Shown here one piece after another: positions 1 through 64,000 of a stretch of 64,000 bases of DNA. The notes below the pieces were generated by a model, which was given only the letters and a program-made list of their open reading frames with translations, had not been told where the DNA came from and made no database searches. Location of the stretch: sequence record PX092659.1; one strand, 5' to 3'. Every line of letters starts with the position of its first letter. Within the stretch, counting starts at the first letter, position 1. This stretch comes from a phage. The translations under genes and the position numbers were made by a program.

Positions 1-1279
1 CGTTGTTACGATATACTGCCATACGTCCAGAAGCCTGTCTTAGTCCAGTGCCACCTTTCATAATTAGATCTACAACAATAGGGTCGAGTTTACCCTCGAC
101 AATACGTTGAACACGGCCTGCAAGCTGTTCAATGAGAGATTCATTATTAATGAGGCTTCCCATTATTAAACAAGATAGCTCATTAAGGGAAATACCTTCA
201 GAGAAGATACTTTGAGCTGCTGCAAGTACACAAGGGCCACCTTTTGCTATATCTTCCTGAATTTTTAACCGATCATCAAGTGGGGTTGCGCCAATAATCT
301 CATAGGTTGTGACGCCTCGCTGAGATAGTGCTTCTAGTACTGTTTGGATTAACTCTGTTCTATCACTTACAATGAGTACTTTATGTCCCATATTCACATA
401 TAAATGTGCTAGGTTTATAATAGTCTCTCGATATTCATGGTGATTATATACATCGTTAGCACGTAATGCCCATGGTACGTTTTGGTTCCCTGATAACTCA
501 ACAGGTACGGAGTATCTATGGATTGTAGGTGCAACAGTATTATTAACCGGTGGGCTAAAGATCTTATATCCAAAGAAATCTTTGAACATAACTTGTAGAC
601 CATCTTTACGTTTTAATGTTCCAGATAGCCCAATCTTATAGCGAGCACATGATATTTCTAGGAAGTTAGTGAAAGTTGTAGCCACACAATGGTGAACTTC
701 ATCAACTATAACAGTACCGAATACTTTAGAAAGATTATTCGCATGTTTATTCACTGTTTGAATATTACTGACCACAATTGGTGGATCAATATTGTATTTT
801 CCAGAACCTATGATACCAGGTTCAAACCCAAACCATTTACGAACTTCTGCTGCCCACATTTCACGAATGGATGTATTCGTACAGATTACCAAAGTTTTCT
901 GGCCAAATTTATACGCAAGTGCAAGGGCTAGGATAGTTTTACCAAATCCAGGCTTACCATTAATAATACAGGTATCATCACACTCTTCATATATTGGGAG
1001 CTGGTCTTCTTCACGCAGTTTGAACTTAGGTTTTGGTATATCTACCGGAGCTAATGTGCGTTTATCTACTAATTCGTATTTTACTCCTTTAGCATCTAAT
1101 AAATCTAGACGCGTGATAGGAATCCACTTAATCTCTTTGGCAACAACACCACTATTCTTATACATAATAGGGTATTTACTAGTCATTGTCTCAATGTGAT
1201 AAGTGGTTTGCTTACTACAATAATCCCAAAGTTCATCATCGGGCTTGAAATAGGCTTTATTAGATATAACAACCTTCAT
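1..1279 (-). CDS. SF2 DEAD/DEAH-box helicase, partial (C-terminus lies beyond window start)
   Basis: Absent from ORF track because it runs off the edge. Minus-strand translation from ATG at 1279 shows Walker A GKPGFGKT, motif II DEVHH and motif VI-like QLAGRVQR. Start overlaps upstream stop (ATGA). Confidence 0.75.
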   Translation of the reverse strand, partial: MKVVISNKAYFKPDDELWDYCSKQTTYHIETMTSKYPIMYKNSGVVAKEIKWIPITRLDLLDAKGVKYELVDKRTLAPVDIPKPKFKLREEDQLPIYEECDDTCIINGKPGFGKTILALALAYKFGQKTLVICTNTSIREMWAAEVRKWFGFEPGIIGSGKYNIDPPIVVSNIQTVNKHANNLSKVFGTVIVDEVHHCVATTFTNFLEISCARYKIGLSGTLKRKDGLQVMFKDFFGYKIFSPPVNNTVAPTIHRYSVPVELSGNQNVPWALRANDVYNHHEYRETIINLAHLYVNMGHKVLIVSDRTELIQTVLEALSQRGVTTYEIIGATPLDDRLKIQEDIAKGGPCVLAAAQSIFSEGISLNELSCLIMGSLINNESLIEQLAGRVQRIVEGKLDPIVVDLIMKGGTGLRQASGRMAVYRNN

Positions 1280-1773
1280 AATTTTATTCTAAGTCTAGGA
1301 ATTTCAGGCTCCTCTTGATGGACTTGATAAATAACAGGGCTATTATTTACCAGAATATAGCTTATATAAGCTGGAACATAGGATAATACAAATGGATATG
1401 GAACTTTAGCTACATAGCATTGGTATTTTCCGTTATAAATTCTAGCTGAATGCAAAACTTTAGAGGTGACAACATCATAGAACGTAGTTTTCTTCCAGTT
1501 AATAAGATTTCCATCAGAATCTATAAATTGGCTACGCTTTGACCCAACTAATTGAGACAACATTGATATTCTACCTCTAATAGGATAGAGCTTGTATGGT
1601 AATTCTTTCCGTTTCTCAAATAGAATAAGTCTACGTTGAGAAAAAGTGCCAGGCAACTTCCTGTTATCTAGCACATATTTATTATACCTTGTTATAATTA
1701 CGGAATAATCACCTTCTTGCTCAATTGATACAAACGCCCGTAAAGCATATACGGGCAATTTGAAATCAAGCAC
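1276..1773 (-). CDS. hypothetical protein
   Basis: 165-aa track ORF, co-oriented and overlapping stop/start with helicase and polymerase genes. Confidence 0.55.
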   Translation of the reverse strand: MLDFKLPVYALRAFVSIEQEGDYSVIITRYNKYVLDNRKLPGTFSQRRLILFEKRKELPYKLYPIRGRISMLSQLVGSKRSQFIDSDGNLINWKKTTFYDVVTSKVLHSARIYNGKYQCYVAKVPYPFVLSYVPAYISYILVNNSPVIYQVHQEEPEIPRLRIKL

Positions 1774-4333
1774 CGAGAATCCTTCTCACGTTATCCAAAT
1801 CTTTACATACAGCAATAAACTTATCATCCTTGTATTTGCTATGATCTGGATGCTCTTTATCCATTGCAGCTAGTTTCTTATACTCGAATTCTGCATCAAG
1901 TAATACACCCTTGACATAACGAGTATATTCATCATCATCAATACAAGCGATTGATGGATGCTGCTTCTTCATCTTACCACAAGAGTAGTCACGAGAACCT
2001 CCAGCTTCAGAATCAGAATCAATACCAATCGGACAACCAGGAATACTGATACCGCGGTCTTTCTGAATATTACGAATCAGGATTTCATTGTATTGGTCGA
2101 TCAAATCCTCACGAACAATAGCAACTACGGAGTCGTGAACCAGCATAACAATCTTCATCTCTTGTTCTAGGCCAAGAGAAATGATCTCATTATCTGCATC
2201 TACAGCACCTAAAAGGAGGCTATCAGAGGAAGCAGACTGAATGATTGCGTTAAATCCAGAACGAATTTCTTCACCCTGAACACCACGGTCTTCGGAGTGG
2301 ATATTGTGCAGACGACGCTTACGACCAAAGTGACTATAGATAAATCCATGATTCTTGATCTGATCGTGGCACTTATCAATCCAACGCTTAAGCTGCGGGA
2401 ACTGACCGAAGTAAGTTTCGATATACTCTTTAGCATCTGCAACCGTACATTCTACAAACGGTTCGCCTGTCTTAGCAGCCTGTTCCAGAAGAGCTTCGTT
2501 AACAGAATGAGCTACTTTAGCTGGGCCAGAACCATACAAAATACCGAAGGTAATTGCCTTAGCAGCCTGACGCAGAGCTGGGAATAACTTTTTAACATCA
2601 CGAGGTTCACATTGCAATTTAAATACCATGTGGGCGATGTTAGAGTGGAAGTCGGGGTATTTATCAGGTTCATTTCTCATGTTGATAAATACCTGTTGCA
2701 TATTTCTATCACCAGATAGAACAGCAGCATAATAAACTTCCGCAGTTGTTAAGTCCCATGCGATTACACGATACCCGGGAGGAGCTACTACACAACCCTT
2801 GATAATAGATTCATCACGAGGTAACTGTTGCAGGTTCAGTTTACCAGAAGAACTCAGACGACCAGAAGTAGTCATATGTTCATGGAAACCAGTACGAATG
2901 CAACCATCAGCATCAATGCTCAGAAGAATCTTCTCAACGTAAGTAGAGATTAGCTTAGTCAGCTTACGAATCTCTAGTAGAGTCTTAGCAATTGGATGCT
3001 GTGTAGACAGTTCGTTCAGAGCTTCTGCATCTGTAGAGTCTGCTCCAGTATCCGTCAATTTACCTGTTGGAGTTAAGCCAACATAATCAAACAGAAGAAC
3101 ACGTAGCTGCTTAACAGAGTTTGGGTTAAACGCTTCGTTCTGATCTTTCTCTAGCTGAACGACTTCTGGATAAGTATACAGCTTTTCACGAGCTTTATTC
3201 AGATTATGAGTTAACTGGTACTGAGCTTCTTTTAAACGATCAATAGAAATAGGTACACCACGATCCTCAACACGCTGGAGAAATACACAACCAGGCATTA
3301 GAACATCATAATACAGACTGCAAAGTTTTTCATTCTTCTCAATTTTTGGTAAGAAGAAATTGTGCAAACGTATGGTGGCATCGGTATCTTTTGCAGCGTA
3401 AGGCCACATAATATCAAACGGAATTAAATCATATGTGAAATCTTCTTTCTTGATTTTATGTGCTTTGCAGTAATCATCTTTGAACTTATCTAGTTCAAAG
3501 TCATAGTCACCCATATCTGTATACTTCATTGCTAGAGATTTCAAGCCATGAGTACCACGACGCTCATCTAGAACATAATGCTGCAACATAGTATCATGGA
3601 GCCTGCGTTCTTTATGTGCTTTATCAAAAGTAAGTCCCAGATGGTACTTATAAAAGTGCATATCAAACTTCAAGTTGTGAAAAACAATAGTGTGGTTTTC
3701 ACTATCCAGAATTTTCTGGAGATAATATACTGCAACCTCTGTGAGACAATCAGAATCGATATATACACCCTGGTACTCTTGGTGAGATATAGAAACACCA
3801 AGCAGATAACCATCTCGACAGTATAGTGCTGAGGTTTCGGAGTCGAATGCGACAGGTCCGATAACCATATTATACACCATCTTGATATATTCTTCCGCCT
3901 CGTCAGGGTCAGTAATAGGACGGTAATCACCAGCTTTTGCAATCTTCTCACGACCATTGATAATATCGTGGATATTCTCTACTGTTGCATCGAAAACTGG
4001 TTTCATTTCAGGCTTAAAGTGTAACTGGGCTGGGCTGATACTCGCAATCCAGTTAGCATATCCATTATACTCTACACGTTTACCAGTATAGTCACCAATG
4101 CCTTTCTTACCTGCGAAATACAGGAAAGGTTCAGCACCTACTAGTATAACAAAATCATAATCATTCGGGTCAAATGGGTTTTCCGGGGTCCCGATAGTAA
4201 TATGTTTTTTGAGCAAACGACCGGACAACTTCTCGTTACACATATGGAATACATCAACTTCCTCGCCGTATAGCTGGAAATGTTTATCGTAACGAGTGTT
4301 GTTTAGAGCTTTATCAACTACTGCGATTTTCAA
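1766..4333 (-). CDS. DNA polymerase, family A (Pol I-like) with 3'-5' exonuclease domain
   Basis: 855 aa; exo motifs FDSETSALY and YAAKDTD; polymerase motif B RQAAKAITFGILYG; motif C MLVHDS. Confidence 0.9.
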   Translation of the reverse strand: MKIAVVDKALNNTRYDKHFQLYGEEVDVFHMCNEKLSGRLLKKHITIGTPENPFDPNDYDFVILVGAEPFLYFAGKKGIGDYTGKRVEYNGYANWIASISPAQLHFKPEMKPVFDATVENIHDIINGREKIAKAGDYRPITDPDEAEEYIKMVYNMVIGPVAFDSETSALYCRDGYLLGVSISHQEYQGVYIDSDCLTEVAVYYLQKILDSENHTIVFHNLKFDMHFYKYHLGLTFDKAHKERRLHDTMLQHYVLDERRGTHGLKSLAMKYTDMGDYDFELDKFKDDYCKAHKIKKEDFTYDLIPFDIMWPYAAKDTDATIRLHNFFLPKIEKNEKLCSLYYDVLMPGCVFLQRVEDRGVPISIDRLKEAQYQLTHNLNKAREKLYTYPEVVQLEKDQNEAFNPNSVKQLRVLLFDYVGLTPTGKLTDTGADSTDAEALNELSTQHPIAKTLLEIRKLTKLISTYVEKILLSIDADGCIRTGFHEHMTTSGRLSSSGKLNLQQLPRDESIIKGCVVAPPGYRVIAWDLTTAEVYYAAVLSGDRNMQQVFINMRNEPDKYPDFHSNIAHMVFKLQCEPRDVKKLFPALRQAAKAITFGILYGSGPAKVAHSVNEALLEQAAKTGEPFVECTVADAKEYIETYFGQFPQLKRWIDKCHDQIKNHGFIYSHFGRKRRLHNIHSEDRGVQGEEIRSGFNAIIQSASSDSLLLGAVDADNEIISLGLEQEMKIVMLVHDSVVAIVREDLIDQYNEILIRNIQKDRGISIPGCPIGIDSDSEAGGSRDYSCGKMKKQHPSIACIDDDEYTRYVKGVLLDAEFEYKKLAAMDKEHPDHSKYKDDKFIAVCKDLDNVRRILGA

Positions 4334-4395
4334 ATTTAATCTCCTCTTGGTAAGTAAGTATAACTTCAGTGTTTCTTCTCTAACTTACCAATATA

Positions 4396-5286
4396 TTATA
4401 CCAAATCTTTGAGCGATTCAGCAACTAAAATTTCAATACGTTTTGCTAACATATCAATTTCATCTTTGTTTAAATCACCTGGGTCTTTACCTTCAGGCAG
4501 AAGAAAGTTAGCCACTACAGGCGTTAAACGCGTTTTTGTACGAATTAGCTTGGCCAACGCTTGTGCAGCTTTATTACCAGAAGCATCATTATCTAGTAAG
4601 ATAACAACAACTTTTACACCAGCAATAATATAAGGACTGAACTTATCTGCAATGTTATCCGAGGTAAACTGATGTGTACCAAAGCAGCAAGAAGCATAGT
4701 CTATACCATTATCCTCTAGGTTCAGCATATCAAAGATACCTTCAACTAGAATAAGAACTGGAGTATTATATCGTACAGGGAAAATCGGTGGTGAAACTTG
4801 TTTTGGTTTTACTAAGTATTTAGGAGGGGCAGAACTGTTTATAGAACGACCCAAAAATAGGATATTGCGTCCAACAGCATCTGTGATTGGGAATACAATT
4901 CTGCCTTCCCAATTTTCTTGGTGTTGGAAAGCAAAATATTTCTTCAAGGTCTTAGAACTTATACCTCGGAAATCACCTTCGAAAAGAAAGGCAGATTCTG
5001 GGATTGCAAGATTCGTAGATCCATTTCTAATTTCAGAAATTTTTTTACGTACTTGGGATAGTCTTGGAGATTGTCTATATTGAGTTTCATTAAAATAATG
5101 ATAAATACTAGGTATACCTTTGCCAAAACCGCAACTCAAACAGTGCATAATCCCGGTTTCAGGATCAATACGCAAACTTGGGTGTTTATCGTCATGATCT
5201 GGATTCAGGCAGCATATAAGAATATCTCCTCCAGTATCTTTATACTCAATTCCTTTCAGATCAAGTAGTTCTGTTATTCTACTCAT
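4396..5286 (-). CDS. DNA primase (zinc-binding plus TOPRIM)
   Basis: 296 aa; N-terminal Cys-rich zinc motif (CCLNPDH...HCLSCG); TOPRIM-like acidic motifs EGIFDM and LLDND. Confidence 0.7.
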   Translation of the reverse strand: MSRITELLDLKGIEYKDTGGDILICCLNPDHDDKHPSLRIDPETGIMHCLSCGFGKGIPSIYHYFNETQYRQSPRLSQVRKKISEIRNGSTNLAIPESAFLFEGDFRGISSKTLKKYFAFQHQENWEGRIVFPITDAVGRNILFLGRSINSSAPPKYLVKPKQVSPPIFPVRYNTPVLILVEGIFDMLNLEDNGIDYASCCFGTHQFTSDNIADKFSPYIIAGVKVVVILLDNDASGNKAAQALAKLIRTKTRLTPVVANFLLPEGKDPGDLNKDEIDMLAKRIEILVAESLKDLV

Positions 5287-5816
5287 GCGTTTAGCTCCTC
5301 TAATGCAGGATAATTAGACGGGTCGAATATTTCTTGAATAGCGTTTTCCCCATGGAACTGTAGTCGTAGCTTATTAATCTTATCTATTGCTGATTCTAAA
5401 TTCTGGTACTCAAAATATCCACCGAATACTTTCTTTTTATTGGTATCTCTTAGTTGAACTTGCCATTTTTGCCTTTGTTTATTCCAACTAACTCCTATAT
5501 ACCCTGATTTACTTTTAGCTGCTTTATTCCTACTATTCTCTTGGTGAGAAGAATCTTTAAGATTAACCCAACGATTATCACTTCGTATACGGTTTATATG
5601 GTCTACCTCTTCAGGTAAATAACCTTCCATATAGAGAAAAGCTAGTTGATGAGCATAGTAAGGCTTTCCATCTACCCATATACATATATAATCATCTTTT
5701 CTTAAAGAACCAGCTATACTACCAGCTCTTTGATTGCCTCTAGATACTTTTCTAGTAAACTCCCCAGTTCCTGGGGAGTAATCAAATAACTCTTTTAGCC
5801 TTTCCTGTGTTATCAT
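5283..5816 (-). CDS. HNH homing endonuclease (paralog family)
   Basis: 177 aa; N-terminus MITQERLKELFDY shared with other copies; HNH-like region AHQLAFLYMEG...VDHINRIRSDNRWVNL. Confidence 0.7.
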   Translation of the reverse strand: MITQERLKELFDYSPGTGEFTRKVSRGNQRAGSIAGSLRKDDYICIWVDGKPYYAHQLAFLYMEGYLPEEVDHINRIRSDNRWVNLKDSSHQENSRNKAAKSKSGYIGVSWNKQRQKWQVQLRDTNKKKVFGGYFEYQNLESAIDKINKLRLQFHGENAIQEIFDPSNYPALEELNA

Positions 5817-7279
5817 ATATCGCTGGCCTGTTCACCTGTTGAATTTTCAGCTTTGTCTTTCTTAGCACGTTTAGGTTGAGCCGGCTTATCCTTCTCAATA
5901 GGGATAACGAACTCAGCTTCCATTTGAGATATATCTTCCATTGCTAGGTTGGTAGTGTTATCCATTCGCAGAGTTTCCCAGTTCATTTTAGGCATAAACT
6001 TCACGCTATCAGAAGAACGAGTCTTAACGAAGTCAAACATAATAGCACCTTGACCATTATCAGCTTTTGCAGCATTAAGATTAGCAGCCATGTCTGCGGA
6101 ATCAAGAATCCCCTTTGACATACGTGTTCTACCATCCTGATCGATCTGGTAAGGAGCTACACCAGCCACGTTATGTTTCTGGCAGATAGATTTGAAAGAC
6201 GAGCTAACAACCATCTGTTCTTTCCAGTCATACATATCAATGGTTTTAGAATCTGGAAGTCGGGTTTGGTTAATATAGTCCAGTAAAGCTACTGTAACTT
6301 TATCACCATATCTAGCAACTAATTTATTTAACTCTACATCAACTGTTGTAATGGACAGTTCAGGGTCATAAACGATAATCATAGGAGTATGTAGTTCATA
6401 CCCCTCTATTAGTTTACTCTCCATATCGTAGAAATCACTCATCTTAGCCATTGTGTACTGTTTAACAAAGTTATCGAAAAGCTCTTCACCACCATTAAAC
6501 ATTCTAGCTCTAGTTCTGGCTAATCTCAACAGAGCTGCACCTTCTAGAGTATTATTACGCATTGCTAGTGCTGATACACCAGCTAACATGGCTAGATTAC
6601 GTCTAAATACTTCATGTTCTTTCATCTCAATTGAGAAGTATGGAGCAATATCTCCATTCAAATATTGCTGAACCTGTATGTTTGAACAGATAATGGATTT
6701 ACCAGTACCACGCCAACCACCAAGCAGTAACGTTTCTGTGCGAGCTAAACCAATTTGAGCGTCGAACTCATTACAAATACCAAGAGCGATTAAGTTCAGT
6801 TTGGTATCTTCTTCTCTCTGGAAAATACGCATGTTATCTGCGTTGAATACTTTTCCAGTATTCGTTACTTTCTCTTCTAATTTTAAGTGAAGGGAGGCAA
6901 CTCGGTTGAGAATTTCTCCCTGATCCAGCATTGTTAAATCTTGAAGCACGTCTGTTTCTAGAAGCTTCAGGAATAAATCCTGTGTATATTCGGCCTCTAG
7001 GACTTCAAGTGCCTGTTCCATGCTCACTTCTGGAATTTGAGTGTTAGCTAAGACGACTAGAGCTTGAGAAAGGCGGGCGTTCCTATTAGCTTCAAGCATA
7101 AGTGCGTCAATGGACGGCATTGTGTTATATTTTTTATAATAATTCTGGACGGCTTGGTAAATTGAGGAGAAAGCGTCATTAAAATGATCTTTATGCAGTT
7201 TTGAGAATGTTTCCAATGCTATTTGCTTCTGTTCGGAAGCTAGAAGCATCTTCAACACTACAGCTTGCACGTTAAACAT
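5813..7279 (-). CDS. P-loop NTPase, probable replicative helicase-like protein
   Basis: 488 aa; Walker A-like GGWRGTGKS; sits between primase and ligase genes; start ATGA-overlaps upstream HNH stop. Confidence 0.5.
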   Translation of the reverse strand: MFNVQAVVLKMLLASEQKQIALETFSKLHKDHFNDAFSSIYQAVQNYYKKYNTMPSIDALMLEANRNARLSQALVVLANTQIPEVSMEQALEVLEAEYTQDLFLKLLETDVLQDLTMLDQGEILNRVASLHLKLEEKVTNTGKVFNADNMRIFQREEDTKLNLIALGICNEFDAQIGLARTETLLLGGWRGTGKSIICSNIQVQQYLNGDIAPYFSIEMKEHEVFRRNLAMLAGVSALAMRNNTLEGAALLRLARTRARMFNGGEELFDNFVKQYTMAKMSDFYDMESKLIEGYELHTPMIIVYDPELSITTVDVELNKLVARYGDKVTVALLDYINQTRLPDSKTIDMYDWKEQMVVSSSFKSICQKHNVAGVAPYQIDQDGRTRMSKGILDSADMAANLNAAKADNGQGAIMFDFVKTRSSDSVKFMPKMNWETLRMDNTTNLAMEDISQMEAEFVIPIEKDKPAQPKRAKKDKAENSTGEQASDI

Positions 7280-7853
7280 TATCTAGCAGCTCCTCTGTAA
7301 AGTTATCCGCTATATTCTGCGGTTTAACCCTCTCTATATCTAGAGCATCTAGAGCTGCGAAATCTCCATACAGGGCTAAAAGCAGCTTATCTCTATACCA
7401 CAGAGCTTCTCCTAGAGTTTTTAGGGTTTTTCTAAATACTTTGGAGTTTTTAGATATGGTTACTTTAAATGTGTTATTTTTTGTTACTTCTATATTACGA
7501 ATGCCTAGCTTGTTACCTATAAAGCTATTAGCGGAATTTTGAGAGGAAGTAACTTCACGTAAGTTATTCCAAGTATTATCAGTTTTAATTCTATTTTTAT
7601 GATCTACCTTGTCAGGAATTTCTCCTTCCATGTATAGAAAGGCCCACCTATGCGCTCCCATAGATTTTTGTATACCTGACTCTAAGGTTATCTTTATATA
7701 AATGTAGCCCGATGAATGCATATAGCCTGCAGGTTTGTTAGCGTGCTTAGCATTGAACGCAGGATTATTTTCTCTAGGTAGCCAGTAAAAATTTCCAGTA
7801 TCAGGCTCATATCTTAATAATGTTTTAAGATACTGCTGGGTAATCTCCCCCAT
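7272..7853 (-). CDS. HNH homing endonuclease (paralog family)
   Basis: 193 aa; HNH-like region AHRWAFLYMEGEIPDKVDHKNRIKTDNTWNNL. Confidence 0.65.
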   Translation of the reverse strand: MGEITQQYLKTLLRYEPDTGNFYWLPRENNPAFNAKHANKPAGYMHSSGYIYIKITLESGIQKSMGAHRWAFLYMEGEIPDKVDHKNRIKTDNTWNNLREVTSSQNSANSFIGNKLGIRNIEVTKNNTFKVTISKNSKVFRKTLKTLGEALWYRDKLLLALYGDFAALDALDIERVKPQNIADNFTEELLDNV

Positions 7854-7869
7854 TATGTAGCCTTCTAAT

Positions 7870-7897
7870 ATACAAGAAAGGAGAACCGAAGTTCTCC
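7870..7897 (-). terminator. rho-independent terminator (minus strand)
   Basis: Stem GGAGAAC / GTTCTCC with 4-nt loop, followed on the minus strand by TTTCTTGT; lies downstream of CDS 7913-8680. Confidence 0.6.
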
Positions 7898-7912
7898 TTA
7901 TCTGCCTTCTAA

Positions 7913-8680
7913 TTATTCAGCAGCCGCAGCTTTTGCATCCAGTTTAGCACGCTTAGCGGCACCATCATAGTCCTTAGCAACCAGACCACGACGGGACAGC
8001 ATAGATTTAACACCACGCTCAGACTTACCAGTTTTCTCAGCGATCTCAGCAACAGTCATGTTAACCAGATCCAGACCTTCTAACAGATCTTCACGAGTTT
8101 TAGCACTTGAAGTTTCCTGTACCGGCATAGCCGCAATACGACCTTCACGGAGCAGGCTCAGAGCTTTACCACGGATCTGCTTAATATTGCGACCGAAGTG
8201 AGCAGCGATAGCTTCAATAGTAGCACCAGCAACAACCTGATTAACAAAGTCAGTTTCTTCATCCGGAGTGAAGGAACGAACAGCAGCAGCTTTTTCAGTT
8301 GGTTTAACAGAAGCGGTCATTTCCAGACTCAGGATCTTACCCTGTACCTGTTTAGCACCAAACTGACCACCAGCTACAGCAGCAGCGATTTCAGCATAAG
8401 TATACTGACCAGCATGAGCGTTCAGGAAATCAACCAGTTCAGCTTCCTGCTCAGGAGTCCACGGGGATTTCTGTACTTCGTTAGCTTTCTGTACTTCGAA
8501 ACCTTCTTTACGCAGCTTAGAGCCAACAGAGCGAGCGGTAACGTCTTTGCCAGTTTCAGCAGCCAGTTCAGCAGCGATAGCCGCTACTTGTTCTTGAGAG
8601 ATTACAGCAACACCCAGAGCAGTGGCTTTTGCTTTCAGAGACTCGGTTACACCTTCTACGTTCCAGTTCAGTTTAGACAT
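7913..8680 (-). CDS. hypothetical Ala/Lys-rich protein with internal repeats (possible DNA-binding early protein)
   Basis: 255 aa; three internal repeats of the form AEIA...G...K; position next to the ligase resembles the D5-type gene of T5-like phages. Confidence 0.45.
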   Translation of the reverse strand: MSKLNWNVEGVTESLKAKATALGVAVISQEQVAAIAAELAAETGKDVTARSVGSKLRKEGFEVQKANEVQKSPWTPEQEAELVDFLNAHAGQYTYAEIAAAVAGGQFGAKQVQGKILSLEMTASVKPTEKAAAVRSFTPDEETDFVNQVVAGATIEAIAAHFGRNIKQIRGKALSLLREGRIAAMPVQETSSAKTREDLLEGLDLVNMTVAEIAEKTGKSERGVKSMLSRRGLVAKDYDGAAKRAKLDAKAAAAE

Positions 8681-9455
8681 TATTATTTTTCTCCAATAGT
8701 TCTTTAATCGACAGGATTTCTATCCCATTCGTTTCGGCTTTCTTATAAGATGAGGAAGAACGCTTCGATTCATCCTCACAGATTAGGTATTTGACGTCTT
8801 TGGTAACGGATTTCTTAACCGTATATCCTAGACCTTCTAAATAGTTTGTTGCATCCGTTCTATTTGCAAAATCTTGCAAAGATCCGGTAATACATACCGT
8901 TATTCCGTTTGGTTGGGCTACTAGACCATCAGTGATGATGACCTCAGCTTTAGCACCTTTAATACCGGTTGTGAATTTCCATGGTAATTCGATAACATCC
9001 TTGCCTTGTGGGGAATTTAGCCAGGCTTTATAATTTTCTCCAGCTTTGCCATCAGCTCTCACATCATGGAAGCTAGTGCAATTTTGGGATAATTTCTTTG
9101 CTGCAACCTCTCCAATTAGAGGGATTCCTAAAGAACCGAGAACTGAACCAAAGTCAATGTCTCCGCGAACTTTAGTATTTAATTCGCTAATTAACTTAGC
9201 GGCAACCTTGCTACCCACGGCTCTAACCAAATCTTCTTCGGTTAGGTAAAATAGTTCTGAAATCTTCGTCAGCTCCAGCTTCTCAATAGTTTTTGGGCCA
9301 AAGCCCTTTAACTTCATTTTTGTACAGAAGTTCTCAATTAACTTACTTGACTGCGCTGGACAGTTGGACTTATTCCTACAGAATAATTGTCCGTTGACAA
9401 GATCTAGCTTAGAACCACAAGAGGGACATTGTGTTGGAATTTCGATTTTCATCAA
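8673..9455 (-). CDS. ligB: NAD-dependent DNA ligase, C-terminal subunit (zinc finger / HhH / BRCT)
   Basis: 260 aa; Cys4 zinc finger CPSCGS...CRNKSNC; HhH-like and BRCT-like C-terminus (VCITGSL); complements the adenylation-domain ORF at 9655-10626. Confidence 0.75.
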   Translation of the reverse strand: MMKIEIPTQCPSCGSKLDLVNGQLFCRNKSNCPAQSSKLIENFCTKMKLKGFGPKTIEKLELTKISELFYLTEEDLVRAVGSKVAAKLISELNTKVRGDIDFGSVLGSLGIPLIGEVAAKKLSQNCTSFHDVRADGKAGENYKAWLNSPQGKDVIELPWKFTTGIKGAKAEVIITDGLVAQPNGITVCITGSLQDFANRTDATNYLEGLGYTVKKSVTKDVKYLICEDESKRSSSSYKKAETNGIEILSIKELLEKNNNV

Positions 9456-9482
9456 ATTTCTTCCTTATCAATTTATATAAAT

Positions 9483-9511
9483 ATTATAGCAAGTATTTAA
9501 GCATTTAGCAA
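9483..9511 (-). promoter_or_regulatory. sigma70-type early promoter (minus): TTGCTA-N17-TATAAT
   Basis: Reverse complement reads TTGCTA, 17-nt spacer, TATAAT; member of the repeated cassette. Confidence 0.65.
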
Positions 9512-9575
9512 CTACAATTTTAACTAACTTTGCTCACCCTCGCCATAACTTTCTATCCCTCAACTGAATGATAAT

Positions 9576-9604
9576 AGTATATACCTAAGCGGCGAAAATG
9601 TCAA
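9576..9604 (-). promoter_or_regulatory. second promoter class (minus): TTGACATTTTCGC-type
   Basis: Reverse complement reads TTGACA ttttcgccgcttaggta TATACT; shares a 13-nt identity TTGACATTTTCGC with the promoter at 39953-39981. Confidence 0.55.
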
Positions 9605-9654
9605 TAACCACTTTATAATTCCGATATGGTAGATGGGTAGCAAAGGGTTATGTA

Positions 9655-10626
9655 TTAATCATATACTCGCTCTACTATGCACGGGATTACACCACCAGCA
9701 CGAATCACTCGAATCTGGCAACCGATCTCTAGATCGAGAGAGTTAATATAATCAACGTTATTAAGAGTCGCTTTAACAATTGTAGCATCATCAATAATTA
9801 CCGGTTCGAAATAACCAACTGGAGTTACTTTACCAGAAGCCCCTACCTGCCACTCAACTTTAGTAAGAGTTGTAATCTCGCCTTCTTCATCCTCTTTAAC
9901 AGCAAATGCTCCACGAGGGAATTTATTAGTCCAGCCTTCACGGAAGAATTTGTTGTTGTCATTAATACGAACAACTTTACCGTCCGTCGGAATCCATTTA
10001 AAGAAGGAACGCACATTAACAACTGTTAAGAAGTTCTCATTCTCTAGCCAAAGCATATCTTTTAAGTATGCTTCTGTAATACCTACAGATTCAGCAGAAC
10101 ACTGGATACCATAAGCAACAAAGATTAAACCACCTTCCCCGATACGTTGTACGAAATCATCACTATCTTTGAGGTTAATAGCACCAGAGGCAAAGTTACG
10201 TTTATTTTCTACTTCTTTTGTAATTAGAACTTCACCAGTGATTTGAGTTGGTACTTTTTGGGAAATCTTTTTAGGGATATTCAGCAGTCTTACGTTGCTT
10301 GTGACATCATTCCCTAGAATACCATTACCACGAGTTAGTGCTTGAACAAATTCGCCATTAATATATAGTAGAGAAATCGCACAACCATCTAACTTGTCAG
10401 TTTCTACCTGACCTAATGGGTTAAATGGGGGTTTATCTCCACGATTATAATAAACTTTCTGTAAAGAATACATACGATACAGATGTGGAATATCGCCCTT
10501 AGGCCCGATCTCTTCTTCTAACGGAAATCTTTTAATCAGACGATCATATTCTTCGTCAGAGATTAAAGACATTCCCTGGTAATATGCTTCTTGACAGCGT
10601 TTAATAAATTCTTTTACATTGGTCAT
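9655..10626 (-). CDS. ligA: NAD-dependent DNA ligase, N-terminal adenylation/OB subunit
   Basis: 323 aa; adenylation lysine motif KLDG (ETDKLDGCAISL); separated from the C-terminal half by a 199-bp promoter-containing spacer. Confidence 0.75.
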   Translation of the reverse strand: MTNVKEFIKRCQEAYYQGMSLISDEEYDRLIKRFPLEEEIGPKGDIPHLYRMYSLQKVYYNRGDKPPFNPLGQVETDKLDGCAISLLYINGEFVQALTRGNGILGNDVTSNVRLLNIPKKISQKVPTQITGEVLITKEVENKRNFASGAINLKDSDDFVQRIGEGGLIFVAYGIQCSAESVGITEAYLKDMLWLENENFLTVVNVRSFFKWIPTDGKVVRINDNNKFFREGWTNKFPRGAFAVKEDEEGEITTLTKVEWQVGASGKVTPVGYFEPVIIDDATIVKATLNNVDYINSLDLEIGCQIRVIRAGGVIPCIVERVYD

Positions 10627-10657
10627 TTATTTATATCTCTCATTAATTTATATAAAT

Positions 10658-10686
10658 ATTATATAACAAAACTGAGTTGAAAGCAA
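10658..10686 (-). promoter_or_regulatory. sigma70-type early promoter (minus): TTGCTT-N17-TATAAT
   Basis: Reverse complement gives TTGCTT, 17 nt, TATAAT upstream of ligA. Confidence 0.65.
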
Positions 10687-10692
10687 ATACAT

Positions 10693-11004
10693 TTATTCTT
10701 TTTCCGCCAGGCGTTTAGCTTCTTTTTCTACTTCTAATAAAACCTCACTATTAGATAATATTTTAGTAAATGCCTTAAATAAATGAGATGTTGTTTCTAG
10801 AGTGTATGGCATACTGAATCCACTTTTTGTTGGAAACCATTCACCTTCTATATCTTGGAGCCAGTACCTAATTCCTAAGTATAGATTCCCCCTAAACTCA
10901 GATACAGTTAGCCTAACCTGTTGGCCATCTTCTCTTTCCCAGATAACTATGGACTGATCATCTACATGTCCAACATAATCCTGATTTACATTATCTCCCG
11001 ACAT
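10693..11004 (-). CDS. hypothetical protein
   Basis: 103-aa track ORF, co-oriented; overlaps downstream gene start. Confidence 0.5.
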   Translation of the reverse strand: MSGDNVNQDYVGHVDDQSIVIWEREDGQQVRLTVSEFRGNLYLGIRYWLQDIEGEWFPTKSGFSMPYTLETTSHLFKAFTKILSNSEVLLEVEKEAKRLAEKE

Positions 11005-11651
11005 TTTATTGCTCCCTGACTTAGGAGATATTCCTCTGCCTCCTCTGGTTGAATATTAAAAAACTCAGTAGAACCATCAAATATTGATTCTGTAAATATC
11101 TGTGTAGTACTAAAAAATCTATGAGCTTTATTTTCTAGATTATACGCTGACTCATCATAAGAGTATACTCCATATATACTCAAGTCCTCCAGATTAGAAT
11201 CTTTTTTGATCTCTAAAAGTCTTCTATCTGGACTTTTAGATGTTCCTATTTTTGTGCCTAGTTGTGGGCTATAAAATACGTATAAATAGCTAGTAGATTT
11301 ACACATAGGGCATGATCTACCAGCATTTTTAACTTTATCTACACTACTAGTCCACGTGTGTCCGTGGGTGCACTCAAATATTGCCGGACTTTGGGAATTT
11401 ATATAGGAGGATATAAGTTTTATACCTTTAGTACTTAACTGTTGATTTATGACCTCTACAGTTAGTTTAGCTTTGCCACTACAATAAGGGCAGCCACTAC
11501 CTTTCCGTATATTACTTAAATATCCCTTCCATTGATGACCTTTTGAACACTCAAATATAGCGGGTGTTCTTATATTAGCCCATTCACTCACTATATGAAA
11601 ACCTAGTGGCTCTAACTCTTTATTTATTTGCTCTTCTGTTAATTTTTTCAC
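10986..11651 (-). CDS. Zn-ribbon repeat protein with C-terminal T5orf172-like (GIY-YIG superfamily) domain
   Basis: 221 aa; repeated CxxC zinc-ribbon units (GSGCPYCSGK, GRSCPMCKS) then YVFYSPQLGTKIGTSKSPDRRLLEIK; paralog of 22845-23708. Confidence 0.55.
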   Translation of the reverse strand: MKKLTEEQINKELEPLGFHIVSEWANIRTPAIFECSKGHQWKGYLSNIRKGSGCPYCSGKAKLTVEVINQQLSTKGIKLISSYINSQSPAIFECTHGHTWTSSVDKVKNAGRSCPMCKSTSYLYVFYSPQLGTKIGTSKSPDRRLLEIKKDSNLEDLSIYGVYSYDESAYNLENKAHRFFSTTQIFTESIFDGSTEFFNIQPEEAEEYLLSQGAIKCREIM

Positions 11652-11663
11652 TATAATTTACAT

Positions 11664-11689
11664 ATGACAAAGGAGAGCCGAAGCTCTCC
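11664..11689 (-). terminator. rho-independent terminator (minus strand, possibly bidirectional)
   Basis: Stem GGAGAGC / GCTCTCC with CGAA loop; T-run on both sides. Confidence 0.6.
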
Positions 11690-11698
11690 TTTTCTTTA

Positions 11699-11989
11699 TT
11701 ATTTTTTGCCTACTGGCGTAGCTCTATCAAGTTCACTAGACAATGAAGTGACACGTTTCACCTTATTTACAGGAATAAATCGGAAGCTATCATTAGTGCG
11801 ACTAAACACTAGAATTTCGTCATCTTTTGGTTGACGGATACGCTCCTGAGCAAAACGTTTACTTAGGTACTTATCAGTAAAATCCATAGTGCCCTGTAAA
11901 TAGGTAGTGCCCTTTTGACGGAGCTTTTCGTAATGAAGATAAAATTCATTATGAGCTTCACATGCGGAGATAATTTCTTGCTTAGTCAT
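11699..11989 (-). CDS. hypothetical protein
   Basis: 96-aa track ORF, co-oriented. Confidence 0.5.
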   Translation of the reverse strand: MTKQEIISACEAHNEFYLHYEKLRQKGTTYLQGTMDFTDKYLSKRFAQERIRQPKDDEILVFSRTNDSFRFIPVNKVKRVTSLSSELDRATPVGKK

Positions 11990-12004
11990 TTTTAATCCCC
12001 CTTA

Positions 12005-12415
12005 TTACTTAGTGATAGCTCGGATTGCTTCTGCCAGATGAGCAGCCGCTTTACCGGTCAGTTTGTCGATAATTGCATCATCCAGAAAATCTGGTGCTAA
12101 GCCAGCATCAGAGAACGCTGAACGAAGATCAGCATGAGCTTGGGCTTTGGAGGTACGAGAGCCACCGGAAGCTTTTTCTCCAGTAGATGCACTAGATTTA
12201 GAAGTAGAACCAGCAGCTTTCTTGATATACAAACCTGCTTTAGTCAGTTTCATACGAAAACCGTTCGGAGTTACACCATTTTCCTGGGCAATTTCACTAA
12301 CAATTTCCATGCTAACGCCCGGACGTTCATCCTCTGGGAATTGCTCCATACGAGCAACGTATTCGGAAGACATTTTTTCGAACAGTTCATCAGTCCACTG
12401 AGTTGGAGTAGTCAT
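12005..12415 (-). CDS. hypothetical protein
   Basis: 136-aa track ORF; promoter cassette at 12473-12501 just upstream. Confidence 0.5.
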   Translation of the reverse strand: MTTPTQWTDELFEKMSSEYVARMEQFPEDERPGVSMEIVSEIAQENGVTPNGFRMKLTKAGLYIKKAAGSTSKSSASTGEKASGGSRTSKAQAHADLRSAFSDAGLAPDFLDDAIIDKLTGKAAAHLAEAIRAITK

Positions 12416-12472
12416 ATTTTATATTTCCTTAATTAAGAATTAAACAGAATAGTTCTTTCAAACTATGAGAAT

Positions 12473-12501
12473 ATTATATCAAGAATTATAGGATTAAGCA
12501 A
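12473..12501 (-). promoter_or_regulatory. sigma70-type early promoter (minus): TTGCTT-N17-TATAAT
   Basis: Reverse complement gives TTGCTT, 17 nt, TATAAT. Confidence 0.6.
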
Positions 12502-12518
12502 CTGAAATTTTTAAGTAG

Positions 12519-12794
12519 TTACTCCACTAGGCCAACAGCGAGCATATCATCAATGCTGGCAACCTCCCAATCGTCCGCAATAGCTTCGCATACTGTTAAT
12601 GAAACAACCTCGCTATATGGATAGTTACCGGCTACCCAGGTATGCTGAGTAGCTACATCCGAGTCAGCATCTAAAGTTAGTAACACTAAGCCGTTATTAT
12701 CGTTATCCCAGCTTCTGCGATATAGTGTTTTTACTTCCCCATCTTTAAGTAAATCAGTTAGTTTACTCACGGCGTTTTCCTTTTTCTTTATCAA
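12519..12794 (-). CDS. hypothetical protein
   Basis: 91-aa track ORF, co-oriented. Confidence 0.45.
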   Translation of the reverse strand: MIKKKENAVSKLTDLLKDGEVKTLYRRSWDNDNNGLVLLTLDADSDVATQHTWVAGNYPYSEVVSLTVCEAIADDWEVASIDDMLAVGLVE

Positions 12795-13467
12795 GTTTCA
12801 AGGCAGCCTTAACAGCTTCGTTAATCAGTGTGATAACTTCTTCCCGGGACCATTTGTACCCCAGAGACTTTACATCAACCCCTAACTTTTCCAGATGTTT
12901 AACAGAAGCCAGCTCGTAATTCATATAATGAACGTTCTGTTGTTTGCCTTCCGATAGTAACCAGACTCGATAACAACCAACAGGATTATCCATTGCTTTT
13001 TTGATTTCACCGATACACTGGTATCCAGGAACCCAAACTAGTTCTCCAACTTCAAATTCTTCTGCTACAGCATCATCAGGAATAATTGGAGGATTCAATG
13101 GATCTACAATATCGTTCAAACGAAGTAGAGCACCATATCGTTCCAGAACAGATTTAACCATTGCTACAGAGCGATAATTACGATCGGCAATCTCTTCAAA
13201 AGAATCGCCAGATAGATACTGTTCAATAACGTTGGCCAACTCAATACCTTCAATGAGTGTACCACGTTTCTTTTTCTTCATCTCAGCAACTTGAATCTGG
13301 CGGTCTTGCCATTCTTCAATCATCCTTTCCATAGTTGGGTTGGATGATACACCGAGCATTTCACATGCTGCTTTCTTAGTACCACCGTTCTCCAGATGCT
13401 CTATAACTTTTTTAAAGACTTCATCCGGGATTTCATGGATATGTTTTTTTCTGCGAGAACCAGCCAT
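12763..13467 (-). CDS. hypothetical protein, possible HTH DNA-binding protein
   Basis: 234 aa; basic N-terminus followed by a helix-turn-helix-like segment (TKKAACEMLGVSSNPTMERM); promoter cassette immediately upstream. Confidence 0.5.
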   Translation of the reverse strand: MAGSRRKKHIHEIPDEVFKKVIEHLENGGTKKAACEMLGVSSNPTMERMIEEWQDRQIQVAEMKKKKRGTLIEGIELANVIEQYLSGDSFEEIADRNYRSVAMVKSVLERYGALLRLNDIVDPLNPPIIPDDAVAEEFEVGELVWVPGYQCIGEIKKAMDNPVGCYRVWLLSEGKQQNVHYMNYELASVKHLEKLGVDVKSLGYKWSREEVITLINEAVKAALKLDKEKGKRRE

Positions 13468-13498
13468 ATTTAAACTCCTCTCTCAAATTTATGAATCT

Positions 13499-13527
13499 AT
13501 TATACAGAAAATTTTTCCTGAAAGCAA
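13499..13527 (-). promoter_or_regulatory. sigma70-type early promoter (minus): TTGCTT-N17-TATAAT
   Basis: Reverse complement gives TTGCTT, 17 nt, TATAAT, then cataaatttgagagagg before the ATG. Confidence 0.65.
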
Positions 13528-13535
13528 ATAAATTT

Positions 13536-13877
13536 TTACGATTCCTTGAGTAAAGAAGAAAGTTCAGCATATACTTTATCTAACTCAAACCCTATGCGAA
13601 GAGATACGTTAGTCCTCCGTTGTTTAAGTAACCACTCGGATATGTTAGGGATACCAGCTAATCTATGTGGTACCACCCTACATAGCTTTTCCGAAGTGTC
13701 ATAAACAGGAACTTTACGTTCTTTTACTGGGAACTTCCTTGTTTCCCATTTCTTATTCTTCACTGTCATATCTCTCCGAGGGATTAAATTCACCAAACAG
13801 CTCTTTAACTCCCCTAAGGTATAGCTGATGGGCTTCTTCCGGGGTATCTCGTCTACCAAAAATATGTTGCTTTCCAT
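13536..13877 (-). CDS. hypothetical protein (uncertain; overlaps HNH gene by about 125 nt)
   Basis: 113-aa track ORF in a different frame from the 3' end of 13753-14283; may start later or be spurious. Confidence 0.3.
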   Translation of the reverse strand: MESNIFLVDEIPRKKPISYTLGELKSCLVNLIPRRDMTVKNKKWETRKFPVKERKVPVYDTSEKLCRVVPHRLAGIPNISEWLLKQRRTNVSLRIGFELDKVYAELSSLLKES

Positions 13878-14283
13878 CGCAGTAAGCGTAGGCCATATAC
13901 CTATTACCTCGTTTTACAACTCCAGTGAATCCGGTAGAATTAGTAGAACACTTCTTATTCTTCCCATTTTCGGAATAGGTAGCCTTACGTAAATTATCCC
14001 ACAAGTTGTTTAAACTATCGCCGTCTTTATGGTCAATAGTTTTACCCCCAGGATCTTCACCTGTCTTTATAAACCAGATTATTCTATGGGCTAAGTAAGC
14101 TGTCCGCTCCCCATTTATCGTAAACTCTAGCTGTCTCCCAGTTTTCATTTTGGAGCCCGCTACCTTTCCCTTCCTTGGGCCAGATAACCAAATTAAGTCC
14201 CCAGTACTTTCGTCATACCTAAGCTTTTCTAGGATAAATGCCATAGGAGGCATTGGTTTATGCATTTTCATTAGTTGCTCCAA
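13753..14283 (-). CDS. HNH homing endonuclease (paralog family)
   Basis: 176 aa; AHRIIWFIKTGEDPGGKTIDHKDGDSLNNLWDNL HNH-like motif. Confidence 0.65.
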   Translation of the reverse strand: MEQLMKMHKPMPPMAFILEKLRYDESTGDLIWLSGPRKGKVAGSKMKTGRQLEFTINGERTAYLAHRIIWFIKTGEDPGGKTIDHKDGDSLNNLWDNLRKATYSENGKNKKCSTNSTGFTGVVKRGNRYMAYAYCDGKQHIFGRRDTPEEAHQLYLRGVKELFGEFNPSERYDSEE

Positions 14284-17044
14284 GTTCGGACAGTACTTCT
14301 TCTGCCATAGCCTTCTCTTCCTCTGTCATGAATTTGAAAGGAATTGGCATACACTCGATTTTACAATAGGTTCTGTACCAGTCTACGATATTCTCCGTGT
14401 TCATATCTTTACCAATACCCATCATACCAAGATACATTCTAGCATATTTTGGGTTAGCACTCTGACCTGTTTTAAGGAAGAAGTCCTTCTTCTTACCTTT
14501 CAGAGCCTCTATGAATGGTTTAATGGTCACATTTGAACACTTCTTAATATCTTCCCAGAACATCTCGTGCATCTTATGGAAGAATGCAGCTCGATCATTC
14601 GGTTTATCTTTGATATATTGTTCAACATGCTCAACTGTTACATCTTTAATAGACTCGAGATGATAATAGCGAACAAGAAGTAGCTTAGCTTCATATGCAT
14701 CCGCATGGCGCGGAGCACAATAATCAGGAGTTGAGTGCAGAATAGCTTTGATTCGCTCCTCTGTGTACTCTTTACCAGCACCTTCAATAGTTCCCCAGCT
14801 TTCACTGAAAATATCAATAGTTGCACCCTGATCAAGCAAGTAATAACGTAAAGTACTAGTATAGTTCCTAGATTCTAATTCCCTGCGACGTGCGTATAAT
14901 TGCTGTGCTAACTCCAGCCAACCTTCATCAATATTATATTGTTCAGAACCTGCGGAGAATCCACTCGTAGATTTATCAATAAAATAATAGATATTTTGAG
15001 CACCACGGTCGCGCCTGATTGCTTGGAAACGCATGTTTGGCGCTTGATTACTAGTTCTAGTAATAACGAATACGTTATCAAAATAGTTGAAGTCAACACC
15101 ACTCGTTACGGATGGACTACATAATAAGCAATCAATTTGTTGATCAATTAGCTCATTAGTTGTGTAATCCAGAATACGTCTAATATCTACATCAGACGTA
15201 GAGTTTGAGTGGATTTCCTTAACTAACGCACCCGTATTACGACGCAACGCCATGCCCTTCTCATTCAGTTCATCTGGCCCACAGTCAGATACTAGGATAG
15301 ATTTCTCACCCATCTCCAGGGAAGTCTGAAGTGCAACCCAAATACTAGACTCATCAGGGAACTCATAAGCATGAGCTTTTGATAGCATTTTACGGTGGTG
15401 ATTGTAAAATGCAACCGGTTTATCAAACTCAATCAAAGAACCATATGCTTCAATTGTTTCTGCACTAATATCCCCATCAGATAATATAATGATTTTTGCA
15501 GTTGCAAGAATATCCCGAAGAACCTGAATACATTCACGACGTTGTTTAACAACCGGGGCGAATAATAGGTCATTCATTACAGCGTCACATTCATCGATAA
15601 AGATTGCATCGATTTGACCAATAAAACTCTTGAACTTATGTAAAGAGTGAATAGTTGTGGACATACGGTCAATAGCGCCACGCTTAAAATTAAGCATATC
15701 TACAGACTTATCATATTGTCCTGCACTAAATTTCTTAGCATTTGAAGATACCAGTGCTCGAGTATTGGTAATTGCTAAGAAATTACCTTTAATAACTCCT
15801 GAATCTAACCAACGAACAACAGCCGTTGTTTTACCCGTGCCTAGGCTTGCTTTTACAAAAGTCATATAGCCTTCTGGTGGTACAGTATTTAATTTCAAGA
15901 AGTTGTCGGTCTCTAGTGAGTTAGTCTCTAGTTTTTTAAGTGGAATACCTTTTAAAACATCAGGTATATCACGTTTAGAATTATTCACAAAGGCTTTTAA
16001 CGCCTGCTTACGACCGTTATTAAAGTAATCTTGAATATTACGACTATTATCTTTAGTTGCAATATACTCAGATAAAGCTGGGCGGATCTCCTTCTCTAGC
16101 CAGCCAAAATCTACACCATCCTCTAGTGCTCGGTGATAGAGTTTAGGAATAATACGTAGATATACACCATCCTCAGCTTCTTCTAACTCGCTGATGGTTT
16201 CTTCTACTTTATCAGAGGCAGCTTTTTTACCCTTAATTTGGTCTAGTAAAGAGTAGAACTCTTCCTTAAACTCACCTCTAGTTGTTTCATAGTCAACTAG
16301 ATTATTAGGTAAATTTACTTTTGAGCCTTTAACAAATACCAGACGTGAAGCACCCTCCGCTTTAAACGGATCTACTATACCATCAGTGAATAAAGGATCT
16401 GCAAAGTAATGGAGCTGTACGGAAGAGTAATAAGCTAAGTCGGCAATATCAAAGCCATACTTTTGTCTACTACTTTCGTTGATAGATGTAAATAAGAATT
16501 TGATTTGACCCTGAGTTACTTTAACATTAGATTCTAGTATTAAGTGCATTCGGATACCTGGTTTTAGCCCAGCCGAAGACGATGCATGAGCGATAAACCC
16601 TGCATCAAGAGGAAACATATCCTCACTAATACTATTTAACATTCTAATAATATGTCGAGCCATGCCAACAAGATCAAACTTGTTACAACCACCTGTATCT
16701 ACAATACCATCCACGTCCATTGCAATTATATGACTTGGGTTAGATACATTAAAGTTGCCCTTCTTACGTCGCACATTATTTTTAGGTGCAAGACATCGAC
16801 CTCGTACCGCAACGATATGAGGGTCAGACGTTAAACGTCTCATAAGAGGAAGCATTTCTACTAGGGTTTGAGGATCAACTTCATCAATTACATCAAACTT
16901 GAAGGGCATTGAAGCTGGTTTACCTTCAGGATGCTTTGAGGAAAATCTTTTAGCAAAAAGATAGTCTTCTGCTTTAACTTCTCGCCAATTGCCTGTGGCT
17001 AAATCGCGATGAAATCCTGCATGACCTTGTAGGATTGAAAACAC
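14258..17044 (-). CDS. large P-loop NTPase, replication-associated (origin-binding / helicase-like)
   Basis: Track ORF starts at TTG 17122; GTG at 17044 preceded by AGGAG is the more likely start. Walker A KASLGTGKTT and Walker B-like IFIDECD. Confidence 0.55.
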   Translation of the reverse strand: MFSILQGHAGFHRDLATGNWREVKAEDYLFAKRFSSKHPEGKPASMPFKFDVIDEVDPQTLVEMLPLMRRLTSDPHIVAVRGRCLAPKNNVRRKKGNFNVSNPSHIIAMDVDGIVDTGGCNKFDLVGMARHIIRMLNSISEDMFPLDAGFIAHASSSAGLKPGIRMHLILESNVKVTQGQIKFLFTSINESSRQKYGFDIADLAYYSSVQLHYFADPLFTDGIVDPFKAEGASRLVFVKGSKVNLPNNLVDYETTRGEFKEEFYSLLDQIKGKKAASDKVEETISELEEAEDGVYLRIIPKLYHRALEDGVDFGWLEKEIRPALSEYIATKDNSRNIQDYFNNGRKQALKAFVNNSKRDIPDVLKGIPLKKLETNSLETDNFLKLNTVPPEGYMTFVKASLGTGKTTAVVRWLDSGVIKGNFLAITNTRALVSSNAKKFSAGQYDKSVDMLNFKRGAIDRMSTTIHSLHKFKSFIGQIDAIFIDECDAVMNDLLFAPVVKQRRECIQVLRDILATAKIIILSDGDISAETIEAYGSLIEFDKPVAFYNHHRKMLSKAHAYEFPDESSIWVALQTSLEMGEKSILVSDCGPDELNEKGMALRRNTGALVKEIHSNSTSDVDIRRILDYTTNELIDQQIDCLLCSPSVTSGVDFNYFDNVFVITRTSNQAPNMRFQAIRRDRGAQNIYYFIDKSTSGFSAGSEQYNIDEGWLELAQQLYARRRELESRNYTSTLRYYLLDQGATIDIFSESWGTIEGAGKEYTEERIKAILHSTPDYCAPRHADAYEAKLLLVRYYHLESIKDVTVEHVEQYIKDKPNDRAAFFHKMHEMFWEDIKKCSNVTIKPFIEALKGKKKDFFLKTGQSANPKYARMYLGMMGIGKDMNTENIVDWYRTYCKIECMPIPFKFMTEEEKAMAEEVLSELGATNENA

Positions 17045-17643
17045 AACAATACTCCTGTGTTGGAAATGGAATAAGTTTTCTTTAGGACTATTCAGAAAGA
17101 ATAGAACAACTGTTACTGTCAATTTCTCAACAAATTAATTGCAAATACTGAAGTGGGGTGGCAACTTCCACTTTCACGCTGCGCTGCTGCCTCATTATAC
17201 CGCACAAATCCTTGAGGATGGCCGCTAAGCCAGATTTGCTCACCTAATGCTTCATATACTAGCTCATACTAGATGCAATATAACTTACAGAATCACGTCT
17301 CGGTAGTTTTTCACTCCTCCCATCTCACTTCACAACCACCTCATACTAGGTTGCTTCGAGGCCTTACCAGGGTTCCTATGGGACGCAGATCGCTAAGTAT
17401 TCTATTAACTATTTGCTTAAAAACTAACACGTAACAGTTAAAACAACCCTTAATGGGGCAGCCTAACTGTTCCGTATCGCGGATTGTAAACAAGAAAAAA
17501 CTTTTTCGTAAAGCTCTAGCAACGTACCTTATGCAGCTATTTACGGGTCATCGATTCCTCTCGCCGTAAATCTCTTGTCAGCTTCACTAAGAAAAATTAG
17601 TAAAAGATCAATTTTTACTAATGTCTCTCAATTCAATATAAAT

Positions 17644-17672
17644 ATTATAGCAAGATTTTGAGCATCATGCAA
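17644..17672 (-). promoter_or_regulatory. sigma70-type early promoter (minus): TTGCAT-N17-TATAAT
   Basis: Reverse complement gives TTGCAT, 17 nt, TATAAT; would start a roughly 600-nt untranslated leader before CDS 14258-17044. Confidence 0.55.
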
Positions 17673-17707
17673 GTAGATTTTTAAAGAGAATGCTATCAGT
17701 GTCTTTG

Positions 17708-17740
17708 AGCACAGAGAAAACCGAGCCAAAATGACTCGGT
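17708..17740 (-). terminator. rho-independent terminator (minus strand)
   Basis: Stem ACCGAG / CTCGGT followed on the minus strand by TTTTCTCTGTG; directly downstream of CDS 17749-17943. Confidence 0.6.
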
Positions 17741-17748
17741 TATACGGA

Positions 17749-17943
17749 TTAATCATAAAAAAGACCACGAATAGTATTAGCAAATTTAAGTATAATAGCG
17801 CGGTTTGAGCTACTTAACTTTTTAATATCGAAAGTGGGATCAGTCAAATATCTCGCCATAAATTTTACTTGTTTAGCTGAAAGTTGACCCTTATTCCACT
17901 TTTTAATTTTACCATAACATACCCAATATTCTTTATTCATCAT
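17749..17943 (-). CDS. hypothetical protein
   Basis: 64-aa track ORF. Confidence 0.4.
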   Translation of the reverse strand: MMNKEYWVCYGKIKKWNKGQLSAKQVKFMARYLTDPTFDIKKLSSSNRAIILKFANTIRGLFYD

Positions 17944-18325
17944 TTAGTCCCGGAACATAGATCCCAACACGATTTAATTGTTCTTTAGCTTCTTTGAGAA
18001 TATCTGGAGTGTACTCCCAAATATCATCTTCCACCTGTAAAAGATGTGGCGAACAACCGTCATCAGGCACACGACATATGGCCAAACCACGTGGATGGAA
18101 CAAAGAGAAATTTAGGGCAACAATCAAGCCCATAGCAGACAATTCATTCCAATCCAATTCCCATTCCCTGGCATATCCAGACAGGAAAATGCCAATGCAT
18201 GGATCATCTATTTGCTGCTCCGGAAAAGTGAAGGAGGCTTGTCTTACCCCCAACCAACGTTGTAGCAGCTTCTCCGCACGCTTCACCAAACTAGGATCAA
18301 TCTGACGCCAGTATACTTGTTCCAT
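17933..18325 (-). CDS. hypothetical protein (paralog of 18335-18763)
   Basis: 130 aa; shares motifs with the neighbour (PCIGI.L, W.ELD.N/EL..MGL..ALN..LF.P, C-terminal GIYVPGL). Confidence 0.5.
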   Translation of the reverse strand: MEQVYWRQIDPSLVKRAEKLLQRWLGVRQASFTFPEQQIDDPCIGIFLSGYAREWELDWNELSAMGLIVALNFSLFHPRGLAICRVPDDGCSPHLLQVEDDIWEYTPDILKEAKEQLNRVGIYVPGLNDE

Positions 18326-18334
18326 TATGCCTCC

Positions 18335-18763
18335 TTAGGCAGTTAAACCCGGAATTTGATAACCAAAACGGCGAAGTTTTTGGATACCATCATTTACTTC
18401 TTCCGGTGAGTAAGACCAACCATAACGTTCATTAACCTGAAAACCAGGAGATTCACTAGTTTTATAGTTAACAACGAGGCGATGCTTAGCAGGCATAAAC
18501 AGCTTATAGTTTAACGCAAAAACTAAGCCCATTTCATCTAACTCTTTCCAGCCGACAATTTCTTCAAGACCATCCTCTACCTGCACAATTAAACCAATAC
18601 AGGGAGCCTCATCAATATCATCTTTAAAAGCAAAGGAGATTTCGTTATTCTCACACCATATTTTCAAAGAGTTAATAGCCTCATTATACAGGCTAGCTGG
18701 GAGAGTACGCCAAAAGTTAACCAAAATTGGGTTAGCTTCTTTAGAGAGTACATTATTGAACAT
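18335..18763 (-). CDS. hypothetical protein (paralog of 17933-18325)
   Basis: 142 aa; APCIGLIVQVEDG, WKELDEMGLVFALNYKLFMP, C-terminal GYQIPGL. Confidence 0.5.
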   Translation of the reverse strand: MFNNVLSKEANPILVNFWRTLPASLYNEAINSLKIWCENNEISFAFKDDIDEAPCIGLIVQVEDGLEEIVGWKELDEMGLVFALNYKLFMPAKHRLVVNYKTSESPGFQVNERYGWSYSPEEVNDGIQKLRRFGYQIPGLTA

Positions 18764-18765
18764 AT

Positions 18766-19272
18766 TTACACCTTAAATTGTTGTAAGGATTTACACATTT
18801 CAAGATCTGGGCTAAATTCTAGCATATAGCTAACAGCTTTTAAATCTTGAAGATTTATCCCAGTCCTACCGTTGACTATAACTGTTGGATACTGATACAT
18901 CATAGCACCCGCATCATCAAGTACACACCAATGTTTGAGCTTATACTTTTCAACGAAACGAAGAACAGAATTACCCCTAGATAATCCACCTCCAGTAAAA
19001 TCCGTTGTACCAAGAAAACGATCGATAAGACCTAATCTGGTCATAATCTGAACGTTCTCCATCTCATTTCTAACAGAGAACCAAGATGATACTCCAACAA
19101 TCATTATCGGAGAAGGACGAATAAAGTCCTGAAAAGCCTTGAGAAGCGGTTTGAAAACCCAGTCACTTCCAAAGAAAATCTTTTCATCATCAGGTGCATG
19201 ATGGTGGGAGATGCTCGAATTGAGCACCCCATCAATGTCTAGAAAAATAATCGGAGTATTACTTATTTCCAC
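18766..19272 (-). CDS. HAD-superfamily hydrolase-like protein
   Basis: 168 aa; N-terminal HAD motif I FLDIDGVLN and later VLDDAG. Confidence 0.5.
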   Translation of the reverse strand: MEISNTPIIFLDIDGVLNSSISHHHAPDDEKIFFGSDWVFKPLLKAFQDFIRPSPIMIVGVSSWFSVRNEMENVQIMTRLGLIDRFLGTTDFTGGGLSRGNSVLRFVEKYKLKHWCVLDDAGAMMYQYPTVIVNGRTGINLQDLKAVSYMLEFSPDLEMCKSLQQFKV

Positions 19273-19441
19273 TTTTGTCCCTTTCTAAGAACGTATCATA
19301 CTCAACCGTATCAACATATATGACACCATAGTCATCGGATTTATAGTCCATTTCCCACAGCTCACAGCGATAGCACCAACTACCGTCCGCCCATACAAAT
19401 ATATCATCAGGGTGTGCATACACAGATTTAATTATGGACAT
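19259..19441 (-). CDS. hypothetical protein
   Basis: 60-aa track ORF. Confidence 0.4.
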   Translation of the reverse strand: MSIIKSVYAHPDDIFVWADGSWCYRCELWEMDYKSDDYGVIYVDTVEYDTFLERDKSGNK

Positions 19442-20255
19442 ATTTGTTCCCCGGCATATAAGGCCTACCCTCTAGATGAGCTTCTACACGAGCAATAAAA
19501 TCAGGGTCACTGAAGGCATCTACAGCCCCTTTACCCCAGTAAGGGATACCGCGTTCTTCCAACTGGTACATCTCACTACGAGTCATGCCTTGATAGCCAG
19601 GTTCCGCTGCTAGGGCATTATCATAGTAGTTAACAACCATTAGCTTGGCAGCAGTAAGGTTAAGAATAGGAAATAATTCCCAGTAGAAGTTAATTACTTG
19701 GTTAGAGCAACCAACCACAATGATCATATCTTGACTGGTAATACCATCAAAAACATTGTACATTTCTGTATATGCTGGAGCATGCTCACCAAAGAAGATG
19801 ACATTAGGTTTAACCCATTTATAGTCATCTGGGTCAATAGAGTTATACCCAACATCAATAATTCGTTTATTACTACTATTGTAGCTATCAGCTACAACAA
19901 CCTCCTTTAAGTATCCATGAATGTGGAGAATATCATTATGGGGAACACCAGCACGCTCAATAAGGTCATCAACGTTAGTAGTCAAATTTACTACTTGACC
20001 TGGGTATTGTTTATACCACTCACCAATACGAAGATGCGCAAGGTTAGGTTCAACAGTTTTTAGCTCTTCACGACGCTTGTTGTAAAACATATGGGTTTTA
20101 TGATAAAAATTACCACGAAAGGCATGAATATTACATACTTCTTCTAGATCATAATCATCCCACAATGCTTTACCACTAGCAGTATCAGTACGAAAGGCTC
20201 GTACACCACTTTCAACGCTCAAACCCGCACCGCTAATAATAATTAATCTACGCAT
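19428..20255 (-). CDS. Sir2-family (sirtuin-like) NAD-dependent protein
   Basis: 275 aa; sirtuin motifs GAGLSVESGVRAFR, TTNVDDLIERAG, catalytic-His region LHIHGYL; no Cys4 zinc module seen. Confidence 0.65.
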   Translation of the reverse strand: MRRLIIISGAGLSVESGVRAFRTDTASGKALWDDYDLEEVCNIHAFRGNFYHKTHMFYNKRREELKTVEPNLAHLRIGEWYKQYPGQVVNLTTNVDDLIERAGVPHNDILHIHGYLKEVVVADSYNSSNKRIIDVGYNSIDPDDYKWVKPNVIFFGEHAPAYTEMYNVFDGITSQDMIIVVGCSNQVINFYWELFPILNLTAAKLMVVNYYDNALAAEPGYQGMTRSEMYQLEERGIPYWGKGAVDAFSDPDFIARVEAHLEGRPYMPGNKYVHN

Positions 20256-20469
20256 TTTTCACCTGTTCTCTGAAGTTTTGCCCAATACTGTCTAATAGCT
20301 CAGCTAATTCTTTATTGCCTTTCTCCATTAAGGTATTAGCAATAACTTCTAGCATAGTAGCGCAGGATTCAACACCATCCTTATAGCCAGTTTCCCAGTG
20401 CTGCATTAATGCGTTTTCCAAAGCGGCGTTTAAACCCTTATCTGGTAGTATCGGCTTCAAGAATGCCAT
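20248..20469 (-). CDS. hypothetical protein
   Basis: 73-aa track ORF. Confidence 0.45.
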   Translation of the reverse strand: MAFLKPILPDKGLNAALENALMQHWETGYKDGVESCATMLEVIANTLMEKGNKELAELLDSIGQNFREQVKNA

Positions 20470-20641
20470 AAAGTTTCTCCTCTAATTCCATAACACGATT
20501 TTCATAAGAGGCACGCAACTTTTCAATTGCCAGTGCACGCACCGTAACCTCATTAGAATTAATAGCTAATTGGGCCAGATCTTCTGTTTCCATACGTCCG
20601 TTGTAAATTAAGCGATATTTAAGATGTTTTACGTTTTTCAT
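20438..20641 (-). CDS. hypothetical protein
   Basis: 67-aa track ORF. Confidence 0.45.
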   Translation of the reverse strand: MKNVKHLKYRLIYNGRMETEDLAQLAINSNEVTVRALAIEKLRASYENRVMELEEKLYGILEADTTR

Positions 20642-20650
20642 TCTTGTTCC

Positions 20651-20932
20651 TTAGTTCTGTACTGTAAATTCATTCTTATCACAGTGAGCATAATAATACC
20701 CATACATACGATAAATCTTCACAGCCTTAGTAGACCCCTTCGATTCTTCGTAATCAATCCAGAGCCACTTGTCTTTACCTACATAATGTACCCGAAACTT
20801 CTTAACTTTCTTATCATTCCATGTTGCAACAACACGACGATAATCAAATCCGCCCAACCAATCCAGAGCTTTACGTTCTTCACTAGGCTCTCCAAGATGG
20901 GAGACATCTACTTTAGGAAGCAACTCGCTCAT
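20651..20932 (-). CDS. hypothetical protein
   Basis: 93-aa track ORF; promoter cassette immediately upstream. Confidence 0.5.
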   Translation of the reverse strand: MSELLPKVDVSHLGEPSEERKALDWLGGFDYRRVVATWNDKKVKKFRVHYVGKDKWLWIDYEESKGSTKAVKIYRMYGYYYAHCDKNEFTVQN

Positions 20933-20960
20933 AACTTTCTCCTCTCAAATTTATAAATCT

Positions 20961-20989
20961 ATTATATATAAATTTTTGGCTGAAAGCAA
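20961..20989 (-). promoter_or_regulatory. sigma70-type early promoter (minus): TTGCTT-N17-TATAAT
   Basis: Reverse complement gives TTGCTT, 17 nt, TATAAT. Confidence 0.65.
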
Positions 20990-21031
20990 ATAAAATAAAA
21001 GCCAGGTCGACTAGCAACCCGGCTGATTAGC

Positions 21032-22858
21032 TTACTTAAGATTTAAGTGTTTTACTCTACCAAGAACTTCTTTTTGTTTCCCAGAATTGAAAGGCCTACT
21101 GCCAGGAGATCCCAGGTACCCGCAAACCCTACGTGTAACCTCTATTTCTTCAGACCCACAACTCGGACATACAAACCCACGTTCAGAGGCAACAGATTCA
21201 CCCATATACCCACAGTTGAAGCACTCATCAATTGGTATATTAACACCAATATAATGGCTACATTCTAGCCCCTTATCCACCACATACTCAAGAGCTTTGT
21301 GGAACTTTTTCATTTGAGGTAGTTCCACAAATGATATATTACCACCATTAGCTATTTTGGTAAAATGAGCCTCGTACTCAAATTTAGTATCTGGAGCTAC
21401 CTTCTCTCTTACGTCCAAATGGTGACTATTAGTAAGATAGCCTTTGTCTGTTAACCAAGAATACTCTGGGAATCTACGTTCTAGTAATTTATTAAAACGA
21501 TTACATAGAGACTCACTAGGAGTAGCATACAAGCTAAACCCAAGATTAGTCTCATTAGCTTTAACTTCGCAACGATTTTTTAGGTGAGTGAGAACTTCCT
21601 CTGTAAATTCAATACAGTCCCTATGGGTCTGTGGTAAACTAAACATTATTTGGCACATCTCATAGACCCCAATATACCCAAGAGATACAGAGGATCTACC
21701 CTCAAAAATAGGCCATACATATTCTTCCCCTTCTAAACGTGCACCAAACCCACCGTGCATATAAAGAATAGGGGCTTGTTTAGCCTTAACTTTCTTCAGT
21801 CTGTTTAAGAAGAAGTCATGCGCTTCAAAAGCCTCATCCACATATTTGTCTAGAATACCCCAGAAATCTTCAAAAACTCCATCTGCCTCAGCAGCAACCA
21901 TAGGTAGATTGATAGACACAACACCTAAATTATTACGTCCTGCAATTTCTCCAGAGGGGATAGCAGATAAAAAACTACGACAACCCATAGGGGCTTTAAA
22001 ATCACCAGTAACAGCTACAACTCTCTCGTAACTTAAATAGTCTGGATACATACGAGTAGCAGAACACTCAAGTGCTAGCTGTTTTATATCATAGTTAGGA
22101 TCACCTGGGTTTTTATTTAACCCTTCTTTAACTGAGAATACTAGTTTAGGGAAGATAGGGGTTGACTCAGCAGCACCTAAACCTTTAATGCGATTTTGGA
22201 GGATGGCTTTCTGAATCATCCTTTCCTCCCACTCCTGCCCTAATCCAAAGCCAAGCGTAACAAAAGGGGTCTGCCCATTAGAGTTAAATAATGAATTAGT
22301 TTCATACTCTAGAGCTTGGAATGCATCATAACACTCTTTTTCAGTAAGCTCAGTAGCATACACAGCAGCTTTTCTTTCATCCTTGAGCCAACGTAGCCCA
22401 CGACCCAGATGTTTATTGTAAGACTTTCTGACATACGGGGCTAGAACCTCGTCGATACGATCAATAGAGGTGCCACCATACTGAGCACCAGATACTTGGG
22501 CAATAATCTGAGCAGTGATTGCACATGCAGTAGTTATGGATTTAGGAGTTTCAATATTTGCATTACCAATTTTAGTACCATTCTTCAGCATGCCACCAAG
22601 GTCTACTAAGCAACAGTTAGTGTACCCCTGCGCCCTGTAATCCATATCATGAATGTGTATCTTACCTAGATTATGTGCGTCTAATAGATGTTTGGGTAAT
22701 TCCTGCGATACTAAATACTTGTTGATTTCTCCGGCTAATAAGTCTCTTTGAGTATGGAACATCTCACTAGGCTTATTAGCATTATTATGTTGTAAGTCCT
22801 TGTCAGCAGTTAGAGTGAGCAGGCCTTTGCAATTCTCAATTAATTCATTCTCTGTCAT
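21032..22858 (-). CDS. nrdD: anaerobic ribonucleoside-triphosphate reductase (class III RNR)
   Basis: 608 aa; C-terminal Cys4 zinc ribbon (CFNCGY...CPSCGS) and glycyl-radical motif RRVCGYLGS. Confidence 0.8.
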   Translation of the reverse strand: MTENELIENCKGLLTLTADKDLQHNNANKPSEMFHTQRDLLAGEINKYLVSQELPKHLLDAHNLGKIHIHDMDYRAQGYTNCCLVDLGGMLKNGTKIGNANIETPKSITTACAITAQIIAQVSGAQYGGTSIDRIDEVLAPYVRKSYNKHLGRGLRWLKDERKAAVYATELTEKECYDAFQALEYETNSLFNSNGQTPFVTLGFGLGQEWEERMIQKAILQNRIKGLGAAESTPIFPKLVFSVKEGLNKNPGDPNYDIKQLALECSATRMYPDYLSYERVVAVTGDFKAPMGCRSFLSAIPSGEIAGRNNLGVVSINLPMVAAEADGVFEDFWGILDKYVDEAFEAHDFFLNRLKKVKAKQAPILYMHGGFGARLEGEEYVWPIFEGRSSVSLGYIGVYEMCQIMFSLPQTHRDCIEFTEEVLTHLKNRCEVKANETNLGFSLYATPSESLCNRFNKLLERRFPEYSWLTDKGYLTNSHHLDVREKVAPDTKFEYEAHFTKIANGGNISFVELPQMKKFHKALEYVVDKGLECSHYIGVNIPIDECFNCGYMGESVASERGFVCPSCGSEEIEVTRRVCGYLGSPGSRPFNSGKQKEVLGRVKHLNLK

Positions 22859-23708
22859 TGATTATTTCCTCGATAAACTTTATAGCTACTTTTGGTTCAA
22901 TATTGAAGAATTCCGTAGCGCCATCAAAATCTTTGTAATGGCAATTCTGTTCTTTAAAGTAGTTATGAGCTAATTTTTCGATTCGAACTGCACTACTATA
23001 TTCGCCAATTTCAAATACTTTAAGTATTTCCAAATCAATAAGGTGGCCACTAGATTTAATATGTAGAAGCCTACGCTCTGGATTGTTAGACCTACCTATT
23101 TTAACTCCATGTGTGGGGCTATGCATAACATATATCTTAGTACTTTCTAAATCTCTATAGCTACAGTAAGGACAACCGTTCCCTCTTAATACAGATCCTG
23201 GAGTAGCTCCCCACCTATGCCCTGCGCCACAGAGAAAGGTAGTCTTAGTATTCGCATTAACATATTCACCTACTATTCTGATATTTCTGGCAGTAAGACG
23301 ATCATTTATAACACTAATACTAAGTTTCTGCTTATTAATAGCACAAGACGGACAGCCACTCCCCCTATTAATTATGCTATTAAGCGTAGTAGTCCACTCA
23401 TGACCACAAATACACCTAAATTTAGTGTTTATATCAACACTATTTTTATATCCCCCCAACAATGTAATACCTCTGTCCTGTAATACAGAACTAATTTTAT
23501 CAATATCTAGTTTACGGCTATTAGTAGAGCAAGTAGGACAATTGGTCTTTCCATTCCTAATAGCGTCAAATTTAGCTGTCCATTGATGGCCATATTCACA
23601 CTGATACGTATGCCTATACCTAGAATTTTGATACGGCTTATCCACCATAGTAAAACCACGCTCGGCTAGGCATTTATCTACTTCTTCTTGGGTTAATTTT
23701 TTCGGCAT
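22845..23708 (-). CDS. Zn-ribbon repeat protein with C-terminal T5orf172-like (GIY-YIG superfamily) domain
   Basis: Track ORF runs to 23765 but overlaps the promoter; ATG at 23708 (MPKKLTQEEV) with GGAGAAGAG upstream is the likelier start. Repeated CxxC units, then IYVMHSPTHGVKIGRSNNPERRLLHIK. Confidence 0.55.
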   Translation of the reverse strand: MPKKLTQEEVDKCLAERGFTMVDKPYQNSRYRHTYQCEYGHQWTAKFDAIRNGKTNCPTCSTNSRKLDIDKISSVLQDRGITLLGGYKNSVDINTKFRCICGHEWTTTLNSIINRGSGCPSCAINKQKLSISVINDRLTARNIRIVGEYVNANTKTTFLCGAGHRWGATPGSVLRGNGCPYCSYRDLESTKIYVMHSPTHGVKIGRSNNPERRLLHIKSSGHLIDLEILKVFEIGEYSSAVRIEKLAHNYFKEQNCHYKDFDGATEFFNIEPKVAIKFIEEIINDRE

Positions 23709-23736
23709 TACTCTTCTCCATAGAATTTTTACATTT

Positions 23737-23765
23737 ATTATACTAAACATTATCCACCATGTCAA
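23737..23765 (-). promoter_or_regulatory. sigma70 promoter (minus): TTGACA-N17-TATAAT, leftward arm of divergent region
   Basis: Reverse complement gives TTGACA tggtggataatgtttag TATAAT. Confidence 0.6.
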
Positions 23766-23902
23766 TTAAAATTTTCTTTCGCCATCTAATACTGTAATAT
23801 TTCGCGTATAAATAGTTGAGTATCTAGTATCACACATCCCACGTTAAAAGCAAGCAAATTTTTTATTTAAATGCAATATCATAGGCTTATTTAAAATTGT
23901 AG

Positions 23903-23931
23903 TTGCTTTTTACTGTATATATTGGTATAAT
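23903..23931 (+). promoter_or_regulatory. sigma70-type early promoter (plus): TTGCTT-N17-TATAAT, rightward arm of divergent region
   Basis: TTGCTT, 17 nt, TATAAT; upstream of phoH. Confidence 0.6.
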
Positions 23932-24004
23932 ATATTTGTAAGTTGATAAACAAGATCTTTTTGTTGATCCTCTGTTAGCGAAGTACACTATAGGAGTGTT
24001 ATTT

Positions 24005-24757
24005 ATGGGAAAAGCACGTCAAAAAAGAGAGAACCGCAACGGTTCAAGAAAGCGTGGCAACAAATATGAGAATAACGTAATTCAGGCGGATTTTTCTAAT
24101 GATTACGCTAACCCAGTTGCTAAATCCCTAGTAGGTAAAAACCGCGAGCAAAAATCATATATCAATATGATCAAGAACAACACAGTGACTGTGGGTATTG
24201 GTGAGCCGGGTACAGGTAAAACCTTTATTCCGTCTGTTCTTGCAGCTCAGGAACTCGTAGACATTCACTCAGATATTGAGCAAGTGATCCTCGTACGTCC
24301 TAATGAACCTCTAGGTAAGTCTCTTGGTATGCTTCCTGGTGATCTAGCGGAAAAGCTAGAGCCTTGGTTGGAGCCAATAGCTGATGGTATGAAATGGGCC
24401 ATCGGCGATCATGCGTATAAAGGATATGTCGAACGTCAGAAAATTAAATTTTTGGCTGTCGAACATGCTCGTGGCAGAACTTTCAACAACTCCTATGTAA
24501 TTGTCGATGAAGCTCAGAATATTTCCGTTGAGGCAATGATTTGTCTCCTAACTCGTGTAGGACAAGACTGCCGTTTAATTATCTGCGGAGATATAGCTCA
24601 GAAAGACATTAAAGGTGACTCAGGTCTAGCACTCCTTATGGAAGTCTATGAGAAATACGAAAATGCCCCATTCTCAATGATCGAATTGATTGATAACGTT
24701 CGTTCTGTCGAGTCTAAAGCATTCTATGATATTTTTAAAGACATGGGGAAGGTGTAA
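24005..24757 (+). CDS. phoH: PhoH-like ATPase
   Basis: Track ORF from GTG 23996; ATG 24005 after TAGGAG is likelier. Walker A GEPGTGKTF, Walker B VIVDEAQN. Confidence 0.8.
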   Translation: MGKARQKRENRNGSRKRGNKYENNVIQADFSNDYANPVAKSLVGKNREQKSYINMIKNNTVTVGIGEPGTGKTFIPSVLAAQELVDIHSDIEQVILVRPNEPLGKSLGMLPGDLAEKLEPWLEPIADGMKWAIGDHAYKGYVERQKIKFLAVEHARGRTFNNSYVIVDEAQNISVEAMICLLTRVGQDCRLIICGDIAQKDIKGDSGLALLMEVYEKYENAPFSMIELIDNVRSVESKAFYDIFKDMGKV

Positions 24758-24758
24758 T

Positions 24759-24980
24759 ATGGGAAACGTCGTTCATCTGAGCCGTAAAACTAAAATACAT
24801 CGTACTTCACTGAGTGCTGCTAATATTATTACACGTAAAGAAGGAGAAGAAAGTCCTAAGACAACCCTAGCGTGGAAAATTGTAACCTCAAACCCAAATA
24901 AACCCTTCAATTATAACGAGCTGAGCACCTCCATAGATATTCTATTAAAAGAAGTAGCTAGAGCTAAAGTAATTGAATAA
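24759..24980 (+). CDS. hypothetical protein
   Basis: ATG 24759 follows the phoH stop directly; the track ORF's N-terminal extension overlaps phoH. Confidence 0.45.
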   Translation: MGNVVHLSRKTKIHRTSLSAANIITRKEGEESPKTTLAWKIVTSNPNKPFNYNELSTSIDILLKEVARAKVIE

Positions 24981-25122
24981 GCTAAAAAGCTAGACTGGTA
25001 ATATACAGGGCCTGGGTATGAAAATACTCGGGCCTTTTCTATCAGAAAATTTTATTTGCCTAATGACCAATAATAATGTAGAATATTCCTTAAATCCTGA
25101 TAACTATAAAAAGGAAAGCCAA

Positions 25123-27453
25123 ATGAGCCATCGCATTGAAAAAGTAATTAAACGTGACGGTACTGTAGAAGACTTTGCTCCTGAAAAACTCAATGGTTGG
25201 GCAGAGTATGGTTGCAAAACAGTTGATGTAAGTTGGTCAGCCATTACTATGGCTGCTCAAAAAACTCTACCTAAAGGGGTTGTAGATTCCGACACTCTGA
25301 TGGACGCATTAATTAAAGCTGCTGAAAGTCTTATCAAAGATAACCCAGCATACGATGTGCCAGCAAAGGAATTACGTCTTGCGCAAATGCGTAAGCGCCT
25401 TTATGACTCTTTCGAACCACCTTCTCTACGTTTCTTCCATGACCATATGGTTAGCGTAGGTGCATGGGAAGACATGAGTGCATGGATTACCGATGAGCAA
25501 TTTGAAGCTCTGAATCAGGTTATCGATCATGATCGTGACCGTCTTTTTACTAGTGGTGGACTGAAACAGTTCTTTGATAAGTATTCCCGTCGTAACATAG
25601 CCACTGGTGAAATTTATGAAACCCCGCAGTTTGCCTACATGGGTATGGCAATGGCGATGTTATCTCAACCTAACTGGACAATTCTAGATGCAATCGACCT
25701 CTACAACGCAATGTCGCTCCACAAAATCAACGTTCCTACGCCGCCACTGGTTGGTCTGCGCTCTAGTGACCGTGGATTTGCTAGTTGCTGCCTCGTGGAT
25801 TCCACTGACACGTTGGATTCAATCGACACCGCCGAGCACATCGTCTTCAAAATGGTCGCAGCCAGAGCGGGAATCGGGTATCATCTTGAAAGCCGATCAA
25901 TTGCTGATCCGGTGCGAAATGGGGCATTCCCGCATTCCGGAAAACTGCCATATTATAGACACATTGACCGCTCAGTAAAGGCCAATACTCAGCAAACTCG
26001 TGGGGGTTCTGCCACAGTGTCTTATCCATACTTCGACCCTGAAATCATTCAATTGATGCAGGTTAAGCAACAACGTGCTACAGATGAGAATAAAATCGAT
26101 AAGATGGATTATTCTCTGAGCTTCAACAATCTTTTGTTAAAACGTTATCTGAAAAATGAAGATATTACGCTAATGTCATACTTCTATGCTCCAGAAGTTC
26201 ATGAAGCGTTTTATAGTGATGACGAGGCTAAATTTGAAGAAATCTACGTGGCAGCGGAGAAACGTGTGGCATCTCTTACAAAGATCGACCACGAAGGAAA
26301 AACAGTTCCTGCAGCTCCTAAAGTCTCTGCAAAAGAAATCCTAGATACTTGGCTACGTATCCGAATGGAAACAGGACGTATGTATGCTCATCACATCGGG
26401 GAATCTAATCGTCACGGTAACTTCCTTGATCCGATCCGTATGACAAACCTTTGTGTTGAGATTACTCAGCCTACGCGCCCGTTCCATCATATCACAGAAC
26501 TGTATAAGACAAAAGAGCAGCTTGATCAAATGAAGCCGGAGGATATTGGTGAAGTATCTCTGTGTAACTTAGGTGGTGTTGTACTTGGGCGCATGGAATC
26601 TCTGGCTGAGTGGGAAAAAACTTGCTACATCCTTCTGAAATTCGTTGATACAATTATCGAAATTCAGGATTATCCGTTCCCAACTATGGAATATACGGCT
26701 AAGAAACGTCGTAATGTTGGTATTGGTCTAATGAACGCAGCAGGTGCAATGGCAGCAGAAGGTCTGGCTTATGAAGGTATTGAAGCCCGTAACTGGATTC
26801 ACCGTGAGGCTGAAAAACTGTCTTACTTCCTGCATAAAGCCTCTGTACGCCTAGCTAGAGAACAGGGCGCATGTGAGTGGTTTGATCGTACTAAACCATC
26901 TAAAGGAATTCTGGTAATCGACACGTACAAGAAAACTGTTGATGAACTGGTATCCGTAGGTCTAGAAATGGATTGGGAGTCTCTGCGTGCAGATATTCTG
27001 AAATACGGTATGCGTAACTCTGTTCTGACTGCTCAGATGCCGGGGGAAAGTTCCTCTGTTCTGTTAGGTGTTACTAACTCTATCGAACCGCCTCGTAAGA
27101 TTGTATCTATCAAGGGTAGTGCAGTAAATAAAGTAATTGCAATTGCTCCAGGTGCAACCGATTGGGAAACGTTAATGAGCTATAAATTGGCTTATGATGT
27201 AGATCGTATCGAGTGGATCAAATGGGTAGCAACTATGCAGAAATTCTTCAGTCAGTCTATCAGTACGAATATGTACTATGACTACACTAAGTTTGAGAAT
27301 GAAATCATTCCTGGCCCAGTAGTAGTTCGTGATTTCATGACTGCTGTTAAGTATGGGTGGAAAACTTGGTATTATGCTAACTTCAATACCGCAAATGGTG
27401 GAGGTGCTGGAGAAGAAGCAGCCGGTTGTGCATCAGGTGGTTGTACTATTTAA
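25123..27453 (+). CDS. nrdA: ribonucleoside-diphosphate reductase alpha subunit (class Ia)
   Basis: Track ORF from 25018; ATG 25123 (MSHRIEKVIKRDGTVEDF = ATP-cone) after AAAGGAAAG is likelier. Catalytic motifs NLCVEI and C-terminal Cys pair GCASGGC. Confidence 0.85.
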   Translation: MSHRIEKVIKRDGTVEDFAPEKLNGWAEYGCKTVDVSWSAITMAAQKTLPKGVVDSDTLMDALIKAAESLIKDNPAYDVPAKELRLAQMRKRLYDSFEPPSLRFFHDHMVSVGAWEDMSAWITDEQFEALNQVIDHDRDRLFTSGGLKQFFDKYSRRNIATGEIYETPQFAYMGMAMAMLSQPNWTILDAIDLYNAMSLHKINVPTPPLVGLRSSDRGFASCCLVDSTDTLDSIDTAEHIVFKMVAARAGIGYHLESRSIADPVRNGAFPHSGKLPYYRHIDRSVKANTQQTRGGSATVSYPYFDPEIIQLMQVKQQRATDENKIDKMDYSLSFNNLLLKRYLKNEDITLMSYFYAPEVHEAFYSDDEAKFEEIYVAAEKRVASLTKIDHEGKTVPAAPKVSAKEILDTWLRIRMETGRMYAHHIGESNRHGNFLDPIRMTNLCVEITQPTRPFHHITELYKTKEQLDQMKPEDIGEVSLCNLGGVVLGRMESLAEWEKTCYILLKFVDTIIEIQDYPFPTMEYTAKKRRNVGIGLMNAAGAMAAEGLAYEGIEARNWIHREAEKLSYFLHKASVRLAREQGACEWFDRTKPSKGILVIDTYKKTVDELVSVGLEMDWESLRADILKYGMRNSVLTAQMPGESSSVLLGVTNSIEPPRKIVSIKGSAVNKVIAIAPGATDWETLMSYKLAYDVDRIEWIKWVATMQKFFSQSISTNMYYDYTKFENEIIPGPVVVRDFMTAVKYGWKTWYYANFNTANGGGAGEEAAGCASGGCTI

Positions 27454-27462
27454 TAAAAACAA

Positions 27463-27489
27463 GGAGATCTTCGGGTCTCCTTTTTCTTT
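27463..27489 (+). terminator. rho-independent terminator
   Basis: GGAGATC ttcg GGTCTCC followed by TTTTTCTTT, downstream of nrdA. Confidence 0.65.
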
Positions 27490-27499
27490 GAAATTTTAC

Positions 27500-27528
27500 T
27501 TGCTAATCGCTACCAGATTTGCTATAAT
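27500..27528 (+). promoter_or_regulatory. sigma70-type early promoter: TTGCTA-N17-TATAAT
   Basis: Cassette match upstream of the HNH gene at 27555. Confidence 0.6.
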
Positions 27529-27554
27529 ATCTCCATTAGTTAAGGAGATTAGTT

Positions 27555-28070
27555 TTGATAACACAAGATGAATTAAAAAGGATTCTGGAGTATAATCCAG
27601 ATGAAGGAACATTTACTTGGTTAAATAACCAAGAAGTACACAATAAAGTAAGAGGATTACCTGCTGGCTGTTTAAAACCACACTCAGTAGACCCTAACCG
27701 AAAAGACTTAGTGATACAAATCAAGGGCAAGAAGTACCCTGCACAAAATATTGCCTTCCTGTACATGACAGGAAACTTACCTAAAGTTATGGTTGACCAT
27801 ATAGATGGAGATTCACTAAACTATAAGTGGACTAATCTAAGAGAAGCAGACTGGCAATTAAATAGTCAAAATAGAAAAACCAGTAAAAACAATATATTGG
27901 GTACTAAGAATATTCGGAAGAAAGGGTCTGGATTTCAAGTTAGAAAATCCATTAACGGAAAAGAATATGTGAAAACTCTTCCAACTCTAGAAGAGGCAAT
28001 AGAGTATCGAGATTCTTTAATCCTCTCTATAACCAAAGATCCAACACTACTTAGAAACACAGATAAATAG
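27555..28070 (+). CDS. HNH homing endonuclease (paralog family), free-standing between nrdA and nrdB
   Basis: 171 aa; TTG start after AAGGAG; MITQDELKRILEYNPDEGTF N-terminus and IAFLYMTGNLPKVMVDHIDGDSLNYKWTNL HNH region. Confidence 0.65.
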   Translation: MITQDELKRILEYNPDEGTFTWLNNQEVHNKVRGLPAGCLKPHSVDPNRKDLVIQIKGKKYPAQNIAFLYMTGNLPKVMVDHIDGDSLNYKWTNLREADWQLNSQNRKTSKNNILGTKNIRKKGSGFQVRKSINGKEYVKTLPTLEEAIEYRDSLILSITKDPTLLRNTDK

Positions 28071-28078
28071 GAGAACTA

Positions 28079-29224
28079 ATGACAACTTTACTTAACTTAA
28101 ACTGGGATCATACCAATAAAGATCTATTTCTCGGTGATTCTCTTGGTATTGCAGATTATGTACGAGTAGCCCATCCAGAGCTGGAAAGGCTGGCGTTATT
28201 AGCTCGCTCTCAATTTTGGACTGAAACTGAAATCAGTCTGGAAGCAGATAAGAAACAATGGCCTAATCTCCCACGAGAAATTCAGGAAATTACACTCCTG
28301 AACTTAGCATGGCAGACTCAAACTGATTCCTTTATCAGTCGTGCCCCTGAAGCAGCTATTATGCCACTTGTAAGTCGTCCAGAATTGGAAGGTATGCTCA
28401 AACAGTGGAGCTATTTTGAAGACTTGCATAGTCGTGCTTATAGCAATATTATTCGTAATGTGCTGACTGATCCAGCAGAATTTATTGATTCTGTAACCAA
28501 AAACCAAGAAGCATTCGCGCGCATCGCTGATTCTGTTGAACTATTCGATGAACTGTACCAGTTAGGTCAGTATTTCATCGCAGTACGCGATCATCGTGGC
28601 GACAATACATACCCAGAAACGGAGTTTCCTGAAGTTAAACGTGAAACTCAGGCTAAACTATTAGATGCTTACTTTGCTATCTATGGTCTGGAAGCAATGC
28701 AGTTTTACGCATCCTTTGCATGTACCTTTGCATTAGCAGAGAACGATATTCTGCAAGGTATTGCTAAAAATCTGCAATTAATCGCTAAAGATGAAGCTCT
28801 GCACACTCAGATGTCCAAAGCAATCATCCAGATTATGTTCCAGCAGTTTGACAAAGACCTAGTAGATGAAGCAGTGGCTAAAGCACCAGCACAGCTCCTG
28901 AAAACCCTGAAAACTGAAATTGAATGGGGTCATTTCATTTTCAAAGGTCGTAGTCTGATTGGCTTGAATGCAGAACTTCTAGAAGAATATCTGTACTTTG
29001 TGGGGCGTAATGCATTTATGCACATCGGTGTAGAATGGCCTAGTCATTTACCAGTAATCACCAAAAACCCTATTCCGTGGATTATGAACTGGTTGGATAC
29101 TACTTCTCTACAGCCTGCTCCACAAGAAATTCAGATTGGTGCAGCCTACCGTGTAGGTCAGGTAACTGAGACCTCTACTGATACTCTGAAAGATCTGGGT
29201 AATGAATTTGGAGATTTCTTATGA
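28079..29224 (+). CDS. nrdB: ribonucleoside-diphosphate reductase beta subunit
   Basis: 381 aa; ferritin-like diiron/radical regions (FYASFACTFALAEN, KDEALHTQ). Confidence 0.8.
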   Translation: MTTLLNLNWDHTNKDLFLGDSLGIADYVRVAHPELERLALLARSQFWTETEISLEADKKQWPNLPREIQEITLLNLAWQTQTDSFISRAPEAAIMPLVSRPELEGMLKQWSYFEDLHSRAYSNIIRNVLTDPAEFIDSVTKNQEAFARIADSVELFDELYQLGQYFIAVRDHRGDNTYPETEFPEVKRETQAKLLDAYFAIYGLEAMQFYASFACTFALAENDILQGIAKNLQLIAKDEALHTQMSKAIIQIMFQQFDKDLVDEAVAKAPAQLLKTLKTEIEWGHFIFKGRSLIGLNAELLEEYLYFVGRNAFMHIGVEWPSHLPVITKNPIPWIMNWLDTTSLQPAPQEIQIGAAYRVGQVTETSTDTLKDLGNEFGDFL

Positions 29225-29754
29225 TTACAGCAATGTATGCAGTTGGGCCGAATGGGGAGTTCGGCCTCCGAGGTAAACTTCCCTGGGGTTCCTTCAAAGA
29301 AGAACTAGATGCTTTCTATTCTCAACTGGACGTGTTGAATCCAGATAACATCATCATTGGTGCGGGTACTTATTTAGCTCTTCCATACGCCGTTAGAGAA
29401 CGTATGATTGGAGCTTCTGACCTATTTATTCGTGCTGATCGTCCACTGCCAGACGATATTACACATGATATTTACACTCCAATTTCTAAGATTGGGGATG
29501 CTTTACCTACATTTCTGAAAGATCAGCAGACAGTAGTTCTAGGTGGGGCTAACCTTCTTCTAGAAATGTATATTCATGGACATATTGAAAGTGCTTTTGT
29601 ATCTACAATCTTTAGTGATCAAAAACTAGAGGCAGATACACACCTAGATAGTATGATACTGGATTATAACTATGAATCCACTCGATTAGTCTATGCAGTT
29701 GGCGCAAACAGTGATAACAGCCTGCGATTTGTACAGGAATTGGTTACTTATTAA
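29221..29754 (+). CDS. frd: dihydrofolate reductase
   Basis: 177 aa; N-terminal DHFR signature MYAVGPNGEFGLRGKLPW; overlaps nrdB stop and abuts thyA. Confidence 0.7.
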   Translation: MITAMYAVGPNGEFGLRGKLPWGSFKEELDAFYSQLDVLNPDNIIIGAGTYLALPYAVRERMIGASDLFIRADRPLPDDITHDIYTPISKIGDALPTFLKDQQTVVLGGANLLLEMYIHGHIESAFVSTIFSDQKLEADTHLDSMILDYNYESTRLVYAVGANSDNSLRFVQELVTY

Positions 29755-30593
29755 TGCAACAATACTTAAAAATTTTGACAGATGTAATTTTACTAGGTGA
29801 ACCCCGTAATGACCGTACAGGAACAGGCACAGTTTCAATTTTTGATTCTTACGCTAAATTCGATCTACGTGACGGGTTTCCTGCTGTCACTACCAAACGT
29901 CTAGCTTGGAAATCAGTAGTAGGAGAACTTTTATGGTTCTTGTCTGGTTCTACAAATCTTCATGATCTACGTGTATTCACATTTGGTCGTGACGAAGGAC
30001 AGTGGACCATCTGGACTCCAAATTATGAAGACCAAGCTATAAGTATGGGTTATGATAAGGGTAATCTAGGACCAGTATATGGTAAACAGTGGCGTAACTT
30101 TGGTGGGCGAGATCAGATTCTAGAACTCATTGAGGGACTCAAAAATAACCCGCATGGCCGTAGACACCTAGTATCTGCATGGAACGTAGCTGAACTGGAC
30201 AAGATGGCATTACCACCATGTCACTATGGTTTCCAATGTTACATAAGTAATGATGGATACTTAGATCTTAAATGGACACAACGCTCTGTGGATTGTTTCC
30301 TCGGTTTACCTTTCAATATTGCTAGTTATGCTTTATTAACGCATATATTAGCAAAACTGACAGGATTAAAACCTCGTTATCTTATCTTTAGTGGCGGTGA
30401 TACTCATATCTATAATGACCACATGGAACAGGTAGAAGAACAGGTAAAACGTAAACCTCGTCCTTTACCGACTCTAGTAATGCCAGAATTTGTAGATCTT
30501 TACGACTTACTAGAAAATAATACGGCAGCTTGGTCATTCCATTTAGAGGGGTACGATCCTCATCCAGCTCTTAAAGCTAAAATGTCCTCTTAA
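29754..30593 (+). CDS. thyA: thymidylate synthase
   Basis: 279 aa; active-site LPPCHYGFQ; folate-binding region KRLAWKSVVGELLWFLSGST. Confidence 0.9.
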   Translation: MQQYLKILTDVILLGEPRNDRTGTGTVSIFDSYAKFDLRDGFPAVTTKRLAWKSVVGELLWFLSGSTNLHDLRVFTFGRDEGQWTIWTPNYEDQAISMGYDKGNLGPVYGKQWRNFGGRDQILELIEGLKNNPHGRRHLVSAWNVAELDKMALPPCHYGFQCYISNDGYLDLKWTQRSVDCFLGLPFNIASYALLTHILAKLTGLKPRYLIFSGGDTHIYNDHMEQVEEQVKRKPRPLPTLVMPEFVDLYDLLENNTAAWSFHLEGYDPHPALKAKMSS

Positions 30594-30598
30594 ATTAA

Positions 30599-30622
30599 AT
30601 AGCCCTTCGGGGCTATTATATT
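30599..30622 (+). terminator. rho-independent terminator
   Basis: AGCCC ttcg GGGCT followed by an A/T-rich run (attatattt), after thyA. Confidence 0.5.
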
Positions 30623-30632
30623 TAAATTTCAT

Positions 30633-30661
30633 TTGCTTATTTAGTGAAATTTAAATATAAT
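30633..30661 (+). promoter_or_regulatory. sigma70-type early promoter: TTGCTT-N17-TATAAT
   Basis: Cassette match. Confidence 0.6.
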
Positions 30662-30686
30662 ATATTTTATAAATTGGAGGTATACA

Positions 30687-30968
30687 ATGATTTCAGCCAA
30701 AGAAGCCCAAGAACTTGCAGGATTAACAGAAGTACCCGCATTTCTAAAGTTTATAGAAGAAAAGATTGTAGAAGCTGCTAAGTCTGGAAATACAGAAGTA
30801 ATTATTCGAGATAATCCTTACGCTAGGTGGCTATATAATCCTAGAGAAATGCCAGGAGCCGCTAAATCGGTACTAAAAACCTTATCGGATAAGGGGTATC
30901 ATCACTCACAATACTACCGAGAAGCCGCCTTTGTAGACATGGGTCTTAAAATTAGTTGGGGGGTATAA
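30687..30968 (+). CDS. hypothetical protein
   Basis: 93-aa track ORF; GGAGG RBS upstream. Confidence 0.5.
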   Translation: MISAKEAQELAGLTEVPAFLKFIEEKIVEAAKSGNTEVIIRDNPYARWLYNPREMPGAAKSVLKTLSDKGYHHSQYYREAAFVDMGLKISWGV

Positions 30969-31444
30969 TGTCGGTTTTCCACATTTACACAGATGGTGCT
31001 TGTAAGTCTAATCCGGGTCCAGGTGCTTGGGGTTTTATTGTCTATGATGATAACGACGATCGTTTAGGTTCTAAATCTGGTTATAATCCTAAAACTACAA
31101 ATAATGAGATGGAACTCACAGCTATTGTAGAAGCTCTACGTTGGTCTGTTAAAAAAGATAATAGACCAATTGCTATCTATACTGACTCTGCTTATTGCAA
31201 AAATGGTATGGAAAGTTGGATGTTTTCTTGGCAAAGGAAAGGCTGGAAGAAAGCAGATGGTGAAGTTCCTCTTAATCTAGAACTTTGGCAGGAAGCATTT
31301 AAATTAACACAGCAGTATATCAACTTTCATAATACTAACCCTACTTTTATTAAGGTTAAAGGACATTCTGGTATTAGTGGTAATGAAGCTGTAGACGCCT
31401 TATGTAACACAGTTATTACTGAAGCTGAAATGGCTGAGATGTAA
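30968..31444 (+). CDS. rnhA: ribonuclease H
   Basis: ATG 30968 overlaps upstream stop (TAATG); RNase HI catalytic regions IYTDGACK, NNEMELTAI, IYTDSAY, GHSGISGNEAVD. Confidence 0.8.
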   Translation: MSVFHIYTDGACKSNPGPGAWGFIVYDDNDDRLGSKSGYNPKTTNNEMELTAIVEALRWSVKKDNRPIAIYTDSAYCKNGMESWMFSWQRKGWKKADGEVPLNLELWQEAFKLTQQYINFHNTNPTFIKVKGHSGISGNEAVDALCNTVITEAEMAEM

Positions 31445-31464
31445 TAAATAAATTAAAAATTCTC

Positions 31465-31493
31465 TTGCTTAAAGCCCTCTAATTTAGTATAAT
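31465..31493 (+). promoter_or_regulatory. sigma70-type early promoter: TTGCTT-N17-TATAAT
   Basis: Cassette match. Confidence 0.6.
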
Positions 31494-31520
31494 ATTCGTA
31501 TTGAAAGTGAGGAGGGCTTT

Positions 31521-31799
31521 ATGCGGATTTATAACTTAAATTCATTAGGATTTAAACCATTGAGAAAACGTGCACAATCACCTCGTCAAATAAGAAAGGC
31601 TAATATTGGTGAGCCAGAAACACGTCTTCCACCTCCTCCAGAACAACGTTTAGTTTATCTGGATGAAGAATTAGCCGAACGCGAAAGAAAAGCTCAAGAA
31701 GAGATTGAGCGTAAGAAAATGTGTACTGCTCCAGCATATAATAAAGGAGCGTATCAATATGTTTCCGATGCAGAACAAGCCAAGATGGTTGGTAGATAA
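31521..31799 (+). CDS. hypothetical protein
   Basis: 92-aa track ORF after GAGGAGGG RBS. Confidence 0.5.
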   Translation: MRIYNLNSLGFKPLRKRAQSPRQIRKANIGEPETRLPPPPEQRLVYLDEELAERERKAQEEIERKKMCTAPAYNKGAYQYVSDAEQAKMVGR

Positions 31800-31815
31800 T
31801 TTTTAAAAAATTCAT

Positions 31816-31844
31816 TTGCTAAACGCTTCAAATTCTTGTATAAT
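31816..31844 (+). promoter_or_regulatory. sigma70-type early promoter: TTGCTA-N17-TATAAT
   Basis: Consensus-like cassette copy (aaaaattcaTTTGCTAaacgcttcaaattcttgTATAATatacttcataaattga). Confidence 0.7.
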
Positions 31845-31882
31845 ATACTTCATAAATTGATAAACAAAAAGGAAAACAAATA

Positions 31883-32398
31883 ATGGCTAAGCAGAAAAAC
31901 GCAAAAACTCAAGCAGCTACTACAGTTAAAACTTTCCCGCAGACTGAGGCTAACCGCAAAGCTCGTCTGGAACGCCACCTGCGCAAGCACCCTACTGATG
32001 CTCAAGCTGCACAGGCACTGAATCGTCCGGCTCCGATTCGTCAAAAGCCGAAGGCTAAGAACGCTACTCGTTCTGTAGCCCGCCTTGTGACCTATGTACA
32101 AGGTTATGGTCACAAATCTGTCCCAGTAACACTGAGTTTCAATGCTGGAGCAGAATTGTTCCCTCGTAATGGCATGGCCATGAAAGATTACGAGAAAGCA
32201 GTTAACCAGAAACGCAAACCAACGGCAGATGTACTGCGTGATGCTCGTGGACAGTTTGGTTCTGTTAAGCCAAATATCTTCGGTGTAGAGTATAGCAAAG
32301 ATAACGTTCGTGCTCTGTGTTACGGTGTAGGCATTAAGTTCACGGGTGATTCTGCTCGTAAATCTGCTAAACCAGCTCGTAAACGTAAAGCGAAGTAA
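31883..32398 (+). CDS. hypothetical basic (Lys/Arg/Ala-rich) protein
   Basis: 171 aa; promoter and AAAGGAAAACAAATAATG RBS upstream; antisense track ORF 31850-32425 rejected. Confidence 0.55.
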   Translation: MAKQKNAKTQAATTVKTFPQTEANRKARLERHLRKHPTDAQAAQALNRPAPIRQKPKAKNATRSVARLVTYVQGYGHKSVPVTLSFNAGAELFPRNGMAMKDYEKAVNQKRKPTADVLRDARGQFGSVKPNIFGVEYSKDNVRALCYGVGIKFTGDSARKSAKPARKRKAK

Positions 32399-32405
32399 TA
32401 GATAA

Positions 32406-32430
32406 GAGGGGCTTTCGCCCCTCATATTTT
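32406..32430 (+). terminator. rho-independent terminator
   Basis: GAGGGGC tttc GCCCCTC followed by ATATTTT. Confidence 0.65.
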
Positions 32431-32439
32431 GGAGAAACT

Positions 32440-32676
32440 ATGCGTAATTTTGTAGCAAAGAATGATTTTAACCGTGCTAGCACCCATAAGTCAGCTAGGG
32501 ATTATACACGACTTTCTAGTCATGAGGTAATGGATGCCTGTTATGAAGAGCTGGAAGGTAGCTGGAATGAATGGCCCGACTTCTCTATGGAAGAAAACTG
32601 GGATGTCAGTGAGGATATGCTTCCTGGTTTTAAAGACCCCAAGAAGTGGGAGTCTATTAAAGAGACAGCTCTTTAA
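32440..32676 (+). CDS. hypothetical protein
   Basis: 78-aa track ORF after GGAGAAACT RBS. Confidence 0.5.
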   Translation: MRNFVAKNDFNRASTHKSARDYTRLSSHEVMDACYEELEGSWNEWPDFSMEENWDVSEDMLPGFKDPKKWESIKETAL

Positions 32677-32704
32677 TAGTTTTCTACACAATAAAGGATA
32701 AGTT

Positions 32705-33406
32705 ATGAAAGTAAAACCATTTGGTATGCTAGATATTGAATCTCTAGGAACTCCAGGAGATTGTGGTACTACTCATATCGCAATGCCTTCTTTCGCTTTT
32801 GTGGCTATGCATGGGATTGACAAAGACCCTGACTTAGTATTTGTTACTTTGGATGTGCAGGATCAGCTTAATTCTGGTGCCAAAGTTACAGCATCTACTC
32901 TAGCATTCTGGATGGATCAAGCTAAAAATAGCCCGTCTGCTATTCACATTATGGAAGCTATGAAGGAACGTAATCCAAAACTGATTGCCTTCCAGAATGG
33001 TAAACATCATTGCACTAATAAATTAGGCTCAAACTATGCTGCCTTCTCTATGGCACAAAATATTATGGAGTTGGCTCTAGGCGAAAATGCTTTGTATTAT
33101 GGCAATGGCCCAGAGTTTGATATGACTATCTACTCTGCAAACACGTTCCATGCTGGAACCAATGAAGAGGTAGTTCCGTGGAAATTCTGGAATTTGGGTA
33201 ATGTTCGATCTCTTCGTAATCTCTGGATGCAAGCTGGATACAGTTATAAGGCTCTAGAGACCGAAGCTATTAGCTGGGCAATAGCTAAAATGGAGAAGAT
33301 GGACACCATTCGTTATGGGATCTATCCGGTTAAGCACGACCCAGCATTCGATGCCCTAGTTGAGAGCTATTGTGTTGCAGCTATGATCGAAAAAATGAAA
33401 ATTTGA
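32705..33406 (+). CDS. DnaQ-like 3'-5' exonuclease (DEDDh), DexA-like
   Basis: 233 aa; exo motif I LDIESLG; C-terminal H-x4-D motif (KHDPAFDAL). Confidence 0.5.
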   Translation: MKVKPFGMLDIESLGTPGDCGTTHIAMPSFAFVAMHGIDKDPDLVFVTLDVQDQLNSGAKVTASTLAFWMDQAKNSPSAIHIMEAMKERNPKLIAFQNGKHHCTNKLGSNYAAFSMAQNIMELALGENALYYGNGPEFDMTIYSANTFHAGTNEEVVPWKFWNLGNVRSLRNLWMQAGYSYKALETEAISWAIAKMEKMDTIRYGIYPVKHDPAFDALVESYCVAAMIEKMKI

Positions 33407-33407
33407 T

Positions 33408-33436
33408 TTGCTTCCGGCTCCAAAATTCTGTATAAT
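33408..33436 (+). promoter_or_regulatory. sigma70-type early promoter: TTGCTT-N17-TATAAT
   Basis: Cassette match. Confidence 0.6.
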
Positions 33437-33476
33437 ATATTCATAAATTTGAGAAAACAATAAAAGGAAAACAAAT

Positions 33477-33659
33477 ATGCCAGTATCTAAAAATGTTCGT
33501 AAAAACGGTAAGAAAGCTACTCGTAATCTGGGTATCCGTCGTATGGCTGAACGTCAATCAGGTATCCAGAAAATCTTTGATCTGCTAAATCGTGCTAATC
33601 CTAAAATTGGTAACAGTAATGATACTGTTCTGCGCACTCTGCTGGCAATTGGTCTGTAA
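33477..33659 (+). CDS. hypothetical small basic protein
   Basis: 60-aa track ORF after AAAAGGAAAACAAAT RBS. Confidence 0.45.
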   Translation: MPVSKNVRKNGKKATRNLGIRRMAERQSGIQKIFDLLNRANPKIGNSNDTVLRTLLAIGL

Positions 33660-33712
33660 TAGACCAAATTTAAACAAATTCAAATCTCAAACTTCATATA
33701 AGGAAGCAAATA

Positions 33713-34351
33713 ATGACTACTCGTATCTCTAAAACTCGCGCTCTGGCAACTATCAAATCTCTGGAAGCTAAAATCCGTAAAGCTACTGAACAACAGCTTC
33801 TGATCGCTGTTGGTGAAGGTAAGGATAAAAATAAGGTTGTAGTTGGCGCTGCAATCGAAGTAGACGATCTGTCTGCTCGTATTAAGGCAGATTTCCAATC
33901 TCTCCTGGATATGATGTCCCAGCGTGATCGTATCAAAGCTGCTCTTATTAAGAGCAATGCGGAAACAGTGGTTGAGATTGGTTCTCGTAAGATGACTGTT
34001 GCGGAAGCAATTGAAGCTAAGCGTTCTATGGAGCTTAAAGCCCAACTGCTGGCTAACATGCGTAAGCAGTTCCATGCCGCTACGGTTAAGTTTAATACGC
34101 AGAAAGCACAGTTTGATGCTAAATATGAGCGTTTGCAGGATAGCATGGCTACCCGCGATAAGAAAACTTCCGAAGATGAAGTTAAAATGCAGCTCAACCT
34201 GCTGGAACTCAAGAATACTCCATTCTTGATTGATCCGCTGGAACTGGAAAAGCTGATTAAGCAGCACGACGAGGAATATCAGGACTTTGCAACAAATGTT
34301 GACTTTGTTCTGTCCGAGTCTAACGCCTCTACCTTCATTGAAGTAGAGTAA
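33713..34351 (+). CDS. hypothetical protein (coiled-coil-rich)
   Basis: 212 aa; AAGGAAGCAAATAATG RBS; co-oriented; two antisense track ORFs rejected. Confidence 0.5.
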   Translation: MTTRISKTRALATIKSLEAKIRKATEQQLLIAVGEGKDKNKVVVGAAIEVDDLSARIKADFQSLLDMMSQRDRIKAALIKSNAETVVEIGSRKMTVAEAIEAKRSMELKAQLLANMRKQFHAATVKFNTQKAQFDAKYERLQDSMATRDKKTSEDEVKMQLNLLELKNTPFLIDPLELEKLIKQHDEEYQDFATNVDFVLSESNASTFIEVE

Positions 34352-34734
34352 TAATTTAAAAGCTAGTAAATCGGTAGACGAAAGCCCAAGCATCTTACCT
34401 CGCAGCAGCGGTTGAAATACGAGGTTAAATAAGACCGCTGACCATACTATAAAGTATAATCTATTGGAGATTATGTTTATTACACCAGCCTCTTAAGCTG
34501 ACACGTAAGAACAAAGCGTCGTTGATATTACCGACACAACTTCAAAGATCAACATTTAAGTATGAAAGCTGAAAAGTTTAAAGAACTCAAACTTCTAAAC
34601 TTCTAAAGCTAAAAGATGCAAAGTATTCGTTGATGATTCAAACCCTAGATCAAAGGTACATGGCTCGTAAGATATGGCCTGTGGCGCCTCTAGGCTGTTT
34701 ATCGGTTTACTAGTTTCACAATTTAAAAATGTAT

Positions 34735-34763
34735 TTGCTAATTTACTAAGTTATCTGTATAAT
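34735..34763 (+). promoter_or_regulatory. sigma70-type early promoter: TTGCTA-N17-TATAAT
   Basis: Cassette match. Confidence 0.6.
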
Positions 34764-34793
34764 ATATTTTTAAATTGATGAAACGAGGCTATT

Positions 34794-35111
34794 ATGACTT
34801 TTCATATTTTGATTGATGATGTGCGTAATCTTCACGGAATGGACATTATCATTCGAACCCCAGAAGCCGCTGTAGAGTTTCTGAATAAAACTGATACCAC
34901 AGGCCATTTCGTTTATATGGATAATGACTTGGCTGTAGATGGTATGGAAGGTTATCAAATTCTCCGTTTACTCTTAGAATTTGGGCAGAGACCAAAGAAA
35001 GTGGTACTAGTAACCTCGAACCCAGTAGCTAAGCAAAATATGCGCAATGATTTGCTTGACTTAGGGTATAAAGAAAATCCCAATCGTGTTGAATATGATT
35101 GGCAGGAGTAA
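34794..35111 (+). CDS. hypothetical protein
   Basis: 105-aa track ORF. Confidence 0.5.
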   Translation: MTFHILIDDVRNLHGMDIIIRTPEAAVEFLNKTDTTGHFVYMDNDLAVDGMEGYQILRLLLEFGQRPKKVVLVTSNPVAKQNMRNDLLDLGYKENPNRVEYDWQE

Positions 35112-35116
35112 AAAGA

Positions 35117-35566
35117 ATGAAGGCAGCTTTGCTTTTAGTAGCTGCCCTTACCTTCAGCTTTAGTAGTCAGGCATCGCACGATGCAAAAGAAATAGATTGC
35201 ATTGCTAAAAATATCTATTTCGAAAGTCGTGGTGAGGGCATAAAGGGAATGACGGCGATTGCACATGTTACTAAAAACCGTGTAAACTCCGGTAAATTCC
35301 CAGATTCCTACTGTAAAGTAGTATATCAGTCTAACCAGTTCTCTTGGGTATCTAAGAAACCAAAAGTTGATAAAACTGATGAGGCTTGGCAAACCGCTAA
35401 GAATTTAGCTAGAGTGATATACTACGTTGATTTACCACAAGATCCTACATATGGAGCACTATACTTCCATAGTGGTAAAGATAAACCTTACTGGACAAAG
35501 AAGTTTAAGAAAACAACTAAGATTAAGGGACATACGTTTTATAAACCTGTTGTCACTAAAACTTAA
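35117..35566 (+). CDS. secreted cell-wall hydrolase (SleB-like)
   Basis: Start moved to ATG 35117 so that the signal peptide MKAALLLVAALTFSFSSQA is N-terminal; hydrolase-like region NIYFESRGEGIKGMTAIAHVTKNR. Confidence 0.55.
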   Translation: MKAALLLVAALTFSFSSQASHDAKEIDCIAKNIYFESRGEGIKGMTAIAHVTKNRVNSGKFPDSYCKVVYQSNQFSWVSKKPKVDKTDEAWQTAKNLARVIYYVDLPQDPTYGALYFHSGKDKPYWTKKFKKTTKIKGHTFYKPVVTKT

Positions 35567-35576
35567 AAAAATTTAC

Positions 35577-35605
35577 TTGCTTAGCTACTTAAATTTCTGT
35601 ATAAT
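35577..35605 (+). promoter_or_regulatory. sigma70-type early promoter: TTGCTT-N17-TATAAT
   Basis: Cassette match. Confidence 0.6.
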
Positions 35606-35636
35606 ACTTTCATAAATTAATGAGAGGAAGCGAAAT

Positions 35637-35807
35637 ATGAAATCAGTTGTAATTATTGGTGTTAACACTCGCGGTATTCGTACTACGAAAACTGTTAAAA
35701 CTTCTAACATTGCTGAAATCACTACGAACCCTAAAAAGTTTGATTTCGCCAAAGTCTCAGCAGTTATGACAGAACAATCTTTTAACCAAGCATTGGGGAT
35801 GAAATAA
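35637..35807 (+). CDS. hypothetical small protein (56 aa, below track cutoff)
   Basis: ATG after GAGAGGAAGCGAAAT RBS; stop overlaps next start (TAATG). Confidence 0.4.
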   Translation: MKSVVIIGVNTRGIRTTKTVKTSNIAEITTNPKKFDFAKVSAVMTEQSFNQALGMK

Positions 35808-36265
35808 TGGGTGAAAATATTCTAATGACCCTTCGTGGACTGCTTAGTCTAGCACGTACTCACGGTGATAAGGAACGGGCACTTAATCTTCAGACCATGA
35901 TTGGTGATCTGCAACGTATTGATAAAGACATTGTTACTCGAACCGAGTTCGTAGCCTATCTGAAAGCTCAGATTAAGGCTCTAGAAAATGCAAAACAACG
36001 CGCTATTAAAGTTGGTACGGAAGTTCCTACCGATGTAGACTATGAGCAACTGCTTTATTCCATGCTGCAAGAGTATCAGCCAAGTCAACTTACTGAAACT
36101 GAAATTCGTGAGTATTTTGCAGAACTGGTTAAATTAAACCCAGGTATTACCAAAGCTCTATTAATGAAAACCATTAAGGCAGAATTTCCTGGACGTTATG
36201 ACGGTAAAACAACTGCTTTGATTGCTAGTGAATTTTTTAAAAATTCATTTGCTAAATGCTTATAA
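35807..36265 (+). CDS. hypothetical protein
   Basis: 152-aa track ORF. Confidence 0.5.
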   Translation: MGENILMTLRGLLSLARTHGDKERALNLQTMIGDLQRIDKDIVTRTEFVAYLKAQIKALENAKQRAIKVGTEVPTDVDYEQLLYSMLQEYQPSQLTETEIREYFAELVKLNPGITKALLMKTIKAEFPGRYDGKTTALIASEFFKNSFAKCL

Positions 36266-36277
36266 ATTCTGTATAAT
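36249..36277 (+). promoter_or_regulatory. sigma70-type early promoter: TTGCTA-N17-TATAAT, reads into an 810-nt ORF-free region
   Basis: Cassette match; no ORF of 60 aa or more and no convincing RBS-led small ORF until tRNA-Arg at 37090. Confidence 0.6.
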
Positions 36278-37046
36278 ATATTCATAAATTAGGGAACAGC
36301 GAGCCGATTACGCTGAACTTGTCTTAATGTAAGATGCGTCGAGCACTAAGATTCGTTGAATAGAGTCGGTGGGTTAGTTGTAAAACTAGTACACAGGGGG
36401 CGGCAATCCCGGTTAGTGGCTAGAACGTGTAAAATGAGGCGTCTGAAACCTCTCCCCTAAACTCTTCTCTAATTTATAAATAGTGGGGTGTGGAAATCAC
36501 TTATGTAGTAGCACTGCCGTCCTAGTATAATTGGTATTATCAAGCCGTAACTGGTGGAAGATGTAGGTTCGAATCTTACGGTCGGTAAGAACTGGATAAC
36601 TGATGCTTTTAACGTAAAAGCTTCCGAGGTTAGTTGCGCACTGCCTAAACCACGCGGTAGTTGGTTCCAGGCTAACCAACCAGTCTGCTGAATAGTTTTA
36701 TTACGATTTAACTATGTCCAGACTAAAGAAGAACTTTAGAAGGTATTCTAGGATAGTGAAGTTCTTTCTCCATATCGGAGTAGTTTTTCAAGCTATCCAC
36801 AAAGTGGGAAATGCTGACATGAGAGATGTCACTAATGGTGCACAATAGCACAGGTAATTCGCGATAACTCCTGTTGAGTAGCAGCAAAAGGCGGGAAGTC
36901 ATGACCCCAAGCCTAACCGAGTCCTCAATATACCGCAGGACATAACCACTAAGTCACCCTGACTTAAACTGGAAAATAATAGACGTTACTGTATTTTGTC
37001 TTGAAATACTTAATGAGTGAGACTTATGACTCTCCCGGTATCGTCT

Positions 37047-37084
37047 GTATTTTTAAGAGTTTTTACGAGAGTTCTTAAAAATAC
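37047..37084 (+). repeat. perfect 12-bp inverted repeat (GTATTTTTAAGA ... TCTTAAAAATAC) with 14-nt loop
   Basis: Read directly from sequence; sits 5 nt upstream of tRNA-Arg. Confidence 0.7.
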
Positions 37085-37089
37085 TTAAA

Positions 37090-37164
37090 CGGGGTGTAGT
37101 CTAAGGGAGAGGCAGGAGTCTTCTAAATTCCTTTATGCAGGTTCGAATCCTGTCACCTCGGCCA
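37090..37164 (+). tRNA. tRNA-Arg (anticodon TCT)
   Basis: Manual cloverleaf: acceptor CGGGGTG/CACCTCG, anticodon loop CTTCTAA, T-arm GCAGG-TTCGAAT-CCTGT, CCA encoded. Confidence 0.7.
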
Positions 37165-37198
37165 ATTTTATTAACTGTAACTAAAACAAAGGAAATAT

Positions 37199-38146
37199 AT
37201 GTTTAATACTAAAAATATGAAAGAACTGACTTCTGAGCAGAAAGTAATTCGTACTATTAAACGTTGGGGTATTGGTGCTGTAGTTGGTTTAGCAGGCTTG
37301 ATTCTAGCCTTTAATTCATATACTATTGTTTCTGATGGTACGGTTAAAACTCAAACATTTCTGGGTAAAGTAGATCCTAACCCAGTATTACCAGGTTTCC
37401 ATCTTGTAAACCCCTTTGCATCTTTCGACACTTTTAGTACAAAAGATATTGCTGTAAAATTAGATAAACTTCAAGTTCCTAGTCAGGATAAATTTAAATC
37501 CACTGTTGACCTGACTGTTATGTTGCAGTTTGATGGTTCTAAGGCACCGATTAACCGTATTAATGCGGGTACTCAGGATCAAGCGTTAGACAAATATGTA
37601 ACTGAAAAATTACTGTCTACTATTCGTGAGTTTGGTAAGTCTGTACCTAAAGCACAAGATTTGTTTGATGCTAAAATTCAGGCTCAATTGCAAACTGCAA
37701 TTCAACAGGAAGTTGAAGAGTATGCACGCCCATATGGTTATACAGTTAAGCAGGTATTCCTTCAGGATATTACTTTGCCACCGGTAATCATGGAACAGGT
37801 ACAGAATACCAAAGTTCGTGAAGAACAGGTTAATGCTGCTAAAGCTGAATTAGCTCGTGTTGAACAGGAAGCACAGCAAAAAGTTAAACAAGCAGAAGCA
37901 GATCGCGAAGCTCGTAATAACCAAGCTATTGCCAATGAGCGTGACGCAGATGCCAAACTGTACGCAGCTAAGAAAGAAGCTGAAGCTAACGCCGCGTTGC
38001 AACGTACCATTACTCCTGAGATGATTCGCTGGAAGCAACTGGAAGTTGAAATGATTCGTGCTCAGAAATACCAAGGTGGTGTACCGCAGACTGTGGTTGG
38101 CACTGGCTATGATGGCCAAATGATTATGGATATGCGTAATAAATAA
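37199..38146 (+). CDS. SPFH/band-7 (prohibitin/HflC-like) membrane protein
   Basis: 315 aa; N-terminal TM helix (IGAVVGLAGLILAF), SPFH-like core, C-terminal Ala/Glu/Gln-rich coiled coil. Confidence 0.7.
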   Translation: MFNTKNMKELTSEQKVIRTIKRWGIGAVVGLAGLILAFNSYTIVSDGTVKTQTFLGKVDPNPVLPGFHLVNPFASFDTFSTKDIAVKLDKLQVPSQDKFKSTVDLTVMLQFDGSKAPINRINAGTQDQALDKYVTEKLLSTIREFGKSVPKAQDLFDAKIQAQLQTAIQQEVEEYARPYGYTVKQVFLQDITLPPVIMEQVQNTKVREEQVNAAKAELARVEQEAQQKVKQAEADREARNNQAIANERDADAKLYAAKKEAEANAALQRTITPEMIRWKQLEVEMIRAQKYQGGVPQTVVGTGYDGQMIMDMRNK

Positions 38147-38170
38147 TACCCGCATGTAACATCTGAAATA

Positions 38171-38205
38171 AGCCCTGCGTTTCCTGGAGAGCGCAGGGCT
38201 TTTCT
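38171..38205 (+). terminator. rho-independent terminator
   Basis: AGCCCTGCG ... CGCAGGGCT stem followed by TTTTCTG. Confidence 0.75.
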
Positions 38206-38221
38206 GTATTTAAGATAAAAG

Positions 38222-38256
38222 AAAAGCCCCTAAGTCTTTCGACTAGGGGCTTTATT
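38222..38256. terminator. bidirectional rho-independent terminator
   Basis: GCCCCTAAGTC tttc GACTAGGGGC with T-runs on both strands; ends the plus-strand SPFH unit and the minus-strand pair 38471-39901. Confidence 0.7.
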
Positions 38257-38470
38257 GTTTGGTTCTTTAGAACCATATACTCTTGTTACAGCAACCACCC
38301 ATACGGGAGGCCAATCTTGACTGAAAATCTACTCTAGGGGGCAGGATAAGAGTAGGCTTAAAGGCAAACGGATTGAACGCCGGTATTTGTGTAAACATTG
38401 CTGGAGAGCAACAACGTGCTACAGGCATTGGGCAGCACGAAATAGATTTTCTGCAACACATAATTTCTCC

Positions 38471-38887
38471 TTAGGAGTTATTACCACCATTTTGAGCTTT
38501 TGCAACTTGGCTTTGGCAGAAGCTATTAAACTTACCCATAAGTGATACAAGCTGTTTCCCATCCTCTGTCTTTGCGAAGTCTTCGAAAAGGGCTAGTACT
38601 GCCTGTCCTTCCGCAGAAACCTGCGGTTGTTGGGTTTGTTGCTGAACTTGCTGCTGAGGCACCTGTTGCTGCATTTGTTGAGGCATTTGCGACTGCCCGC
38701 TCATTTGCTGCATCATTTGCATAGGACTCACACTTCCAGGGTTTTGCTGGAGTTGTTGCTGCATCTGTTGCGCTTCTGCTAAACGCTGTTGCAATTGTTG
38801 TAAGTAGGGGTTATCCAGACCCGGAATGGGCTGCTGGGAGCCCATACTTTGATTAAGTCCGTTATTTACAAAACCATATTTACTCAT
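38471..38887 (-). CDS. hypothetical Gln-rich low-complexity protein
   Basis: 138 aa; about 35 percent Gln (QQLQQRLAEAQQMQQQLQQ...); part of the inverted two-gene module. Confidence 0.5.
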   Translation of the reverse strand: MSKYGFVNNGLNQSMGSQQPIPGLDNPYLQQLQQRLAEAQQMQQQLQQNPGSVSPMQMMQQMSGQSQMPQQMQQQVPQQQVQQQTQQPQVSAEGQAVLALFEDFAKTEDGKQLVSLMGKFNSFCQSQVAKAQNGGNNS

Positions 38888-38908
38888 AATGGGCTCCTCC
38901 CCTTAATA

Positions 38909-39901
38909 TTAAGCCGGCAGTTTAGCCTGCAGACCAGCCAGAGTCTGAGTGATAGCACCAAGACTTACAGCGATTTGATTAATTACCTGACCGTTAGCAC
39001 CGTTACCCGCAGCGATTGCTTCACGTAGGCGACATGCATCTAACTCATCCTGAATACGAGCAGTAGTTACACCAGCGATAGCAGTCTGAAGTTCACAGCA
39101 ACATTCAGCGATCTGACGTTCCAGAGAGTTCTGGTTAGCACACATCTGAGCCTGAACAGCGGCAAACTGGTTATTAGTTTGTAAAGTCTGCTGGAAAGCG
39201 ATCTGTGCAGAATCAAACTTATCTTGTGCACGAGCTATCTGATTAGCTGCGAAAGATTGATCAATCTGGCGAGAAAGATCGAACTGACCCTGAATAACGT
39301 TGCGAGTTTCCTGACAGATCTGATTAGACAGATTAGCACCTGTACCATAGATCGTAGTTAGTACAGACTGAGTATCACGGCTCTGGTTTTGGGATGTCTG
39401 GCTAAACCCATTGTTAACTGCGCTTAAAACAGCTCCAGTACCCTGGTTAGCTTCTGTACGAGTAGTGTTAATAGCTGCTAGAATACTAGCGGTATCTTGG
39501 TTCTGAAGTACTGCATCAACTGCGGTACCATCACCAACTACACCACGTCCACCGAATCCACCGAAACCACCGAATCCGCCTGTTAATAGAGCACCGATTA
39601 GGATAGCTCCGAATAGTCCCATACCTTCACCACCGAAAGCACCTGCGTTTGCTGGGTAACCACCCAGTAGGCCAGGGAAGCCACTAGTAAATACGTTTAC
39701 TGGTTCTTGCATTTTATGTTTTCCATATTTATGACAATGTTCATCGTCATCTTCTTCATCATCGTGTTCACGATGTTTTTCTTCGTAGGCTCTGACCTTC
39801 TCCCACTTTTTCTTATCTGATTCCTCGTGACGGTGCAGTTCTGCTGCAACGCTAGCGACGGTCTCAGGACTCTTAGCTACTTCTTCTGTCATTTTTGACA
39901 C
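38909..39901 (-). CDS. hypothetical membrane protein with glycine-zipper TM segment and Gln/Asn/Cys-rich C-terminal domain
   Basis: 330 aa; acidic/His-rich N-terminus, Gly-zipper TM (GLFGAILIGALLTGGFGGFGGFGG), Q/N/T-rich C-terminal half with Cys clusters (AECCCELQ); AGGAGGTG RBS. Confidence 0.55.
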   Translation of the reverse strand: MSKMTEEVAKSPETVASVAAELHRHEESDKKKWEKVRAYEEKHREHDDEEDDDEHCHKYGKHKMQEPVNVFTSGFPGLLGGYPANAGAFGGEGMGLFGAILIGALLTGGFGGFGGFGGRGVVGDGTAVDAVLQNQDTASILAAINTTRTEANQGTGAVLSAVNNGFSQTSQNQSRDTQSVLTTIYGTGANLSNQICQETRNVIQGQFDLSRQIDQSFAANQIARAQDKFDSAQIAFQQTLQTNNQFAAVQAQMCANQNSLERQIAECCCELQTAIAGVTTARIQDELDACRLREAIAAGNGANGQVINQIAVSLGAITQTLAGLQAKLPA

Positions 39902-39952
39902 CTCCTAGTATATAGAAAATGTGTGTCTCTTTGATCACTCATCCATAACATA

Positions 39953-39981
39953 TACTTTACACTACCCCAGCGAAAATGTCA
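39953..39981 (-). promoter_or_regulatory. second promoter class (minus): TTGACATTTTCGC-type
   Basis: Reverse complement reads TTGACA ttttcgctggggtagtg TAAAGT; shares the 13-nt TTGACATTTTCGC with 9576-9604. Confidence 0.55.
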
Positions 39982-40098
39982 AGGGGTCTTTAAAAATTGC
40001 CCCTGAATTTTTAGTGGGGTCACAAATTTTGGTCCTCACCATTTATCTGCTATCCTTAAGTGCCCTATGATTTTCCTCTAAAAAGTTAAAAAATTTGA

Positions 40099-40127
40099 TT
40101 GCTTGAATGCTAAATTCTCTGTATAAT
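40099..40127 (+). promoter_or_regulatory. sigma70-type early promoter: TTGCTT-N17-TATAAT
   Basis: Cassette match. Confidence 0.6.
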
Positions 40128-40157
40128 ATATCTATAAATTTGAAAGAGGAACCAAAT

Positions 40158-40676
40158 ATGAATGTTGATGAGCTAACACAGCACCTCTTATCTAGAGGAT
40201 TTGATACAGATAAATATCATTGCTGGTTAAGTCCGGAAGGATGGCTAACAGTCCCGTTGTATGACTTCTCTGGGATGTTGAGGGGCTATCAAACTTATAA
40301 TCCTTCTGCTCCAAAAGGTCATGGTAAGTGCCCCTTTGAAGCTAAATACTTTACTTATTCTACTACCCAGTGTGTATGGGGACTAGAAACTCTCAATGGA
40401 GATGAAAAAGTAGTATTGATTGCTGAATCTGTATTTAAGGCAGTTGCGTTACATAATGCTGGTTATCCAGCCCTAGCAATGTTGGGTTCTTCTCCAGGAA
40501 AAGCGTTATTAAAGCAACTGAAATTACTACCTTTTAAATTGGTAGCTGTCGGAGATAATGATCCTGCGGGTGAAAAATTTGCTAGAAAATTAAACGGCTT
40601 TGTTTCTCCCGTAGATGTGGATGAGATGTCTACCGAAAACTTGAAAAATTTTCTTGCTATGAAGCTAAATTTCTAA
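40158..40676 (+). CDS. small TOPRIM-domain-like protein
   Basis: ATG 40158 after GAAAGAGGAAC RBS (track ORF extends to 40107); TOPRIM-like Glu (LIAESVFK) and DxD (AVGDNDPAG). Confidence 0.45.
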   Translation: MNVDELTQHLLSRGFDTDKYHCWLSPEGWLTVPLYDFSGMLRGYQTYNPSAPKGHGKCPFEAKYFTYSTTQCVWGLETLNGDEKVVLIAESVFKAVALHNAGYPALAMLGSSPGKALLKQLKLLPFKLVAVGDNDPAGEKFARKLNGFVSPVDVDEMSTENLKNFLAMKLNF

Positions 40677-40682
40677 TATAAT
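40654..40682 (+). promoter_or_regulatory. sigma70-type early promoter: TTGCTA-N17-TATAAT (inside 3' end of previous ORF)
   Basis: Cassette match; would drive the tRNA-Ser/tRNA-Met pair. Confidence 0.55.
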
Positions 40683-40697
40683 ATATCTTATAAATTC

Positions 40698-40786
40698 GGA
40701 AGAATAGCATAACGGTATTGCAGCAGATTGCTAATCTGTCGGCTTGAAATATAGCCTTGTGGGTTCGATTCCCACTTCTTCCGCCA
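40698..40786 (+). tRNA. tRNA-Ser (anticodon GCT), class II
   Basis: Acceptor GGAAGAA/TTCTTCC, anticodon loop TTGCTAA, long variable arm, T-arm GTGGG-TTCGATT-CCCAC, G73-CCA. Confidence 0.75.
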
Positions 40787-40792
40787 AACATA

Positions 40793-40867
40793 GGGTCGGT
40801 AGCTTAAAGTTAAAGCGGTGGCCTCATAAGCTAACGAGTAGGAGTTAGATTCTCCTCCGACCCACCA
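40793..40867 (+). tRNA. tRNA with CAT anticodon (Met, fMet or Ile2 type)
   Basis: Perfect acceptor GGGTCGG/CCGACCC, D-stem GCTT/AAGC, anticodon loop CTCATAA, T-arm AGGAG-TTAGATT-CTCCT. Confidence 0.7.
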
Positions 40868-40881
40868 ATTAGGTACTGCGT

Positions 40882-41283
40882 ATGGAAAAGGTTGAATTTG
40901 AGTACTTTGGAGTTATTTTAATTGTACACTTAAATGGTACAATAGAAACTAAAGATAGAATAATAACACAACGAAATCAATATGGCGAGTATACTAGAAC
41001 TATAAAAGGAAAGGTACTGTCTCCACGTTGCAATGGTAAATCTGGGTATTTTCAGGTGAAGATTTGCAATAAGGGATTAGGTAAAAATGAGTATGTGCAC
41101 AGACTCGTATGGATGGCTTTCAACGGTGAAATACCGGAAGGCTATGAAATAGAGCACAAAGATGATGATAAGTCTAATAATGCTTTACCTAACCTAGAAT
41201 TATTCACAAGAAAGCAGAATATGGACAAAGTCTTAAATAAGATGACTAGAGATTCTCTAGGTCGTTTTGAAAAACTTAACTAG
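40882..41283 (+). CDS. HNH homing endonuclease (divergent copy) inside tRNA cluster
   Basis: 133 aa; HRLVWMAFNGEIPEGYEIEHKDDDKSNNALPNLELFTRKQN. Confidence 0.6.
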   Translation: MEKVEFEYFGVILIVHLNGTIETKDRIITQRNQYGEYTRTIKGKVLSPRCNGKSGYFQVKICNKGLGKNEYVHRLVWMAFNGEIPEGYEIEHKDDDKSNNALPNLELFTRKQNMDKVLNKMTRDSLGRFEKLN

Positions 41284-41291
41284 GAGACTAT

Positions 41292-41477
41292 ATGTCTAAG
41301 TTTCAAGAACTCAAGCAAGAGCTAGAAGAATGTGCCTGCCCTGAGTGTAGAGGAATTGGTGAAAGTTCTGATGCAGAAGCAGGAGATACTTTTTGCAATA
41401 TCTGGGTTTGCCCAACTTGCAATGGTACAGGTATTAATCCTAACTGCGGTATTTCCCTAGATATTGAGCGAGGATAA
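41292..41477 (+). CDS. hypothetical small Cys-rich protein (two CxxC pairs)
   Basis: 61 aa; CACPECRG ... CPTCNG. Confidence 0.45.
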   Translation: MSKFQELKQELEECACPECRGIGESSDAEAGDTFCNIWVCPTCNGTGINPNCGISLDIERG

Positions 41478-41578
41478 TACCTGTGAAACTAAAAGATTAT
41501 TATATTGGTTGGTTTGTGGGACTAGTAGTAGTATTTTCACTAGGCTATAATATGTATCAACTAATAAACTGATTACAT

Positions 41579-41655
41579 GGGGGTGTAATCGAATTGGCAT
41601 AGGTACTGGACTTAAAATTCAGGTTTTGTGGGTTCGAATCCCACCACCCCTACCA
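41579..41655 (+). tRNA. tRNA with TAA anticodon (Leu-type anticodon) but short variable arm
   Basis: Acceptor GGGGGTG/CACCCCT, anticodon stem CTGGA/TTCAG with loop CTTAAAA, 5-nt variable region, T-arm GTGGG-TTCGAAT-CCCAC, A73-CCA. Confidence 0.6.
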
Positions 41656-41830
41656 AATTAAGGAAATAAGATGTATAGACATCCACCTCCGCCAACACGT
41701 CGTTCCAGAGAAGTTATCCTCATGGAGTTGACTAAAAACTTCAAGGCAACTCTTGAAGATAGAGATTTAGGCACGGATGAAGACATTGATTTTATTTGTA
41801 GACTATTAAAGATGAAACTGGAGAAACAAC

Positions 41831-42037
41831 ATGGCTAATCCTGAAATTACCGCACAACGTTTCATGCTTAAAGGCATGATTGCTGAAGCAGGTATGACTC
41901 AAGAGGTTGCAGACTTTCATAAGCAATTTCTTGATATTATAACTCTAGCTAAAGAGACTGGAGAAAAAGAACACGGAGCAGCAATTATGGCTATATCTCT
42001 TATTAGTCTAGACTTGGCTGAAGAATCTGGAGTTTAG
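41831..42037 (+). CDS. hypothetical protein
   Basis: 68-aa track ORF; a 56-aa ORF at about 41671-41841 precedes it. Confidence 0.45.
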   Translation: MANPEITAQRFMLKGMIAEAGMTQEVADFHKQFLDIITLAKETGEKEHGAAIMAISLISLDLAEESGV

Positions 42038-42067
42038 CTCCTCCAAACAGAATTTTTAAAAATGTAC

Positions 42068-42097
42068 TTGCCTTTTGCTTTAAATTTCTGATATAAT
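42068..42097 (+). promoter_or_regulatory. sigma70-type promoter (TTGCCT-N18-TATAAT)
   Basis: Cassette-like with 18-nt spacer. Confidence 0.45.
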
Positions 42098-42127
42098 AGT
42101 TATATAAATTGATGAAGGAGTTAACGA

Positions 42128-42403
42128 ATGCAAAATCGTGTTATAGCAGCTGGTATTGAAAGTGCAATCTGTAAATCCTGGGAAGGCTGGGAAGGTGAGA
42201 TTGAATGGCTTTATTTCTATGATGTAGAACTTCTGCCGGAAGTTAAAGCTAAATGTGTTGAAGCTGGCATGGCTCCAGATGCAAAAGCTGATATTGATAT
42301 TTCAATGTCTGAACTTAAAGGTCGTGTAATTACTGTTAGTGATGAGGGCGAAGAAGTCTTCGAACTTCCATTCTCCTTAATTGTCACTCCTAAGTTCGAC
42401 TAA
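42128..42403 (+). CDS. hypothetical protein
   Basis: 91-aa track ORF after GAAGGAG RBS. Confidence 0.5.
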   Translation: MQNRVIAAGIESAICKSWEGWEGEIEWLYFYDVELLPEVKAKCVEAGMAPDAKADIDISMSELKGRVITVSDEGEEVFELPFSLIVTPKFD

Positions 42404-42439
42404 CTAATACAGCACTGAGCAAGTTCTTTAAAATTTGAC

Positions 42440-42468
42440 TTGCTCAGTGCTATAAAACTTGATATAAT
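42440..42468 (+). promoter_or_regulatory. sigma70-type early promoter: TTGCTC-N17-TATAAT
   Basis: Cassette match; drives the RNA-only unit 42496-42938. Confidence 0.55.
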
Positions 42469-42495
42469 AGTTATCTAATTTGGAAAGTTCTTTTT

Positions 42496-42589
42496 AAGGT
42501 AGTTCCTACTTTAGTAGAGTAAATTTTTGGCAGATGGCCCCACCATTTTACCGATAACTCCTAGTCAGTGCGGCAACACTGGCTACCTT
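42496..42589 (+). ncRNA. candidate tRNA-sized structured RNA (non-canonical, no consensus T-loop)
   Basis: Terminal 7-bp helix AAGGTAG/CTACCTT encloses three hairpins (CTAC-ttta-GTAG; ATGG-cccca-CCAT; CAGTG-cggcaa-CACTG); lies between promoter and tRNA-Tyr. Confidence 0.3.
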
Positions 42590-42600
42590 AAAGAGAATTT

Positions 42601-42687
42601 GGGCGTTTATTCCGTAAGTGGTAGCGGAGGGGATTGTAAATCCCTGGTCATTGCGACTCGAGTGGTTCGACTCCATTAACGCCCACC
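42601..42687 (+). tRNA. tRNA-Tyr (anticodon GTA), class II
   Basis: Acceptor GGGCGTT/AACGCCC, anticodon loop TTGTAAA, long variable arm, A73-CCA. Confidence 0.75.
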
Positions 42688-42695
42688 AAATTTAA

Positions 42696-42772
42696 GTCCT
42701 GTTAGACAAACGGGTAAAGTCACTACCCTTTCAAGGTAGGATTTGCGGGTTCGATCCCCGCACAGGACGCCA
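42696..42772 (+). tRNA. tRNA-Glu (anticodon TTC)
   Basis: Acceptor GTCCTGT/ACAGGAC, anticodon stem CTACC/GGTAG with loop CTTTCAA, T-arm GCGGG-TTCGATC-CCCGC. Confidence 0.8.
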
Positions 42773-42780
42773 ATTTCTGC

Positions 42781-42857
42781 ATTCCTAGAGTGTTACTGGA
42801 CAGCATGTCGGTCTCCAAAACCGTACGGTCTAGGTTCGAGTCCTAGTAGGTTTGCCA
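42781..42857 (+). tRNA. tRNA-Trp (anticodon CCA), two U-U mismatches in acceptor stem
   Basis: Anticodon loop CTCCAAA on stem CGGT/ACCG; T-arm CTAGG-TTCGAGT-CCTAG; acceptor ATTCCTA/TAGGTTT pairs at 5 of 7 positions. Confidence 0.55.
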
Positions 42858-42863
42858 AAATTT

Positions 42864-42938
42864 GCACCTTTAGCTGAGATGGATTAGCGCTTGCCTGAAG
42901 AGCTTGAGAGGTTCGTTCGATACGAACAGGGTGCACCA
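42864..42938 (+). tRNA. tRNA-Phe (anticodon GAA)
   Basis: Acceptor GCACCTT/AGGGTGC, D-stem GCTG/TAGC, anticodon loop CTGAAGA, T-arm GTTCG-TTCGATA-CGAAC. Confidence 0.65.
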
Positions 42939-42955
42939 AATTGAAGGAGCTGCTG

Positions 42956-43228
42956 ATGCATCCTGAAAACTTCTTTATTTACTGCGCGGATAAGTCGCTG
43001 AAACGTAGAATTAACAAAGTCTATCATTATCGTGCTAGTCAACAGCCTTATGTATATGCTTTTGACGGTGATCACATTCCACTAGAACAATTATCTTGTG
43101 ATTACATGATATTGAAGAACTTTGACGAGACGAAGATCTCAAGCGTTCATAATCGACAGAATCCCTTAACGTGGAAATATAAGAAGAAAAAGAAAGGCAT
43201 CAAATTCTTAAAAAATGTAGTTGCTTAG
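42956..43228 (+). CDS. hypothetical protein
   Basis: ATG 42956 after GAAGGAG (track ORF starts at TTG 42941). Confidence 0.45.
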   Translation: MHPENFFIYCADKSLKRRINKVYHYRASQQPYVYAFDGDHIPLEQLSCDYMILKNFDETKISSVHNRQNPLTWKYKKKKKGIKFLKNVVA

Positions 43229-43249
43229 TTTCTAAAAGTTCTGTATAAT
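43221..43249 (+). promoter_or_regulatory. sigma70-type early promoter: TTGCTT-N17-TATAAT (within 3' end of previous ORF)
   Basis: Cassette match. Confidence 0.55.
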
Positions 43250-43297
43250 AATTACATAAATTGAACTGGAGAAGCAACATGACAGAACAAGATAAAC

Positions 43298-43373
43298 CGA
43301 CCGTTGGCTGAATGGCTTAGGCGAAGGATTGCAAATCCTTTTTATGTGAGTTCAAATCTCATGCGGTCGTCCA
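43298..43373 (+). tRNA. tRNA-Cys (anticodon GCA)
   Basis: Acceptor CGACCGT/GCGGTCG, anticodon stem AAGGA/TCCTT with loop TTGCAAA, T-arm GTGAG-TTCAAAT-CTCAT. Confidence 0.7.
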
Positions 43374-43380
43374 AATTTTA

Positions 43381-43463
43381 GGGTCGTTAGCCAAGCGGTT
43401 TGGCGGCGGATTGTTAATCCGTGTCGAAAGACAACGTAGGTTCGAATCCTACACGGCCCGCCA
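43381..43463 (+). tRNA. class II-shaped tRNA with GTT (Asn-type) anticodon and G73
   Basis: Acceptor GGGTCGT/ACGGCCC, D-stem GCCA/TGGC, anticodon stem GCGGA/TCCGT with loop TTGTTAA, 13-nt variable arm with GTC/GAC stem, T-arm GTAGG-TTCGAAT-CCTAC. Confidence 0.55.
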
Positions 43464-43565
43464 AATTCTGTGTAGAGTTAAGTAAACCGGTAGCCAACCA
43501 GCTATCATTGCTGACATCGAATTCAGCCACAGATACCATTTTCATTAATAACTGAGGAAACAAGC

Positions 43566-43751
43566 ATGTCCAAGAATGTAATTGCGCAGCTAGAAGTTCA
43601 TCGTGATAGCACTATTAACAATATTGAAGTTGAAAAGAAATACATCGAAGAACTTAAACACGATATACTAGTAAGTCTCAATCGTCTTAATGTACGAAAA
43701 GAGTTTCTTAAAGAACTTAATGCAGCTATTGAAAAACTCAAAGCTGAGTAA
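43566..43751 (+). CDS. hypothetical protein
   Basis: 61-aa track ORF after GAGGAAACAAGC RBS. Confidence 0.45.
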   Translation: MSKNVIAQLEVHRDSTINNIEVEKKYIEELKHDILVSLNRLNVRKEFLKELNAAIEKLKAE

Positions 43752-43760
43752 ATGAATTAT

Positions 43761-43837
43761 GCGACCGGGGCTGGCTTGGTAATGGTACTCCCCTGTCACG
43801 GGAGAGAATGTGGGTTCGAATCCCATCGGTCGCGCCA
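43761..43837 (+). tRNA. tRNA-Asp (anticodon GTC)
   Basis: Acceptor GCGACCG/CGGTCGC, anticodon stem CTCCC/GGGAG with loop CTGTCAC, T-arm TGGG-TTCGAAT-CCCA. Confidence 0.8.
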
Positions 43838-44013
43838 AATAAGGTAGGTTAGCTATGGAATGTAGGGAGTTTACTCCAGAAGAGATAGAGCAGATAAAAG
43901 AATCTGCTATGAAAAATGCTAGAATATCTCTGTCACTGGAAGGTATCATTATTAGTGATGTAAACTTTGAAAAAATCAAAGCCATAGCTGATGAACTGGA
44001 AAAGTAATTTAAT

Positions 44014-44089
44014 ACATCCATAGCTCAATGGTTAGAGCTACCGCCTCTTAAGCGGAGGGTTCTAGGTTCAAGTCCTAGTGGGTGTACCA
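44014..44089 (+). tRNA. tRNA-Lys (anticodon CTT)
   Basis: Acceptor ACATCCA/TGGGTGT, D-arm GCTCAATGGTTAGAGC, anticodon loop CTCTTAA, T-arm CTAGG-TTCAAGT-CCTAG. Confidence 0.65.
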
Positions 44090-44114
44090 AATTAATTTAG
44101 TATGAGAATATACT

Positions 44115-44462
44115 ATGCGTAATGCTAAAGAAGAGCTGTTACTCGCCTTAAAAAATACCAATTCTAAAGTTAAGTGTATTAAAATAGAATTTGGGTATTA
44201 TGGGGACAAAAAAGTCTGGGTATTACCTTTAGGTTATACAGAAGAAGACATTGAGGGGTTTCTTAATAACCTAGACTTTGAATATGATTCTGGATACGGT
44301 GGACAATTACTTTATGGTAATGTATGGTTTGCCGATGGAACTTGGCTAGAACGTGGGGAATATGATGGTGCTGAGTGGTGGGAATACAAGGCTACACCAG
44401 CAATCCCAGAGGAATGCCGAACAATTAATGGTGAAGTAGATAATACTTTACGGTTAAACTAA
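44115..44462 (+). CDS. hypothetical protein
   Basis: 115-aa track ORF. Confidence 0.5.
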   Translation: MRNAKEELLLALKNTNSKVKCIKIEFGYYGDKKVWVLPLGYTEEDIEGFLNNLDFEYDSGYGGQLLYGNVWFADGTWLERGEYDGAEWWEYKATPAIPEECRTINGEVDNTLRLN

Positions 44463-44855
44463 TAAAATTTCAGTGCAGAACACGGAGCTAGCAATTCGGA
44501 AGTGCTGACTCATGATAAGCTGCCTATGTACTTGCAAAGCGGTCGTGTCCAAGACTCGGACTCTTGCACTGAAAACAATCAAACATTCTAGCGTGGTTGA
44601 TGGGGAAACCAGCTTGGCTAGGGCAGAAGCTCGTTCGATTCGAGTGAAAGAATGGTTCTCGTAAGTCCGCACAAGTGATAGCAGGTTCGAGTCCTGTCTA
44701 GAATGATACTATAAAGTTTACTTATTGAGTAGGTTCCGATAGATCGGCGGGTCTATTCTGGCAGTTAAGAGAGGTCTCGCAAACTTCTTTGTCAGCCGTG
44801 GGGTTGGTAGCCTCCAGGTGGCCTACACAATAAGTAAATTTATTAAAAATTCATT

Positions 44856-44884
44856 TGCTATTTCGCTTAATTCTCGGTATAATA
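44856..44884 (+). promoter_or_regulatory. sigma70-type early promoter: TTGCTA-N17-TATAAT
   Basis: Cassette match (coordinates here may be off by 1 nt). Confidence 0.55.
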
Positions 44885-44915
44885 TATCTTATAAAGTGTT
44901 GAGAAGGAAAGCAAA

Positions 44916-45113
44916 ATGAAAAAAGTTTTACTGCTGTCTGTATTCCTACTTACTGGTTGTTTTAAACTTGACTCAACCATTAATAAAGAGTATGAATTTG
45001 CTAAAAATTTCTGTGGCGGAGAGAGTAATATAAAGAATTTCTACATATATAGTACAATTCCTAGTACCGTTTATTGTGTAGACGGACGAATTATTAATAT
45101 TCCTCCACAATAA
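44916..45113 (+). CDS. small lipoprotein (signal peptide with lipobox LLTGC)
   Basis: 65 aa; MKKVLLLSVFLLTGC then mature Cys; AAGGAAAGC RBS. Confidence 0.55.
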   Translation: MKKVLLLSVFLLTGCFKLDSTINKEYEFAKNFCGGESNIKNFYIYSTIPSTVYCVDGRIINIPPQ

Positions 45114-45122
45114 AAGAATTAA

Positions 45123-45198
45123 CAGTGCGTAGCGCAGTTGGTAGCGTGGGAGCCTTGGATGCTTCGGGTCGCAGGTTCGAGTCCTGCCGCACTGACCA
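45123..45198 (+). tRNA. tRNA-Pro (anticodon TGG)
   Basis: Acceptor CAGTGCG/CGCACTG, D-arm GCGCAGTTGGTAGCGT, anticodon stem GGAGC/GCTTC with loop CTTGGAT, T-arm GCAGG-TTCGAGT-CCTGC. Confidence 0.75.
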
Positions 45199-45204
45199 AA
45201 CAAT

Positions 45205-45282
45205 TGCGGGTTAGATCTCTGGTAGAGATCGCTAGTCTCATAAGCTAGAAAGAGGTAGGTTCGATTCCTGCACCCGCTTCCA
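45205..45282 (+). tRNA. tRNA with CAT anticodon (Met/Ile2 type), 1-72 mismatch
   Basis: Anticodon stem CTAGT/GCTAG with loop CTCATAA; T-arm GTAGG-TTCGATT-CCTGC; acceptor TGCGGGT/ACCCGCT has a U-U at position 1-72. Confidence 0.6.
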
Positions 45283-45471
45283 TTTTAATAGAGGGTTTCG
45301 AAATGAAAGTATTTCGATTAGTAGTAAGTGACAAACGTTTAGGTAAGAATACCTCAAAATCCTTACTTGCTCATTATGGAAAAGATGAGAAAGAAGTAAT
45401 GGCGGAGTTTGGGATTAATCACCCTTACTTGAAAGTTCACTCTATTAAAGAAGTATATAATGGTTACTAAT

Positions 45472-45550
45472 AGATCGCTAGCTCAATAGGTTTAGTAGCA
45501 TCCGACTTTTAATCGGAAGGTTCTGGGTTCGAGTCCCAGGCGATCTACCA
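45472..45550 (+). tRNA. tRNA-Lys (anticodon TTT)
   Basis: Perfect acceptor AGATCGC/GCGATCT, anticodon stem TCCGA/TCGGA with loop CTTTTAA, T-arm CTGGG-TTCGAGT-CCCAG. Confidence 0.8.
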
Positions 45551-45568
45551 ATTTCAAGAAAAACGCAG

Positions 45569-45597
45569 TTGCTTAATGCGTAATTTCTTGTTACAAT
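45569..45597 (+). promoter_or_regulatory. sigma70-type early promoter: TTGCTT-N17-TACAAT
   Basis: Cassette variant; followed by about 235 nt of ORF-free leader before tRNA-Ala. Confidence 0.55.
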
Positions 45598-45835
45598 ATT
45601 TATATAAATTGATGAGGAGAAATCCTCGTCATAGTTCACTAAGGTATTAGCTCGACCTAGGACTGGCTGCCAAAAAGCACGATCCCTACGATTCGGGAGA
45701 AGTTCTAGATTAGTCCACTAGATTCAGCGGCAACTGAATAGTGTATCGGGTTTGCGAGATGACGCGGTTCCTTCCGCTCGAAGCGAAGGTGCTGTAGTTA
45801 CGCCGAGCTAATAGCCTTAGTAAACTAAAGAATTT

Positions 45836-45910
45836 GGGCGAATAGTGTCAGCGGGAGCACACCAGACTTGCAATCTGGTAGGGAGGGTTCGAGTCCCTCT
45901 TTGTCCACCA
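45836..45910 (+). tRNA. tRNA-Ala (anticodon TGC)
   Basis: Acceptor GGGCGAA/TTTGTCC with G3-U70 wobble (Ala identity pair), anticodon stem CCAGA/TCTGG with loop CTTGCAA, T-arm GAGGG-TTCGAGT-CCCTC. Confidence 0.8.
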
Positions 45911-45915
45911 AATAC

Positions 45916-45992
45916 GCGTGATTGATGGAATTGGCATACATACCGTCCTTAGAAGTCGGGTTTTGAGGGTTCGAATCCCTTGTCACGCACCA
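45916..45992 (+). tRNA. tRNA with TAG anticodon (Leu-type anticodon) but short variable arm
   Basis: Acceptor GCGTGAT/GTCACGC, anticodon loop CTTAGAA on stem CCGTC/GTCGG (one mismatch), 5-nt variable region, T-arm GAGGG-TTCGAAT-CCCTT, A73. Confidence 0.55.
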
Positions 45993-46104
45993 AATTTGAT
46001 GGTCAGAGTAAATTAAACCTACTATCTCGGTTGAGCTGTTTTAATGGGTTCGAATCCCAGCGAGGCGTAACTGCCTGGCGTGATAGAGGCATCATCTTAT
46101 TACT

Positions 46105-46195
46105 GGAAGAGCAAATCGAATTGGCGACGAAAACCGCTTGGAAAGTGGCTGACTGGTAAAACGGCTTGAGAGTTCAAATCTCTCCTCTTCCGCCA
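46105..46195 (+). tRNA. tRNA-Ser (anticodon GGA), class II
   Basis: Acceptor GGAAGAG/CTCTTCC, anticodon loop TTGGAAA on 4-bp stem, long variable arm, T-arm GAGAG-TTCAAAT-CTCTC, G73-CCA. Confidence 0.6.
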
Positions 46196-46214
46196 AACAC
46201 TTGAGGTAATAATA

Positions 46215-46562
46215 ATGTTAGCAAAAGATAAAGCTCTAGAGTTTTTAGCATCTTTAGATGAAGATAAGATTATAGATGCTGCTGAAAAAGCTGGAATGCC
46301 CGATTTAACATATCTGGAACGTGCTATTATTGCTCGTGATAAACTACAGAAAGAGTTTGCTATTGCCCAGGAGGAGTTTTATACTCGCTATAACGCTCTT
46401 ACTAAGCAAATTGAAAATGAGTGTTCCCATACTTGGGGAGTAACAGAAAACCTAGGTAATGATCACGATGGCTGGTCTAAAGTAAAAATTACCTACTATC
46501 ATCGTAGGACTTGTAAAATTTGTGGAAAAGTAGAAGATTTCACTAGTACGAGTGACTATTAG
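46215..46562 (+). CDS. hypothetical protein
   Basis: 115-aa track ORF after GAGGTAATAATA RBS. Confidence 0.5.
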   Translation: MLAKDKALEFLASLDEDKIIDAAEKAGMPDLTYLERAIIARDKLQKEFAIAQEEFYTRYNALTKQIENECSHTWGVTENLGNDHDGWSKVKITYYHRRTCKICGKVEDFTSTSDY

Positions 46563-46575
46563 TATAATAAATACT

Positions 46576-46665
46576 AGAAGATAGGACGTAGTGGTACGTA
46601 ACTGGTCTTGAAAACCAGCCCGCTGTAGCGATACGGTGATGGTTCGACTCCATTATCTTCTGCCA
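46576..46665 (+). tRNA. tRNA-Ser (anticodon TGA), class II
   Basis: Acceptor AGAAGAT/ATCTTCT, anticodon stem CTGGT/ACCAG with loop CTTGAAA, long variable arm, T-arm GATGG-TTCGACT-CCATT, G73-CCA. Confidence 0.75.
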
Positions 46666-47228
46666 ATTAACTATAAGGAAGTCTTATGAGCAAAACAGTT
46701 ACTGTAACAATGAAGGACGGTAAAAAATTTAAAGCATGTCTTCATGAAACAGATAAGGGGTGGATGGCTTATTTGCCACACCTAGATTCCACCGGGTACG
46801 GAATGACCCAACGTGAAGCTATTGTTGATGCTTTAAATGAGGCTTCTGCTGGTTTATAAAAAATTCTTGAAGTATGCCGGAATCGGTAGACGGGGCTGCC
46901 TAAAAGGTTTATAGGGAACATCCACTCCCTGCAACATACCTCATAAAGCGGCTGAGATAAATGGTCTATCTCGTGAAGGTTCAAGTCCTTCTGCTTCTTG
47001 ATACATCTATGGCTCAAAGTGTAACGGTGCTATTTGATGCTCTTGGTAAGACTTCCCCGACATGCGTTCGGGAGTAAGCTGCTAAGACTAGAGTAGAAGA
47101 GTTTCTGAGAGCCGCCACAATTGAAAATTCGTACTCGTCTTGAGCTGCGTGCAATAGGAGATAACTTGATTAGTATTCTAGAACATGCTAATTGAGGATG
47201 GTTTCGCTAACCCTGCGAGTTTTCAATT

Positions 47229-47305
47229 GTGGCTATATCATAATTGGTTAATGATCCTGATTGTGAATCAGGCCTATGTGGATTCGAATTCCACTAGCCA
47301 CCCCA
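47229..47305 (+). tRNA. tRNA-His (anticodon GTG)
   Basis: Acceptor GTGGCTA/TAGCCAC, C73, anticodon stem CCTGA/TCAGG with loop TTGTGAA, T-arm GTGGA-TTCGAAT-TCCAC. Confidence 0.8.
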
Positions 47306-47330
47306 AATTAACTTAAATAGGAAATAAAAT

Positions 47331-47528
47331 ATGGCTGATTTCTGCAAACAATGCTCCATTGATATGTGGGGCAGAGATACTGGTGATCTTTCTGGTTTGA
47401 TTACAGAAGCTGAGGTCAAAGAAGGTTATGGTGCAGTTGTGATTTGCGAAGGATGCGGAGTTATTCGAGTAGATCATGAAGGCAAACGTTTAAAAGAACC
47501 GGAAAACTTAGGAGAAACAAATGAGTAA
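47331..47528 (+). CDS. hypothetical small Cys-containing protein
   Basis: 65-aa track ORF; CKQC ... CEGCG. Confidence 0.45.
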   Translation: MADFCKQCSIDMWGRDTGDLSGLITEAEVKEGYGAVVICEGCGVIRVDHEGKRLKEPENLGETNE

Positions 47529-47757
47529 TGCTTTAATTAGTGAAATTATGTTAACACGTCTTGCAGAACTGCAAACTCTTCGAGATGAATCTCAGAATAA
47601 CTTAGCCTATCATAAACAGATGGTAGATACTCTTACTACTCGTATTGAAACTTACGAGCGTGATATTGCAGCATTACAGGCTCTTTTCTCAGTATCAGCA
47701 CCAGATACTTTAGAGCAGCCTGTTGTATCTCAGCCAGTAGAAACAGCATCTAGTTAA
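47521..47757 (+). CDS. hypothetical protein
   Basis: 78-aa track ORF, start overlaps upstream stop. Confidence 0.45.
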   Translation: MSNALISEIMLTRLAELQTLRDESQNNLAYHKQMVDTLTTRIETYERDIAALQALFSVSAPDTLEQPVVSQPVETASS

Positions 47758-47766
47758 TAGCATTTT

Positions 47767-47842
47767 TGGAGTGTAGATCAATTGGCAGATCGTCGGCCTC
47801 TGACTCCGAAGGTTCCTGGTTCGATCCCAGGCACTCCAGCCA
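47767..47842 (+). tRNA. tRNA-Gln (anticodon CTG)
   Basis: Acceptor TGGAGTG/CACTCCA, D-stem GATC/GATC, anticodon loop CTCTGAC, T-arm CCTGG-TTCGATC-CCAGG. Confidence 0.75.
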
Positions 47843-47848
47843 AATAAT

Positions 47849-47924
47849 TGGAGAGTAGTGTAACGGTTAGCACAACGGCCTTTGACTCCGTTAATGGTAG
47901 GTTCGATTCCTCCTTCTCCAGCCA
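47849..47924 (+). tRNA. tRNA-Gln (anticodon TTG)
   Basis: Acceptor TGGAGAG/TTCTCCA, anticodon loop CTTTGAC; near-duplicate of the adjacent Gln(CTG) gene. Confidence 0.7.
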
Positions 47925-47932
47925 AGTAATAA

Positions 47933-48008
47933 GCGGTTAAGCACACGGGTTGTGTCGCAGGCCTTCCAAGCCTCGCTGAGTAGGGTTCGATTCCCTCTAG
48001 CCGCTCCA
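47933..48008 (+). tRNA. tRNA-Gly (anticodon TCC)
   Basis: Acceptor GCGGTTA/TAGCCGC, anticodon stem AGGC/GCCT with loop CTTCCAA, T-arm AGGG-TTCGATT-CCCT. Confidence 0.65.
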
Positions 48009-48024
48009 ACTTTAAGGAAACGTT

Positions 48025-48276
48025 ATGCACGTTTTTGAGTTTCGTAATAAAAGTACCGATAAACGAGTTATTGTTATTGGAGAAACATACCGAGCATACG
48101 AACAAACTGACGGCTCTGTCATCCTGAATGATGAGAAAGGAGGTTTTAGCTTTTATCCAGAAGAACCTTATGAAGAGTTTCGAAAACAATTTAACCTAGA
48201 CTGGAGAAAGCATTTAAACACTGTTGCTTCATCTGTAGTATTGCCAACTACCAGTACTGTACTATCTAATGGCTGA
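48025..48276 (+). CDS. hypothetical protein
   Basis: 83-aa track ORF; a 52-aa ORF follows at about 48271-48432. Confidence 0.45.
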   Translation: MHVFEFRNKSTDKRVIVIGETYRAYEQTDGSVILNDEKGGFSFYPEEPYEEFRKQFNLDWRKHLNTVASSVVLPTTSTVLSNG

Positions 48277-48443
48277 TAACCTAAAAGTCAAGATCGACAA
48301 ACAAAAGAAACGTGTAGAAGTAGAGATTGGTGAAGAACGTGTAGCCTTCACCTTTGAATTCCTACAACAAATGGCAATGGTAGTTATGACTGATAAGTCT
48401 CCTGTTATTGAAAAAGAAATCCCGTTGAAATAACGGGATCATC

Positions 48444-48518
48444 GCTCCTAAAGCATTGCTGGCGATGCAGTTGCCTTGTAAGCATCTGAACCGGGTTCGA
48501 TTCCTGGTGGGAGCACCA
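48444..48518 (+). tRNA. tRNA-Thr (anticodon TGT)
   Basis: Acceptor GCTCCTA/TGGGAGC, D-arm GCATTGCTGGCGATGC, anticodon loop CTTGTAA, T-arm CCGGG-TTCGATT-CCTGG. Confidence 0.75.
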
Positions 48519-48533
48519 AATTTAAAAATTCAT

Positions 48534-48562
48534 TTGCTTTCTCTCTTATTTATTGTTATAAT
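48534..48562 (+). promoter_or_regulatory. sigma70-type early promoter: TTGCTT-N17-TATAAT
   Basis: Cassette match. Confidence 0.6.
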
Positions 48563-48592
48563 ATTTATATAAATTAATGAGAGGGAAACCAA

Positions 48593-48883
48593 ATGAAACG
48601 TTATCTTTCTGTTGTGTTCCAAACTGGTGGTCAACGCTATACCTATGAATTTCCTAGCTCTTGGAAGATCAAAGAAGGTGATCAAGTAGTAGTGTTAACA
48701 CCGCGAGATGGATATAAAGTAGTAACGGTTAAACAAGTATTCCCAAAAGATCATGAACCAGCTAAAGGCATTCGCTATAAGATGATTCATGGTGTGGTTC
48801 GTCAAGTACCACGAACTGAGGTAGAAGTAGATAAGACTGGAGAAGCTAAATTCCGTTATACTTCTTACCTAGATAGTGTGTGA
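48593..48883 (+). CDS. hypothetical protein
   Basis: 96-aa track ORF after GAGAGGGAAACC RBS. Confidence 0.5.
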   Translation: MKRYLSVVFQTGGQRYTYEFPSSWKIKEGDQVVVLTPRDGYKVVTVKQVFPKDHEPAKGIRYKMIHGVVRQVPRTEVEVDKTGEAKFRYTSYLDSV

Positions 48884-48898
48884 TGTAAATATTTTAAT

Positions 48899-48975
48899 GC
48901 TTCGGTAGCTTAGCGATCTAAAGCACTCGGCTGATAACCGAGAGATCGGGGGTTTAAATCCCTCCCGGAGTACCA
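48899..48975 (+). tRNA. tRNA-Ile (anticodon GAT)
   Basis: Acceptor GCTTCGG/CCGGAGT, D-stem GCTT/AAGC, perfect anticodon stem CTCGG/CCGAG with loop CTGATAA, T-arm GGGGG-TTTAAAT-CCCTC. Confidence 0.75.
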
Positions 48976-49071
48976 AATTTAGGAATTAAGACTATGCGTC
49001 CAGGAAAGTTTAAAAAAGCTAGTTGGTCTAAAGAGTATAAAGAATACTTACTTAGTCTAATAAAACATAAT

Positions 49072-49147
49072 AGTTAGTTGGCAGAGTGGTTATGCACCTC
49101 CTTCATACGGAGCGACTACAGTGGTTCAAATCCACTACTAACTACCA
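49072..49147 (+). tRNA. tRNA with CAT anticodon (Met/fMet/Ile2 type)
   Basis: Perfect acceptor AGTTAGT/ACTAACT, anticodon stem CTCC/GGAG with loop TTCATAC, T-arm AGTGG-TTCAAAT-CCACT. Confidence 0.7.
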
Positions 49148-49170
49148 AATTCTAACATCGGGGAGATCTA

Positions 49171-49539
49171 ATGAAAGCATATCAAAACCTTAAATCTGGC
49201 GTAATTAACCTTGTTCATGAAAATCAGATTATTCAGCTATACTCCGACAACGGTGAACTTAAACAGAAAGTTCTAGTTGAAGATCTAGAAGGTATCACAC
49301 CACAATTCGATCCTGAATCCTTCCGTGAAGTTAAGGTGGAAGTCGCCCCTCAAATCGAAGGTGGTCAGCACCTAAATGTCAATGTATTAAGCCGTGATCA
49401 GCTTTTGGATGCACAGAAACATCCTGAAAAATATCCTCAGTTGACCATCCGTGTCTCTGGCTACGCTGTTCGATTTAATGCACTGACTCGTGAACAACAG
49501 AACGACGTTATTAGTCGTACATTTACTCAGGCGATGTAA
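49171..49539 (+). CDS. autonomous glycyl-radical cofactor-like protein (GrcA/YfiD-like)
   Basis: 122 aa; C-terminal glycyl-radical signature [19 protein letters not shown], the PFL/GrcA-type motif rather than the NrdD-type. Confidence 0.65.
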
Positions 49540-49620
49540 TGGGGTTTGGGTACGATTTCTCCGAACTACGTGGGGTAGTCGAGCAAACTCCATTTATCTC
49601 CCAAGTTTTAGGAGAAATGT

Positions 49621-49935
49621 GTGGATCGAGCATTAAGACGCCATCACCGGCAACGTGTGAAGAACAACCGCAGGAAGTATTGGACAGTCTTCCCACATGA
49701 AGAAAGCCCTAAGCGGTTAGGTATTATCACTACTACTCCTTGCATCTGTTCTTGTTGGATGTGTGGGAACCCTCGCAAATACTATAAGAATAGTAAAGCA
49801 GGCATGAAAATTTCGGAGATTAGGAAAATGGAAGCAATGATTATGGGCATCTCAAATGATGAATTTGATGACTTTGTAGGATTCGGAGAAGGAATCAGCT
49901 CAGGCTGTTTCGAAGATGAGCGCCCCGATCTGTAA
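49621..49935 (+). CDS. hypothetical basic Cys-rich protein (GTG start, uncertain)
   Basis: 104 aa; CICSCWMCGNPRKY; no cassette promoter directly upstream; terminator downstream. Confidence 0.35.
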   Translation: MDRALRRHHRQRVKNNRRKYWTVFPHEESPKRLGIITTTPCICSCWMCGNPRKYYKNSKAGMKISEIRKMEAMIMGISNDEFDDFVGFGEGISSGCFEDERPDL

Positions 49936-49944
49936 TTAATAATA

Positions 49945-49980
49945 AACCCCAGCTATTGAATAAGTAGTCTGGGGTTTTTC
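49945..49980 (+). terminator. rho-independent terminator
   Basis: ACCCCAG ... CTGGGGT stem followed by TTTTC. Confidence 0.7.
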
Positions 49981-50056
49981 TGTATAAAGGTACATAATAT
50001 ATGTATAACAAAATTCATCCACATTAGGTTAATTTAAAAGACTTAATGGAGGTAAT

Positions 50057-50404
50057 ATGAGCCGTACTTATCGTAAACAATCTGGTGATCAGTGGTGGAA
50101 GTCTAAAGAACAATTCTCTCAAGAATATTCTTTCTTCAAAGAAAATGGCTACTGGATTCGTGTTATTTATGCTAAATCCTGGGATGATATAAAACAGGAA
50201 ATGAAGGAAGCAACCATTCGTAATGAGAAAAAGGATGGTTATAACTGGAATTCTATTAGTAAGAATGTTAAGTGGCATTCTAATAAAATGGTTCGTCAAG
50301 GGAATCGTCAAGAACTCCACCGCGTGATGAAAGATCCAGAAAATTACGACTATAATCGCGATCATGACATGCGTAAGCGTGGATTATGGTGGTGCTATGA
50401 CTAA
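50057..50404 (+). CDS. hypothetical Trp-rich protein
   Basis: 115-aa track ORF after GGAGGTAATATG; antisense track ORF 50024-50365 rejected. Confidence 0.5.
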   Translation: MSRTYRKQSGDQWWKSKEQFSQEYSFFKENGYWIRVIYAKSWDDIKQEMKEATIRNEKKDGYNWNSISKNVKWHSNKMVRQGNRQELHRVMKDPENYDYNRDHDMRKRGLWWCYD

Positions 50405-50421
50405 ATTCTGAAATAATTCAT

Positions 50422-50450
50422 TTGCTAAACCTCTCTTTTCTTGCTATAAT
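50422..50450 (+). promoter_or_regulatory. sigma70-type early promoter: TTGCTA-N17-TATAAT
   Basis: Cassette match. Confidence 0.6.
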
Positions 50451-50480
50451 ATATTTATAAATTGATGAGAGAGGTTTGAA

Positions 50481-50762
50481 ATGAAAACTCGTCTAGACTG
50501 TGCTGTTCATGTTCTTGAACACGATGTTGTGGGAACCTGTATGTCTTACCATGAAGCAGGTCGTTTAATTAAAGAACGTGTGGCAGATGTGTGCGGATTG
50601 AAGATTGCTGCTGAGGAAGCTGATGATCTTTTAGGTCAAGCACTAGAGAAAACCGAAATGTTTCTCTGCGATTCTTGTTCTTGGTGGTGTGAAGCTCACG
50701 AACGTTCTTTCAACGATTATGATGTATGTCGTGATTGTAGTGGGGAGGATGAAGATGAATAA
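50481..50762 (+). CDS. hypothetical Cys-rich protein with acidic C-terminal tail
   Basis: 93 aa; CDSCSWWCEAHE ... CRDCSGEDEDE. Confidence 0.5.
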   Translation: MKTRLDCAVHVLEHDVVGTCMSYHEAGRLIKERVADVCGLKIAAEEADDLLGQALEKTEMFLCDSCSWWCEAHERSFNDYDVCRDCSGEDEDE

Positions 50763-51054
50763 GTTTATTATTGCACTGATGATCTCCGCAGTTAGTTTCG
50801 GTTCTTTGGCATCTACCAAAGTTTCTATGAAAAATGGTAATGTTAAAGTCCAACAGAACGGCATTATTACCGAGTATGGTAAAGTTCGTGATGTTAGGGA
50901 ACGTAATGGTAAAGTAGAAATATATACTAATAAAAACTTCTCTACTCCAGCCGTTACTATTAGCAAACGCGGTGAAATAACCACTCAACGTACTAATAGC
51001 TCCAGTTCTTTTACTTGTCGTTATGATTGCGACTTTGAAGGTGAAGATGAATAA
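50755..51054 (+). CDS. hypothetical secreted protein (signal peptide)
   Basis: ATG 50755 gives MNKFIIALMISAVSFGSLAST signal peptide; ends CDFEGEDE. Confidence 0.5.
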   Translation: MNKFIIALMISAVSFGSLASTKVSMKNGNVKVQQNGIITEYGKVRDVRERNGKVEIYTNKNFSTPAVTISKRGEITTQRTNSSSSFTCRYDCDFEGEDE

Positions 51055-51466
51055 TTTAGACCCTAGAATTAAATTTGCAATTACAGAAATCCAAGATCAA
51101 ATTGACGAGGACTTCACCGTTTGGTCAAGGTCTGGTAATGGGGAATACTGCCAGCTTTACAGCATGAAAATGGGTATCTCAATTGAGCTTAATATCAACT
51201 CTGAAGGTAGAGTAGAAGCCCAACCCATGTTCAGTGTTCCAGGCTTCTCTGGGTTTGTTGCGGGTATGAAATTATGCCTACCAAATAACCATCTTCATCG
51301 AGTTATTTGTCAGCTAGAGACTATTAAGCATTTCTTGCCAGAAGATAATATCAATGACTACTACCATGAAGTCGTAGCAGCTCATATGATGAGAGAATGT
51401 AAACGTCGGAGAGAAGAACGTGAAAAGACTAAACATCAACAGCACAGTGCAGATTCCAGCAACTAA
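51047..51466 (+). CDS. hypothetical protein
   Basis: ATG 51047 (MNNLDPRIKF) overlapping previous stop. Confidence 0.45.
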   Translation: MNNLDPRIKFAITEIQDQIDEDFTVWSRSGNGEYCQLYSMKMGISIELNINSEGRVEAQPMFSVPGFSGFVAGMKLCLPNNHLHRVICQLETIKHFLPEDNINDYYHEVVAAHMMRECKRRREEREKTKHQQHSADSSN

Positions 51467-51716
51467 GGATGTTTTAACATTCCTACGTAGTGAGAATACC
51501 CAGTTTTGGCATGACTATATTCAGGAAAATAAAAATAATCCAGACATAGTTGCTTTTGCCAAAAAACGTATTGGGGAATATAAAGATCCAGAGATTAAAG
51601 ATGGGATGATTACTATGCAGTTATGGATAGCTATGAAAACCTTTGGACCTACTATGAGTTTAGGATTTACTCCACTGTTTACTGATATTCTAATTAATGA
51701 AAGGGATCTGAAATGA
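51420..51716 (+). CDS. hypothetical protein (start uncertain)
   Basis: 98-aa track ORF overlapping the previous ORF by 47 nt. Confidence 0.4.
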   Translation: MKRLNINSTVQIPATKDVLTFLRSENTQFWHDYIQENKNNPDIVAFAKKRIGEYKDPEIKDGMITMQLWIAMKTFGPTMSLGFTPLFTDILINERDLK

Positions 51717-51997
51717 TTATCTCCCCATTTGCTCTTTGGTTCGTCATTGGATCTATAGTTGCTATTTATAGCCTGGTTGATGATCTGTATATTTCTAAGA
51801 ATAAAGATGTAATATTATACGTTATACATAAAACACGTCCACTAGATCTAGCACCTCTTGATGATACAACACTATTAAGATGTGGTATGTCTGTGATATT
51901 TATTATGGATATTCTGCTAGGACCAGCATCTGTATTTTTCTATTACCGAAAAACTCGTAATATGAAAAAATTTAAAGCAGAAATGCAGAATAATTAA
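51713..51997 (+). CDS. hypothetical membrane protein
   Basis: 94 aa; two hydrophobic helices (ALWFVIGSIVAIYSLV; MSVIFIMDILLGPASVFFYY). Confidence 0.45.
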   Translation: MIISPFALWFVIGSIVAIYSLVDDLYISKNKDVILYVIHKTRPLDLAPLDDTTLLRCGMSVIFIMDILLGPASVFFYYRKTRNMKKFKAEMQNN

Positions 51998-52107
51998 AGA
52001 ACTCGCGTAGGACCGAGTTGCGTCACCTGCAACTGTTACGGATAAGGGAGTCGTGCCCCTTAGTGCGGTAAGTGGTGAGTTGGTCGCTGACCTTAACTGG
52101 AGATTAT

Positions 52108-52452
52108 ATGACTATAGTACTAATTCTTGTTACCACTTGGTTTTTAATCGGCGCTGGGTATGCAGTAGCTATACTTAGACACTTAGATGAATATTCTGCT
52201 GAATGGTTCATTAAACACCTTCGTATAGACAACAAGGAGCACGAGTTTGAAAACGAAAAACAAAGAAAAGCAGTTGAAGAAATGACAGGCGAAGAATGCT
52301 TATTCTATATGCGTGCAATAGGATTCTTAGGATTATTTAGTGCTGGCCCACTAGGTTTTACCATAGCTCCTTATAAAGAAACAGTAGACGATATTAAGTT
52401 ATGGAGAAATGCAGGGGTACTGCACAAAGCTAGAAAAACTAATATTACATAA
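52108..52452 (+). CDS. hypothetical membrane protein
   Basis: ATG 52108 (MTIVLILVTTWFLIGAGYAVAIL) after CTGGAGAT; track ORF extends to 52072. Confidence 0.45.
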   Translation: MTIVLILVTTWFLIGAGYAVAILRHLDEYSAEWFIKHLRIDNKEHEFENEKQRKAVEEMTGEECLFYMRAIGFLGLFSAGPLGFTIAPYKETVDDIKLWRNAGVLHKARKTNIT

Positions 52453-52496
52453 GATTGACACTAAGTCAGCTTACTAGCAAAAGCAAATAATGACAA

Positions 52497-52531
52497 AGCC
52501 CAGCCTGCAAAGTTGCGACTGGGCTATTTTT
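52497..52531 (+). terminator. rho-independent terminator
   Basis: AGCCCAG ... CTGGGCT stem with 15-nt loop, followed by ATTTTT. Confidence 0.6.
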
Positions 52532-52546
52532 ATAATAAAATTTTAG

Positions 52547-52575
52547 TTGCTTAGATGCCCAAACTTTTGTATAAT
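52547..52575 (+). promoter_or_regulatory. sigma70-type early promoter: TTGCTT-N17-TATAAT
   Basis: Cassette match. Confidence 0.6.
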
Positions 52576-52606
52576 ATGTTTATAGATTGAGGCAAGAGGA
52601 TTAAAT

Positions 52607-53305
52607 ATGAGGATTATTTCTAAGTTCGCCGATGTTTATGATTTGCAGAACAGTTTGTTCGACCCAGATCGTGTTTGGGAACGTAAAACTGAAGAGTTGC
52701 TGGTTAAAGTAACCGATGATGCAGAAAAGAACATTGTGCATACTCGCCAGGTATTTCGTGATGGCTCGCTATCTTTTCGTGGTGATTTCGAATATTTTGT
52801 AAACCCACTATTTGTTGCAGGTGAAGTTTACTGGTTGCACGAGCTGTACTGCTGGCATCCGGCATTTAGCTTCAAAACGTTCAACCTCGACACTATGTTC
52901 GATAAAATGGAAGAGATGGGATTGCATGCCCGCTCTTACTTAATGGATAAGAGTCGTGGAGATGTTCGTGAAACAATGCGTGATTTGCTCATTGAAGCAA
53001 AACCTAAAGCAGAACGTATCTTGTCCGAACTGCGTGTACCGATTGCATATGTGAAAGGTATTAAAAAGAACGATAATGATGATGTTCGTAACTTCGTGAT
53101 TCAGACTAACATTCGTTTCCATCAGTCAGGTATTCCGTGGCAGGAAATTGAAAGTAACTTATATCGTTTACACCAGATGATCGAGCAATATATCTGGGGC
53201 GTGTTAGGAACCGGTGAGCCTGATATGATTACCACTTCCGATAAGGATCGCTTAACCGCACATGGATTTGATACTGTTACTTCTTTTAGGAATATGAAAA
53301 GATGA
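52607..53305 (+). CDS. hypothetical protein
   Basis: 232-aa track ORF after CAAGAGGATTAAAT RBS. Confidence 0.5.
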   Translation: MRIISKFADVYDLQNSLFDPDRVWERKTEELLVKVTDDAEKNIVHTRQVFRDGSLSFRGDFEYFVNPLFVAGEVYWLHELYCWHPAFSFKTFNLDTMFDKMEEMGLHARSYLMDKSRGDVRETMRDLLIEAKPKAERILSELRVPIAYVKGIKKNDNDDVRNFVIQTNIRFHQSGIPWQEIESNLYRLHQMIEQYIWGVLGTGEPDMITTSDKDRLTAHGFDTVTSFRNMKR

Positions 53306-53799
53306 TCAGTAAGGAAGAGCTAAGAAGAATGTTCGATTACCAAGAAGATGGTAATCTTATCTGGAAACCCAGGGAAGGGGACGAACATTTTAATAAGATA
53401 TTCGCCGGAACAGTAGCAGGATCTAGACAAAGTACAGGGCATAGAGTAGTTGAACTATATAATGGTTCCATAGCTATAGGGGCACATAGATTAATCTATG
53501 CATGGCATACTGGAGAATGGCCTGAAATAGTTGATCACAAGGATAAAGACCCAACTAATGATAGATTTGAGAATCTAAGACCTGCTACAAGATCTGATAA
53601 TGCTTGTAACCAAAAAGTAAGAAGCGATAACCATTTAGGCGTTAAAAATATCCATAGAAAAACAAATGGGACTTACCAAGTAAGAATTACCAAACACGGT
53701 AAGCAAGTTTCGAAAACACTTAAGAGTTTGGAAGAGGCTATAAAATGGCGGGATACCAAACTCAAAGAACTCCACGGTGAGTTTGCGAGTACAGGCTAA
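53302..53799 (+). CDS. HNH homing endonuclease (paralog family)
   Basis: 165 aa; MISKEELRRMFDYQEDGNLIWKP and AHRLIYAWHTGEWPEIVDHKDKDPTNDRFENL. Confidence 0.65.
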   Translation: MISKEELRRMFDYQEDGNLIWKPREGDEHFNKIFAGTVAGSRQSTGHRVVELYNGSIAIGAHRLIYAWHTGEWPEIVDHKDKDPTNDRFENLRPATRSDNACNQKVRSDNHLGVKNIHRKTNGTYQVRITKHGKQVSKTLKSLEEAIKWRDTKLKELHGEFASTG

Positions 53800-54242
53800 T
53801 GCGGAAATGGTTTGTAGACTTAGTTTGGAATAACAAGATATACATCCTGGGAGCAGGTCTAGCGATAGGCATCGGGTTCGGTGCTTATCACTTAGTAGAT
53901 AAAGTGGAGACTTTAGCAGGAGATCTTGCGGTAGCTACTAAAAAGATTTCTTCTCTAGAAACCTCCCTTAATAAGGTGAAAGCTGAAAGCGAACTTCGTG
54001 AGACTAGAATGAATCAGTATTTCACGATGAATAATATTTCTCAAGCAGACTTAGATAAGAAAATTGGTCAGCTTGATAAGGCACTTAGCCGCCAAGATAT
54101 TATAGCTGCAAAGCCCGGATTGGTAACATTAATTGCTAAAAAGCAGAGTAAAGAGTTCGAGGAAAGATTAGCGTGTTTAACTGGAAACTTGGAATACTGC
54201 TCGCAGCCGCAATCACAATCACAGGCTGTGCACAAGAAATAG
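53799..54242 (+). CDS. TM plus coiled-coil protein (i-spanin-like candidate)
   Basis: 147 aa; N-terminal TM helix (IYILGAGLAIGIGFGAY) then coiled-coil-like periplasmic region; 3' end overlapped out of frame by a lipoprotein ORF. Confidence 0.4.
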   Translation: MRKWFVDLVWNNKIYILGAGLAIGIGFGAYHLVDKVETLAGDLAVATKKISSLETSLNKVKAESELRETRMNQYFTMNNISQADLDKKIGQLDKALSRQDIIAAKPGLVTLIAKKQSKEFEERLACLTGNLEYCSQPQSQSQAVHKK

Positions 54243-54526
54243 AGTCAGAACCCACACACGAGCTACCAACAGCTCATGTAGACTGGCCTAAAGGACTTCA
54301 ACCTTGTAGCTTTGACTTTAAGTTTGAAAAGAAATTAGCTACAAATGGAGAAGATGGCGTAGTAGTTGTTGTACCATATAAAGATTGGAATGCAAAAGCA
54401 AAATGTGAGGAAGCAGTTTACTCTTACATTTCACGACTGACTGGTATGGTTTGCTTCTATCGTCAAGATTTACAAGAAAAACGTTGCTTAGTTTACTATC
54501 CACCCATTACAAATAGGAAAGATTAA
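54173..54526 (+). CDS. lipoprotein (lipobox ITGC); possible o-spanin-like partner, atypically long
   Basis: 117 aa; MFNWKLGILLAAAITITGC signal/lipobox; start embedded in the 3' end of the preceding ORF. Confidence 0.45.
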   Translation: MFNWKLGILLAAAITITGCAQEIESEPTHELPTAHVDWPKGLQPCSFDFKFEKKLATNGEDGVVVVVPYKDWNAKAKCEEAVYSYISRLTGMVCFYRQDLQEKRCLVYYPPITNRKD

Positions 54527-55278
54527 TGTCAGTATTAGTCGGTTTACATGGTGAAGCTGGTTCGGGAAAAGATACCGTTGCAAAATTAATTATCGATTGG
54601 TGTAATGACACGTATCCAACGTGTTTATCCCGTCGTTACCGTTTTGCTAAGCCCGTTTATGAACTTGCATCCGTAATCCTCGGTGTAACTCCAGAGTTTC
54701 TAGGAGAGCGCAGAGGAAAAGAGATTGACCAATGGTTTACGGTCACACAATCTCAATTGGAGCGAGCCAGAGATGTGTGGTTTAAGTACGGTATCGATAA
54801 GTTTGAAGACTTCTCGTACGTTTGGCCTATTTTTGAGGAAAAATATCTTAATCCTCAACAACTTATCTCAGAGAATAAAGAAGACGGACTTTATAGTTTA
54901 TTTATTTCTCCGAGAAAAATGTTACAGCTCATAGGGACAGAGCTAGGAAGGCAGCTGGTGCATGAACGCATTTGGCTCATAATTCTGGAGCAATCCATCG
55001 CTAAAGACGACCCAGATGTCGCCGTAATAACAGATGTTAGATTCCCCAATGAAGGAGAGTTACTCAGAGAAACAAACCATTTAGATATGGATTCTTTGAT
55101 AGTAAATGTAGTACCCGCTGAGCAGAAGTTCACTATTAAATCAGATCATCCATCTGAAAGTGGTATTCCTGCAAAATATATTACTCACGAATTAGTTAAT
55201 AAATTCGATGGTATCAATAACCTTAAACTAGAAGTTTATAACTTCTGTGACTTAGAGCTAGAACCACTAGTTGGATAA
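54526..55278 (+). CDS. deoxynucleoside monophosphate kinase-like P-loop kinase
   Basis: 250 aa; N-terminal P-loop LVGLHGEAGSGKDT. Confidence 0.6.
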   Translation: MSVLVGLHGEAGSGKDTVAKLIIDWCNDTYPTCLSRRYRFAKPVYELASVILGVTPEFLGERRGKEIDQWFTVTQSQLERARDVWFKYGIDKFEDFSYVWPIFEEKYLNPQQLISENKEDGLYSLFISPRKMLQLIGTELGRQLVHERIWLIILEQSIAKDDPDVAVITDVRFPNEGELLRETNHLDMDSLIVNVVPAEQKFTIKSDHPSESGIPAKYITHELVNKFDGINNLKLEVYNFCDLELEPLVG

Positions 55279-55290
55279 TCAAGGATCGCT

Positions 55291-55890
55291 ATGACTAATA
55301 AAAAAGAAGAAAAGACTAACCTGTTTCACTCCATTCGCCAATCTAATGAGTATACCTTTTTCTTTGATGAAGAATTAGGCCCGCCGGATGAATACCGTGA
55401 TTTATCAATGGTACTTATGCAGGCAAATGAGGACGACGAAATTAATCTGATGATTAATGGCCCTGGTGGTTATGTTGATACTGCTGCACAGTTATCTAAC
55501 TTAATTGCTAATTGCCGTGGAACAGTTATAGGACACCTGATTGGTCCTAGTGCTTCTGCTTACTGCACAATTTTCCTATCCTGTCATGGATGGGTAGTAC
55601 ATCCACATGCTACGCTAATGGGACACACGTTCTCTGGCGGATTCTGTGAGAAGGGTCAAGAAATCAAGAAAGCCTATGAATCTTACAACAAGTTCGTAGA
55701 AGATATGATGCTAGATGTCTACTATCCGTTCTTCTCAATAGACGAAATCGACGAGATGGTAAAAGACAACAAAAATATCTATCTAGATAGCAAAGAAATC
55801 CATAAGCGTATTGAAATCTTGGCAAAATATCGATCTGAGCAATATAATAAAGCCCAGTTACCTCAATCCGAGGAGCATAACGAAGAGTAA
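55291..55890 (+). CDS. ClpP-like serine protease (S14-like)
   Basis: 199 aa; ClpP-like regions INLMINGPGGYV, GPSASAYCTIFL and conserved His (HPHATLMGH). Confidence 0.5.
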   Translation: MTNKKEEKTNLFHSIRQSNEYTFFFDEELGPPDEYRDLSMVLMQANEDDEINLMINGPGGYVDTAAQLSNLIANCRGTVIGHLIGPSASAYCTIFLSCHGWVVHPHATLMGHTFSGGFCEKGQEIKKAYESYNKFVEDMMLDVYYPFFSIDEIDEMVKDNKNIYLDSKEIHKRIEILAKYRSEQYNKAQLPQSEEHNEE

Positions 55891-55900
55891 GTAATTTTAA

Positions 55901-55930
55901 GCCAGGGTTTAACGACCCTGGCTTTTCTTT
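55901..55930 (+). terminator. rho-independent terminator
   Basis: GCCAGGG tttaacga CCCTGGC followed by TTTTCTTTT. Confidence 0.7.
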
Positions 55931-56046
55931 TATCTAAAATTCTTCTTGACAACGACAAAATTTTATGCTCCAGAAGTGATCTTTAAAAACACATTGTAAT
56001 TTTCCTCCAAAATTAGTATAATGGTACTGGTTAGAGGAGGTTACAA

Positions 56047-56703
56047 TTGGAAAAGTTCTTACAATTATTAACGGTACTGCTCCAAGAAGCGAAAGATCCA
56101 GCATCGCTTCTTAAACGTCTGCTAACTATCTTAGTTGCTGTCATTATTTTCTTATTTGTTAGTAATACTAGTGAGGTGATGTCGTTCTTAAAGACTTTCT
56201 CCACGTCTGCGGTTCTACAGGATGTTCAAACTCAAAGGATAAGTAATTTTCCTAACGTAGCTAGAGAAAAGAGCATGGTGCTTTTTTCCCAAACGGGTGC
56301 GGATGCTGTTTTTGTAGTCAAGTATAAACCCGATGCCATTAATGATTATTCTAACATTATTGCATGGGAAAGCAATGCGCAATTAGATAGGGCTGACTTG
56401 GCCGATAAAGCGGTAAATAAGACGTCTGAGCTATATAGACGTCACTTAGACGGCTTTAACTACGCATCGGATTTAAGTGTAAAAGTAAATAAATACATGG
56501 GGTTAAATATACCTGCGTTTAAGAACGTTACTTTTAATTACATATACACTTGTCCGTACTTCAATCTAAACAATATCTATGCTGGATATATTGGTATTGC
56601 TTGGAAAGATAATCCTGTAGATGCAGCCGATTCTGAGAAATTTAACGAGTATTTAACAAAGCTCTGTTCCCCACAACAGAGATCTTTAGGTAGATCAATA
56701 TGA
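56047..56703 (+). CDS. holin-like membrane protein (TTG start)
   Basis: 218 aa; TTG start 6 nt after GAGGAGG; N-terminal TM helix LLTILVAVIIFLFV; immediately upstream of and overlapping the endolysin. Confidence 0.55.
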   Translation: MEKFLQLLTVLLQEAKDPASLLKRLLTILVAVIIFLFVSNTSEVMSFLKTFSTSAVLQDVQTQRISNFPNVAREKSMVLFSQTGADAVFVVKYKPDAINDYSNIIAWESNAQLDRADLADKAVNKTSELYRRHLDGFNYASDLSVKVNKYMGLNIPAFKNVTFNYIYTCPYFNLNNIYAGYIGIAWKDNPVDAADSEKFNEYLTKLCSPQQRSLGRSI

Positions 56704-57113
56704 GTTTTAAATTTGGTAAAAATAGCGAAAAACAATTAGCTACCGTTAAGCCAGAGCTACAAAAAGTAGCTCGTAGAGCTTTAGAATTATCTCCTTATGA
56801 TTTCACGATCGTACAGGGTATTCGTACAGTAGCACAAAGTGCCCAGAATATTGCTAATGGTACTTCATTCTTAAAAGATCCTAGTAAAAGCAAGCATATT
56901 ACTGGGGATGCTCTTGATTTTGCTCCATACATTAATGGTAAGATTGATTGGAATGATTTAGAAGCATTTTGGGCAGTTAAAAAGGCTTTTGAACAAGCAG
57001 GTAAAGAACTAGGCATTAAACTTCGTTTTGGTGCTGATTGGAATGCTTCTGGAGACTATCACGATGAAATAAAACGTGGTACCTATGATGGCGGTCATGT
57101 CGAACTAGTTTAA
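56700..57113 (+). CDS. endolysin, L-alanyl-D-glutamate peptidase type (M15/LAS-like)
   Basis: 137 aa; zinc-binding motifs HITGDALDF and DGGHVEL; ATGA overlap with holin stop. Confidence 0.75.
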   Translation: MSFKFGKNSEKQLATVKPELQKVARRALELSPYDFTIVQGIRTVAQSAQNIANGTSFLKDPSKSKHITGDALDFAPYINGKIDWNDLEAFWAVKKAFEQAGKELGIKLRFGADWNASGDYHDEIKRGTYDGGHVELV

Positions 57114-57124
57114 TTAATAACTTA

Positions 57125-57147
57125 GGCGGGAGTATTCCCGCCTTTTT
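57125..57147 (+). terminator. rho-independent terminator
   Basis: GGCGGGA gtat TCCCGCC followed by TTTTT. Confidence 0.75.
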
Positions 57148-57190
57148 AGGCAAAGGGGGCTTTAATAATTTTTGAAGATAGGAGAAAGCC

Positions 57191-57607
57191 ATGTTTGCAG
57201 AACTATTCACTATGATGCTGCTAGGTATCTGGAAAATAAGTCTAGTAGTATTCGTTTTAATGATAGTCTTTACTATCATTGCATTAACTACCAGAAATAG
57301 CTTATTAATAAAGGTTATTCACGGACTAGAGTATATAATTATGGGTTCATTCGGCGTTTGTAAATGCAATTGCCATAGAGATACGAAATATTGTTGGTTA
57401 TGGATGGAACTAGAGAATCCCATATCCATAGCTTTGGCTGTTTCATTCGGTATGATTCTTATGGCCCTTACTCTAGCATTAATACCTTTGATGTTAGCTG
57501 GGGGAGTTACAGCGTATTTCACCCTTTTCTCCCCGATACTTATGTACTCAATTTACCCAATAACTATGTATCTAGTTAGGAAAAGATTTATACATGTAGT
57601 AGATTAA
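57191..57607 (+). CDS. hypothetical polytopic membrane protein
   Basis: 138 aa; several hydrophobic helices; GGAG RBS. Confidence 0.45.
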   Translation: MFAELFTMMLLGIWKISLVVFVLMIVFTIIALTTRNSLLIKVIHGLEYIIMGSFGVCKCNCHRDTKYCWLWMELENPISIALAVSFGMILMALTLALIPLMLAGGVTAYFTLFSPILMYSIYPITMYLVRKRFIHVVD

Positions 57608-57620
57608 GATAAAAAAGTAG

Positions 57621-57649
57621 TTGACTTTTAGCCCTAGTTATTATATAAT
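57621..57649 (+). promoter_or_regulatory. sigma70-type promoter: TTGACT-N17-TATAAT
   Basis: TTGACT, 17 nt, TATAAT then catAAATTagt cassette tail. Confidence 0.6.
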
Positions 57650-57682
57650 ATATACATAAATTAGTTAAGAGAGGTATATATT

Positions 57683-58114
57683 ATGTCTGATCGTTTCTAT
57701 ACTCAAATGGCGGAACATTTTCGTATACCACATTACGAGCTAAACATTGCACTCCGTGATCATGACTCTCCTGAGTACAAAAAGCTCGAAAAGAAAGCGG
57801 AAAAATCTATTGATACAAAGGTAGGTGCATCTATGTCTAAGGGCAAAAAGTTAACTCGTCTTGATCTTAATAAAATTTTAACTGAACTTTTGGGTACTGA
57901 TATTGAAGGTGCTAAATTACCACTTCTTGTACTAGAGACTATGATTAAAAAGGTCAAAAATAAAGAATATAAGAAGGTAGAAGTCCCGGAAGGCAGATTA
58001 AAGGCTCCTTATCAGGAAGCATTAACTGAGTGTTTGGGTGTAAATCTTGATCTGAGCACCGCAACCGTAAAAACTATGAAAAACTTCTTAGAGGCCATTA
58101 ATAACTATGAGTAA
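57683..58114 (+). CDS. hypothetical protein
   Basis: 143-aa track ORF after GAGAGGTATAT RBS. Confidence 0.5.
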   Translation: MSDRFYTQMAEHFRIPHYELNIALRDHDSPEYKKLEKKAEKSIDTKVGASMSKGKKLTRLDLNKILTELLGTDIEGAKLPLLVLETMIKKVKNKEYKKVEVPEGRLKAPYQEALTECLGVNLDLSTATVKTMKNFLEAINNYE

Positions 58115-58397
58115 ATTAGTATATCTATTAAAAGGTTCCACCTGTAACCCGTGTAAACTTTTCGAGCCAGTATTTGATAAAGTAGTCAATGACTATAATT
58201 TGGAAGTCCATAAAGAGACTGATAATACAGAATTAATGCAGAAATTTGGTGTACGCCAAGTTCCTGTAGTAGTTCTAGCGGATCGCTTACCTAATGGTCG
58301 AGTAGAAGCTAATCATATTTTGATTGGACGTCAGCTTCGTAAAGAAACTATGCACGAAGCTATTAAAAACTTCCTGGAGGATAATCCAGAAGATTAA
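58107..58397 (+). CDS. thioredoxin/glutaredoxin-like redox protein
   Basis: 96 aa; CxxC motif (STCNPCKLFEP) in a thioredoxin-fold-sized protein; follows the lysis genes, while nrdA/nrdB lie 30 kb upstream. Confidence 0.55.
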   Translation: MSKLVYLLKGSTCNPCKLFEPVFDKVVNDYNLEVHKETDNTELMQKFGVRQVPVVVLADRLPNGRVEANHILIGRQLRKETMHEAIKNFLEDNPED

Positions 58398-58403
58398 TAA
58401 ACC

Positions 58404-58436
58404 AAGCCTGATCTTAGCGGATCAGGCTTTTATTTT
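58404..58436 (+). terminator. rho-independent terminator
   Basis: AGCCTGATC ttagcg GATCAGGCT followed by TTTATTTT. Confidence 0.75.
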
Positions 58437-58438
58437 AC

Positions 58439-58467
58439 TTGCTTTTTGCTAAAAATTTTGGTATAAT
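58439..58467 (+). promoter_or_regulatory. sigma70-type early promoter: TTGCTT-N17-TATAAT
   Basis: Cassette match directly after the terminator. Confidence 0.6.
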
Positions 58468-58557
58468 ACTTATATAAATTGATGAGAAGGCTATCTTCGT
58501 ATGGGTTCTAGTCATACTAAGGGCTATCTACGCACTACAAGAAATAGGAGTATTCCA

Positions 58558-58935
58558 ATGAACTATGCATATCTTATTATTAATAATAACGTAGTTTGTG
58601 GTACTCGCGCTGTTGAGATGGGTATTACAGAAGAAAAGTATAAGTCACTTCCAGAAAAGGAACAACAATATTATGTTGAAGAAGCTGCTTGGGAGTATGC
58701 TGAGGTTTATCCCGAAGAACGTGAAGATCGTCTTACTCTTGTTGTGTCTCTGGGTTTGGTTGGCTGTGATACCGAAGTTGATACAGACCTAGAGACTTTA
58801 GAGGAGTGGGAAGAGTTAGATATTTCAGCTAAAAACTCCTTAATCCGTGAAGCCTTTTGGGAAGCTGTAGATTGCCATGTAGTATTTGAGCCTAATGATG
58901 AAGAGGCTGAAAAACATACTAACCATTGGAGATAA
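58558..58935 (+). CDS. hypothetical acidic protein
   Basis: ATG 58558 (MNYAYLIINN) after AGGAG; track ORF extends to 58501. Confidence 0.45.
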   Translation: MNYAYLIINNNVVCGTRAVEMGITEEKYKSLPEKEQQYYVEEAAWEYAEVYPEEREDRLTLVVSLGLVGCDTEVDTDLETLEEWEELDISAKNSLIREAFWEAVDCHVVFEPNDEEAEKHTNHWR

Positions 58936-58939
58936 TTAA

Positions 58940-59185
58940 ATGTTAGCGGAACAAGCAAAACGTTTAGCTAGAATAAATAGAGCCGCGTCCCTTAAGAGCC
59001 GAAAGAAAACGTATAGATGGGTTAAGCGAAGGATAGTATCTTCTGTCGAGATTGGAGGTTCTTTTGTACAGCTTAATCGTGACGAAATTAGTTATGAAGC
59101 TATAAAAGCCCTCTATAAAGATGGTTATACTCTAAAACTATCAAATAATTATGGTACAACTATTTTAAATGTTATTTGGGAATAA
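58940..59185 (+). CDS. hypothetical protein
   Basis: 81-aa track ORF. Confidence 0.45.
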   Translation: MLAEQAKRLARINRAASLKSRKKTYRWVKRRIVSSVEIGGSFVQLNRDEISYEAIKALYKDGYTLKLSNNYGTTILNVIWE

Positions 59186-59187
59186 TT

Positions 59188-60051
59188 ATGAAAAAAGAAT
59201 TTAATGTGCATAAAACACTAGTAGTACCTGATGATGTTAACTTATTCTTTGTTGGTGATATTCATGGATGCAACGATTTACTAGAAGATGCATTACAATT
59301 AGCTGGCTATAACGGCAAGAAAGACTGCGTTGTATGCGTTGGGGATTTAATTGATCGAGGCACGCAGAACCTACAAGTTTTAGCCAAATTCCTGTATAAT
59401 CCACGCTTTATCAGTGTCCGTGGTAATCATGACCAATTTATGATTGTGGGAGATTGGGCTAACTGGATGTATAACGGTGGTATGTGGGCCATGAATGAAC
59501 TAGATGCAGATACCATTAAAAATATTGCTGAAGACATGGCTGAAAAAATGCCAGTATTTCTGACTGTATTGCATCGTGGTAAAAAGTATGGTGTTGTTCA
59601 TGGTGGTGTACCTTTTACGTACAAAGAATGCGGTAACGAAGTAGAAACCCCAGTATGGGATAGCCTTATTGCACAAGTAGAAGCAGCTAAGGAAGATCCA
59701 CATGACCATCCTGGATACCATGTTGAGCCATACTTATGGGATCGAGATGTAATCCAAGAAATAGGTTTTCACTTAGCTAAAAATGGTGAAGAACACTCAC
59801 ATTTCCAGCGTTATGCAGGGTTTAAAGAGAAATACATGGTAGAAGTACCTCCGGTTAATGGAGTAGACTTTGTATTTCATGGGCATACCGGAGTACCTTA
59901 CCCGATTTTATACCAGAACCGTGTTTACCTAGATACCGGCGGTGTTTTCAACGGGCAGTTGACGGTTGCGCAGGTTAACGATGAAACTGGCAAAATCACC
60001 ACATTTACCACAGACAAAAATGATAGCTGCGGTGTACAGAGGATCCTTTAA
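59188..60051 (+). CDS. Ser/Thr protein phosphatase-like metallophosphoesterase
   Basis: ATG 59188 (MKKEFNVHK); calcineurin-like motifs GDIHGC, GDLIDRG, GNHD, HGG. Confidence 0.7.
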   Translation: MKKEFNVHKTLVVPDDVNLFFVGDIHGCNDLLEDALQLAGYNGKKDCVVCVGDLIDRGTQNLQVLAKFLYNPRFISVRGNHDQFMIVGDWANWMYNGGMWAMNELDADTIKNIAEDMAEKMPVFLTVLHRGKKYGVVHGGVPFTYKECGNEVETPVWDSLIAQVEAAKEDPHDHPGYHVEPYLWDRDVIQEIGFHLAKNGEEHSHFQRYAGFKEKYMVEVPPVNGVDFVFHGHTGVPYPILYQNRVYLDTGGVFNGQLTVAQVNDETGKITTFTTDKNDSCGVQRIL

Positions 60052-60338
60052 TGAATGATAGAATGAAAGAAGTACAAGAAGAATTACGAGCAATGCGTAT
60101 TGATGCCCTTCGTTGGAGGGCATTAGTTAATGCTTTCGTCAAAGGAGACACCGGAGTAATATATTCTGGAATAGCAGTCAATTTTTGTTTTAATTCTCCT
60201 GCTGAAATAGAGATAGAAACAAGGCTTACTACCTACCTTAATGAGGTAGACCTTAAGGAAGGAGAGACTCCCGAGGAGTTTAAAACTAGAGTATTAACTA
60301 CCTGGGTTGATAACTTAATACAAAAAAGGAGTAAGTGA
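60051..60338 (+). CDS. hypothetical protein
   Basis: 95-aa track ORF, start overlapping previous stop. Confidence 0.45.
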   Translation: MNDRMKEVQEELRAMRIDALRWRALVNAFVKGDTGVIYSGIAVNFCFNSPAEIEIETRLTTYLNEVDLKEGETPEEFKTRVLTTWVDNLIQKRSK

Positions 60339-60928
60339 TGAAGGTTAAATTCTGGTCAGACTTGCACTTAGACCACCCTGGAGCACTACGTTTCCGTCCG
60401 TGGTTTAAGAACATGAAAGAGCACGATGAGTATATTCTAGATACTTTGTCCAAGCATATTGGTAAACGAACAAAACTTATTTTGCTAGGAGATATTGCAG
60501 TAGGTCGTGAAGGTCTGGACAAATTAAAGTCGGTTATCCACAATGTCCCTAATCAACTCATTATGGGTAATCATGATGCGGAGCGTCAAGGACTGAGTAT
60601 TAGGGACTTAGCGGAAGTTTATGATGATATTCAGGCTCTAGGTAAACAGACTGGAGGTGGCAAAAAGTTTTGGCTATCTCACTGCCCTTTGCATCCCAAT
60701 GAACTTCGTGGTAAACTAAATATTCACGGACACGTACATACTACTTCTTTACGTGATCCACGTTATATTAATGTCTCATTTGAAATGAGTAAAATTCCAA
60801 TTCCGCTAGAGGATATTGTATCTGGTAAGTTTACTAGCTATGATAGGGTAGTTAATTGTACTACCGGCGAGGTATTACAAATAGGAGAAGACGTAGCTGC
60901 TGTATTACGTGGTGATATAAATGTCTAA
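60335..60928 (+). CDS. metallophosphoesterase (calcineurin-like), second copy
   Basis: 197 aa; LLGDIAVGR, GNHD and HGHVH motifs. Confidence 0.65.
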   Translation: MMKVKFWSDLHLDHPGALRFRPWFKNMKEHDEYILDTLSKHIGKRTKLILLGDIAVGREGLDKLKSVIHNVPNQLIMGNHDAERQGLSIRDLAEVYDDIQALGKQTGGGKKFWLSHCPLHPNELRGKLNIHGHVHTTSLRDPRYINVSFEMSKIPIPLEDIVSGKFTSYDRVVNCTTGEVLQIGEDVAAVLRGDINV

Positions 60929-61036
60929 GTATATAGCTGAGGCTATTATTAAACGAATCATACAAGCGATAGCAATACTTATAATTATTTGTATTGCTAT
61001 TGGCACAGGATTAGGCATTTTAACTAAAAGTTTTAT

Positions 61037-61065
61037 TTGCTAAAATGCTTAAGTTTCTGTATAAT
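61037..61065 (+). promoter_or_regulatory. sigma70-type early promoter: TTGCTA-N17-TATAAT
   Basis: Cassette match. Confidence 0.6.
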
Positions 61066-61095
61066 TACTTTATAAATTGATGAGAAGGAATCAAA

Positions 61096-61527
61096 ATGAA
61101 CAAAGTTGATAAAGCTCTAGTTTTCGCAGCAGCAGATAAGTTTGAACAAGTTAAGGCAACTTTCCGAACCTTGTTCCAGTCTTACGTTCAGGATAAGTCT
61201 AATCCTATTTCTGAACGCTTGATGGTTTGGGAGTGTCATGCTTGCAATGCCCTGCTAATTGCTGATTACCGTAGTGATATAGATAAAGATCTTTGTGAAA
61301 TCCTTATCCCCGAGGAAGCAGAACGTTATCAGTTAATCTCTTTCCAAGATTTGGCGGAGCATATCATTCCTGATGATCTTTGGGACAAATATTACGGTGA
61401 TCCTGAAGATGAAGGAATGACTCCAGAAGCCTGTATTGAGCTGATCTGCAAAGATCATCCTGAAATTGCAGAGAAATTTGAAAAAGTTTTTGCTTCTGAG
61501 TTCTCCGGCGTTGTTAACGATTGGTAA
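61096..61527 (+). CDS. hypothetical protein
   Basis: 143-aa track ORF after GAGAAGGAATCAAA RBS. Confidence 0.5.
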   Translation: MNKVDKALVFAAADKFEQVKATFRTLFQSYVQDKSNPISERLMVWECHACNALLIADYRSDIDKDLCEILIPEEAERYQLISFQDLAEHIIPDDLWDKYYGDPEDEGMTPEACIELICKDHPEIAEKFEKVFASEFSGVVNDW

Positions 61528-61544
61528 GTAATTAAAAAATTCAG

Positions 61545-61573
61545 TTGCTTTAAGCCTTAAAATTCTGTATAAT
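61545..61573 (+). promoter_or_regulatory. sigma70-type early promoter: TTGCTT-N17-TATAAT
   Basis: Cassette match. Confidence 0.6.
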
Positions 61574-61605
61574 AAGTTCATAAATTAATGAGAGAGGAAA
61601 TTCTA

Positions 61606-61884
61606 ATGGAAAACATGACTAAAGACTTCGACGCCTCTAACCTTACCAAGACTGAAATGGCCAATGTATTAGCAATTCTCCTCGACATGCAAGGATTTGA
61701 GGGGCAACTGATGAAAATGTCTATTCCGGCGATGAAGAAGATGTATGATTCTCTTAACAAGAACGCTATGGCCTTTAACTTAGCAAAACAAGAGGCACGC
61801 TTTGCTAAGGAGCATCAAGCAGTGGCAGAACGCCGAGCAGCTAGCTTTGAGCGTGAAGTCAAGCAATTAAAGAAAAAATGCTAA
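61606..61884 (+). CDS. hypothetical protein
   Basis: ATG 61606 (MENMTKDF) after GAGAGG; track ORF extends to 61588. Confidence 0.4.
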   Translation: MENMTKDFDASNLTKTEMANVLAILLDMQGFEGQLMKMSIPAMKKMYDSLNKNAMAFNLAKQEARFAKEHQAVAERRAASFEREVKQLKKKC

Positions 61885-62414
61885 CACAAGAAAGATTAAA
61901 AGAGTTATTTGAATACCGCCCGGAAACGGGCGAGTTTATAAGGAAAGTCAGTAGAGGACGAGGTAAAGCAGGTAGTATTGCTGGTAGTCCTGATAAGGAT
62001 GGTTATATATTTATTGGGATAAATAGAAGAAGATATGCAGCCCATAGGTTAGCCTTTTTGTACATGGAGGGGTATATTCCAAATCTAGTACACCACTTAA
62101 ATAATATAAGAAAAGATAATAGATGGTGTAATTTAAAAGATTGTACGTCCCAAGAAAATAATCGTAGCAAAATCGCTCAATCTAATTCGGGGTACTTAGG
62201 AGTTACCTGGAAAAAAGATCGACAACAATGGAGAGTCCAGGCCAGAAGCGCCGAAAGCATTACAGTACACGGAGGCTACTTTAGGTATCTAGATTTAGAG
62301 TTGGCAGTTCAAAGAGCTAATGAACTACGTTTAGAACTACATGGGCCTAATGCTGTTATAGAAACTTTTGATCATACAAAACCCTTACCTACTTTAGAGG
62401 ACTTAAATAAATGA
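61878..62414 (+). CDS. HNH homing endonuclease (paralog family)
   Basis: 178 aa; MLTQERLKELFEYRPETGEFIRKV and AHRLAFLYMEGYIPNLVHHLNNIRKDNRWCNL; closest paralog of 5283-5816. Confidence 0.7.
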   Translation: MLTQERLKELFEYRPETGEFIRKVSRGRGKAGSIAGSPDKDGYIFIGINRRRYAAHRLAFLYMEGYIPNLVHHLNNIRKDNRWCNLKDCTSQENNRSKIAQSNSGYLGVTWKKDRQQWRVQARSAESITVHGGYFRYLDLELAVQRANELRLELHGPNAVIETFDHTKPLPTLEDLNK

Positions 62415-62692
62415 TTACAGAAATTCTCATTGGATTGCTAGTGCTTATGACACTAGCAGCGATTGGTGGGATTATTGGTATTGTAAGCATACGAAAAAAT
62501 ATGGAGGGTATGATTATTACTAATAGTGGACTTCACTGTCGTTTGATAGAACAAGAACAAGATATTGAACTAGCACAGAGACGCTCAGATATTCTAAAAG
62601 AAAAACTAAACAATATTGAAGCAATAGCTGGAAATACCAAATTACCTGCCAAAGTAATGCGTGCACAGATAATCACGGAGATTAAAAAATGA
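62411..62692 (+). CDS. hypothetical membrane protein
   Basis: 93 aa; N-terminal TM helix (ILIGLLVLMTLAAIGGIIGIV). Confidence 0.45.
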   Translation: MITEILIGLLVLMTLAAIGGIIGIVSIRKNMEGMIITNSGLHCRLIEQEQDIELAQRRSDILKEKLNNIEAIAGNTKLPAKVMRAQIITEIKK

Positions 62693-62934
62693 TGATGTTT
62701 ATTCTAGCATTTTATTTGATTGTGGTAGGGGTTCTAGTTACTAAGTACCATACATGGGCACCAAAGAATGTAGGTAAGGTAGCACTGTTTGTTATCCCAG
62801 TTCCACTTATTATACTTTCTATGCTACTGGTGATGTTAATAGGTAAAGTAACAAAAACAGATGTTAAGCGCATTGCTGACGAATTGCAACAGTCCTGTGA
62901 TATGGTTGAGGATATTCTTAAAGATGAAGCTTAA
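62689..62934 (+). CDS. hypothetical membrane protein
   Basis: 81 aa; two TM helices. Confidence 0.45.
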   Translation: MMMFILAFYLIVVGVLVTKYHTWAPKNVGKVALFVIPVPLIILSMLLVMLIGKVTKTDVKRIADELQQSCDMVEDILKDEA

Positions 62935-63250
62935 TTTTAATGAATTAAATACCTTACATGAGATATTACAGTTTGTGAATAATAATATTAGTATTCCAGA
63001 TGATACACTAGAAGTTCTCAGGGTAATCGAGAAAAAGGTAGGAATTGAAATTGAGGACTCTTGGAAACCACTTTCTGTATTAACACCTCTTAATATGAAA
63101 GTGATAGTTAAAAATATCGATACTGGTGAAGAATGTAAGATGATTCGTAAAGAACTAGCTGATAGTTATTCACCAAAGTCTGTAGTAATGTATCATGATG
63201 ACACACCTAAGATCCTACAGACAGCTAATTACGTATGGCGTCTCCCATGA
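62924..63250 (+). CDS. hypothetical protein
   Basis: ATG 62924 (MKLNFNELNT) overlapping previous stop; track ORF extends to 62861. Confidence 0.45.
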   Translation: MKLNFNELNTLHEILQFVNNNISIPDDTLEVLRVIEKKVGIEIEDSWKPLSVLTPLNMKVIVKNIDTGEECKMIRKELADSYSPKSVVMYHDDTPKILQTANYVWRLP

Positions 63251-63349
63251 TTGATTTAGTACCAATTACTGCGGGGCTACTGGCACTATTAGTGCTCGCA
63301 GTTTTTATTATTGTGGAGCAGGCCAAAGTAATAAGGAGACTTAAAAACA

Positions 63350-63550
63350 ATGATAAAACGTCTTGTTTATCAGGCACCAAAGATTGTAACTGAGTATTTT
63401 GTATTACTGCCTCAGATTGTATTTCTAACAGCATTATTTAATATACTTTTTCGACATCTAGGAATAACGGAAAATATTTTCTACACTTCTGAACTACTTC
63501 CTTTTATGTACGAAGGCATCCTCGTGGCAATTAACGGAGTTCGTAAATGA
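63350..63550 (+). CDS. hypothetical small membrane protein
   Basis: 66-aa track ORF; a 47-aa TM ORF at about 63247-63390 overlaps it, so the gene model is unresolved. Confidence 0.35.
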   Translation: MIKRLVYQAPKIVTEYFVLLPQIVFLTALFNILFRHLGITENIFYTSELLPFMYEGILVAINGVRK

Positions 63551-64000
63551 CAGCACTACAACAACTACAGAATTACTGGTTTGATAACCAATTTAACGAT
63601 CTCTTTATCCAGTTATTTGTCGAAACGAACGGACGCTTCAACTACCGATTCTTTAATAAGTTTCACGAAACAAAATTCTCGCATACAGAAATTAATGCAG
63701 CGATCCAAGACCTAACTGGTTCTAAAGTAATTCAGTATCGTGAAGTAGACTTCACACCGGATTGCTTTGGGTTTAAATTGTTTAAGAAAGCGTATAAATT
63801 TGGTAAGTTTGAAGATGCTCGTCAATGGGTTTACGATTTCTGGTACAACACTGATATTGTTCCTAGTCGTGTACTGATTCTTAACTGGATTGCTAAACAA
63901 CATCCACCTAAAGCTCAATCGTCCTTCTTACCAACAGACACAGGAAACCTTTACCATGACAGAAAAGAAAAATCCATTGCTGGAGCAGATGAAGGAATGG
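63547..64000 (+). CDS. hypothetical protein, partial (continues beyond window end)
   Basis: Open frame from ATG 63547 (MTALQQLQNYWFDNQF...) with no stop before 64000; not in track because it runs off the edge. Confidence 0.45.
   Translation, partial: MTALQQLQNYWFDNQFNDLFIQLFVETNGRFNYRFFNKFHETKFSHTEINAAIQDLTGSKVIQYREVDFTPDCFGFKLFKKAYKFGKFEDARQWVYDFWYNTDIVPSRVLILNWIAKQHPPKAQSSFLPTDTGNLYHDRKEKSIAGADEGM

What the first reader, a model, noticed from the sequence alone, without database searches (positions are those of the whole stretch)
17045..17643. 600-nt untranslated leader / candidate origin next to the large replication NTPase gene
The nearest promoter for the 929-aa P-loop gene lies at 17644-17672, leaving about 600 nt with only tiny unsupported ORFs. 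The region contains short direct repeats (ATACTAG three times at about 17256, 17268, 17343; TCATACTAG twice) and GC-rich hairpins. Adjacency to a putative origin-binding or helicase-type protein makes a replication origin or regulatory RNA plausible.
Basis: partly seen in the sequence, partly recalled or inferred. Interest (0 to 1): 0.5.

Follow-up and report, generated by a model that had tools for sequence, protein, structure and literature searches.

The report
Structured leader RNA before T5 D2 helicase
The 600 bases ahead of this T5-like phage's D2 replication helicase gene are not empty spacer or a repeat-type origin: they are transcribed into a long, intricately folded leader RNA whose shape is kept across hundreds of related phages, and no RNA database or paper I could search describes it.

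Summary
The window is a T5-like phage (Epseptimavirus). The flagged region, 17045-17643, lies on the minus strand. It sits between a T5-type early promoter (-35 at 17671-17666, -10 at 17648-17643) and the GTG start (17044) of the homologue of T5 D2, a characterised bipolar SF2 helicase annotated "origin binding protein". In detail: about 590 nt with no conserved ORF and no internal terminator.

Across T5-like phages the leader folds the same way:
- a 5' hairpin;
- a near-invariant core;
- a long-range helix of 24-38 bp closing a domain of about 250-290 nt;
- an inner helix;
- a hairpin with an invariant CU-UAGC-GG loop;
- two 3' hairpins.

In 25 distinct leaders, 33 of 94 predicted pairs show compensatory changes. 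Between the two main alleles all 24 changed pairs stay paired, while 47% of unpaired columns differ. 17.6% of pairs are G-U, so the structure belongs to the D2-sense strand. No lineage matches Rfam.

The ATACTAG repeats are real but not conserved, and there are no iterons, DnaA boxes or local GC-skew turn. An origin is therefore unsupported, though an RNA-primed one is not excluded.

Best reading: a new structured leader RNA controlling D2 expression. The mechanism is inferred.

The parts
17719..17741 (-). Intrinsic terminator hairpin ending the upstream early operon
   Evidence: 10-bp stem followed by a T run. Conserved with compensatory changes in distant lineages. Annotated as a terminator in T5.
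17643..17671 (-). T5-type early sigma-70 promoter: -35 TTGCAT 17671-17666, 17-nt spacer, -10 TATAAT 17648-17643. The inferred start is near 17636.
   Evidence: sequence. (the -10/downstream block recurs at other promoter-like sites in the window). (the homologous T5 site is annotated as an early promoter). (conserved in all lineages). The start site is inferred, not mapped.
17589..17629 (-). P1, the 5'-terminal hairpin: GAGAGAC-AUUAGUAAAA / UUUUACUAAU-UUUUCUU
   Evidence: The hairpin is present with different sequences in lineages C, D and E.
17500..17596 (-). 97-nt accessory stem-loop module, an optional insertion flanked by a UUUUUCUU repeat
   Evidence: Absent from most relatives. Found in 51 records, always at this site. 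It folds as a self-contained Y-shaped domain. Its boundaries are ambiguous by about 4 nt because of the flanking repeat.
17441..17497 (-). Near-invariant core, including the small hairpin GGAACAGU-UAG-GCUGCC at 17473-17455
   Evidence: About 100% identical between alleles A and B. GAUACGGAACAGUUNGGCUGCCCCAU is kept in lineage C, and a diverged version (CAUACAGAACAGUCCGGCUGCUACAU) is kept in D. An exact-pattern scan finds it only in T5-like contigs.
17407..17440 (-). P3 5' strand: the long-range closing helix, pairing with 17107-17140
   Evidence: helices 5-7, 8 pairs with changes on both sides. (32 bp in this window; helices of 24-38 bp enclosing 249-291 nt in 8 of 9 lineage representatives, with unrelated sequences).
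17383..17393 (-). P4 5' strand, GCGAUCUGCGU, pairing with 17176-17184
   Evidence: helix 8: 6 of 9 pairs changed on both sides, 100% of cells paired.
17240..17382 (-). Variable interior of the central domain, with allele-specific sub-hairpins.
   Evidence: Less than 50% identity between alleles, and no shared fold could be resolved.
17204..17239 (-). P6 motif hairpin: outer helix, 3' internal loop, and inner helix GGCU/GGCC capped by the invariant CU-UAGC-GG (17229-17222)
   Evidence: GCTTAGCGGC, or CTTAGCGG in two further loci seen later, is present in every enteric T5-like locus. (hairpin in 8 lineages with covarying stems, including inner-helix variants GACU/GGUC and GCCU/GGGU). (helices 11-12). 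(covariance-model hits).
17176..17184 (-). P4 3' strand, GCGCAGCGU
17151..17173 (-). P7 hairpin: AAGUGG / CCACUU with loop AAGUUGCCACC
   Evidence: One search shows compensatory variants: AGGGG/CCCCU, AUAUGA/UCAUAU and GUAUGA/UCAUAC. The loop motif GUUGCCA is shared by lineages A and C, and D carries GUGACCA at the same place.
17107..17140 (-). P3 3' strand
17084..17104 (-). P8 hairpin CUAUUC-UUUCU-GAAUAG (17104-17088), followed by UCCU (17087-17084), which is complementary to the Shine-Dalgarno sequence
   Evidence: helices 14-15. Sequence-invariant in alleles A and B. The UCCU:AGGA pairing is a prediction with little covariation behind it.
17042..17056 (-). Translation initiation region of D2: AGGAG 17056-17052, GUG 17044-17042
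   Evidence: Same start as the D2 ORF cloned in PMC3632103.
14258..17044 (-). D2 helicase gene (928 aa), annotated in relatives as 'replication origin binding protein'
   Evidence: Biochemistry in PMC3632103.

Best explanation
The region is the DNA for a long 5' leader of the D2 helicase mRNA: about 590 nt here and about 490 nt in T5 and most relatives. Host RNA polymerase transcribes it from a T5-type early promoter.

The RNA folds into a defined architecture:
- a 5'-terminal hairpin (P1);
- an almost invariant core segment;
- a long-range duplex of about 30 bp (P3) that closes a domain of about 265 nt;
- inside that domain, a second closing helix (P4), a variable interior, and a hairpin whose loop CU-UAGC-GG never changes (P6);
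- then two hairpins (P7, P8) and the D2 ribosome-binding site.

Shown: the folded shape is under selection on the D2-sense strand across T5-like phages of enteric bacteria.

Inferred: it acts in cis, after transcription, to set how much D2 helicase is made and when. The invariant loops would serve as binding sites for a protein or as tertiary contacts. P1 would protect the 5' end. The 30-bp duplex is a plausible RNase III processing site that separates the 5' part from the D2 message.
For: - Position and continuity. The promoter, the lack of an internal terminator, the lack of a conserved ORF and the D2 start place the region inside the D2 transcript.
- Covariation. In 25 distinct leaders, RNAalifold predicts 94 pairs, 33 of them with changes on both sides. 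96.9% of cells are paired, against 37-52% when partners are slid by 1-3 columns. 173 compensated cells compare with 12-24 in the slid controls, and 0 of 500 shuffles reach the observed covariation score.
- Allele comparison. Between alleles A and B, all 24 changed pairs stay paired (15 double, 9 via G-U) while 47% of unpaired columns differ. Flanking genes are 96-97% identical, but the central domain is only 39-50% identical.
- Independent folds. Single-sequence folds of 9 lineage representatives give a 24-38 bp long-range helix enclosing 249-291 nt around the motif hairpin in 8 of 9, with unrelated helix sequences.
- Motif. The hairpin has an invariant loop and covarying stems in 8 lineages.
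- Negative control. Three coding stretches of D2 from the same genomes give 6-14 double-change pairs and 32-35 cells, against 33 pairs and 173 cells for the leader.
- Strand. 17.6% of paired cells are G-U. The sense alignment folds to -54.5 kcal/mol and the antisense to -39.2.
- Wider pattern. An ORF-poor gap of about 290 to about 1100 nt precedes D2 homologues even in distant Vibrio phages.
Against: - The regulatory role is not demonstrated.
- Predicted accessibility of the D2 initiation region is ordinary: rank 30 of 47 genes in the window, mean unpaired probability 0.2-0.57 across lineages, with no consistent pairing partner.
- The predicted pairing between the core and the start codon has almost no covariation and low ensemble probability.
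- Compensatory changes derive from a few deep lineages, so the number of independent events is small. The structure was also predicted from the same alignment on which it was scored.
- The interior of the central domain could not be aligned into one fold.
- In the Klebsiella-phage lineage D the long helix is only weakly predicted: duplex -30.2 kcal/mol against shuffles at -23 +/- 4.
- No transcript mapping for this locus was found.
- Single-sequence stability is not exceptional (z = -1.2).
Confidence: 0.6

Rival explanations
1. The product that matters is a stable non-coding RNA, not the mRNA leader. The domain of about 265-330 nt closed by the 30-bp helix is cut out, for example by RNase III as 16S and 23S rRNA are cut from their processing stems. 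It then works in trans, as an RNA-protein particle or a decoy, while D2 simply shares the promoter.
For: - The closing helix is 24-38 bp long and the enclosed size is nearly constant (249-291 nt) in 8 of 9 lineages.
- Invariant hairpin loops sit inside an otherwise fast-evolving domain.
- The central domain is exchanged as a module between phages that are otherwise 97% identical.
- The initiation region of D2 is not notably occluded, so a purely translational role is not evident.
Against: - There is no evidence for processing or for a stable fragment.
- No match to any Rfam family, including the large phage-associated RNAs.
- The element is always directly upstream of D2 and in the same orientation, as expected for a cis element.
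- The segments flanking the domain (core and 3' block) are the most conserved parts.
Confidence: 0.2
2. The region is, or contains, a T5 replication origin. In the version that fits the data best, the structured transcript stays hybridised to the template as an R-loop and is processed into a primer. That would resemble ColE1 RNA II or the T4 oriF/oriG transcripts, with D2 helicase loaded next to its own gene.
For: - A strong promoter drives a structured untranslated RNA of about 500-600 nt, the size and style of ColE1 RNA II (the comparison is from general knowledge).
- The T5 equivalent lies at 48.4-48.9% of the genome, and T5 origins were placed near the centre by electron microscopy (10.1101/866236).
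- D2 was proposed as an initiator helicase (PMC3632103).
- The RNA has a modest G excess, skew 0.10-0.19 against 0.06-0.11 in the D2 coding sequence.
Against: - No iterons, tandem repeats or DnaA boxes, and the ATACTAG repeats are not conserved.
- No antisense promoter was found.
- The GC-skew turn is at about 24 kb, at the coding-strand switch, not here.
- The only AT-rich stretch is the promoter plus P1.
- The 'origin binding' name rests on helicase-motif similarity only.
Confidence: 0.12
3. The gap is a non-functional mosaic junction: leftover sequence between two transcription units, with folds that any 600-nt RNA would show.
For: - Single-sequence stability is unremarkable, z = -1.2 for sense and -1.8 for antisense.
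- The centre is highly divergent and recombinogenic.
- An optional 97-nt insertion is tolerated.
Against: - All 24 changed pairs between alleles stay paired, against 47% change in unpaired columns.
- Slid and shuffled controls are far below the observed values, as is the coding control.
- The domain size and the long helix are conserved with unrelated sequences.
- The 8-10-nt loop is invariant, and the flanks are about 100% conserved and better kept than the adjacent coding sequence.
Confidence: 0.04

Closest known systems
Long structured 5' leaders with RNase III stems: lambda N leader, T7 early mRNA R-sites, E. coli pnp, rnc and adhE leaders
   Same: A sigma-70 transcript with a long untranslated 5' region. 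A duplex of 20 bp or more lies upstream of the regulated gene. A phage early or replication-related gene lies downstream. A 5' hairpin is present.
   Different: No sequence or Rfam relationship. This leader is much larger, and its duplex closes a multi-helix domain of about 265 nt rather than forming a simple hairpin. RNase III cleavage is not shown. No NUT-like or known operator sequence is present.
ColE1 RNA II primer and T4 oriF/oriG R-loop origins
   Same: A structured, untranslated RNA of about 500-600 nt from a strong host-type promoter, placed next to replication functions. [quoted passage not shown]
   Different: No antisense RNA I-like promoter. No evidence for a persistent RNA-DNA hybrid or a DNA start site. 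The transcript continues into a 2.8-kb coding gene. Recombitron data argue against a dominant mid-genome origin.
Large structured non-coding RNAs often carried by phages (ROOL, GOLLD, HEARO, raiA, OLE)
   Same: Several hundred nucleotides, many helices supported by covariation, few invariant nucleotides, phage-borne, function unknown at discovery.
   Different: Tested and no match. This RNA is tied to one gene as its 5' leader and is confined to T5-like phages.
Iteron or DnaA-box replication origins next to initiator genes (lambda ori in O, P1 oriR, plasmid rep-iteron modules, HSV oriS bound by UL9)
   Same: Adjacent to a gene named as an origin-binding helicase, and non-coding.
   Different: No conserved direct repeats, no DnaA boxes, and no AT-rich unwinding element apart from the promoter. 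The conservation acts on base pairing within one strand.

Membership tests
Any Rfam 15 family (riboswitches, ribozymes, leaders, large ncRNAs) | Covariance-model score at or above the family's gathering threshold | tested here: not met
   (whole window: tRNAs only). (region at E<=10: best hit is MicF at 33.7 bits against 79 needed, lying over the terminator). (five other lineages: no hit at E<=1).
Structured cis-acting 5' leader of an mRNA | Lies between the promoter and the start codon of the same transcript, with no terminator or gene in between | tested here: met
   plus T5 annotation. The transcription start is inferred from the promoter, not mapped.
Structured cis-acting 5' leader of an mRNA | Secondary structure conserved through compensatory substitutions | tested here: met
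Structured cis-acting 5' leader of an mRNA | The structure controls the ribosome-binding site, a terminator or mRNA stability | tested here: inconclusive
   Initiation-region accessibility is ordinary and its pairing partners are inconsistent. The anti-SD UCCU and core:start pairings are predicted but barely covary. Stability effects are not testable here.
RNase III processing stem | About two turns (20 bp or more) of nearly continuous duplex RNA | tested here: met
   32 bp here, 24-38 bp in 8 of 9 lineages. Weak in lineage D.
RNase III processing stem | Cleavage in vivo or in vitro, dependent on rnc | not testable with these tools
   Needs Northern blots or 5'/3' end mapping in rnc+ and rnc- hosts.
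ColE1-type RNA-primed origin | Promoter about 500-600 nt upstream that makes a structured pre-primer RNA | tested here: met
   This is a resemblance only.
ColE1-type RNA-primed origin | Antisense regulator RNA promoter within the 5' part of the pre-primer | tested here: not met
   no promoter-like site on the plus strand in 16800-18100.
ColE1-type RNA-primed origin | Persistent RNA-DNA hybrid, RNase H cut and a DNA start site | not testable with these tools
   The G skew of the RNA is only modest. Needs DRIP or nascent-strand mapping.
Iteron / DnaA-box duplex origin | Three or more conserved direct repeats (iterons) or clustered DnaA boxes | tested here: not met
   ATACTAG occurs three times but is not conserved among relatives.
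Iteron / DnaA-box duplex origin | Local turn of cumulative GC skew | tested here: not met
   the minimum is at about 23-24 kb, at the coding-strand switch.
Protein-coding gene missed by annotation | An ORF kept open, with coding-type substitutions, in relatives | tested here: not met
   no ORF of 25 aa or more is shared by alleles A, B and C. Indels are not multiples of three.

The most novel reading that the evidence does not exclude
The domain of about 265 nt closed by the 30-bp helix is a new class of large structured phage RNA with a job of its own in starting T5 DNA replication. After processing it would act as the primer, or as the loading platform for D2 helicase at a mid-genome origin: a ColE1 RNA II-like mechanism in a virulent phage. 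The invariant CUUAGCGG and core loops would be the recognition sites.
Probability: 0.1. Interest if true: 0.85.

Novelty: new member of a known kind. Interest (0 to 1): 0.6.

Why it matters
T5 is a classical model phage, yet how its replication starts and how its replication genes are controlled remain open. The D2 helicase is a proposed initiator (PMC3632103).

A large RNA of 490-590 nt, supported by covariation, sits directly in front of D2 in more than 500 sequenced phages, many of them biocontrol candidates. I found it neither in any record annotation I read nor in Rfam. That gives a concrete and cheap experimental handle: reporter fusions, rnc hosts, probing and pull-downs on one invariant 8-nt loop.

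It also adds a candidate to the short list of large structured RNAs carried by phages. And it shows that the "origin-binding" label has drawn attention to a DNA reading of a region whose constraint acts on RNA.

Tried and rejected
- **Hidden small gene.** ORFs of 25 aa or more in the leader are allele-specific, lack ATG or SD, and are broken by non-triplet indels.
- **Iterons, tandem repeats, DnaA boxes.** None found. ATACTAG is not enriched window-wide and not conserved.
- **Internal promoter closer to D2.** The only scanner hit, TTTACG/TACAAT at 17512-17483, spans the optional insertion junction and is absent from most relatives. TTGACA at 17122 has no -10.
- **Riboswitch-like alternative hairpin.** ACGGAACAGUUA...UAACUGUUACGU (17475-17429) competes with P3. 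In the B allele the compensatory change keeps P3 and breaks this hairpin.
- **Strong occlusion of the D2 ribosome-binding site.** Accessibility is ordinary and the partners are inconsistent.
- **Pseudoknot partner for the CUUAGCGG loop.** No complementary segment sits at a conserved place.
- **P1 as an attenuating terminator.** The stem is AU-rich, the U run is part of the stem, and the feature is not kept in lineage E.
- **Other copies in the window or host.** Only the promoter -10 block recurs in the window. E. coli genomes give no match. Metagenome and viral scans find only T5-like contigs.
- **Extending the family to distant relatives.** Covariance model R1 recovers lineages A, C and C2 strongly and D at E = 0.013. 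It does not recover lineage E or the Vibrio phages. Vibrio groups were either too similar or too divergent for covariation.
- **One shared fold for the domain interior.** Not resolved.
- **N-terminal half of D2 against solved structures.** Nothing useful.
- **Bourguignon et al. 1976 origin-mapping paper.** Not held in the library.

Full report
**What the window is.** The 1-kb stretch around the finding is 98.9% identical to Salmonella phage EH1 (Epseptimavirus, Demerecviridae) and matches 528 phage records, all T5-like. Genes in the first ~24 kb of the window are on the minus strand, so the finding must be read on that strand.

**The neighbouring gene.**
- The large ORF starts at GTG 17044, behind AGGAG at 17056-17052. 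It ends at 14258 and encodes 928 aa.
- It is the homologue of T5.108, also called D2. Databases name it "replication origin binding protein" because its helicase core resembles herpesvirus UL9; the Pfam hit covers only residues 394-533.
- D2 has been purified and shown to be a bipolar SF2 helicase. The ORF cloned in that work starts with the same GTG-TTT-TC[T/A]-ATC-CT (PMC3632103).

**Checking the observation.** Reading the minus strand from the upstream gene (a 64-aa ORF ending near 17749), the order is as follows.
- An intrinsic terminator hairpin at 17741-17719.
- A promoter: TTGCAT, 17 nt, TATAAT at 17671-17643.
- About 590 nt with no terminator-like site and only short ORFs.

Support for the promoter:
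- The generic scanner missed it because the -35 matches TTGACA at 3 of 6 positions.
- Its -10 and downstream block recurs at several other promoter-like places in the window.
- The homologous T5 site is annotated as an early promoter preceded by a terminator in two independent T5 records.
- It is the best-conserved block in alignments that reach relatives with only 65% D2 identity.

The repeats:
- ATACTAG is present three times, at 17256, 17266 and 17343. Over the whole window the word is not enriched: 19 found against 12.8 expected.
- There are no tandem repeats.

**Comparative data.** I collected the D2 upstream region from these sources:
- 33 IMG/VR contigs;
- 20 more distant IMG/VR contigs;
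- several GenBank phages;
- 8 metagenome contigs.

Three things stand out.
- *A long ORF-poor gap precedes D2 throughout the family.* It is about 490-600 nt in enteric T5-like phages, about 770 nt in a Proteus-type lineage, and about 290 to about 1100 nt in Vibrio phages whose D2 is only 33-46% identical.
- *Conservation is patchy.* Between the window's allele (A) and the T5 allele (B), the upstream genes, the promoter and the first ~110 nt of the leader are 93-97% identical. The last ~90 nt are nearly identical too. The central ~300 nt are only 39-50% identical, although their length differs by only about 3 nt. The centre is thus an old, exchangeable module, and one phage (L031) carries a B-type centre with an A-type 3' segment.
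- *A few islands never change.* GCTTAGCGGC is in every one of the first 37 enteric T5-like loci fetched; two lineages found later carry only CTTAGCGG. The core GAUACGGAACAGUUNGGCUGCCCCAU is kept in lineages A, B and C and, in diverged form, in D.

**The structure.** RNAalifold on 25 distinct leaders (alleles A, B and C) predicts 94 pairs, 33 of them with compensatory double changes. With that structure:
- 96.9% of cells are standard pairs, against 37-52% when the 3' partners are slid by 1-3 columns.
- 173 cells carry double changes, against 12-24 in the slid versions.
- None of 500 shuffles reaches the observed covariation score.

The well-supported elements, in window coordinates, are:

| Element | Coordinates |
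|---|---|
| P1, 5' hairpin | 17629-17613 / 17605-17589 |
| Core hairpin | 17473-17455 |
| P3, long-range helix | 17440-17407 / 17140-17107 |
| P4 | 17393-17383 / 17184-17176 |
| P6, motif hairpin | 17239-17204, loop CU-UAGC-GG at 17229-17222 |
| P7 | 17173-17168 / 17156-17151 |
| P8 | 17104-17099 / 17093-17088 |

Further tests:
- Between alleles A and B, 24 of the 94 pairs differ and all 24 remain paired (15 by double change, 9 through G-U). Meanwhile 47% of unpaired columns differ.
- Compensatory events also occur within alleles, for example AUAGAAUC/GGUUCUAU against CAGAAUC/GGUUCUG in P6, and AUAUGA/UCAUAU against GUAUGA/UCAUAC in P7.
- As a negative control, the same procedure on three 510-nt coding stretches of D2 from the same genomes gives 6-14 double-change pairs and 32-35 cells.
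- Independent minimum-energy folds of nine lineage representatives give the most telling result. Eight predict a long-range helix of 24-38 bp enclosing 249-291 nt (mostly 266-268) around the motif hairpin. The helix sequences are unrelated: UAACUGUUACGUG..., GAUUAUUAUACAG..., UAUCUCUAACCACAU..., UUGUCUCCGAUGACU.... In the Klebsiella-phage lineage a comparable helix is only weakly supported.
- The P6 hairpin is present in eight lineages with different outer stems. Its inner helix varies compensatorily (GGCU/GGCC, GACU/GGUC, GCCU/GGGU) around the unchanged loop.

**RNA or DNA.** 17.6% of all paired cells are G-U, which would be A-C mismatches on the other strand. The sense alignment folds to -54.5 kcal/mol and the antisense to -39.2. 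The structured strand is also the one the promoter transcribes. The constraint is therefore on a single-stranded molecule of D2 polarity, most simply the RNA. Single-sequence stability is not informative: z = -1.2 for sense and -1.8 for antisense.

**The window's own peculiarity.** Between P1 and the core, the window carries a 97-nt module (about 17596-17500) that most relatives lack.
- It is found in 51 records, always at this site.
- It is flanked by a UUUUUCUU repeat.
- It folds on its own.
- It behaves like an expansion segment of a structured RNA.

**Is it something known?**
- No Rfam family matches the region in this window or in five other lineages, even at permissive thresholds.
- No tRNA or tmRNA lies in the region.
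- E. coli genomes hold nothing similar.
- Exact-pattern scans of viral and metagenome collections find the core and motif only in T5-like contigs.
- Full-text searches found no paper describing a structured RNA or leader at this locus.
- T5 annotations list only "promoter" and "terminator".
- Some GenBank records place tiny hypothetical ORFs in the leader or mis-set the D2 start.

**What it does.** This part is inference. The position, the absence of a terminator and the strict linkage to D2 argue for a cis-acting leader.

I tested the obvious mechanism, occlusion of the ribosome-binding site, and it is not convincing.
- The D2 initiation region has ordinary predicted accessibility, rank 30 of 47 genes.
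- Its predicted partners differ between lineages.
- The predicted pairing of the core with the start codon, and of UCCU with the Shine-Dalgarno sequence, hardly covaries.

What the architecture does offer:
- a 5' hairpin of the kind that protects mRNAs;
- a duplex of about 30 bp that meets the length requirement of RNase III;
- two invariant loops suited to protein recognition or tertiary contacts.

My best account is a leader that sets D2 helicase output through processing, stability or protein binding. A processed trans-acting RNA is the main rival.

**The origin idea.**
- *Against a duplex-DNA origin:* no iterons, no DnaA boxes, no conserved repeats, and no local GC-skew turn. The turn at about 24 kb coincides with the switch of coding strand.
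- *For some link to replication:* the T5 equivalent lies at 48.4-48.9% of the genome, and T5 origins were reported near the centre (10.1101/866236). A structured RNA of 500-600 nt from a strong promoter recalls the ColE1 RNA II pre-primer.
- *Against that link:* no antisense promoter, only a modest G excess, and recombitron strand bias indicating mostly unidirectional replication from one end (PMC10055335).
- I give an origin function about 0.12.

**Verdict.** This is a real, conserved and so far undescribed structured RNA element: the leader of the T5-family D2 helicase mRNA. The element is a new family within a known kind (long structured phage mRNA leaders). Its mechanism is still to be shown.

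Noticed in passing
window 58399-58430 (+); also 7952, 9195, 60607 (+) and 35394 (-): CTTAGCGG occurs 6 times in the window against 1.09 expected; 0 of 100 shuffles reach 6. One copy is the loop of an intrinsic terminator hairpin, AAGCCUGAUC-UUAGCG-GAUCAGGCUU-UUAUUUU, ahead of another early promoter. In three relatives that loop reads UUAGCU and the stem covaries, so the match to the leader's invariant loop is probably chance.
   Followed up: partly
window 17500-17596 (-): An optional 97-nt stem-loop module inside the leader. It is present in only 51 of about 528 related phage records, always at the same site, and is flanked by a UUUUUCUU repeat. It occurs with both A-type and B-type central domains.
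   Followed up: partly
window 17749-17943 (-): A 64-aa gene (phrog_29527, unknown function) sits between the DUF7415 gene and the terminator. T5 has no gene at this place; its terminator follows T5.107 directly.
   Followed up: no
L001 (OR413342), L003 (PP836394), L004 (MH631454): Public annotations of this locus disagree. EH1 starts obp 132 nt too far downstream. Sw2 extends it 126 nt into the leader. PP836394 annotates three ORFs of 28-39 aa inside the leader.
   Followed up: yes
window about 23000-24000: Cumulative GC skew reaches its minimum where the coding strand switches from minus to plus, a divergent intergenic region near 23.8-24.0 kb. The skew here tracks the direction of transcription.
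   Followed up: no
L031 (IMGVR_UViG_2706796320), leader columns 475-490 of alignment A2: This phage has a T5-type (B) central domain but the A-type version of the segment just upstream of the ribosome-binding site. That indicates recombination inside the leader.
   Followed up: no
window 17713-17800 (-): A weak Rfam hit to MicF (33.7 bits against a gathering score of 79, E = 0.0064). It overlies the end of the 64-aa gene and the terminator hairpin. I regard it as not significant.
   Followed up: no
window 36516-49147 (+): A cluster of 24 tRNA genes, as expected for a T5-like phage.
   Followed up: no
window 13753-14283 (-): An ORF overlapping the 3' end of D2 by a few codons. It corresponds to the HNH homing endonuclease (hegI) annotated downstream of D2 in T5 and relatives.
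   Followed up: no

What the first reader, a model, noticed from the sequence alone, without database searches (positions are those of the whole stretch)
19428..20255. Phage sirtuin-like (Sir2) gene in a block of uncharacterised small genes next to nrdD
The protein has Sir2 motifs (GAGLSVESGVRAFR, TTNVDDL, HG) but apparently lacks the Cys4 zinc module. Sir2 domains act as NAD-consuming effectors in bacterial defence, so a phage copy could be a deacetylase or ADP-ribosyltransferase modifying host proteins, or a counter-defence or NAD-manipulating factor. It is flanked by a HAD-like hydrolase and five small unknown ORFs (18766-20932).
Basis: partly seen in the sequence, partly recalled or inferred. 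Interest (0 to 1): 0.5.

Follow-up and report, generated by a model that had tools for sequence, protein, structure and literature searches.

The report
Known zinc-less sirtuin of T5-like phages
This is the well-annotated Sir2-like gene of T5-type phages, a zinc-less relative of the bacterial deacylase CobB that always sits beside a small phosphatase; its presence and a proposed RNA-repair role are already published, but no experiment found here has shown what it does.

Summary
ORF 19428-20255 (minus strand, 275 aa) is a real Sir2-family gene (Pfam SIR2 E=7e-25). It has the NAD-binding loop, the catalytic His-Gly and the class-III Tyr/Arg pair. It has no zinc cysteines, and Thr replaces the usual Gln (TTNVD instead of TQNID).

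It is not new. The window is a T5-like phage, and the gene is 92% identical to T5.102, annotated "putative Sir2-like protein" in the T5 record. About 1000 phage records carry the family. The missing zinc site was noted in 2016 (PMC5107563). The pairing with a "Swiss-army-knife" HAD phosphatase, and a predicted RNA-repair role, were published in 2022 (PMC9503650).

The protein resembles CobB and SIRT5, not defence-type Sir2 NADases (no PADLOC match). Sirtuin-HAD adjacency survives a gene-order inversion in distant T5-like contigs. In Vequintavirinae the sirtuin lies inside an RNA ligase-cREC-kinase cassette. Phage DT57C has lost both enzymes in one deletion, so the module is dispensable.

Best guess (about 0.4): an NAD-dependent reaction on phosphorylated RNA ends. 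Close rival (about 0.35): an ordinary protein deacylase. New lead: a HAD homologue sits beside NAD-rebuilding genes in another phage. Interest is modest.

The parts
19428..20255 (-). Zinc-less, class-III-derived phage sirtuin (orthologue of T5.102), 275 aa
   Evidence: Pfam SIR2 E=7e-25 and PHROG 2162 E=4.5e-121. Best solved relative is E. coli CobB 1S5P, E=1.9e-17 by sequence and E=1.6e-15 by fold. AF2 model pLDDT 86.7. 92% identical to T5.102. Invariant G9-A-G11, S13, F21-R22, Y58/R61/R62, T92-T-N-V-D96, H113-G114, F154-F155/E157, G182/S184, N209.
18766..19272 (-). Capless HAD-superfamily phosphatase of the HAD_SAK_2 type (orthologue of T5.105), 168 aa, GTG start
19259..19441 (-). 60-aa ORF between sirtuin and HAD (T5.104 homologue). 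It overlaps the sirtuin stop and the HAD start by 14 nt each.
   Evidence: ORF list. phrog_5116 E=1.3e-28, function unknown. 95% identical to the T5 copy.
20248..20469 (-). 73-aa acidic ORF whose end overlaps the sirtuin start codon by 8 nt
   Evidence: phrog_5827, function unknown. No Pfam or PADLOC hit.
20438..20641 (-). 67-aa ORF, function unknown
   Evidence: phrog_5236. 87% identical to the copies in the T5 and IrmaTschudi loci.
20651..20932 (-). 93-aa ORF, first gene after the nrdD terminator
   Evidence: phrog_7953. 100% identical to the Epseptimavirus IrmaTschudi copy.
18335..18763 (-). DUF7415 protein (T5.106 homologue), first of two tandem paralogues
   Evidence: PF24187 E=2.6e-35, two repeats. 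phrog_2502.
17933..18325 (-). DUF7415 protein (T5.107 homologue), second tandem paralogue
   Evidence: PF24187 E=3.5e-31. phrog_2502.
21000..21024 (-). Terminator-like hairpin after nrdD; upstream boundary of the gene string
   Evidence: Consensus scan: 10-bp stem, 6 GC pairs, T-run. The T5 record annotates a terminator and then a promoter at the same place.
17719..17741 (-). Terminator-like hairpin downstream of the gene string
   Evidence: Consensus scan. Pattern match only.

Best explanation
The gene encodes a catalytically competent NAD+-consuming sirtuin-fold enzyme. It belongs to a phage-only, zinc-less branch of the class-III (CobB/SIRT5) sirtuins. It works with the HAD phosphatase two genes downstream, as an accessory, dispensable module in the gene string between nrdD and the replication genes.

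The most likely job is the one proposed by Iyer et al. 2022 (PMC9503650): clean-up of damaged RNA ends, probably tRNA cut by host nucleases. In that scheme a 2'-phosphate on the RNA takes the place of the acyl-lysine oxygen. It attacks C1'' of NAD+ and releases nicotinamide. The His113-activated ribose 2''-OH then resolves the adduct. [quoted passage not shown] This is Tpt1/KptA-like chemistry on a different fold. The HAD then either removes a remaining terminal phosphate from the RNA or dephosphorylates the ADP-ribose phosphate by-product.

Shown here: family membership, intact NAD and catalytic residues, loss of zinc ligands, conserved gene linkage, and dispensability. Inferred only: the substrate and every chemical step.
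For: 1. NAD-site and catalytic residues are invariant in 28 diverse members. All 120 close homologues keep T93, H113, Y58 and R61. This looks like an enzyme under selection, not a relic.
2. Two departures from deacylase sirtuins define the clade and co-vary. Zinc ligands are missing in 120 of 120 close homologues. Gln is replaced in TQNID. Among 146 representatives clustered at 50% identity, Gln loss and zinc loss go together (Fisher p=2e-14, not corrected for phylogeny).
3. Sirtuin-HAD_SAK_2 adjacency holds in T5 and Epseptimavirus. It also holds in two distant T5-like contigs where the order is inverted (HAD, small ORF, SIR2) and the HAD is only 39% identical.
4. In Vequintavirinae the orthologous sirtuin lies inside an RNA-end-healing cassette of Rnl1-type RNA ligase (PF09511), cREC (PF20274), a P-loop kinase and a metallophosphoesterase. 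This is seen in two phage records and one metagenome contig.
6. The invariant Tyr/Arg pair binds an anionic group in class-III sirtuins (established knowledge for SIRT5 and CobB) and could hold a phosphate.
7. The window carries 24 tRNA genes.
8. The prediction is published independently (PMC9503650, section 3.7.3).
Against: There are no biochemical data for any member in the literature searched.

The residues that line the acyl-lysine tunnel in deacylases are conserved (F154-F155-G-E157, V187), which fits an ordinary peptide substrate equally well.

The family is acidic (pI 4.6-5.8), which is unusual for an RNA-binding enzyme.

This window has no RNA ligase, cREC or polynucleotide-kinase homologue (tblastn), so in T5-like phages the pathway would need host enzymes.

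In other lineages the sirtuin sits beside an ATP-dependent DNA ligase and MazG, or near NAD-rebuilding genes, with no RNA-repair gene in view.

T4 polynucleotide kinase does not appear in either listed set of HAD fold matches.

The 'RNA repair' label of PF18143 is itself a computational prediction.
Confidence: 0.4

Rival explanations
1. It is an ordinary NAD+-dependent protein lysine deacylase like CobB or SIRT5, probably preferring acidic acyl groups such as succinyl or malonyl. It would remove acyl marks from host or phage proteins during infection. Possible targets are the catalytic lysines of ligases, or metabolic enzymes such as acetyl-CoA synthetase. The zinc site would have been replaced by other packing, and the neighbouring genes would reflect co-expression only.
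For: The closest sequences and folds are all true deacylases: CobB, Sir2Af1/2, SIRT5, Sir2Tm. Every residue known to matter for deacylation is kept: catalytic His, N94/D96, the FGE loop, V187, and the class-III Y-x-x-R pair. The AF2 model has beta-strands at 114-122, 131-134 and 147-152, spanning the segment that aligns to the zinc-module region. Skliros et al. argued the same for Vibrio phage homologues (PMC5107563). The HAD's best fold neighbours are protein phosphatases, so the pair could be two erasers of protein modifications. The sirtuin often lies next to ligase genes.
Against: All the solved deacylase sirtuins inspected here (CobB, Sir2Af2) carry cysteines in the zinc-module segment. 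This clade has lost them together with the conserved Gln. Scores fall far below the NCBIfam cut-offs for CobB-type deacylases: 90 bits against 320, and 99.7 against 243. Repeated operon-level linkage to RNA-end enzymes and to the HAD, even after gene-order inversion, is hard to explain by timing alone.
Confidence: 0.35
2. The sirtuin-HAD pair acts on the NAD+/ADP-ribose pool in the arms race with NAD-depleting defences. For example, the HAD could dephosphorylate ADPR-1''-phosphate or a related ADP-ribose phosphate, as a non-homologous counterpart of the Macro-domain phosphatase Adpp. The sirtuin could make, exchange or consume such a compound.
For: A HAD_SAK_2 homologue (37-39% identical) lies immediately upstream of, and on the same strand as, a Prs-like plus Nampt-like gene pair with the NARP1 (Adps/Namat) architecture. 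In Serratia phage ChuuTotoro its end overlaps the start of the Prs-like gene. The same arrangement occurs in a 152-kb metagenome phage contig. In another roughly 150-kb phage contig the sirtuin lies about 2.5 kb from such a pair and near a NADAR gene. A phosphatase added to NARP1 is a proven counter-defence against RES-type NAD+ phosphorolysis (bioRxiv 10.64898/2026.01.28.702374). A Tpt1-like reaction and NARP1 chemistry would both give ADP-ribose cyclic phosphate (for the NARP1 by-product).
Against: Sirtuins consume NAD+, which by itself would hurt the phage. No Adps or Namat homologue is in this window. The HAD-NARP1 adjacency was seen in only a few genomes (one record at 99% identity or more and two at 80-90%). 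The closest fold relatives of the HAD are not nucleotide or sugar-phosphate phosphatases. No mechanism for the sirtuin in this scheme is established.
Confidence: 0.15
3. It is a defence-type Sir2 NADase or toxin carried by the phage, for superinfection exclusion or host shut-off, that simply hydrolyses NAD+.
For: The gene lies in a non-structural gene string.
Against: No PADLOC model matches. No defence Sir2 appears among the listed fold matches. The protein is a stand-alone 275-aa enzyme with no sensor or partner domain. It retains the deacylase-type substrate loop and the Tyr/Arg pair.
Confidence: 0.04

Closest known systems
T5.102 'putative Sir2-like protein' of Escherichia phage T5 (AAS77148.1), PHROG 2162
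   Same: 92% amino-acid identity. Same position between nrdD and the replication-origin-binding protein gene. Same downstream genes: T5.104, T5.105 (HAD) and T5.106/107 (DUF7415).
   Different: The window lacks the extra small ORF T5.103 (no match; ORF list). Its upstream small genes differ from those of T5. No functional difference is expected.
Phage sirtuin clade with the 'SAK-type HAD' neighbourhood described by Iyer, Burroughs, Anantharaman and Aravind 2022 (PMC9503650, section 3.7.3, prototype Escherichia phage SP15)
   Same: Same gene pair (sirtuin plus Swiss-army-knife HAD) in a T5-like phage, with no adjacent Macro gene. Orthologues lie in RNA ligase-cREC-kinase cassettes of rV5-like phages.
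   Different: Nothing differs in kind. Added here: the Gln-to-Thr change co-varies with zinc loss; the pair survives a gene-order inversion; a natural double deletion exists; and the HAD also occurs next to NARP1-like genes.
E. coli CobB and human SIRT5 (class III sirtuins)
   Same: Rossmann NAD-binding core, GAGxS loop, N/D of the QNID motif, catalytic His, FGE loop, Y-x-x-R anion-binding pair. Best sequence and fold matches.
   Different: No zinc-binding cysteines. Thr replaces the conserved Gln. VYP becomes VINF after the GxS motif. The C-terminal 90 residues are divergent. Only about 25% identity, and scores are far below the NCBIfam CobB cut-offs.
Tpt1/KptA RNA 2'-phosphotransferase
   Same: Only the proposed chemistry: attack on NAD+ C1'' with nicotinamide release, then attack by the ribose 2''-OH (PMC11417386 for Tpt1; the analogy is drawn in PMC9503650).
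   Different: The fold is unrelated (Tpt1 belongs to the ADP-ribosyltransferase superfamily per PMC9503650). There is no sequence relationship, and no activity has been shown for the phage sirtuin.
Defence Sir2 NADases (ThsA, DSR1/2, SIR2-HerA, short-pAgo-associated Sir2)
   Same: Sir2 superfamily and NAD+ as substrate.
   Different: No PADLOC hit, no partner or sensor domain, and none among the listed structural neighbours. The phage protein keeps features of deacylase-type sirtuins.
Adpp, the Macro-domain ADPR-1''-phosphate phosphatase of the extended NARP1 pathway (bioRxiv 10.64898/2026.01.28.702374)
   Same: It is a phosphatase gene sitting with Adps/Namat-like genes. A HAD_SAK_2 homologue occupies a comparable position in phage ChuuTotoro.
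   Different: Different fold (HAD, not Macro). In the window the HAD is next to a sirtuin, not NARP1. No activity data exist.

Membership tests
Sir2/sirtuin superfamily (Pfam PF02146) | Profile score above the curated gathering threshold over the full domain | tested here: met
   88.4 bits against a cut-off of 24; residues 9-187 cover profile positions 1-178 of 180.
Sir2/sirtuin superfamily (Pfam PF02146) | NAD-binding GAGxS...FR loop, and Asn and Asp of the (T)QN(I/V)D motif | tested here: met
   G9-A-G-L-S13, F21-R22, N94 and D96 are invariant in 28 members. They align to the same residues of CobB.
Sir2/sirtuin superfamily (Pfam PF02146) | Conserved Gln of the TQNID motif | tested here: not met
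   Thr93 in the window protein and in 120 of 120 close homologues.
Sir2/sirtuin superfamily (Pfam PF02146) | Catalytic His (HG motif) | tested here: met
   H113-G114 invariant.
Sir2/sirtuin superfamily (Pfam PF02146) | Structural zinc site (CxxC...CxxC) in the small domain | tested here: not met
   No Cys between residues 114 and 149. Close homologues have 0-2 Cys there, and no representative with a Cys-poor segment has a CxxC pair.
Class III sirtuins (CobB/SIRT5 type protein deacylases) | Y-x-x-R pair that binds acidic acyl groups | tested here: met
   Y58 and R61 (FYNKRR) align to FYNARR of CobB. They are invariant in 120 close homologues.
Class III sirtuins (CobB/SIRT5 type protein deacylases) | Scores as a CobB-type deacylase in curated NCBIfam models | tested here: not met
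   NF040867 (equivalog) 90 bits against a cut-off of 320; NF001753 (subfamily) 99.7 against 243.
Class III sirtuins (CobB/SIRT5 type protein deacylases) | NAD+-dependent removal of acyl groups from lysine | not testable with these tools
   This needs an enzyme assay. No published assay for any phage member was found.
Phage sirtuin clade predicted to act in RNA repair (Iyer et al. 2022) | Phage-encoded sirtuin adjacent to a SAK-type HAD, with no linked Macro domain | tested here: met
   HAD_SAK_2 lies two genes downstream with overlapping reading frames. No Macro domain in any of the eight operon proteins.
Phage sirtuin clade predicted to act in RNA repair (Iyer et al. 2022) | Orthologues embedded in RNA ligase / cREC / kinase cassettes in other phages | tested here: met
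   MaxTheCat, PVP-SE1 and a 133-kb metagenome contig. Sirtuin identity to the window protein is 56-61%.
Phage sirtuin clade predicted to act in RNA repair (Iyer et al. 2022) | NAD+-dependent removal of RNA 2'-phosphate (the predicted activity) | not testable with these tools
   Prediction only. No experiment was found.
Defence-type Sir2 NADases (Thoeris ThsA, DSR, SIR2-HerA, SPARSA) | Match to a defence-system Sir2 model and linkage to a sensor or partner (SLOG, HerA, pAgo, large C-terminal domain) | tested here: not met
   No PADLOC hit for the sirtuin or any neighbour. Stand-alone 275-aa protein. The listed fold neighbours are all deacylases.
Macro-linked class M sirtuins (SirTM) | Operon partner with a Macro domain | tested here: not met
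   No Macro domain in the operon. The catalytic His is retained.
HAD phosphatase superfamily, HAD_SAK_2 (PF18143), for the neighbour gene 18766-19272 | Four HAD motifs (DxD nucleophile, S/T, K/R, DD) and a profile score above threshold | tested here: met

The most novel reading that the evidence does not exclude
The zinc-less, Thr-for-Gln phage sirtuins may not be deacylases at all. They may use a phosphate oxygen as the nucleophile on NAD+ (an RNA 2'-phosphate, or another phosphorylated substrate) and so produce phosphorylated ADP-ribose. HAD_SAK_2 would then be a dedicated phosphatase for that ADP-ribose phosphate. The same HAD has been recruited next to NARP1-like genes, where it would be a non-homologous counterpart of the Macro phosphatase Adpp. 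The T5 sirtuin-HAD pair would then link RNA-end repair to the NAD+/ADP-ribose arms race, and would be the first sirtuin with a nucleic-acid or phosphate substrate.
Probability: 0.15. Interest if true: 0.75.

Novelty: already known. Interest (0 to 1): 0.33.

Why it matters
T5 is a classic model phage, and this sirtuin family sits in about a thousand sequenced phages, including several BASEL collection phages. None of the papers found here reports an experiment on its function.

If the RNA-repair prediction holds, it would be a new reaction type for the sirtuin fold and a new way for phages to survive tRNA-cutting defences. If it is a plain deacylase, it would be a clear case of a phage rewriting host protein acylation. 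Either way the question can now be tested cheaply. The protein is small and models well. Phage DT57C is a natural mutant that has lost both enzymes. Phage DT571/2 keeps the HAD.

As a scan finding it is nonetheless a rediscovery of an annotated gene.

Tried and rejected
- PADLOC scan of all eight operon proteins gave no hits, so the defence-system reading was dropped.
- Sequence search of the HAD and of DUF7415 against solved structures gave nothing useful.
- tblastn of the Vequintavirus RNA ligase, cREC, kinase, metallophosphoesterase, MazG-like protein and DNA ligase, and of the ChuuTotoro Adps/Namat-like proteins, against the window gave only noise.
- Pfam scans of ten other window ORFs found no NAD-salvage genes.
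- The 184-aa protein that overlaps the sirtuin start in phi92-like phages has only five homologues and no Pfam hit.
- A check of whether an active sirtuin without zinc ligands has been characterised (the Sir2La papers) was uninformative.
- The sigma-70 promoter scan of the operon did not exceed chance.
- I did not check whether phage ChuuTotoro carries the sirtuin elsewhere in its genome. It is absent from the site upstream of DNA ligase where it sits in a related contig.
Full report
**What the window is.** The 2.3-kb stretch around the finding matches 447 phage records by megablast. The best is Salmonella phage vB_Sen_I1 at 96.7% identity, and the records are overwhelmingly T5-like phages of Salmonella and Escherichia (Demerecviridae, Tequintavirus). 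Gene order is that of T5: replication-origin-binding protein, two DUF7415 genes, HAD, small ORF, Sir2, small ORFs, nrdD, then phoH and nrdA on the other strand. The window also holds 24 tRNA genes at 37090-49147.

ORF 19428-20255 (minus strand, ATG, 275 aa) matches Pfam SIR2 over the whole domain (E=7e-25, 88.4 bits against a cut-off of 24) and PHROG 2162 'Sir2' (E=4.5e-121). The protein has two cysteines (C41, C183). Neither lies in the segment (about 114-149) that aligns to the Cys-bearing segment of CobB and the CxxC...CxxC of Sir2Af2. The downstream gene 18766-19272 is a HAD hydrolase of the HAD_SAK_2 family (PF18143, E=3.9e-19).

**It is an already annotated gene.**
- The protein is 92% identical to T5.102, annotated 'putative Sir2-like protein' in the T5 record AY543070.
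- tblastn finds the family in 998 phage records: T5-like phages, Vequintavirinae, phi92-like phages, KVP40-like vibriophages and jumbo phages. Many are annotated as Sir2 or NAD-dependent deacetylase.
- Skliros et al. 2016 noted that phage Sir2/CobB proteins lack the zinc ligand, and listed T5 among the carriers (PMC5107563).
- Iyer et al. [quoted passage not shown] They proposed that the sirtuin removes RNA 2'-phosphates in the manner of KptA (PMC9503650, section 3.7.3).
- Four literature searches found no experimental test.

**What kind of sirtuin it is.** By sequence the best solved relatives are E. coli CobB (1S5P, E=1.9e-17), then Sir2Af2, Sir2Af1 and SIRT5. A family profile raises CobB to E=1.2e-26. 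An AlphaFold2 model built on 28 homologues is confident (pLDDT 86.7, pTM 0.86). Its Foldseek neighbours are again CobB (E=1.6e-15, TM 0.69/0.82), Sir2Af1, SIRT5 and Sir2Tm. No defence-type Sir2 is among the listed matches. PADLOC models match neither the sirtuin nor any neighbour. The model has beta-strands at 114-122, 131-134 and 147-152, spanning the segment that aligns to the zinc-module region, so that module appears to be kept without the metal ligands.

**Residue conservation.** In an alignment of 28 members (50-97% identical) the following are invariant:
- G9-A-G11, S13 and F21-R22 (NAD loop);
- N94 and D96;
- H113-G114 (catalytic His);
- K149-P150, F154-F155 and E157 (substrate loop);
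- G182 and S184, V187-I188, N209;
- the class-III pair Y58 and R61, which align to FYNARR of CobB.

Two departures are equally invariant. Thr93 replaces the Gln of TQNID, and zinc cysteines are absent. All 120 close homologues have T93, H113, Y58 and R61, and at most two cysteines in the module segment. A profile search of 1.84 billion representative proteins found 5610 proteins at E<=0.001. Among 146 usable top representatives, 77 have Gln and at least three Cys, and 43 have neither. The 26 mixed cases split 17 (no Gln, Cys kept) and 9 (Gln kept, no Cys) (Fisher p=2e-14, not corrected for shared ancestry). So the gene belongs to a recognisable zinc-less, Thr-for-Gln branch of class III. It scores far below the NCBIfam cut-offs for CobB-type deacylases (90 bits against 320; 99.7 against 243). 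I therefore do not file it as a CobB orthologue. The family is acidic (pI 4.6-5.8).

**The operon.** From the terminator-like hairpin after nrdD (21024-21000) to one at 17741-17719, eight ORFs run head to tail on the minus strand, several with overlapping stop and start codons. In order:
- orf93, orf67, orf73;
- Sir2;
- orf60;
- HAD;
- two DUF7415 genes.

**Is the sirtuin-HAD link real?**
- The pair is present in T5 and in Epseptimavirus IrmaTschudi in the same order.
- In two distant T5-like metagenome contigs the order is inverted (nrdD, then HAD, small ORF, SIR2) and the HAD is only 39% identical, yet the two genes are still separated by one small ORF.
- Between the window and IrmaTschudi the HAD is 91% identical and orf93 100%, but the sirtuin only 52%. 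The sirtuin allele has therefore diverged or been exchanged within a conserved frame.
- Phage DT57C carries a 90-codon remnant annotated 'Sir2-like (defective)'. Mapping shows it joins sirtuin residues about 165-215 to HAD residues about 134-168, so one deletion removed the catalytic parts of both enzymes. The module is therefore dispensable for this isolated phage, and its relative DT571/2 keeps a full HAD.

**Contexts in other lineages.**
- Vequintavirinae: the orthologous sirtuin (56-61% identical) lies in a cassette of Rnl1-type RNA ligase (PF09511), cREC (PF20274), a P-loop kinase (AAA_33), a metallophosphoesterase and a MazG-like protein, next to an ATP-dependent DNA ligase. This is seen in MaxTheCat, PVP-SE1 and a 133-kb metagenome contig. 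It reproduces the published RNA-repair context.
- phi92-like phages: the sirtuin start is overlapped by a 184-aa acidic protein of unknown function.
- Two contigs of about 133 and 150 kb: the sirtuin precedes an ATP-dependent DNA ligase and MazG. In one of them it lies 2.5 kb from a Prs-like plus Nampt-like pair and near a NADAR gene.
- This window: no homologue of the RNA ligase, cREC, kinase, or the Prs-like/Nampt-like pair.

**A lead not in the papers I read.** Homologues of the HAD (37-39% identical) lie directly upstream of a Prs-like plus Nampt-like pair, on the same strand. In Serratia phage ChuuTotoro (Vequintavirinae) the HAD's end overlaps the start of the Prs-like gene. The same arrangement occurs in a 152-kb metagenome contig. 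That pair has the architecture of NARP1 (Adps plus Namat), the pathway that rebuilds NAD+ from ADP-ribose and nicotinamide (bioRxiv 10.1101/2024.02.11.579819). The Prs-like protein is 37% identical to the one in Vibrio phage ICP1. Osterman et al. 2026 showed that some NARP1 operons add a Macro-domain phosphatase (Adpp). It converts ADPR-1''-phosphate to ADP-ribose and so defeats RES-type defence (bioRxiv 10.64898/2026.01.28.702374). A HAD is not mentioned in that paper. HAD_SAK_2 may therefore handle a phosphorylated ADP-ribose. This would fit the second option of Iyer et al., in which the partner enzymes process the ADP-ribose cyclic phosphate left by a Tpt1-like sirtuin reaction. The evidence is thin, since only three records hold close relatives of the ChuuTotoro HAD.

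**Weighing the explanations.**
- For an RNA-end role: the repeated, rearrangement-proof linkage to end-processing enzymes; the joint loss of two hallmarks of deacylase sirtuins; the mechanistic parallel between sirtuin and Tpt1 chemistry; an invariant anion-binding pair.
- For an ordinary deacylase: every nearest relative is one; all deacylation residues, including the acyl-lysine loop, are kept; the protein is acidic; T5-like phages carry no RNA ligase or kinase in this window.
- For an NAD/ADP-ribose role: only the HAD-NARP1 adjacency and the proximity in one contig.

I put these at about 0.40, 0.35 and 0.15, with a defence-type NADase at about 0.04. No step of any mechanism is shown. Only membership, residue conservation, linkage and dispensability are.

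**Verdict.** The finding is a correct reading of a real gene, but the gene, its missing zinc site, its HAD partner and a functional hypothesis are all already in the literature. Novelty: already known. Interest is modest (0.33). It rests on the function still being untested in a model phage, and on the possibility that this clade performs non-deacylase chemistry linked to NAD+ conflicts.

Noticed in passing
window 18766-19272; L001 4067-4573; L003 2980-3252: RefSeq and other records label the HAD gene 'Sir2 (NAD-dependent deacetylase)'. The likely cause is PHROG 18062, a 92-position family named Sir2. It matches the HAD C-terminal half (E=3.6e-56) and only weakly matches sirtuin residues 169-216. 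It resembles deletion-fusion remnants like the DT57C ORF. This is an annotation error that has been propagated.
   Followed up: partly
L003 (phage DT57C) 2980-3252, against window 19762-19620 and 18874-17935: DT57C has a natural deletion that fuses sirtuin residues about 165-215 to HAD residues about 134-168, destroying both enzymes. Phage DT571/2 keeps the HAD. This offers a ready-made comparison.
   Followed up: yes
L017 5001-8217 (Serratia phage ChuuTotoro ON287369, 35888-39104); L016 5001-8569: A HAD_SAK_2 homologue lies directly upstream of, and on the same strand as, a Prs-like plus Nampt-like pair with the NARP1 (Adps/Namat) architecture. In ChuuTotoro it overlaps the start of the Prs-like gene. 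It may be a HAD-type counterpart of the Macro-domain phosphatase Adpp. It is not mentioned in the aRES/NARP1-AP preprint.
   Followed up: partly
window 19428-20932 against L007 (IrmaTschudi): Local mosaicism between Tequintavirus and Epseptimavirus. Identities are orf93 100%, orf67 87%, HAD 91%, but sirtuin 52%, orf73 34% and orf60 46%. The sirtuin and its two flanking small ORFs behave as a divergent cassette within a conserved frame.
   Followed up: partly
window 17933-18763: Two tandem paralogous genes (142 and 130 aa), each with two DUF7415 repeats, follow the HAD (T5.106/T5.107). The T5 record notes similarity of T5.105 and T5.107 to neighbouring ORFs of Aeromonas phage Aeh1, which suggests a wider HAD-DUF7415 linkage. 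Function unknown.
   Followed up: no
L006 5459-6013; L012 5456-6016: In phi92-like phages a 184-186-aa acidic protein (phrog_9509, annotated 'putative aminoacyl-tRNA synthetase' in the BASEL record) overlaps the sirtuin start. It has invariant cysteines C13, C36, C39 and C64 (SDCETCG motif) and a poly-Glu tail. It may be a metal-binding partner of the zinc-less sirtuin.
   Followed up: partly
window 22845-23765 (minus strand): A 306-aa ORF (TTG start) whose end overlaps the nrdD start. It has repeated CPxC motifs. At the same position a distant T5-like contig has a gene with T5orf172/MUG113 hits (L015 2395-3060). It looks like a mobile endonuclease-type insertion upstream of nrdD.
   Followed up: no
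window 21032-22858: NrdD is only 57-60% identical to the T5 and IrmaTschudi proteins, but 69-73% identical to those of two distant T5-like metagenome contigs. This is another sign of module exchange in the region.
   Followed up: no
window 37090-49147: A cluster of 24 tRNA genes interspersed with small ORFs, typical of T5-like phages. It is relevant background for any tRNA-repair hypothesis.
   Followed up: no
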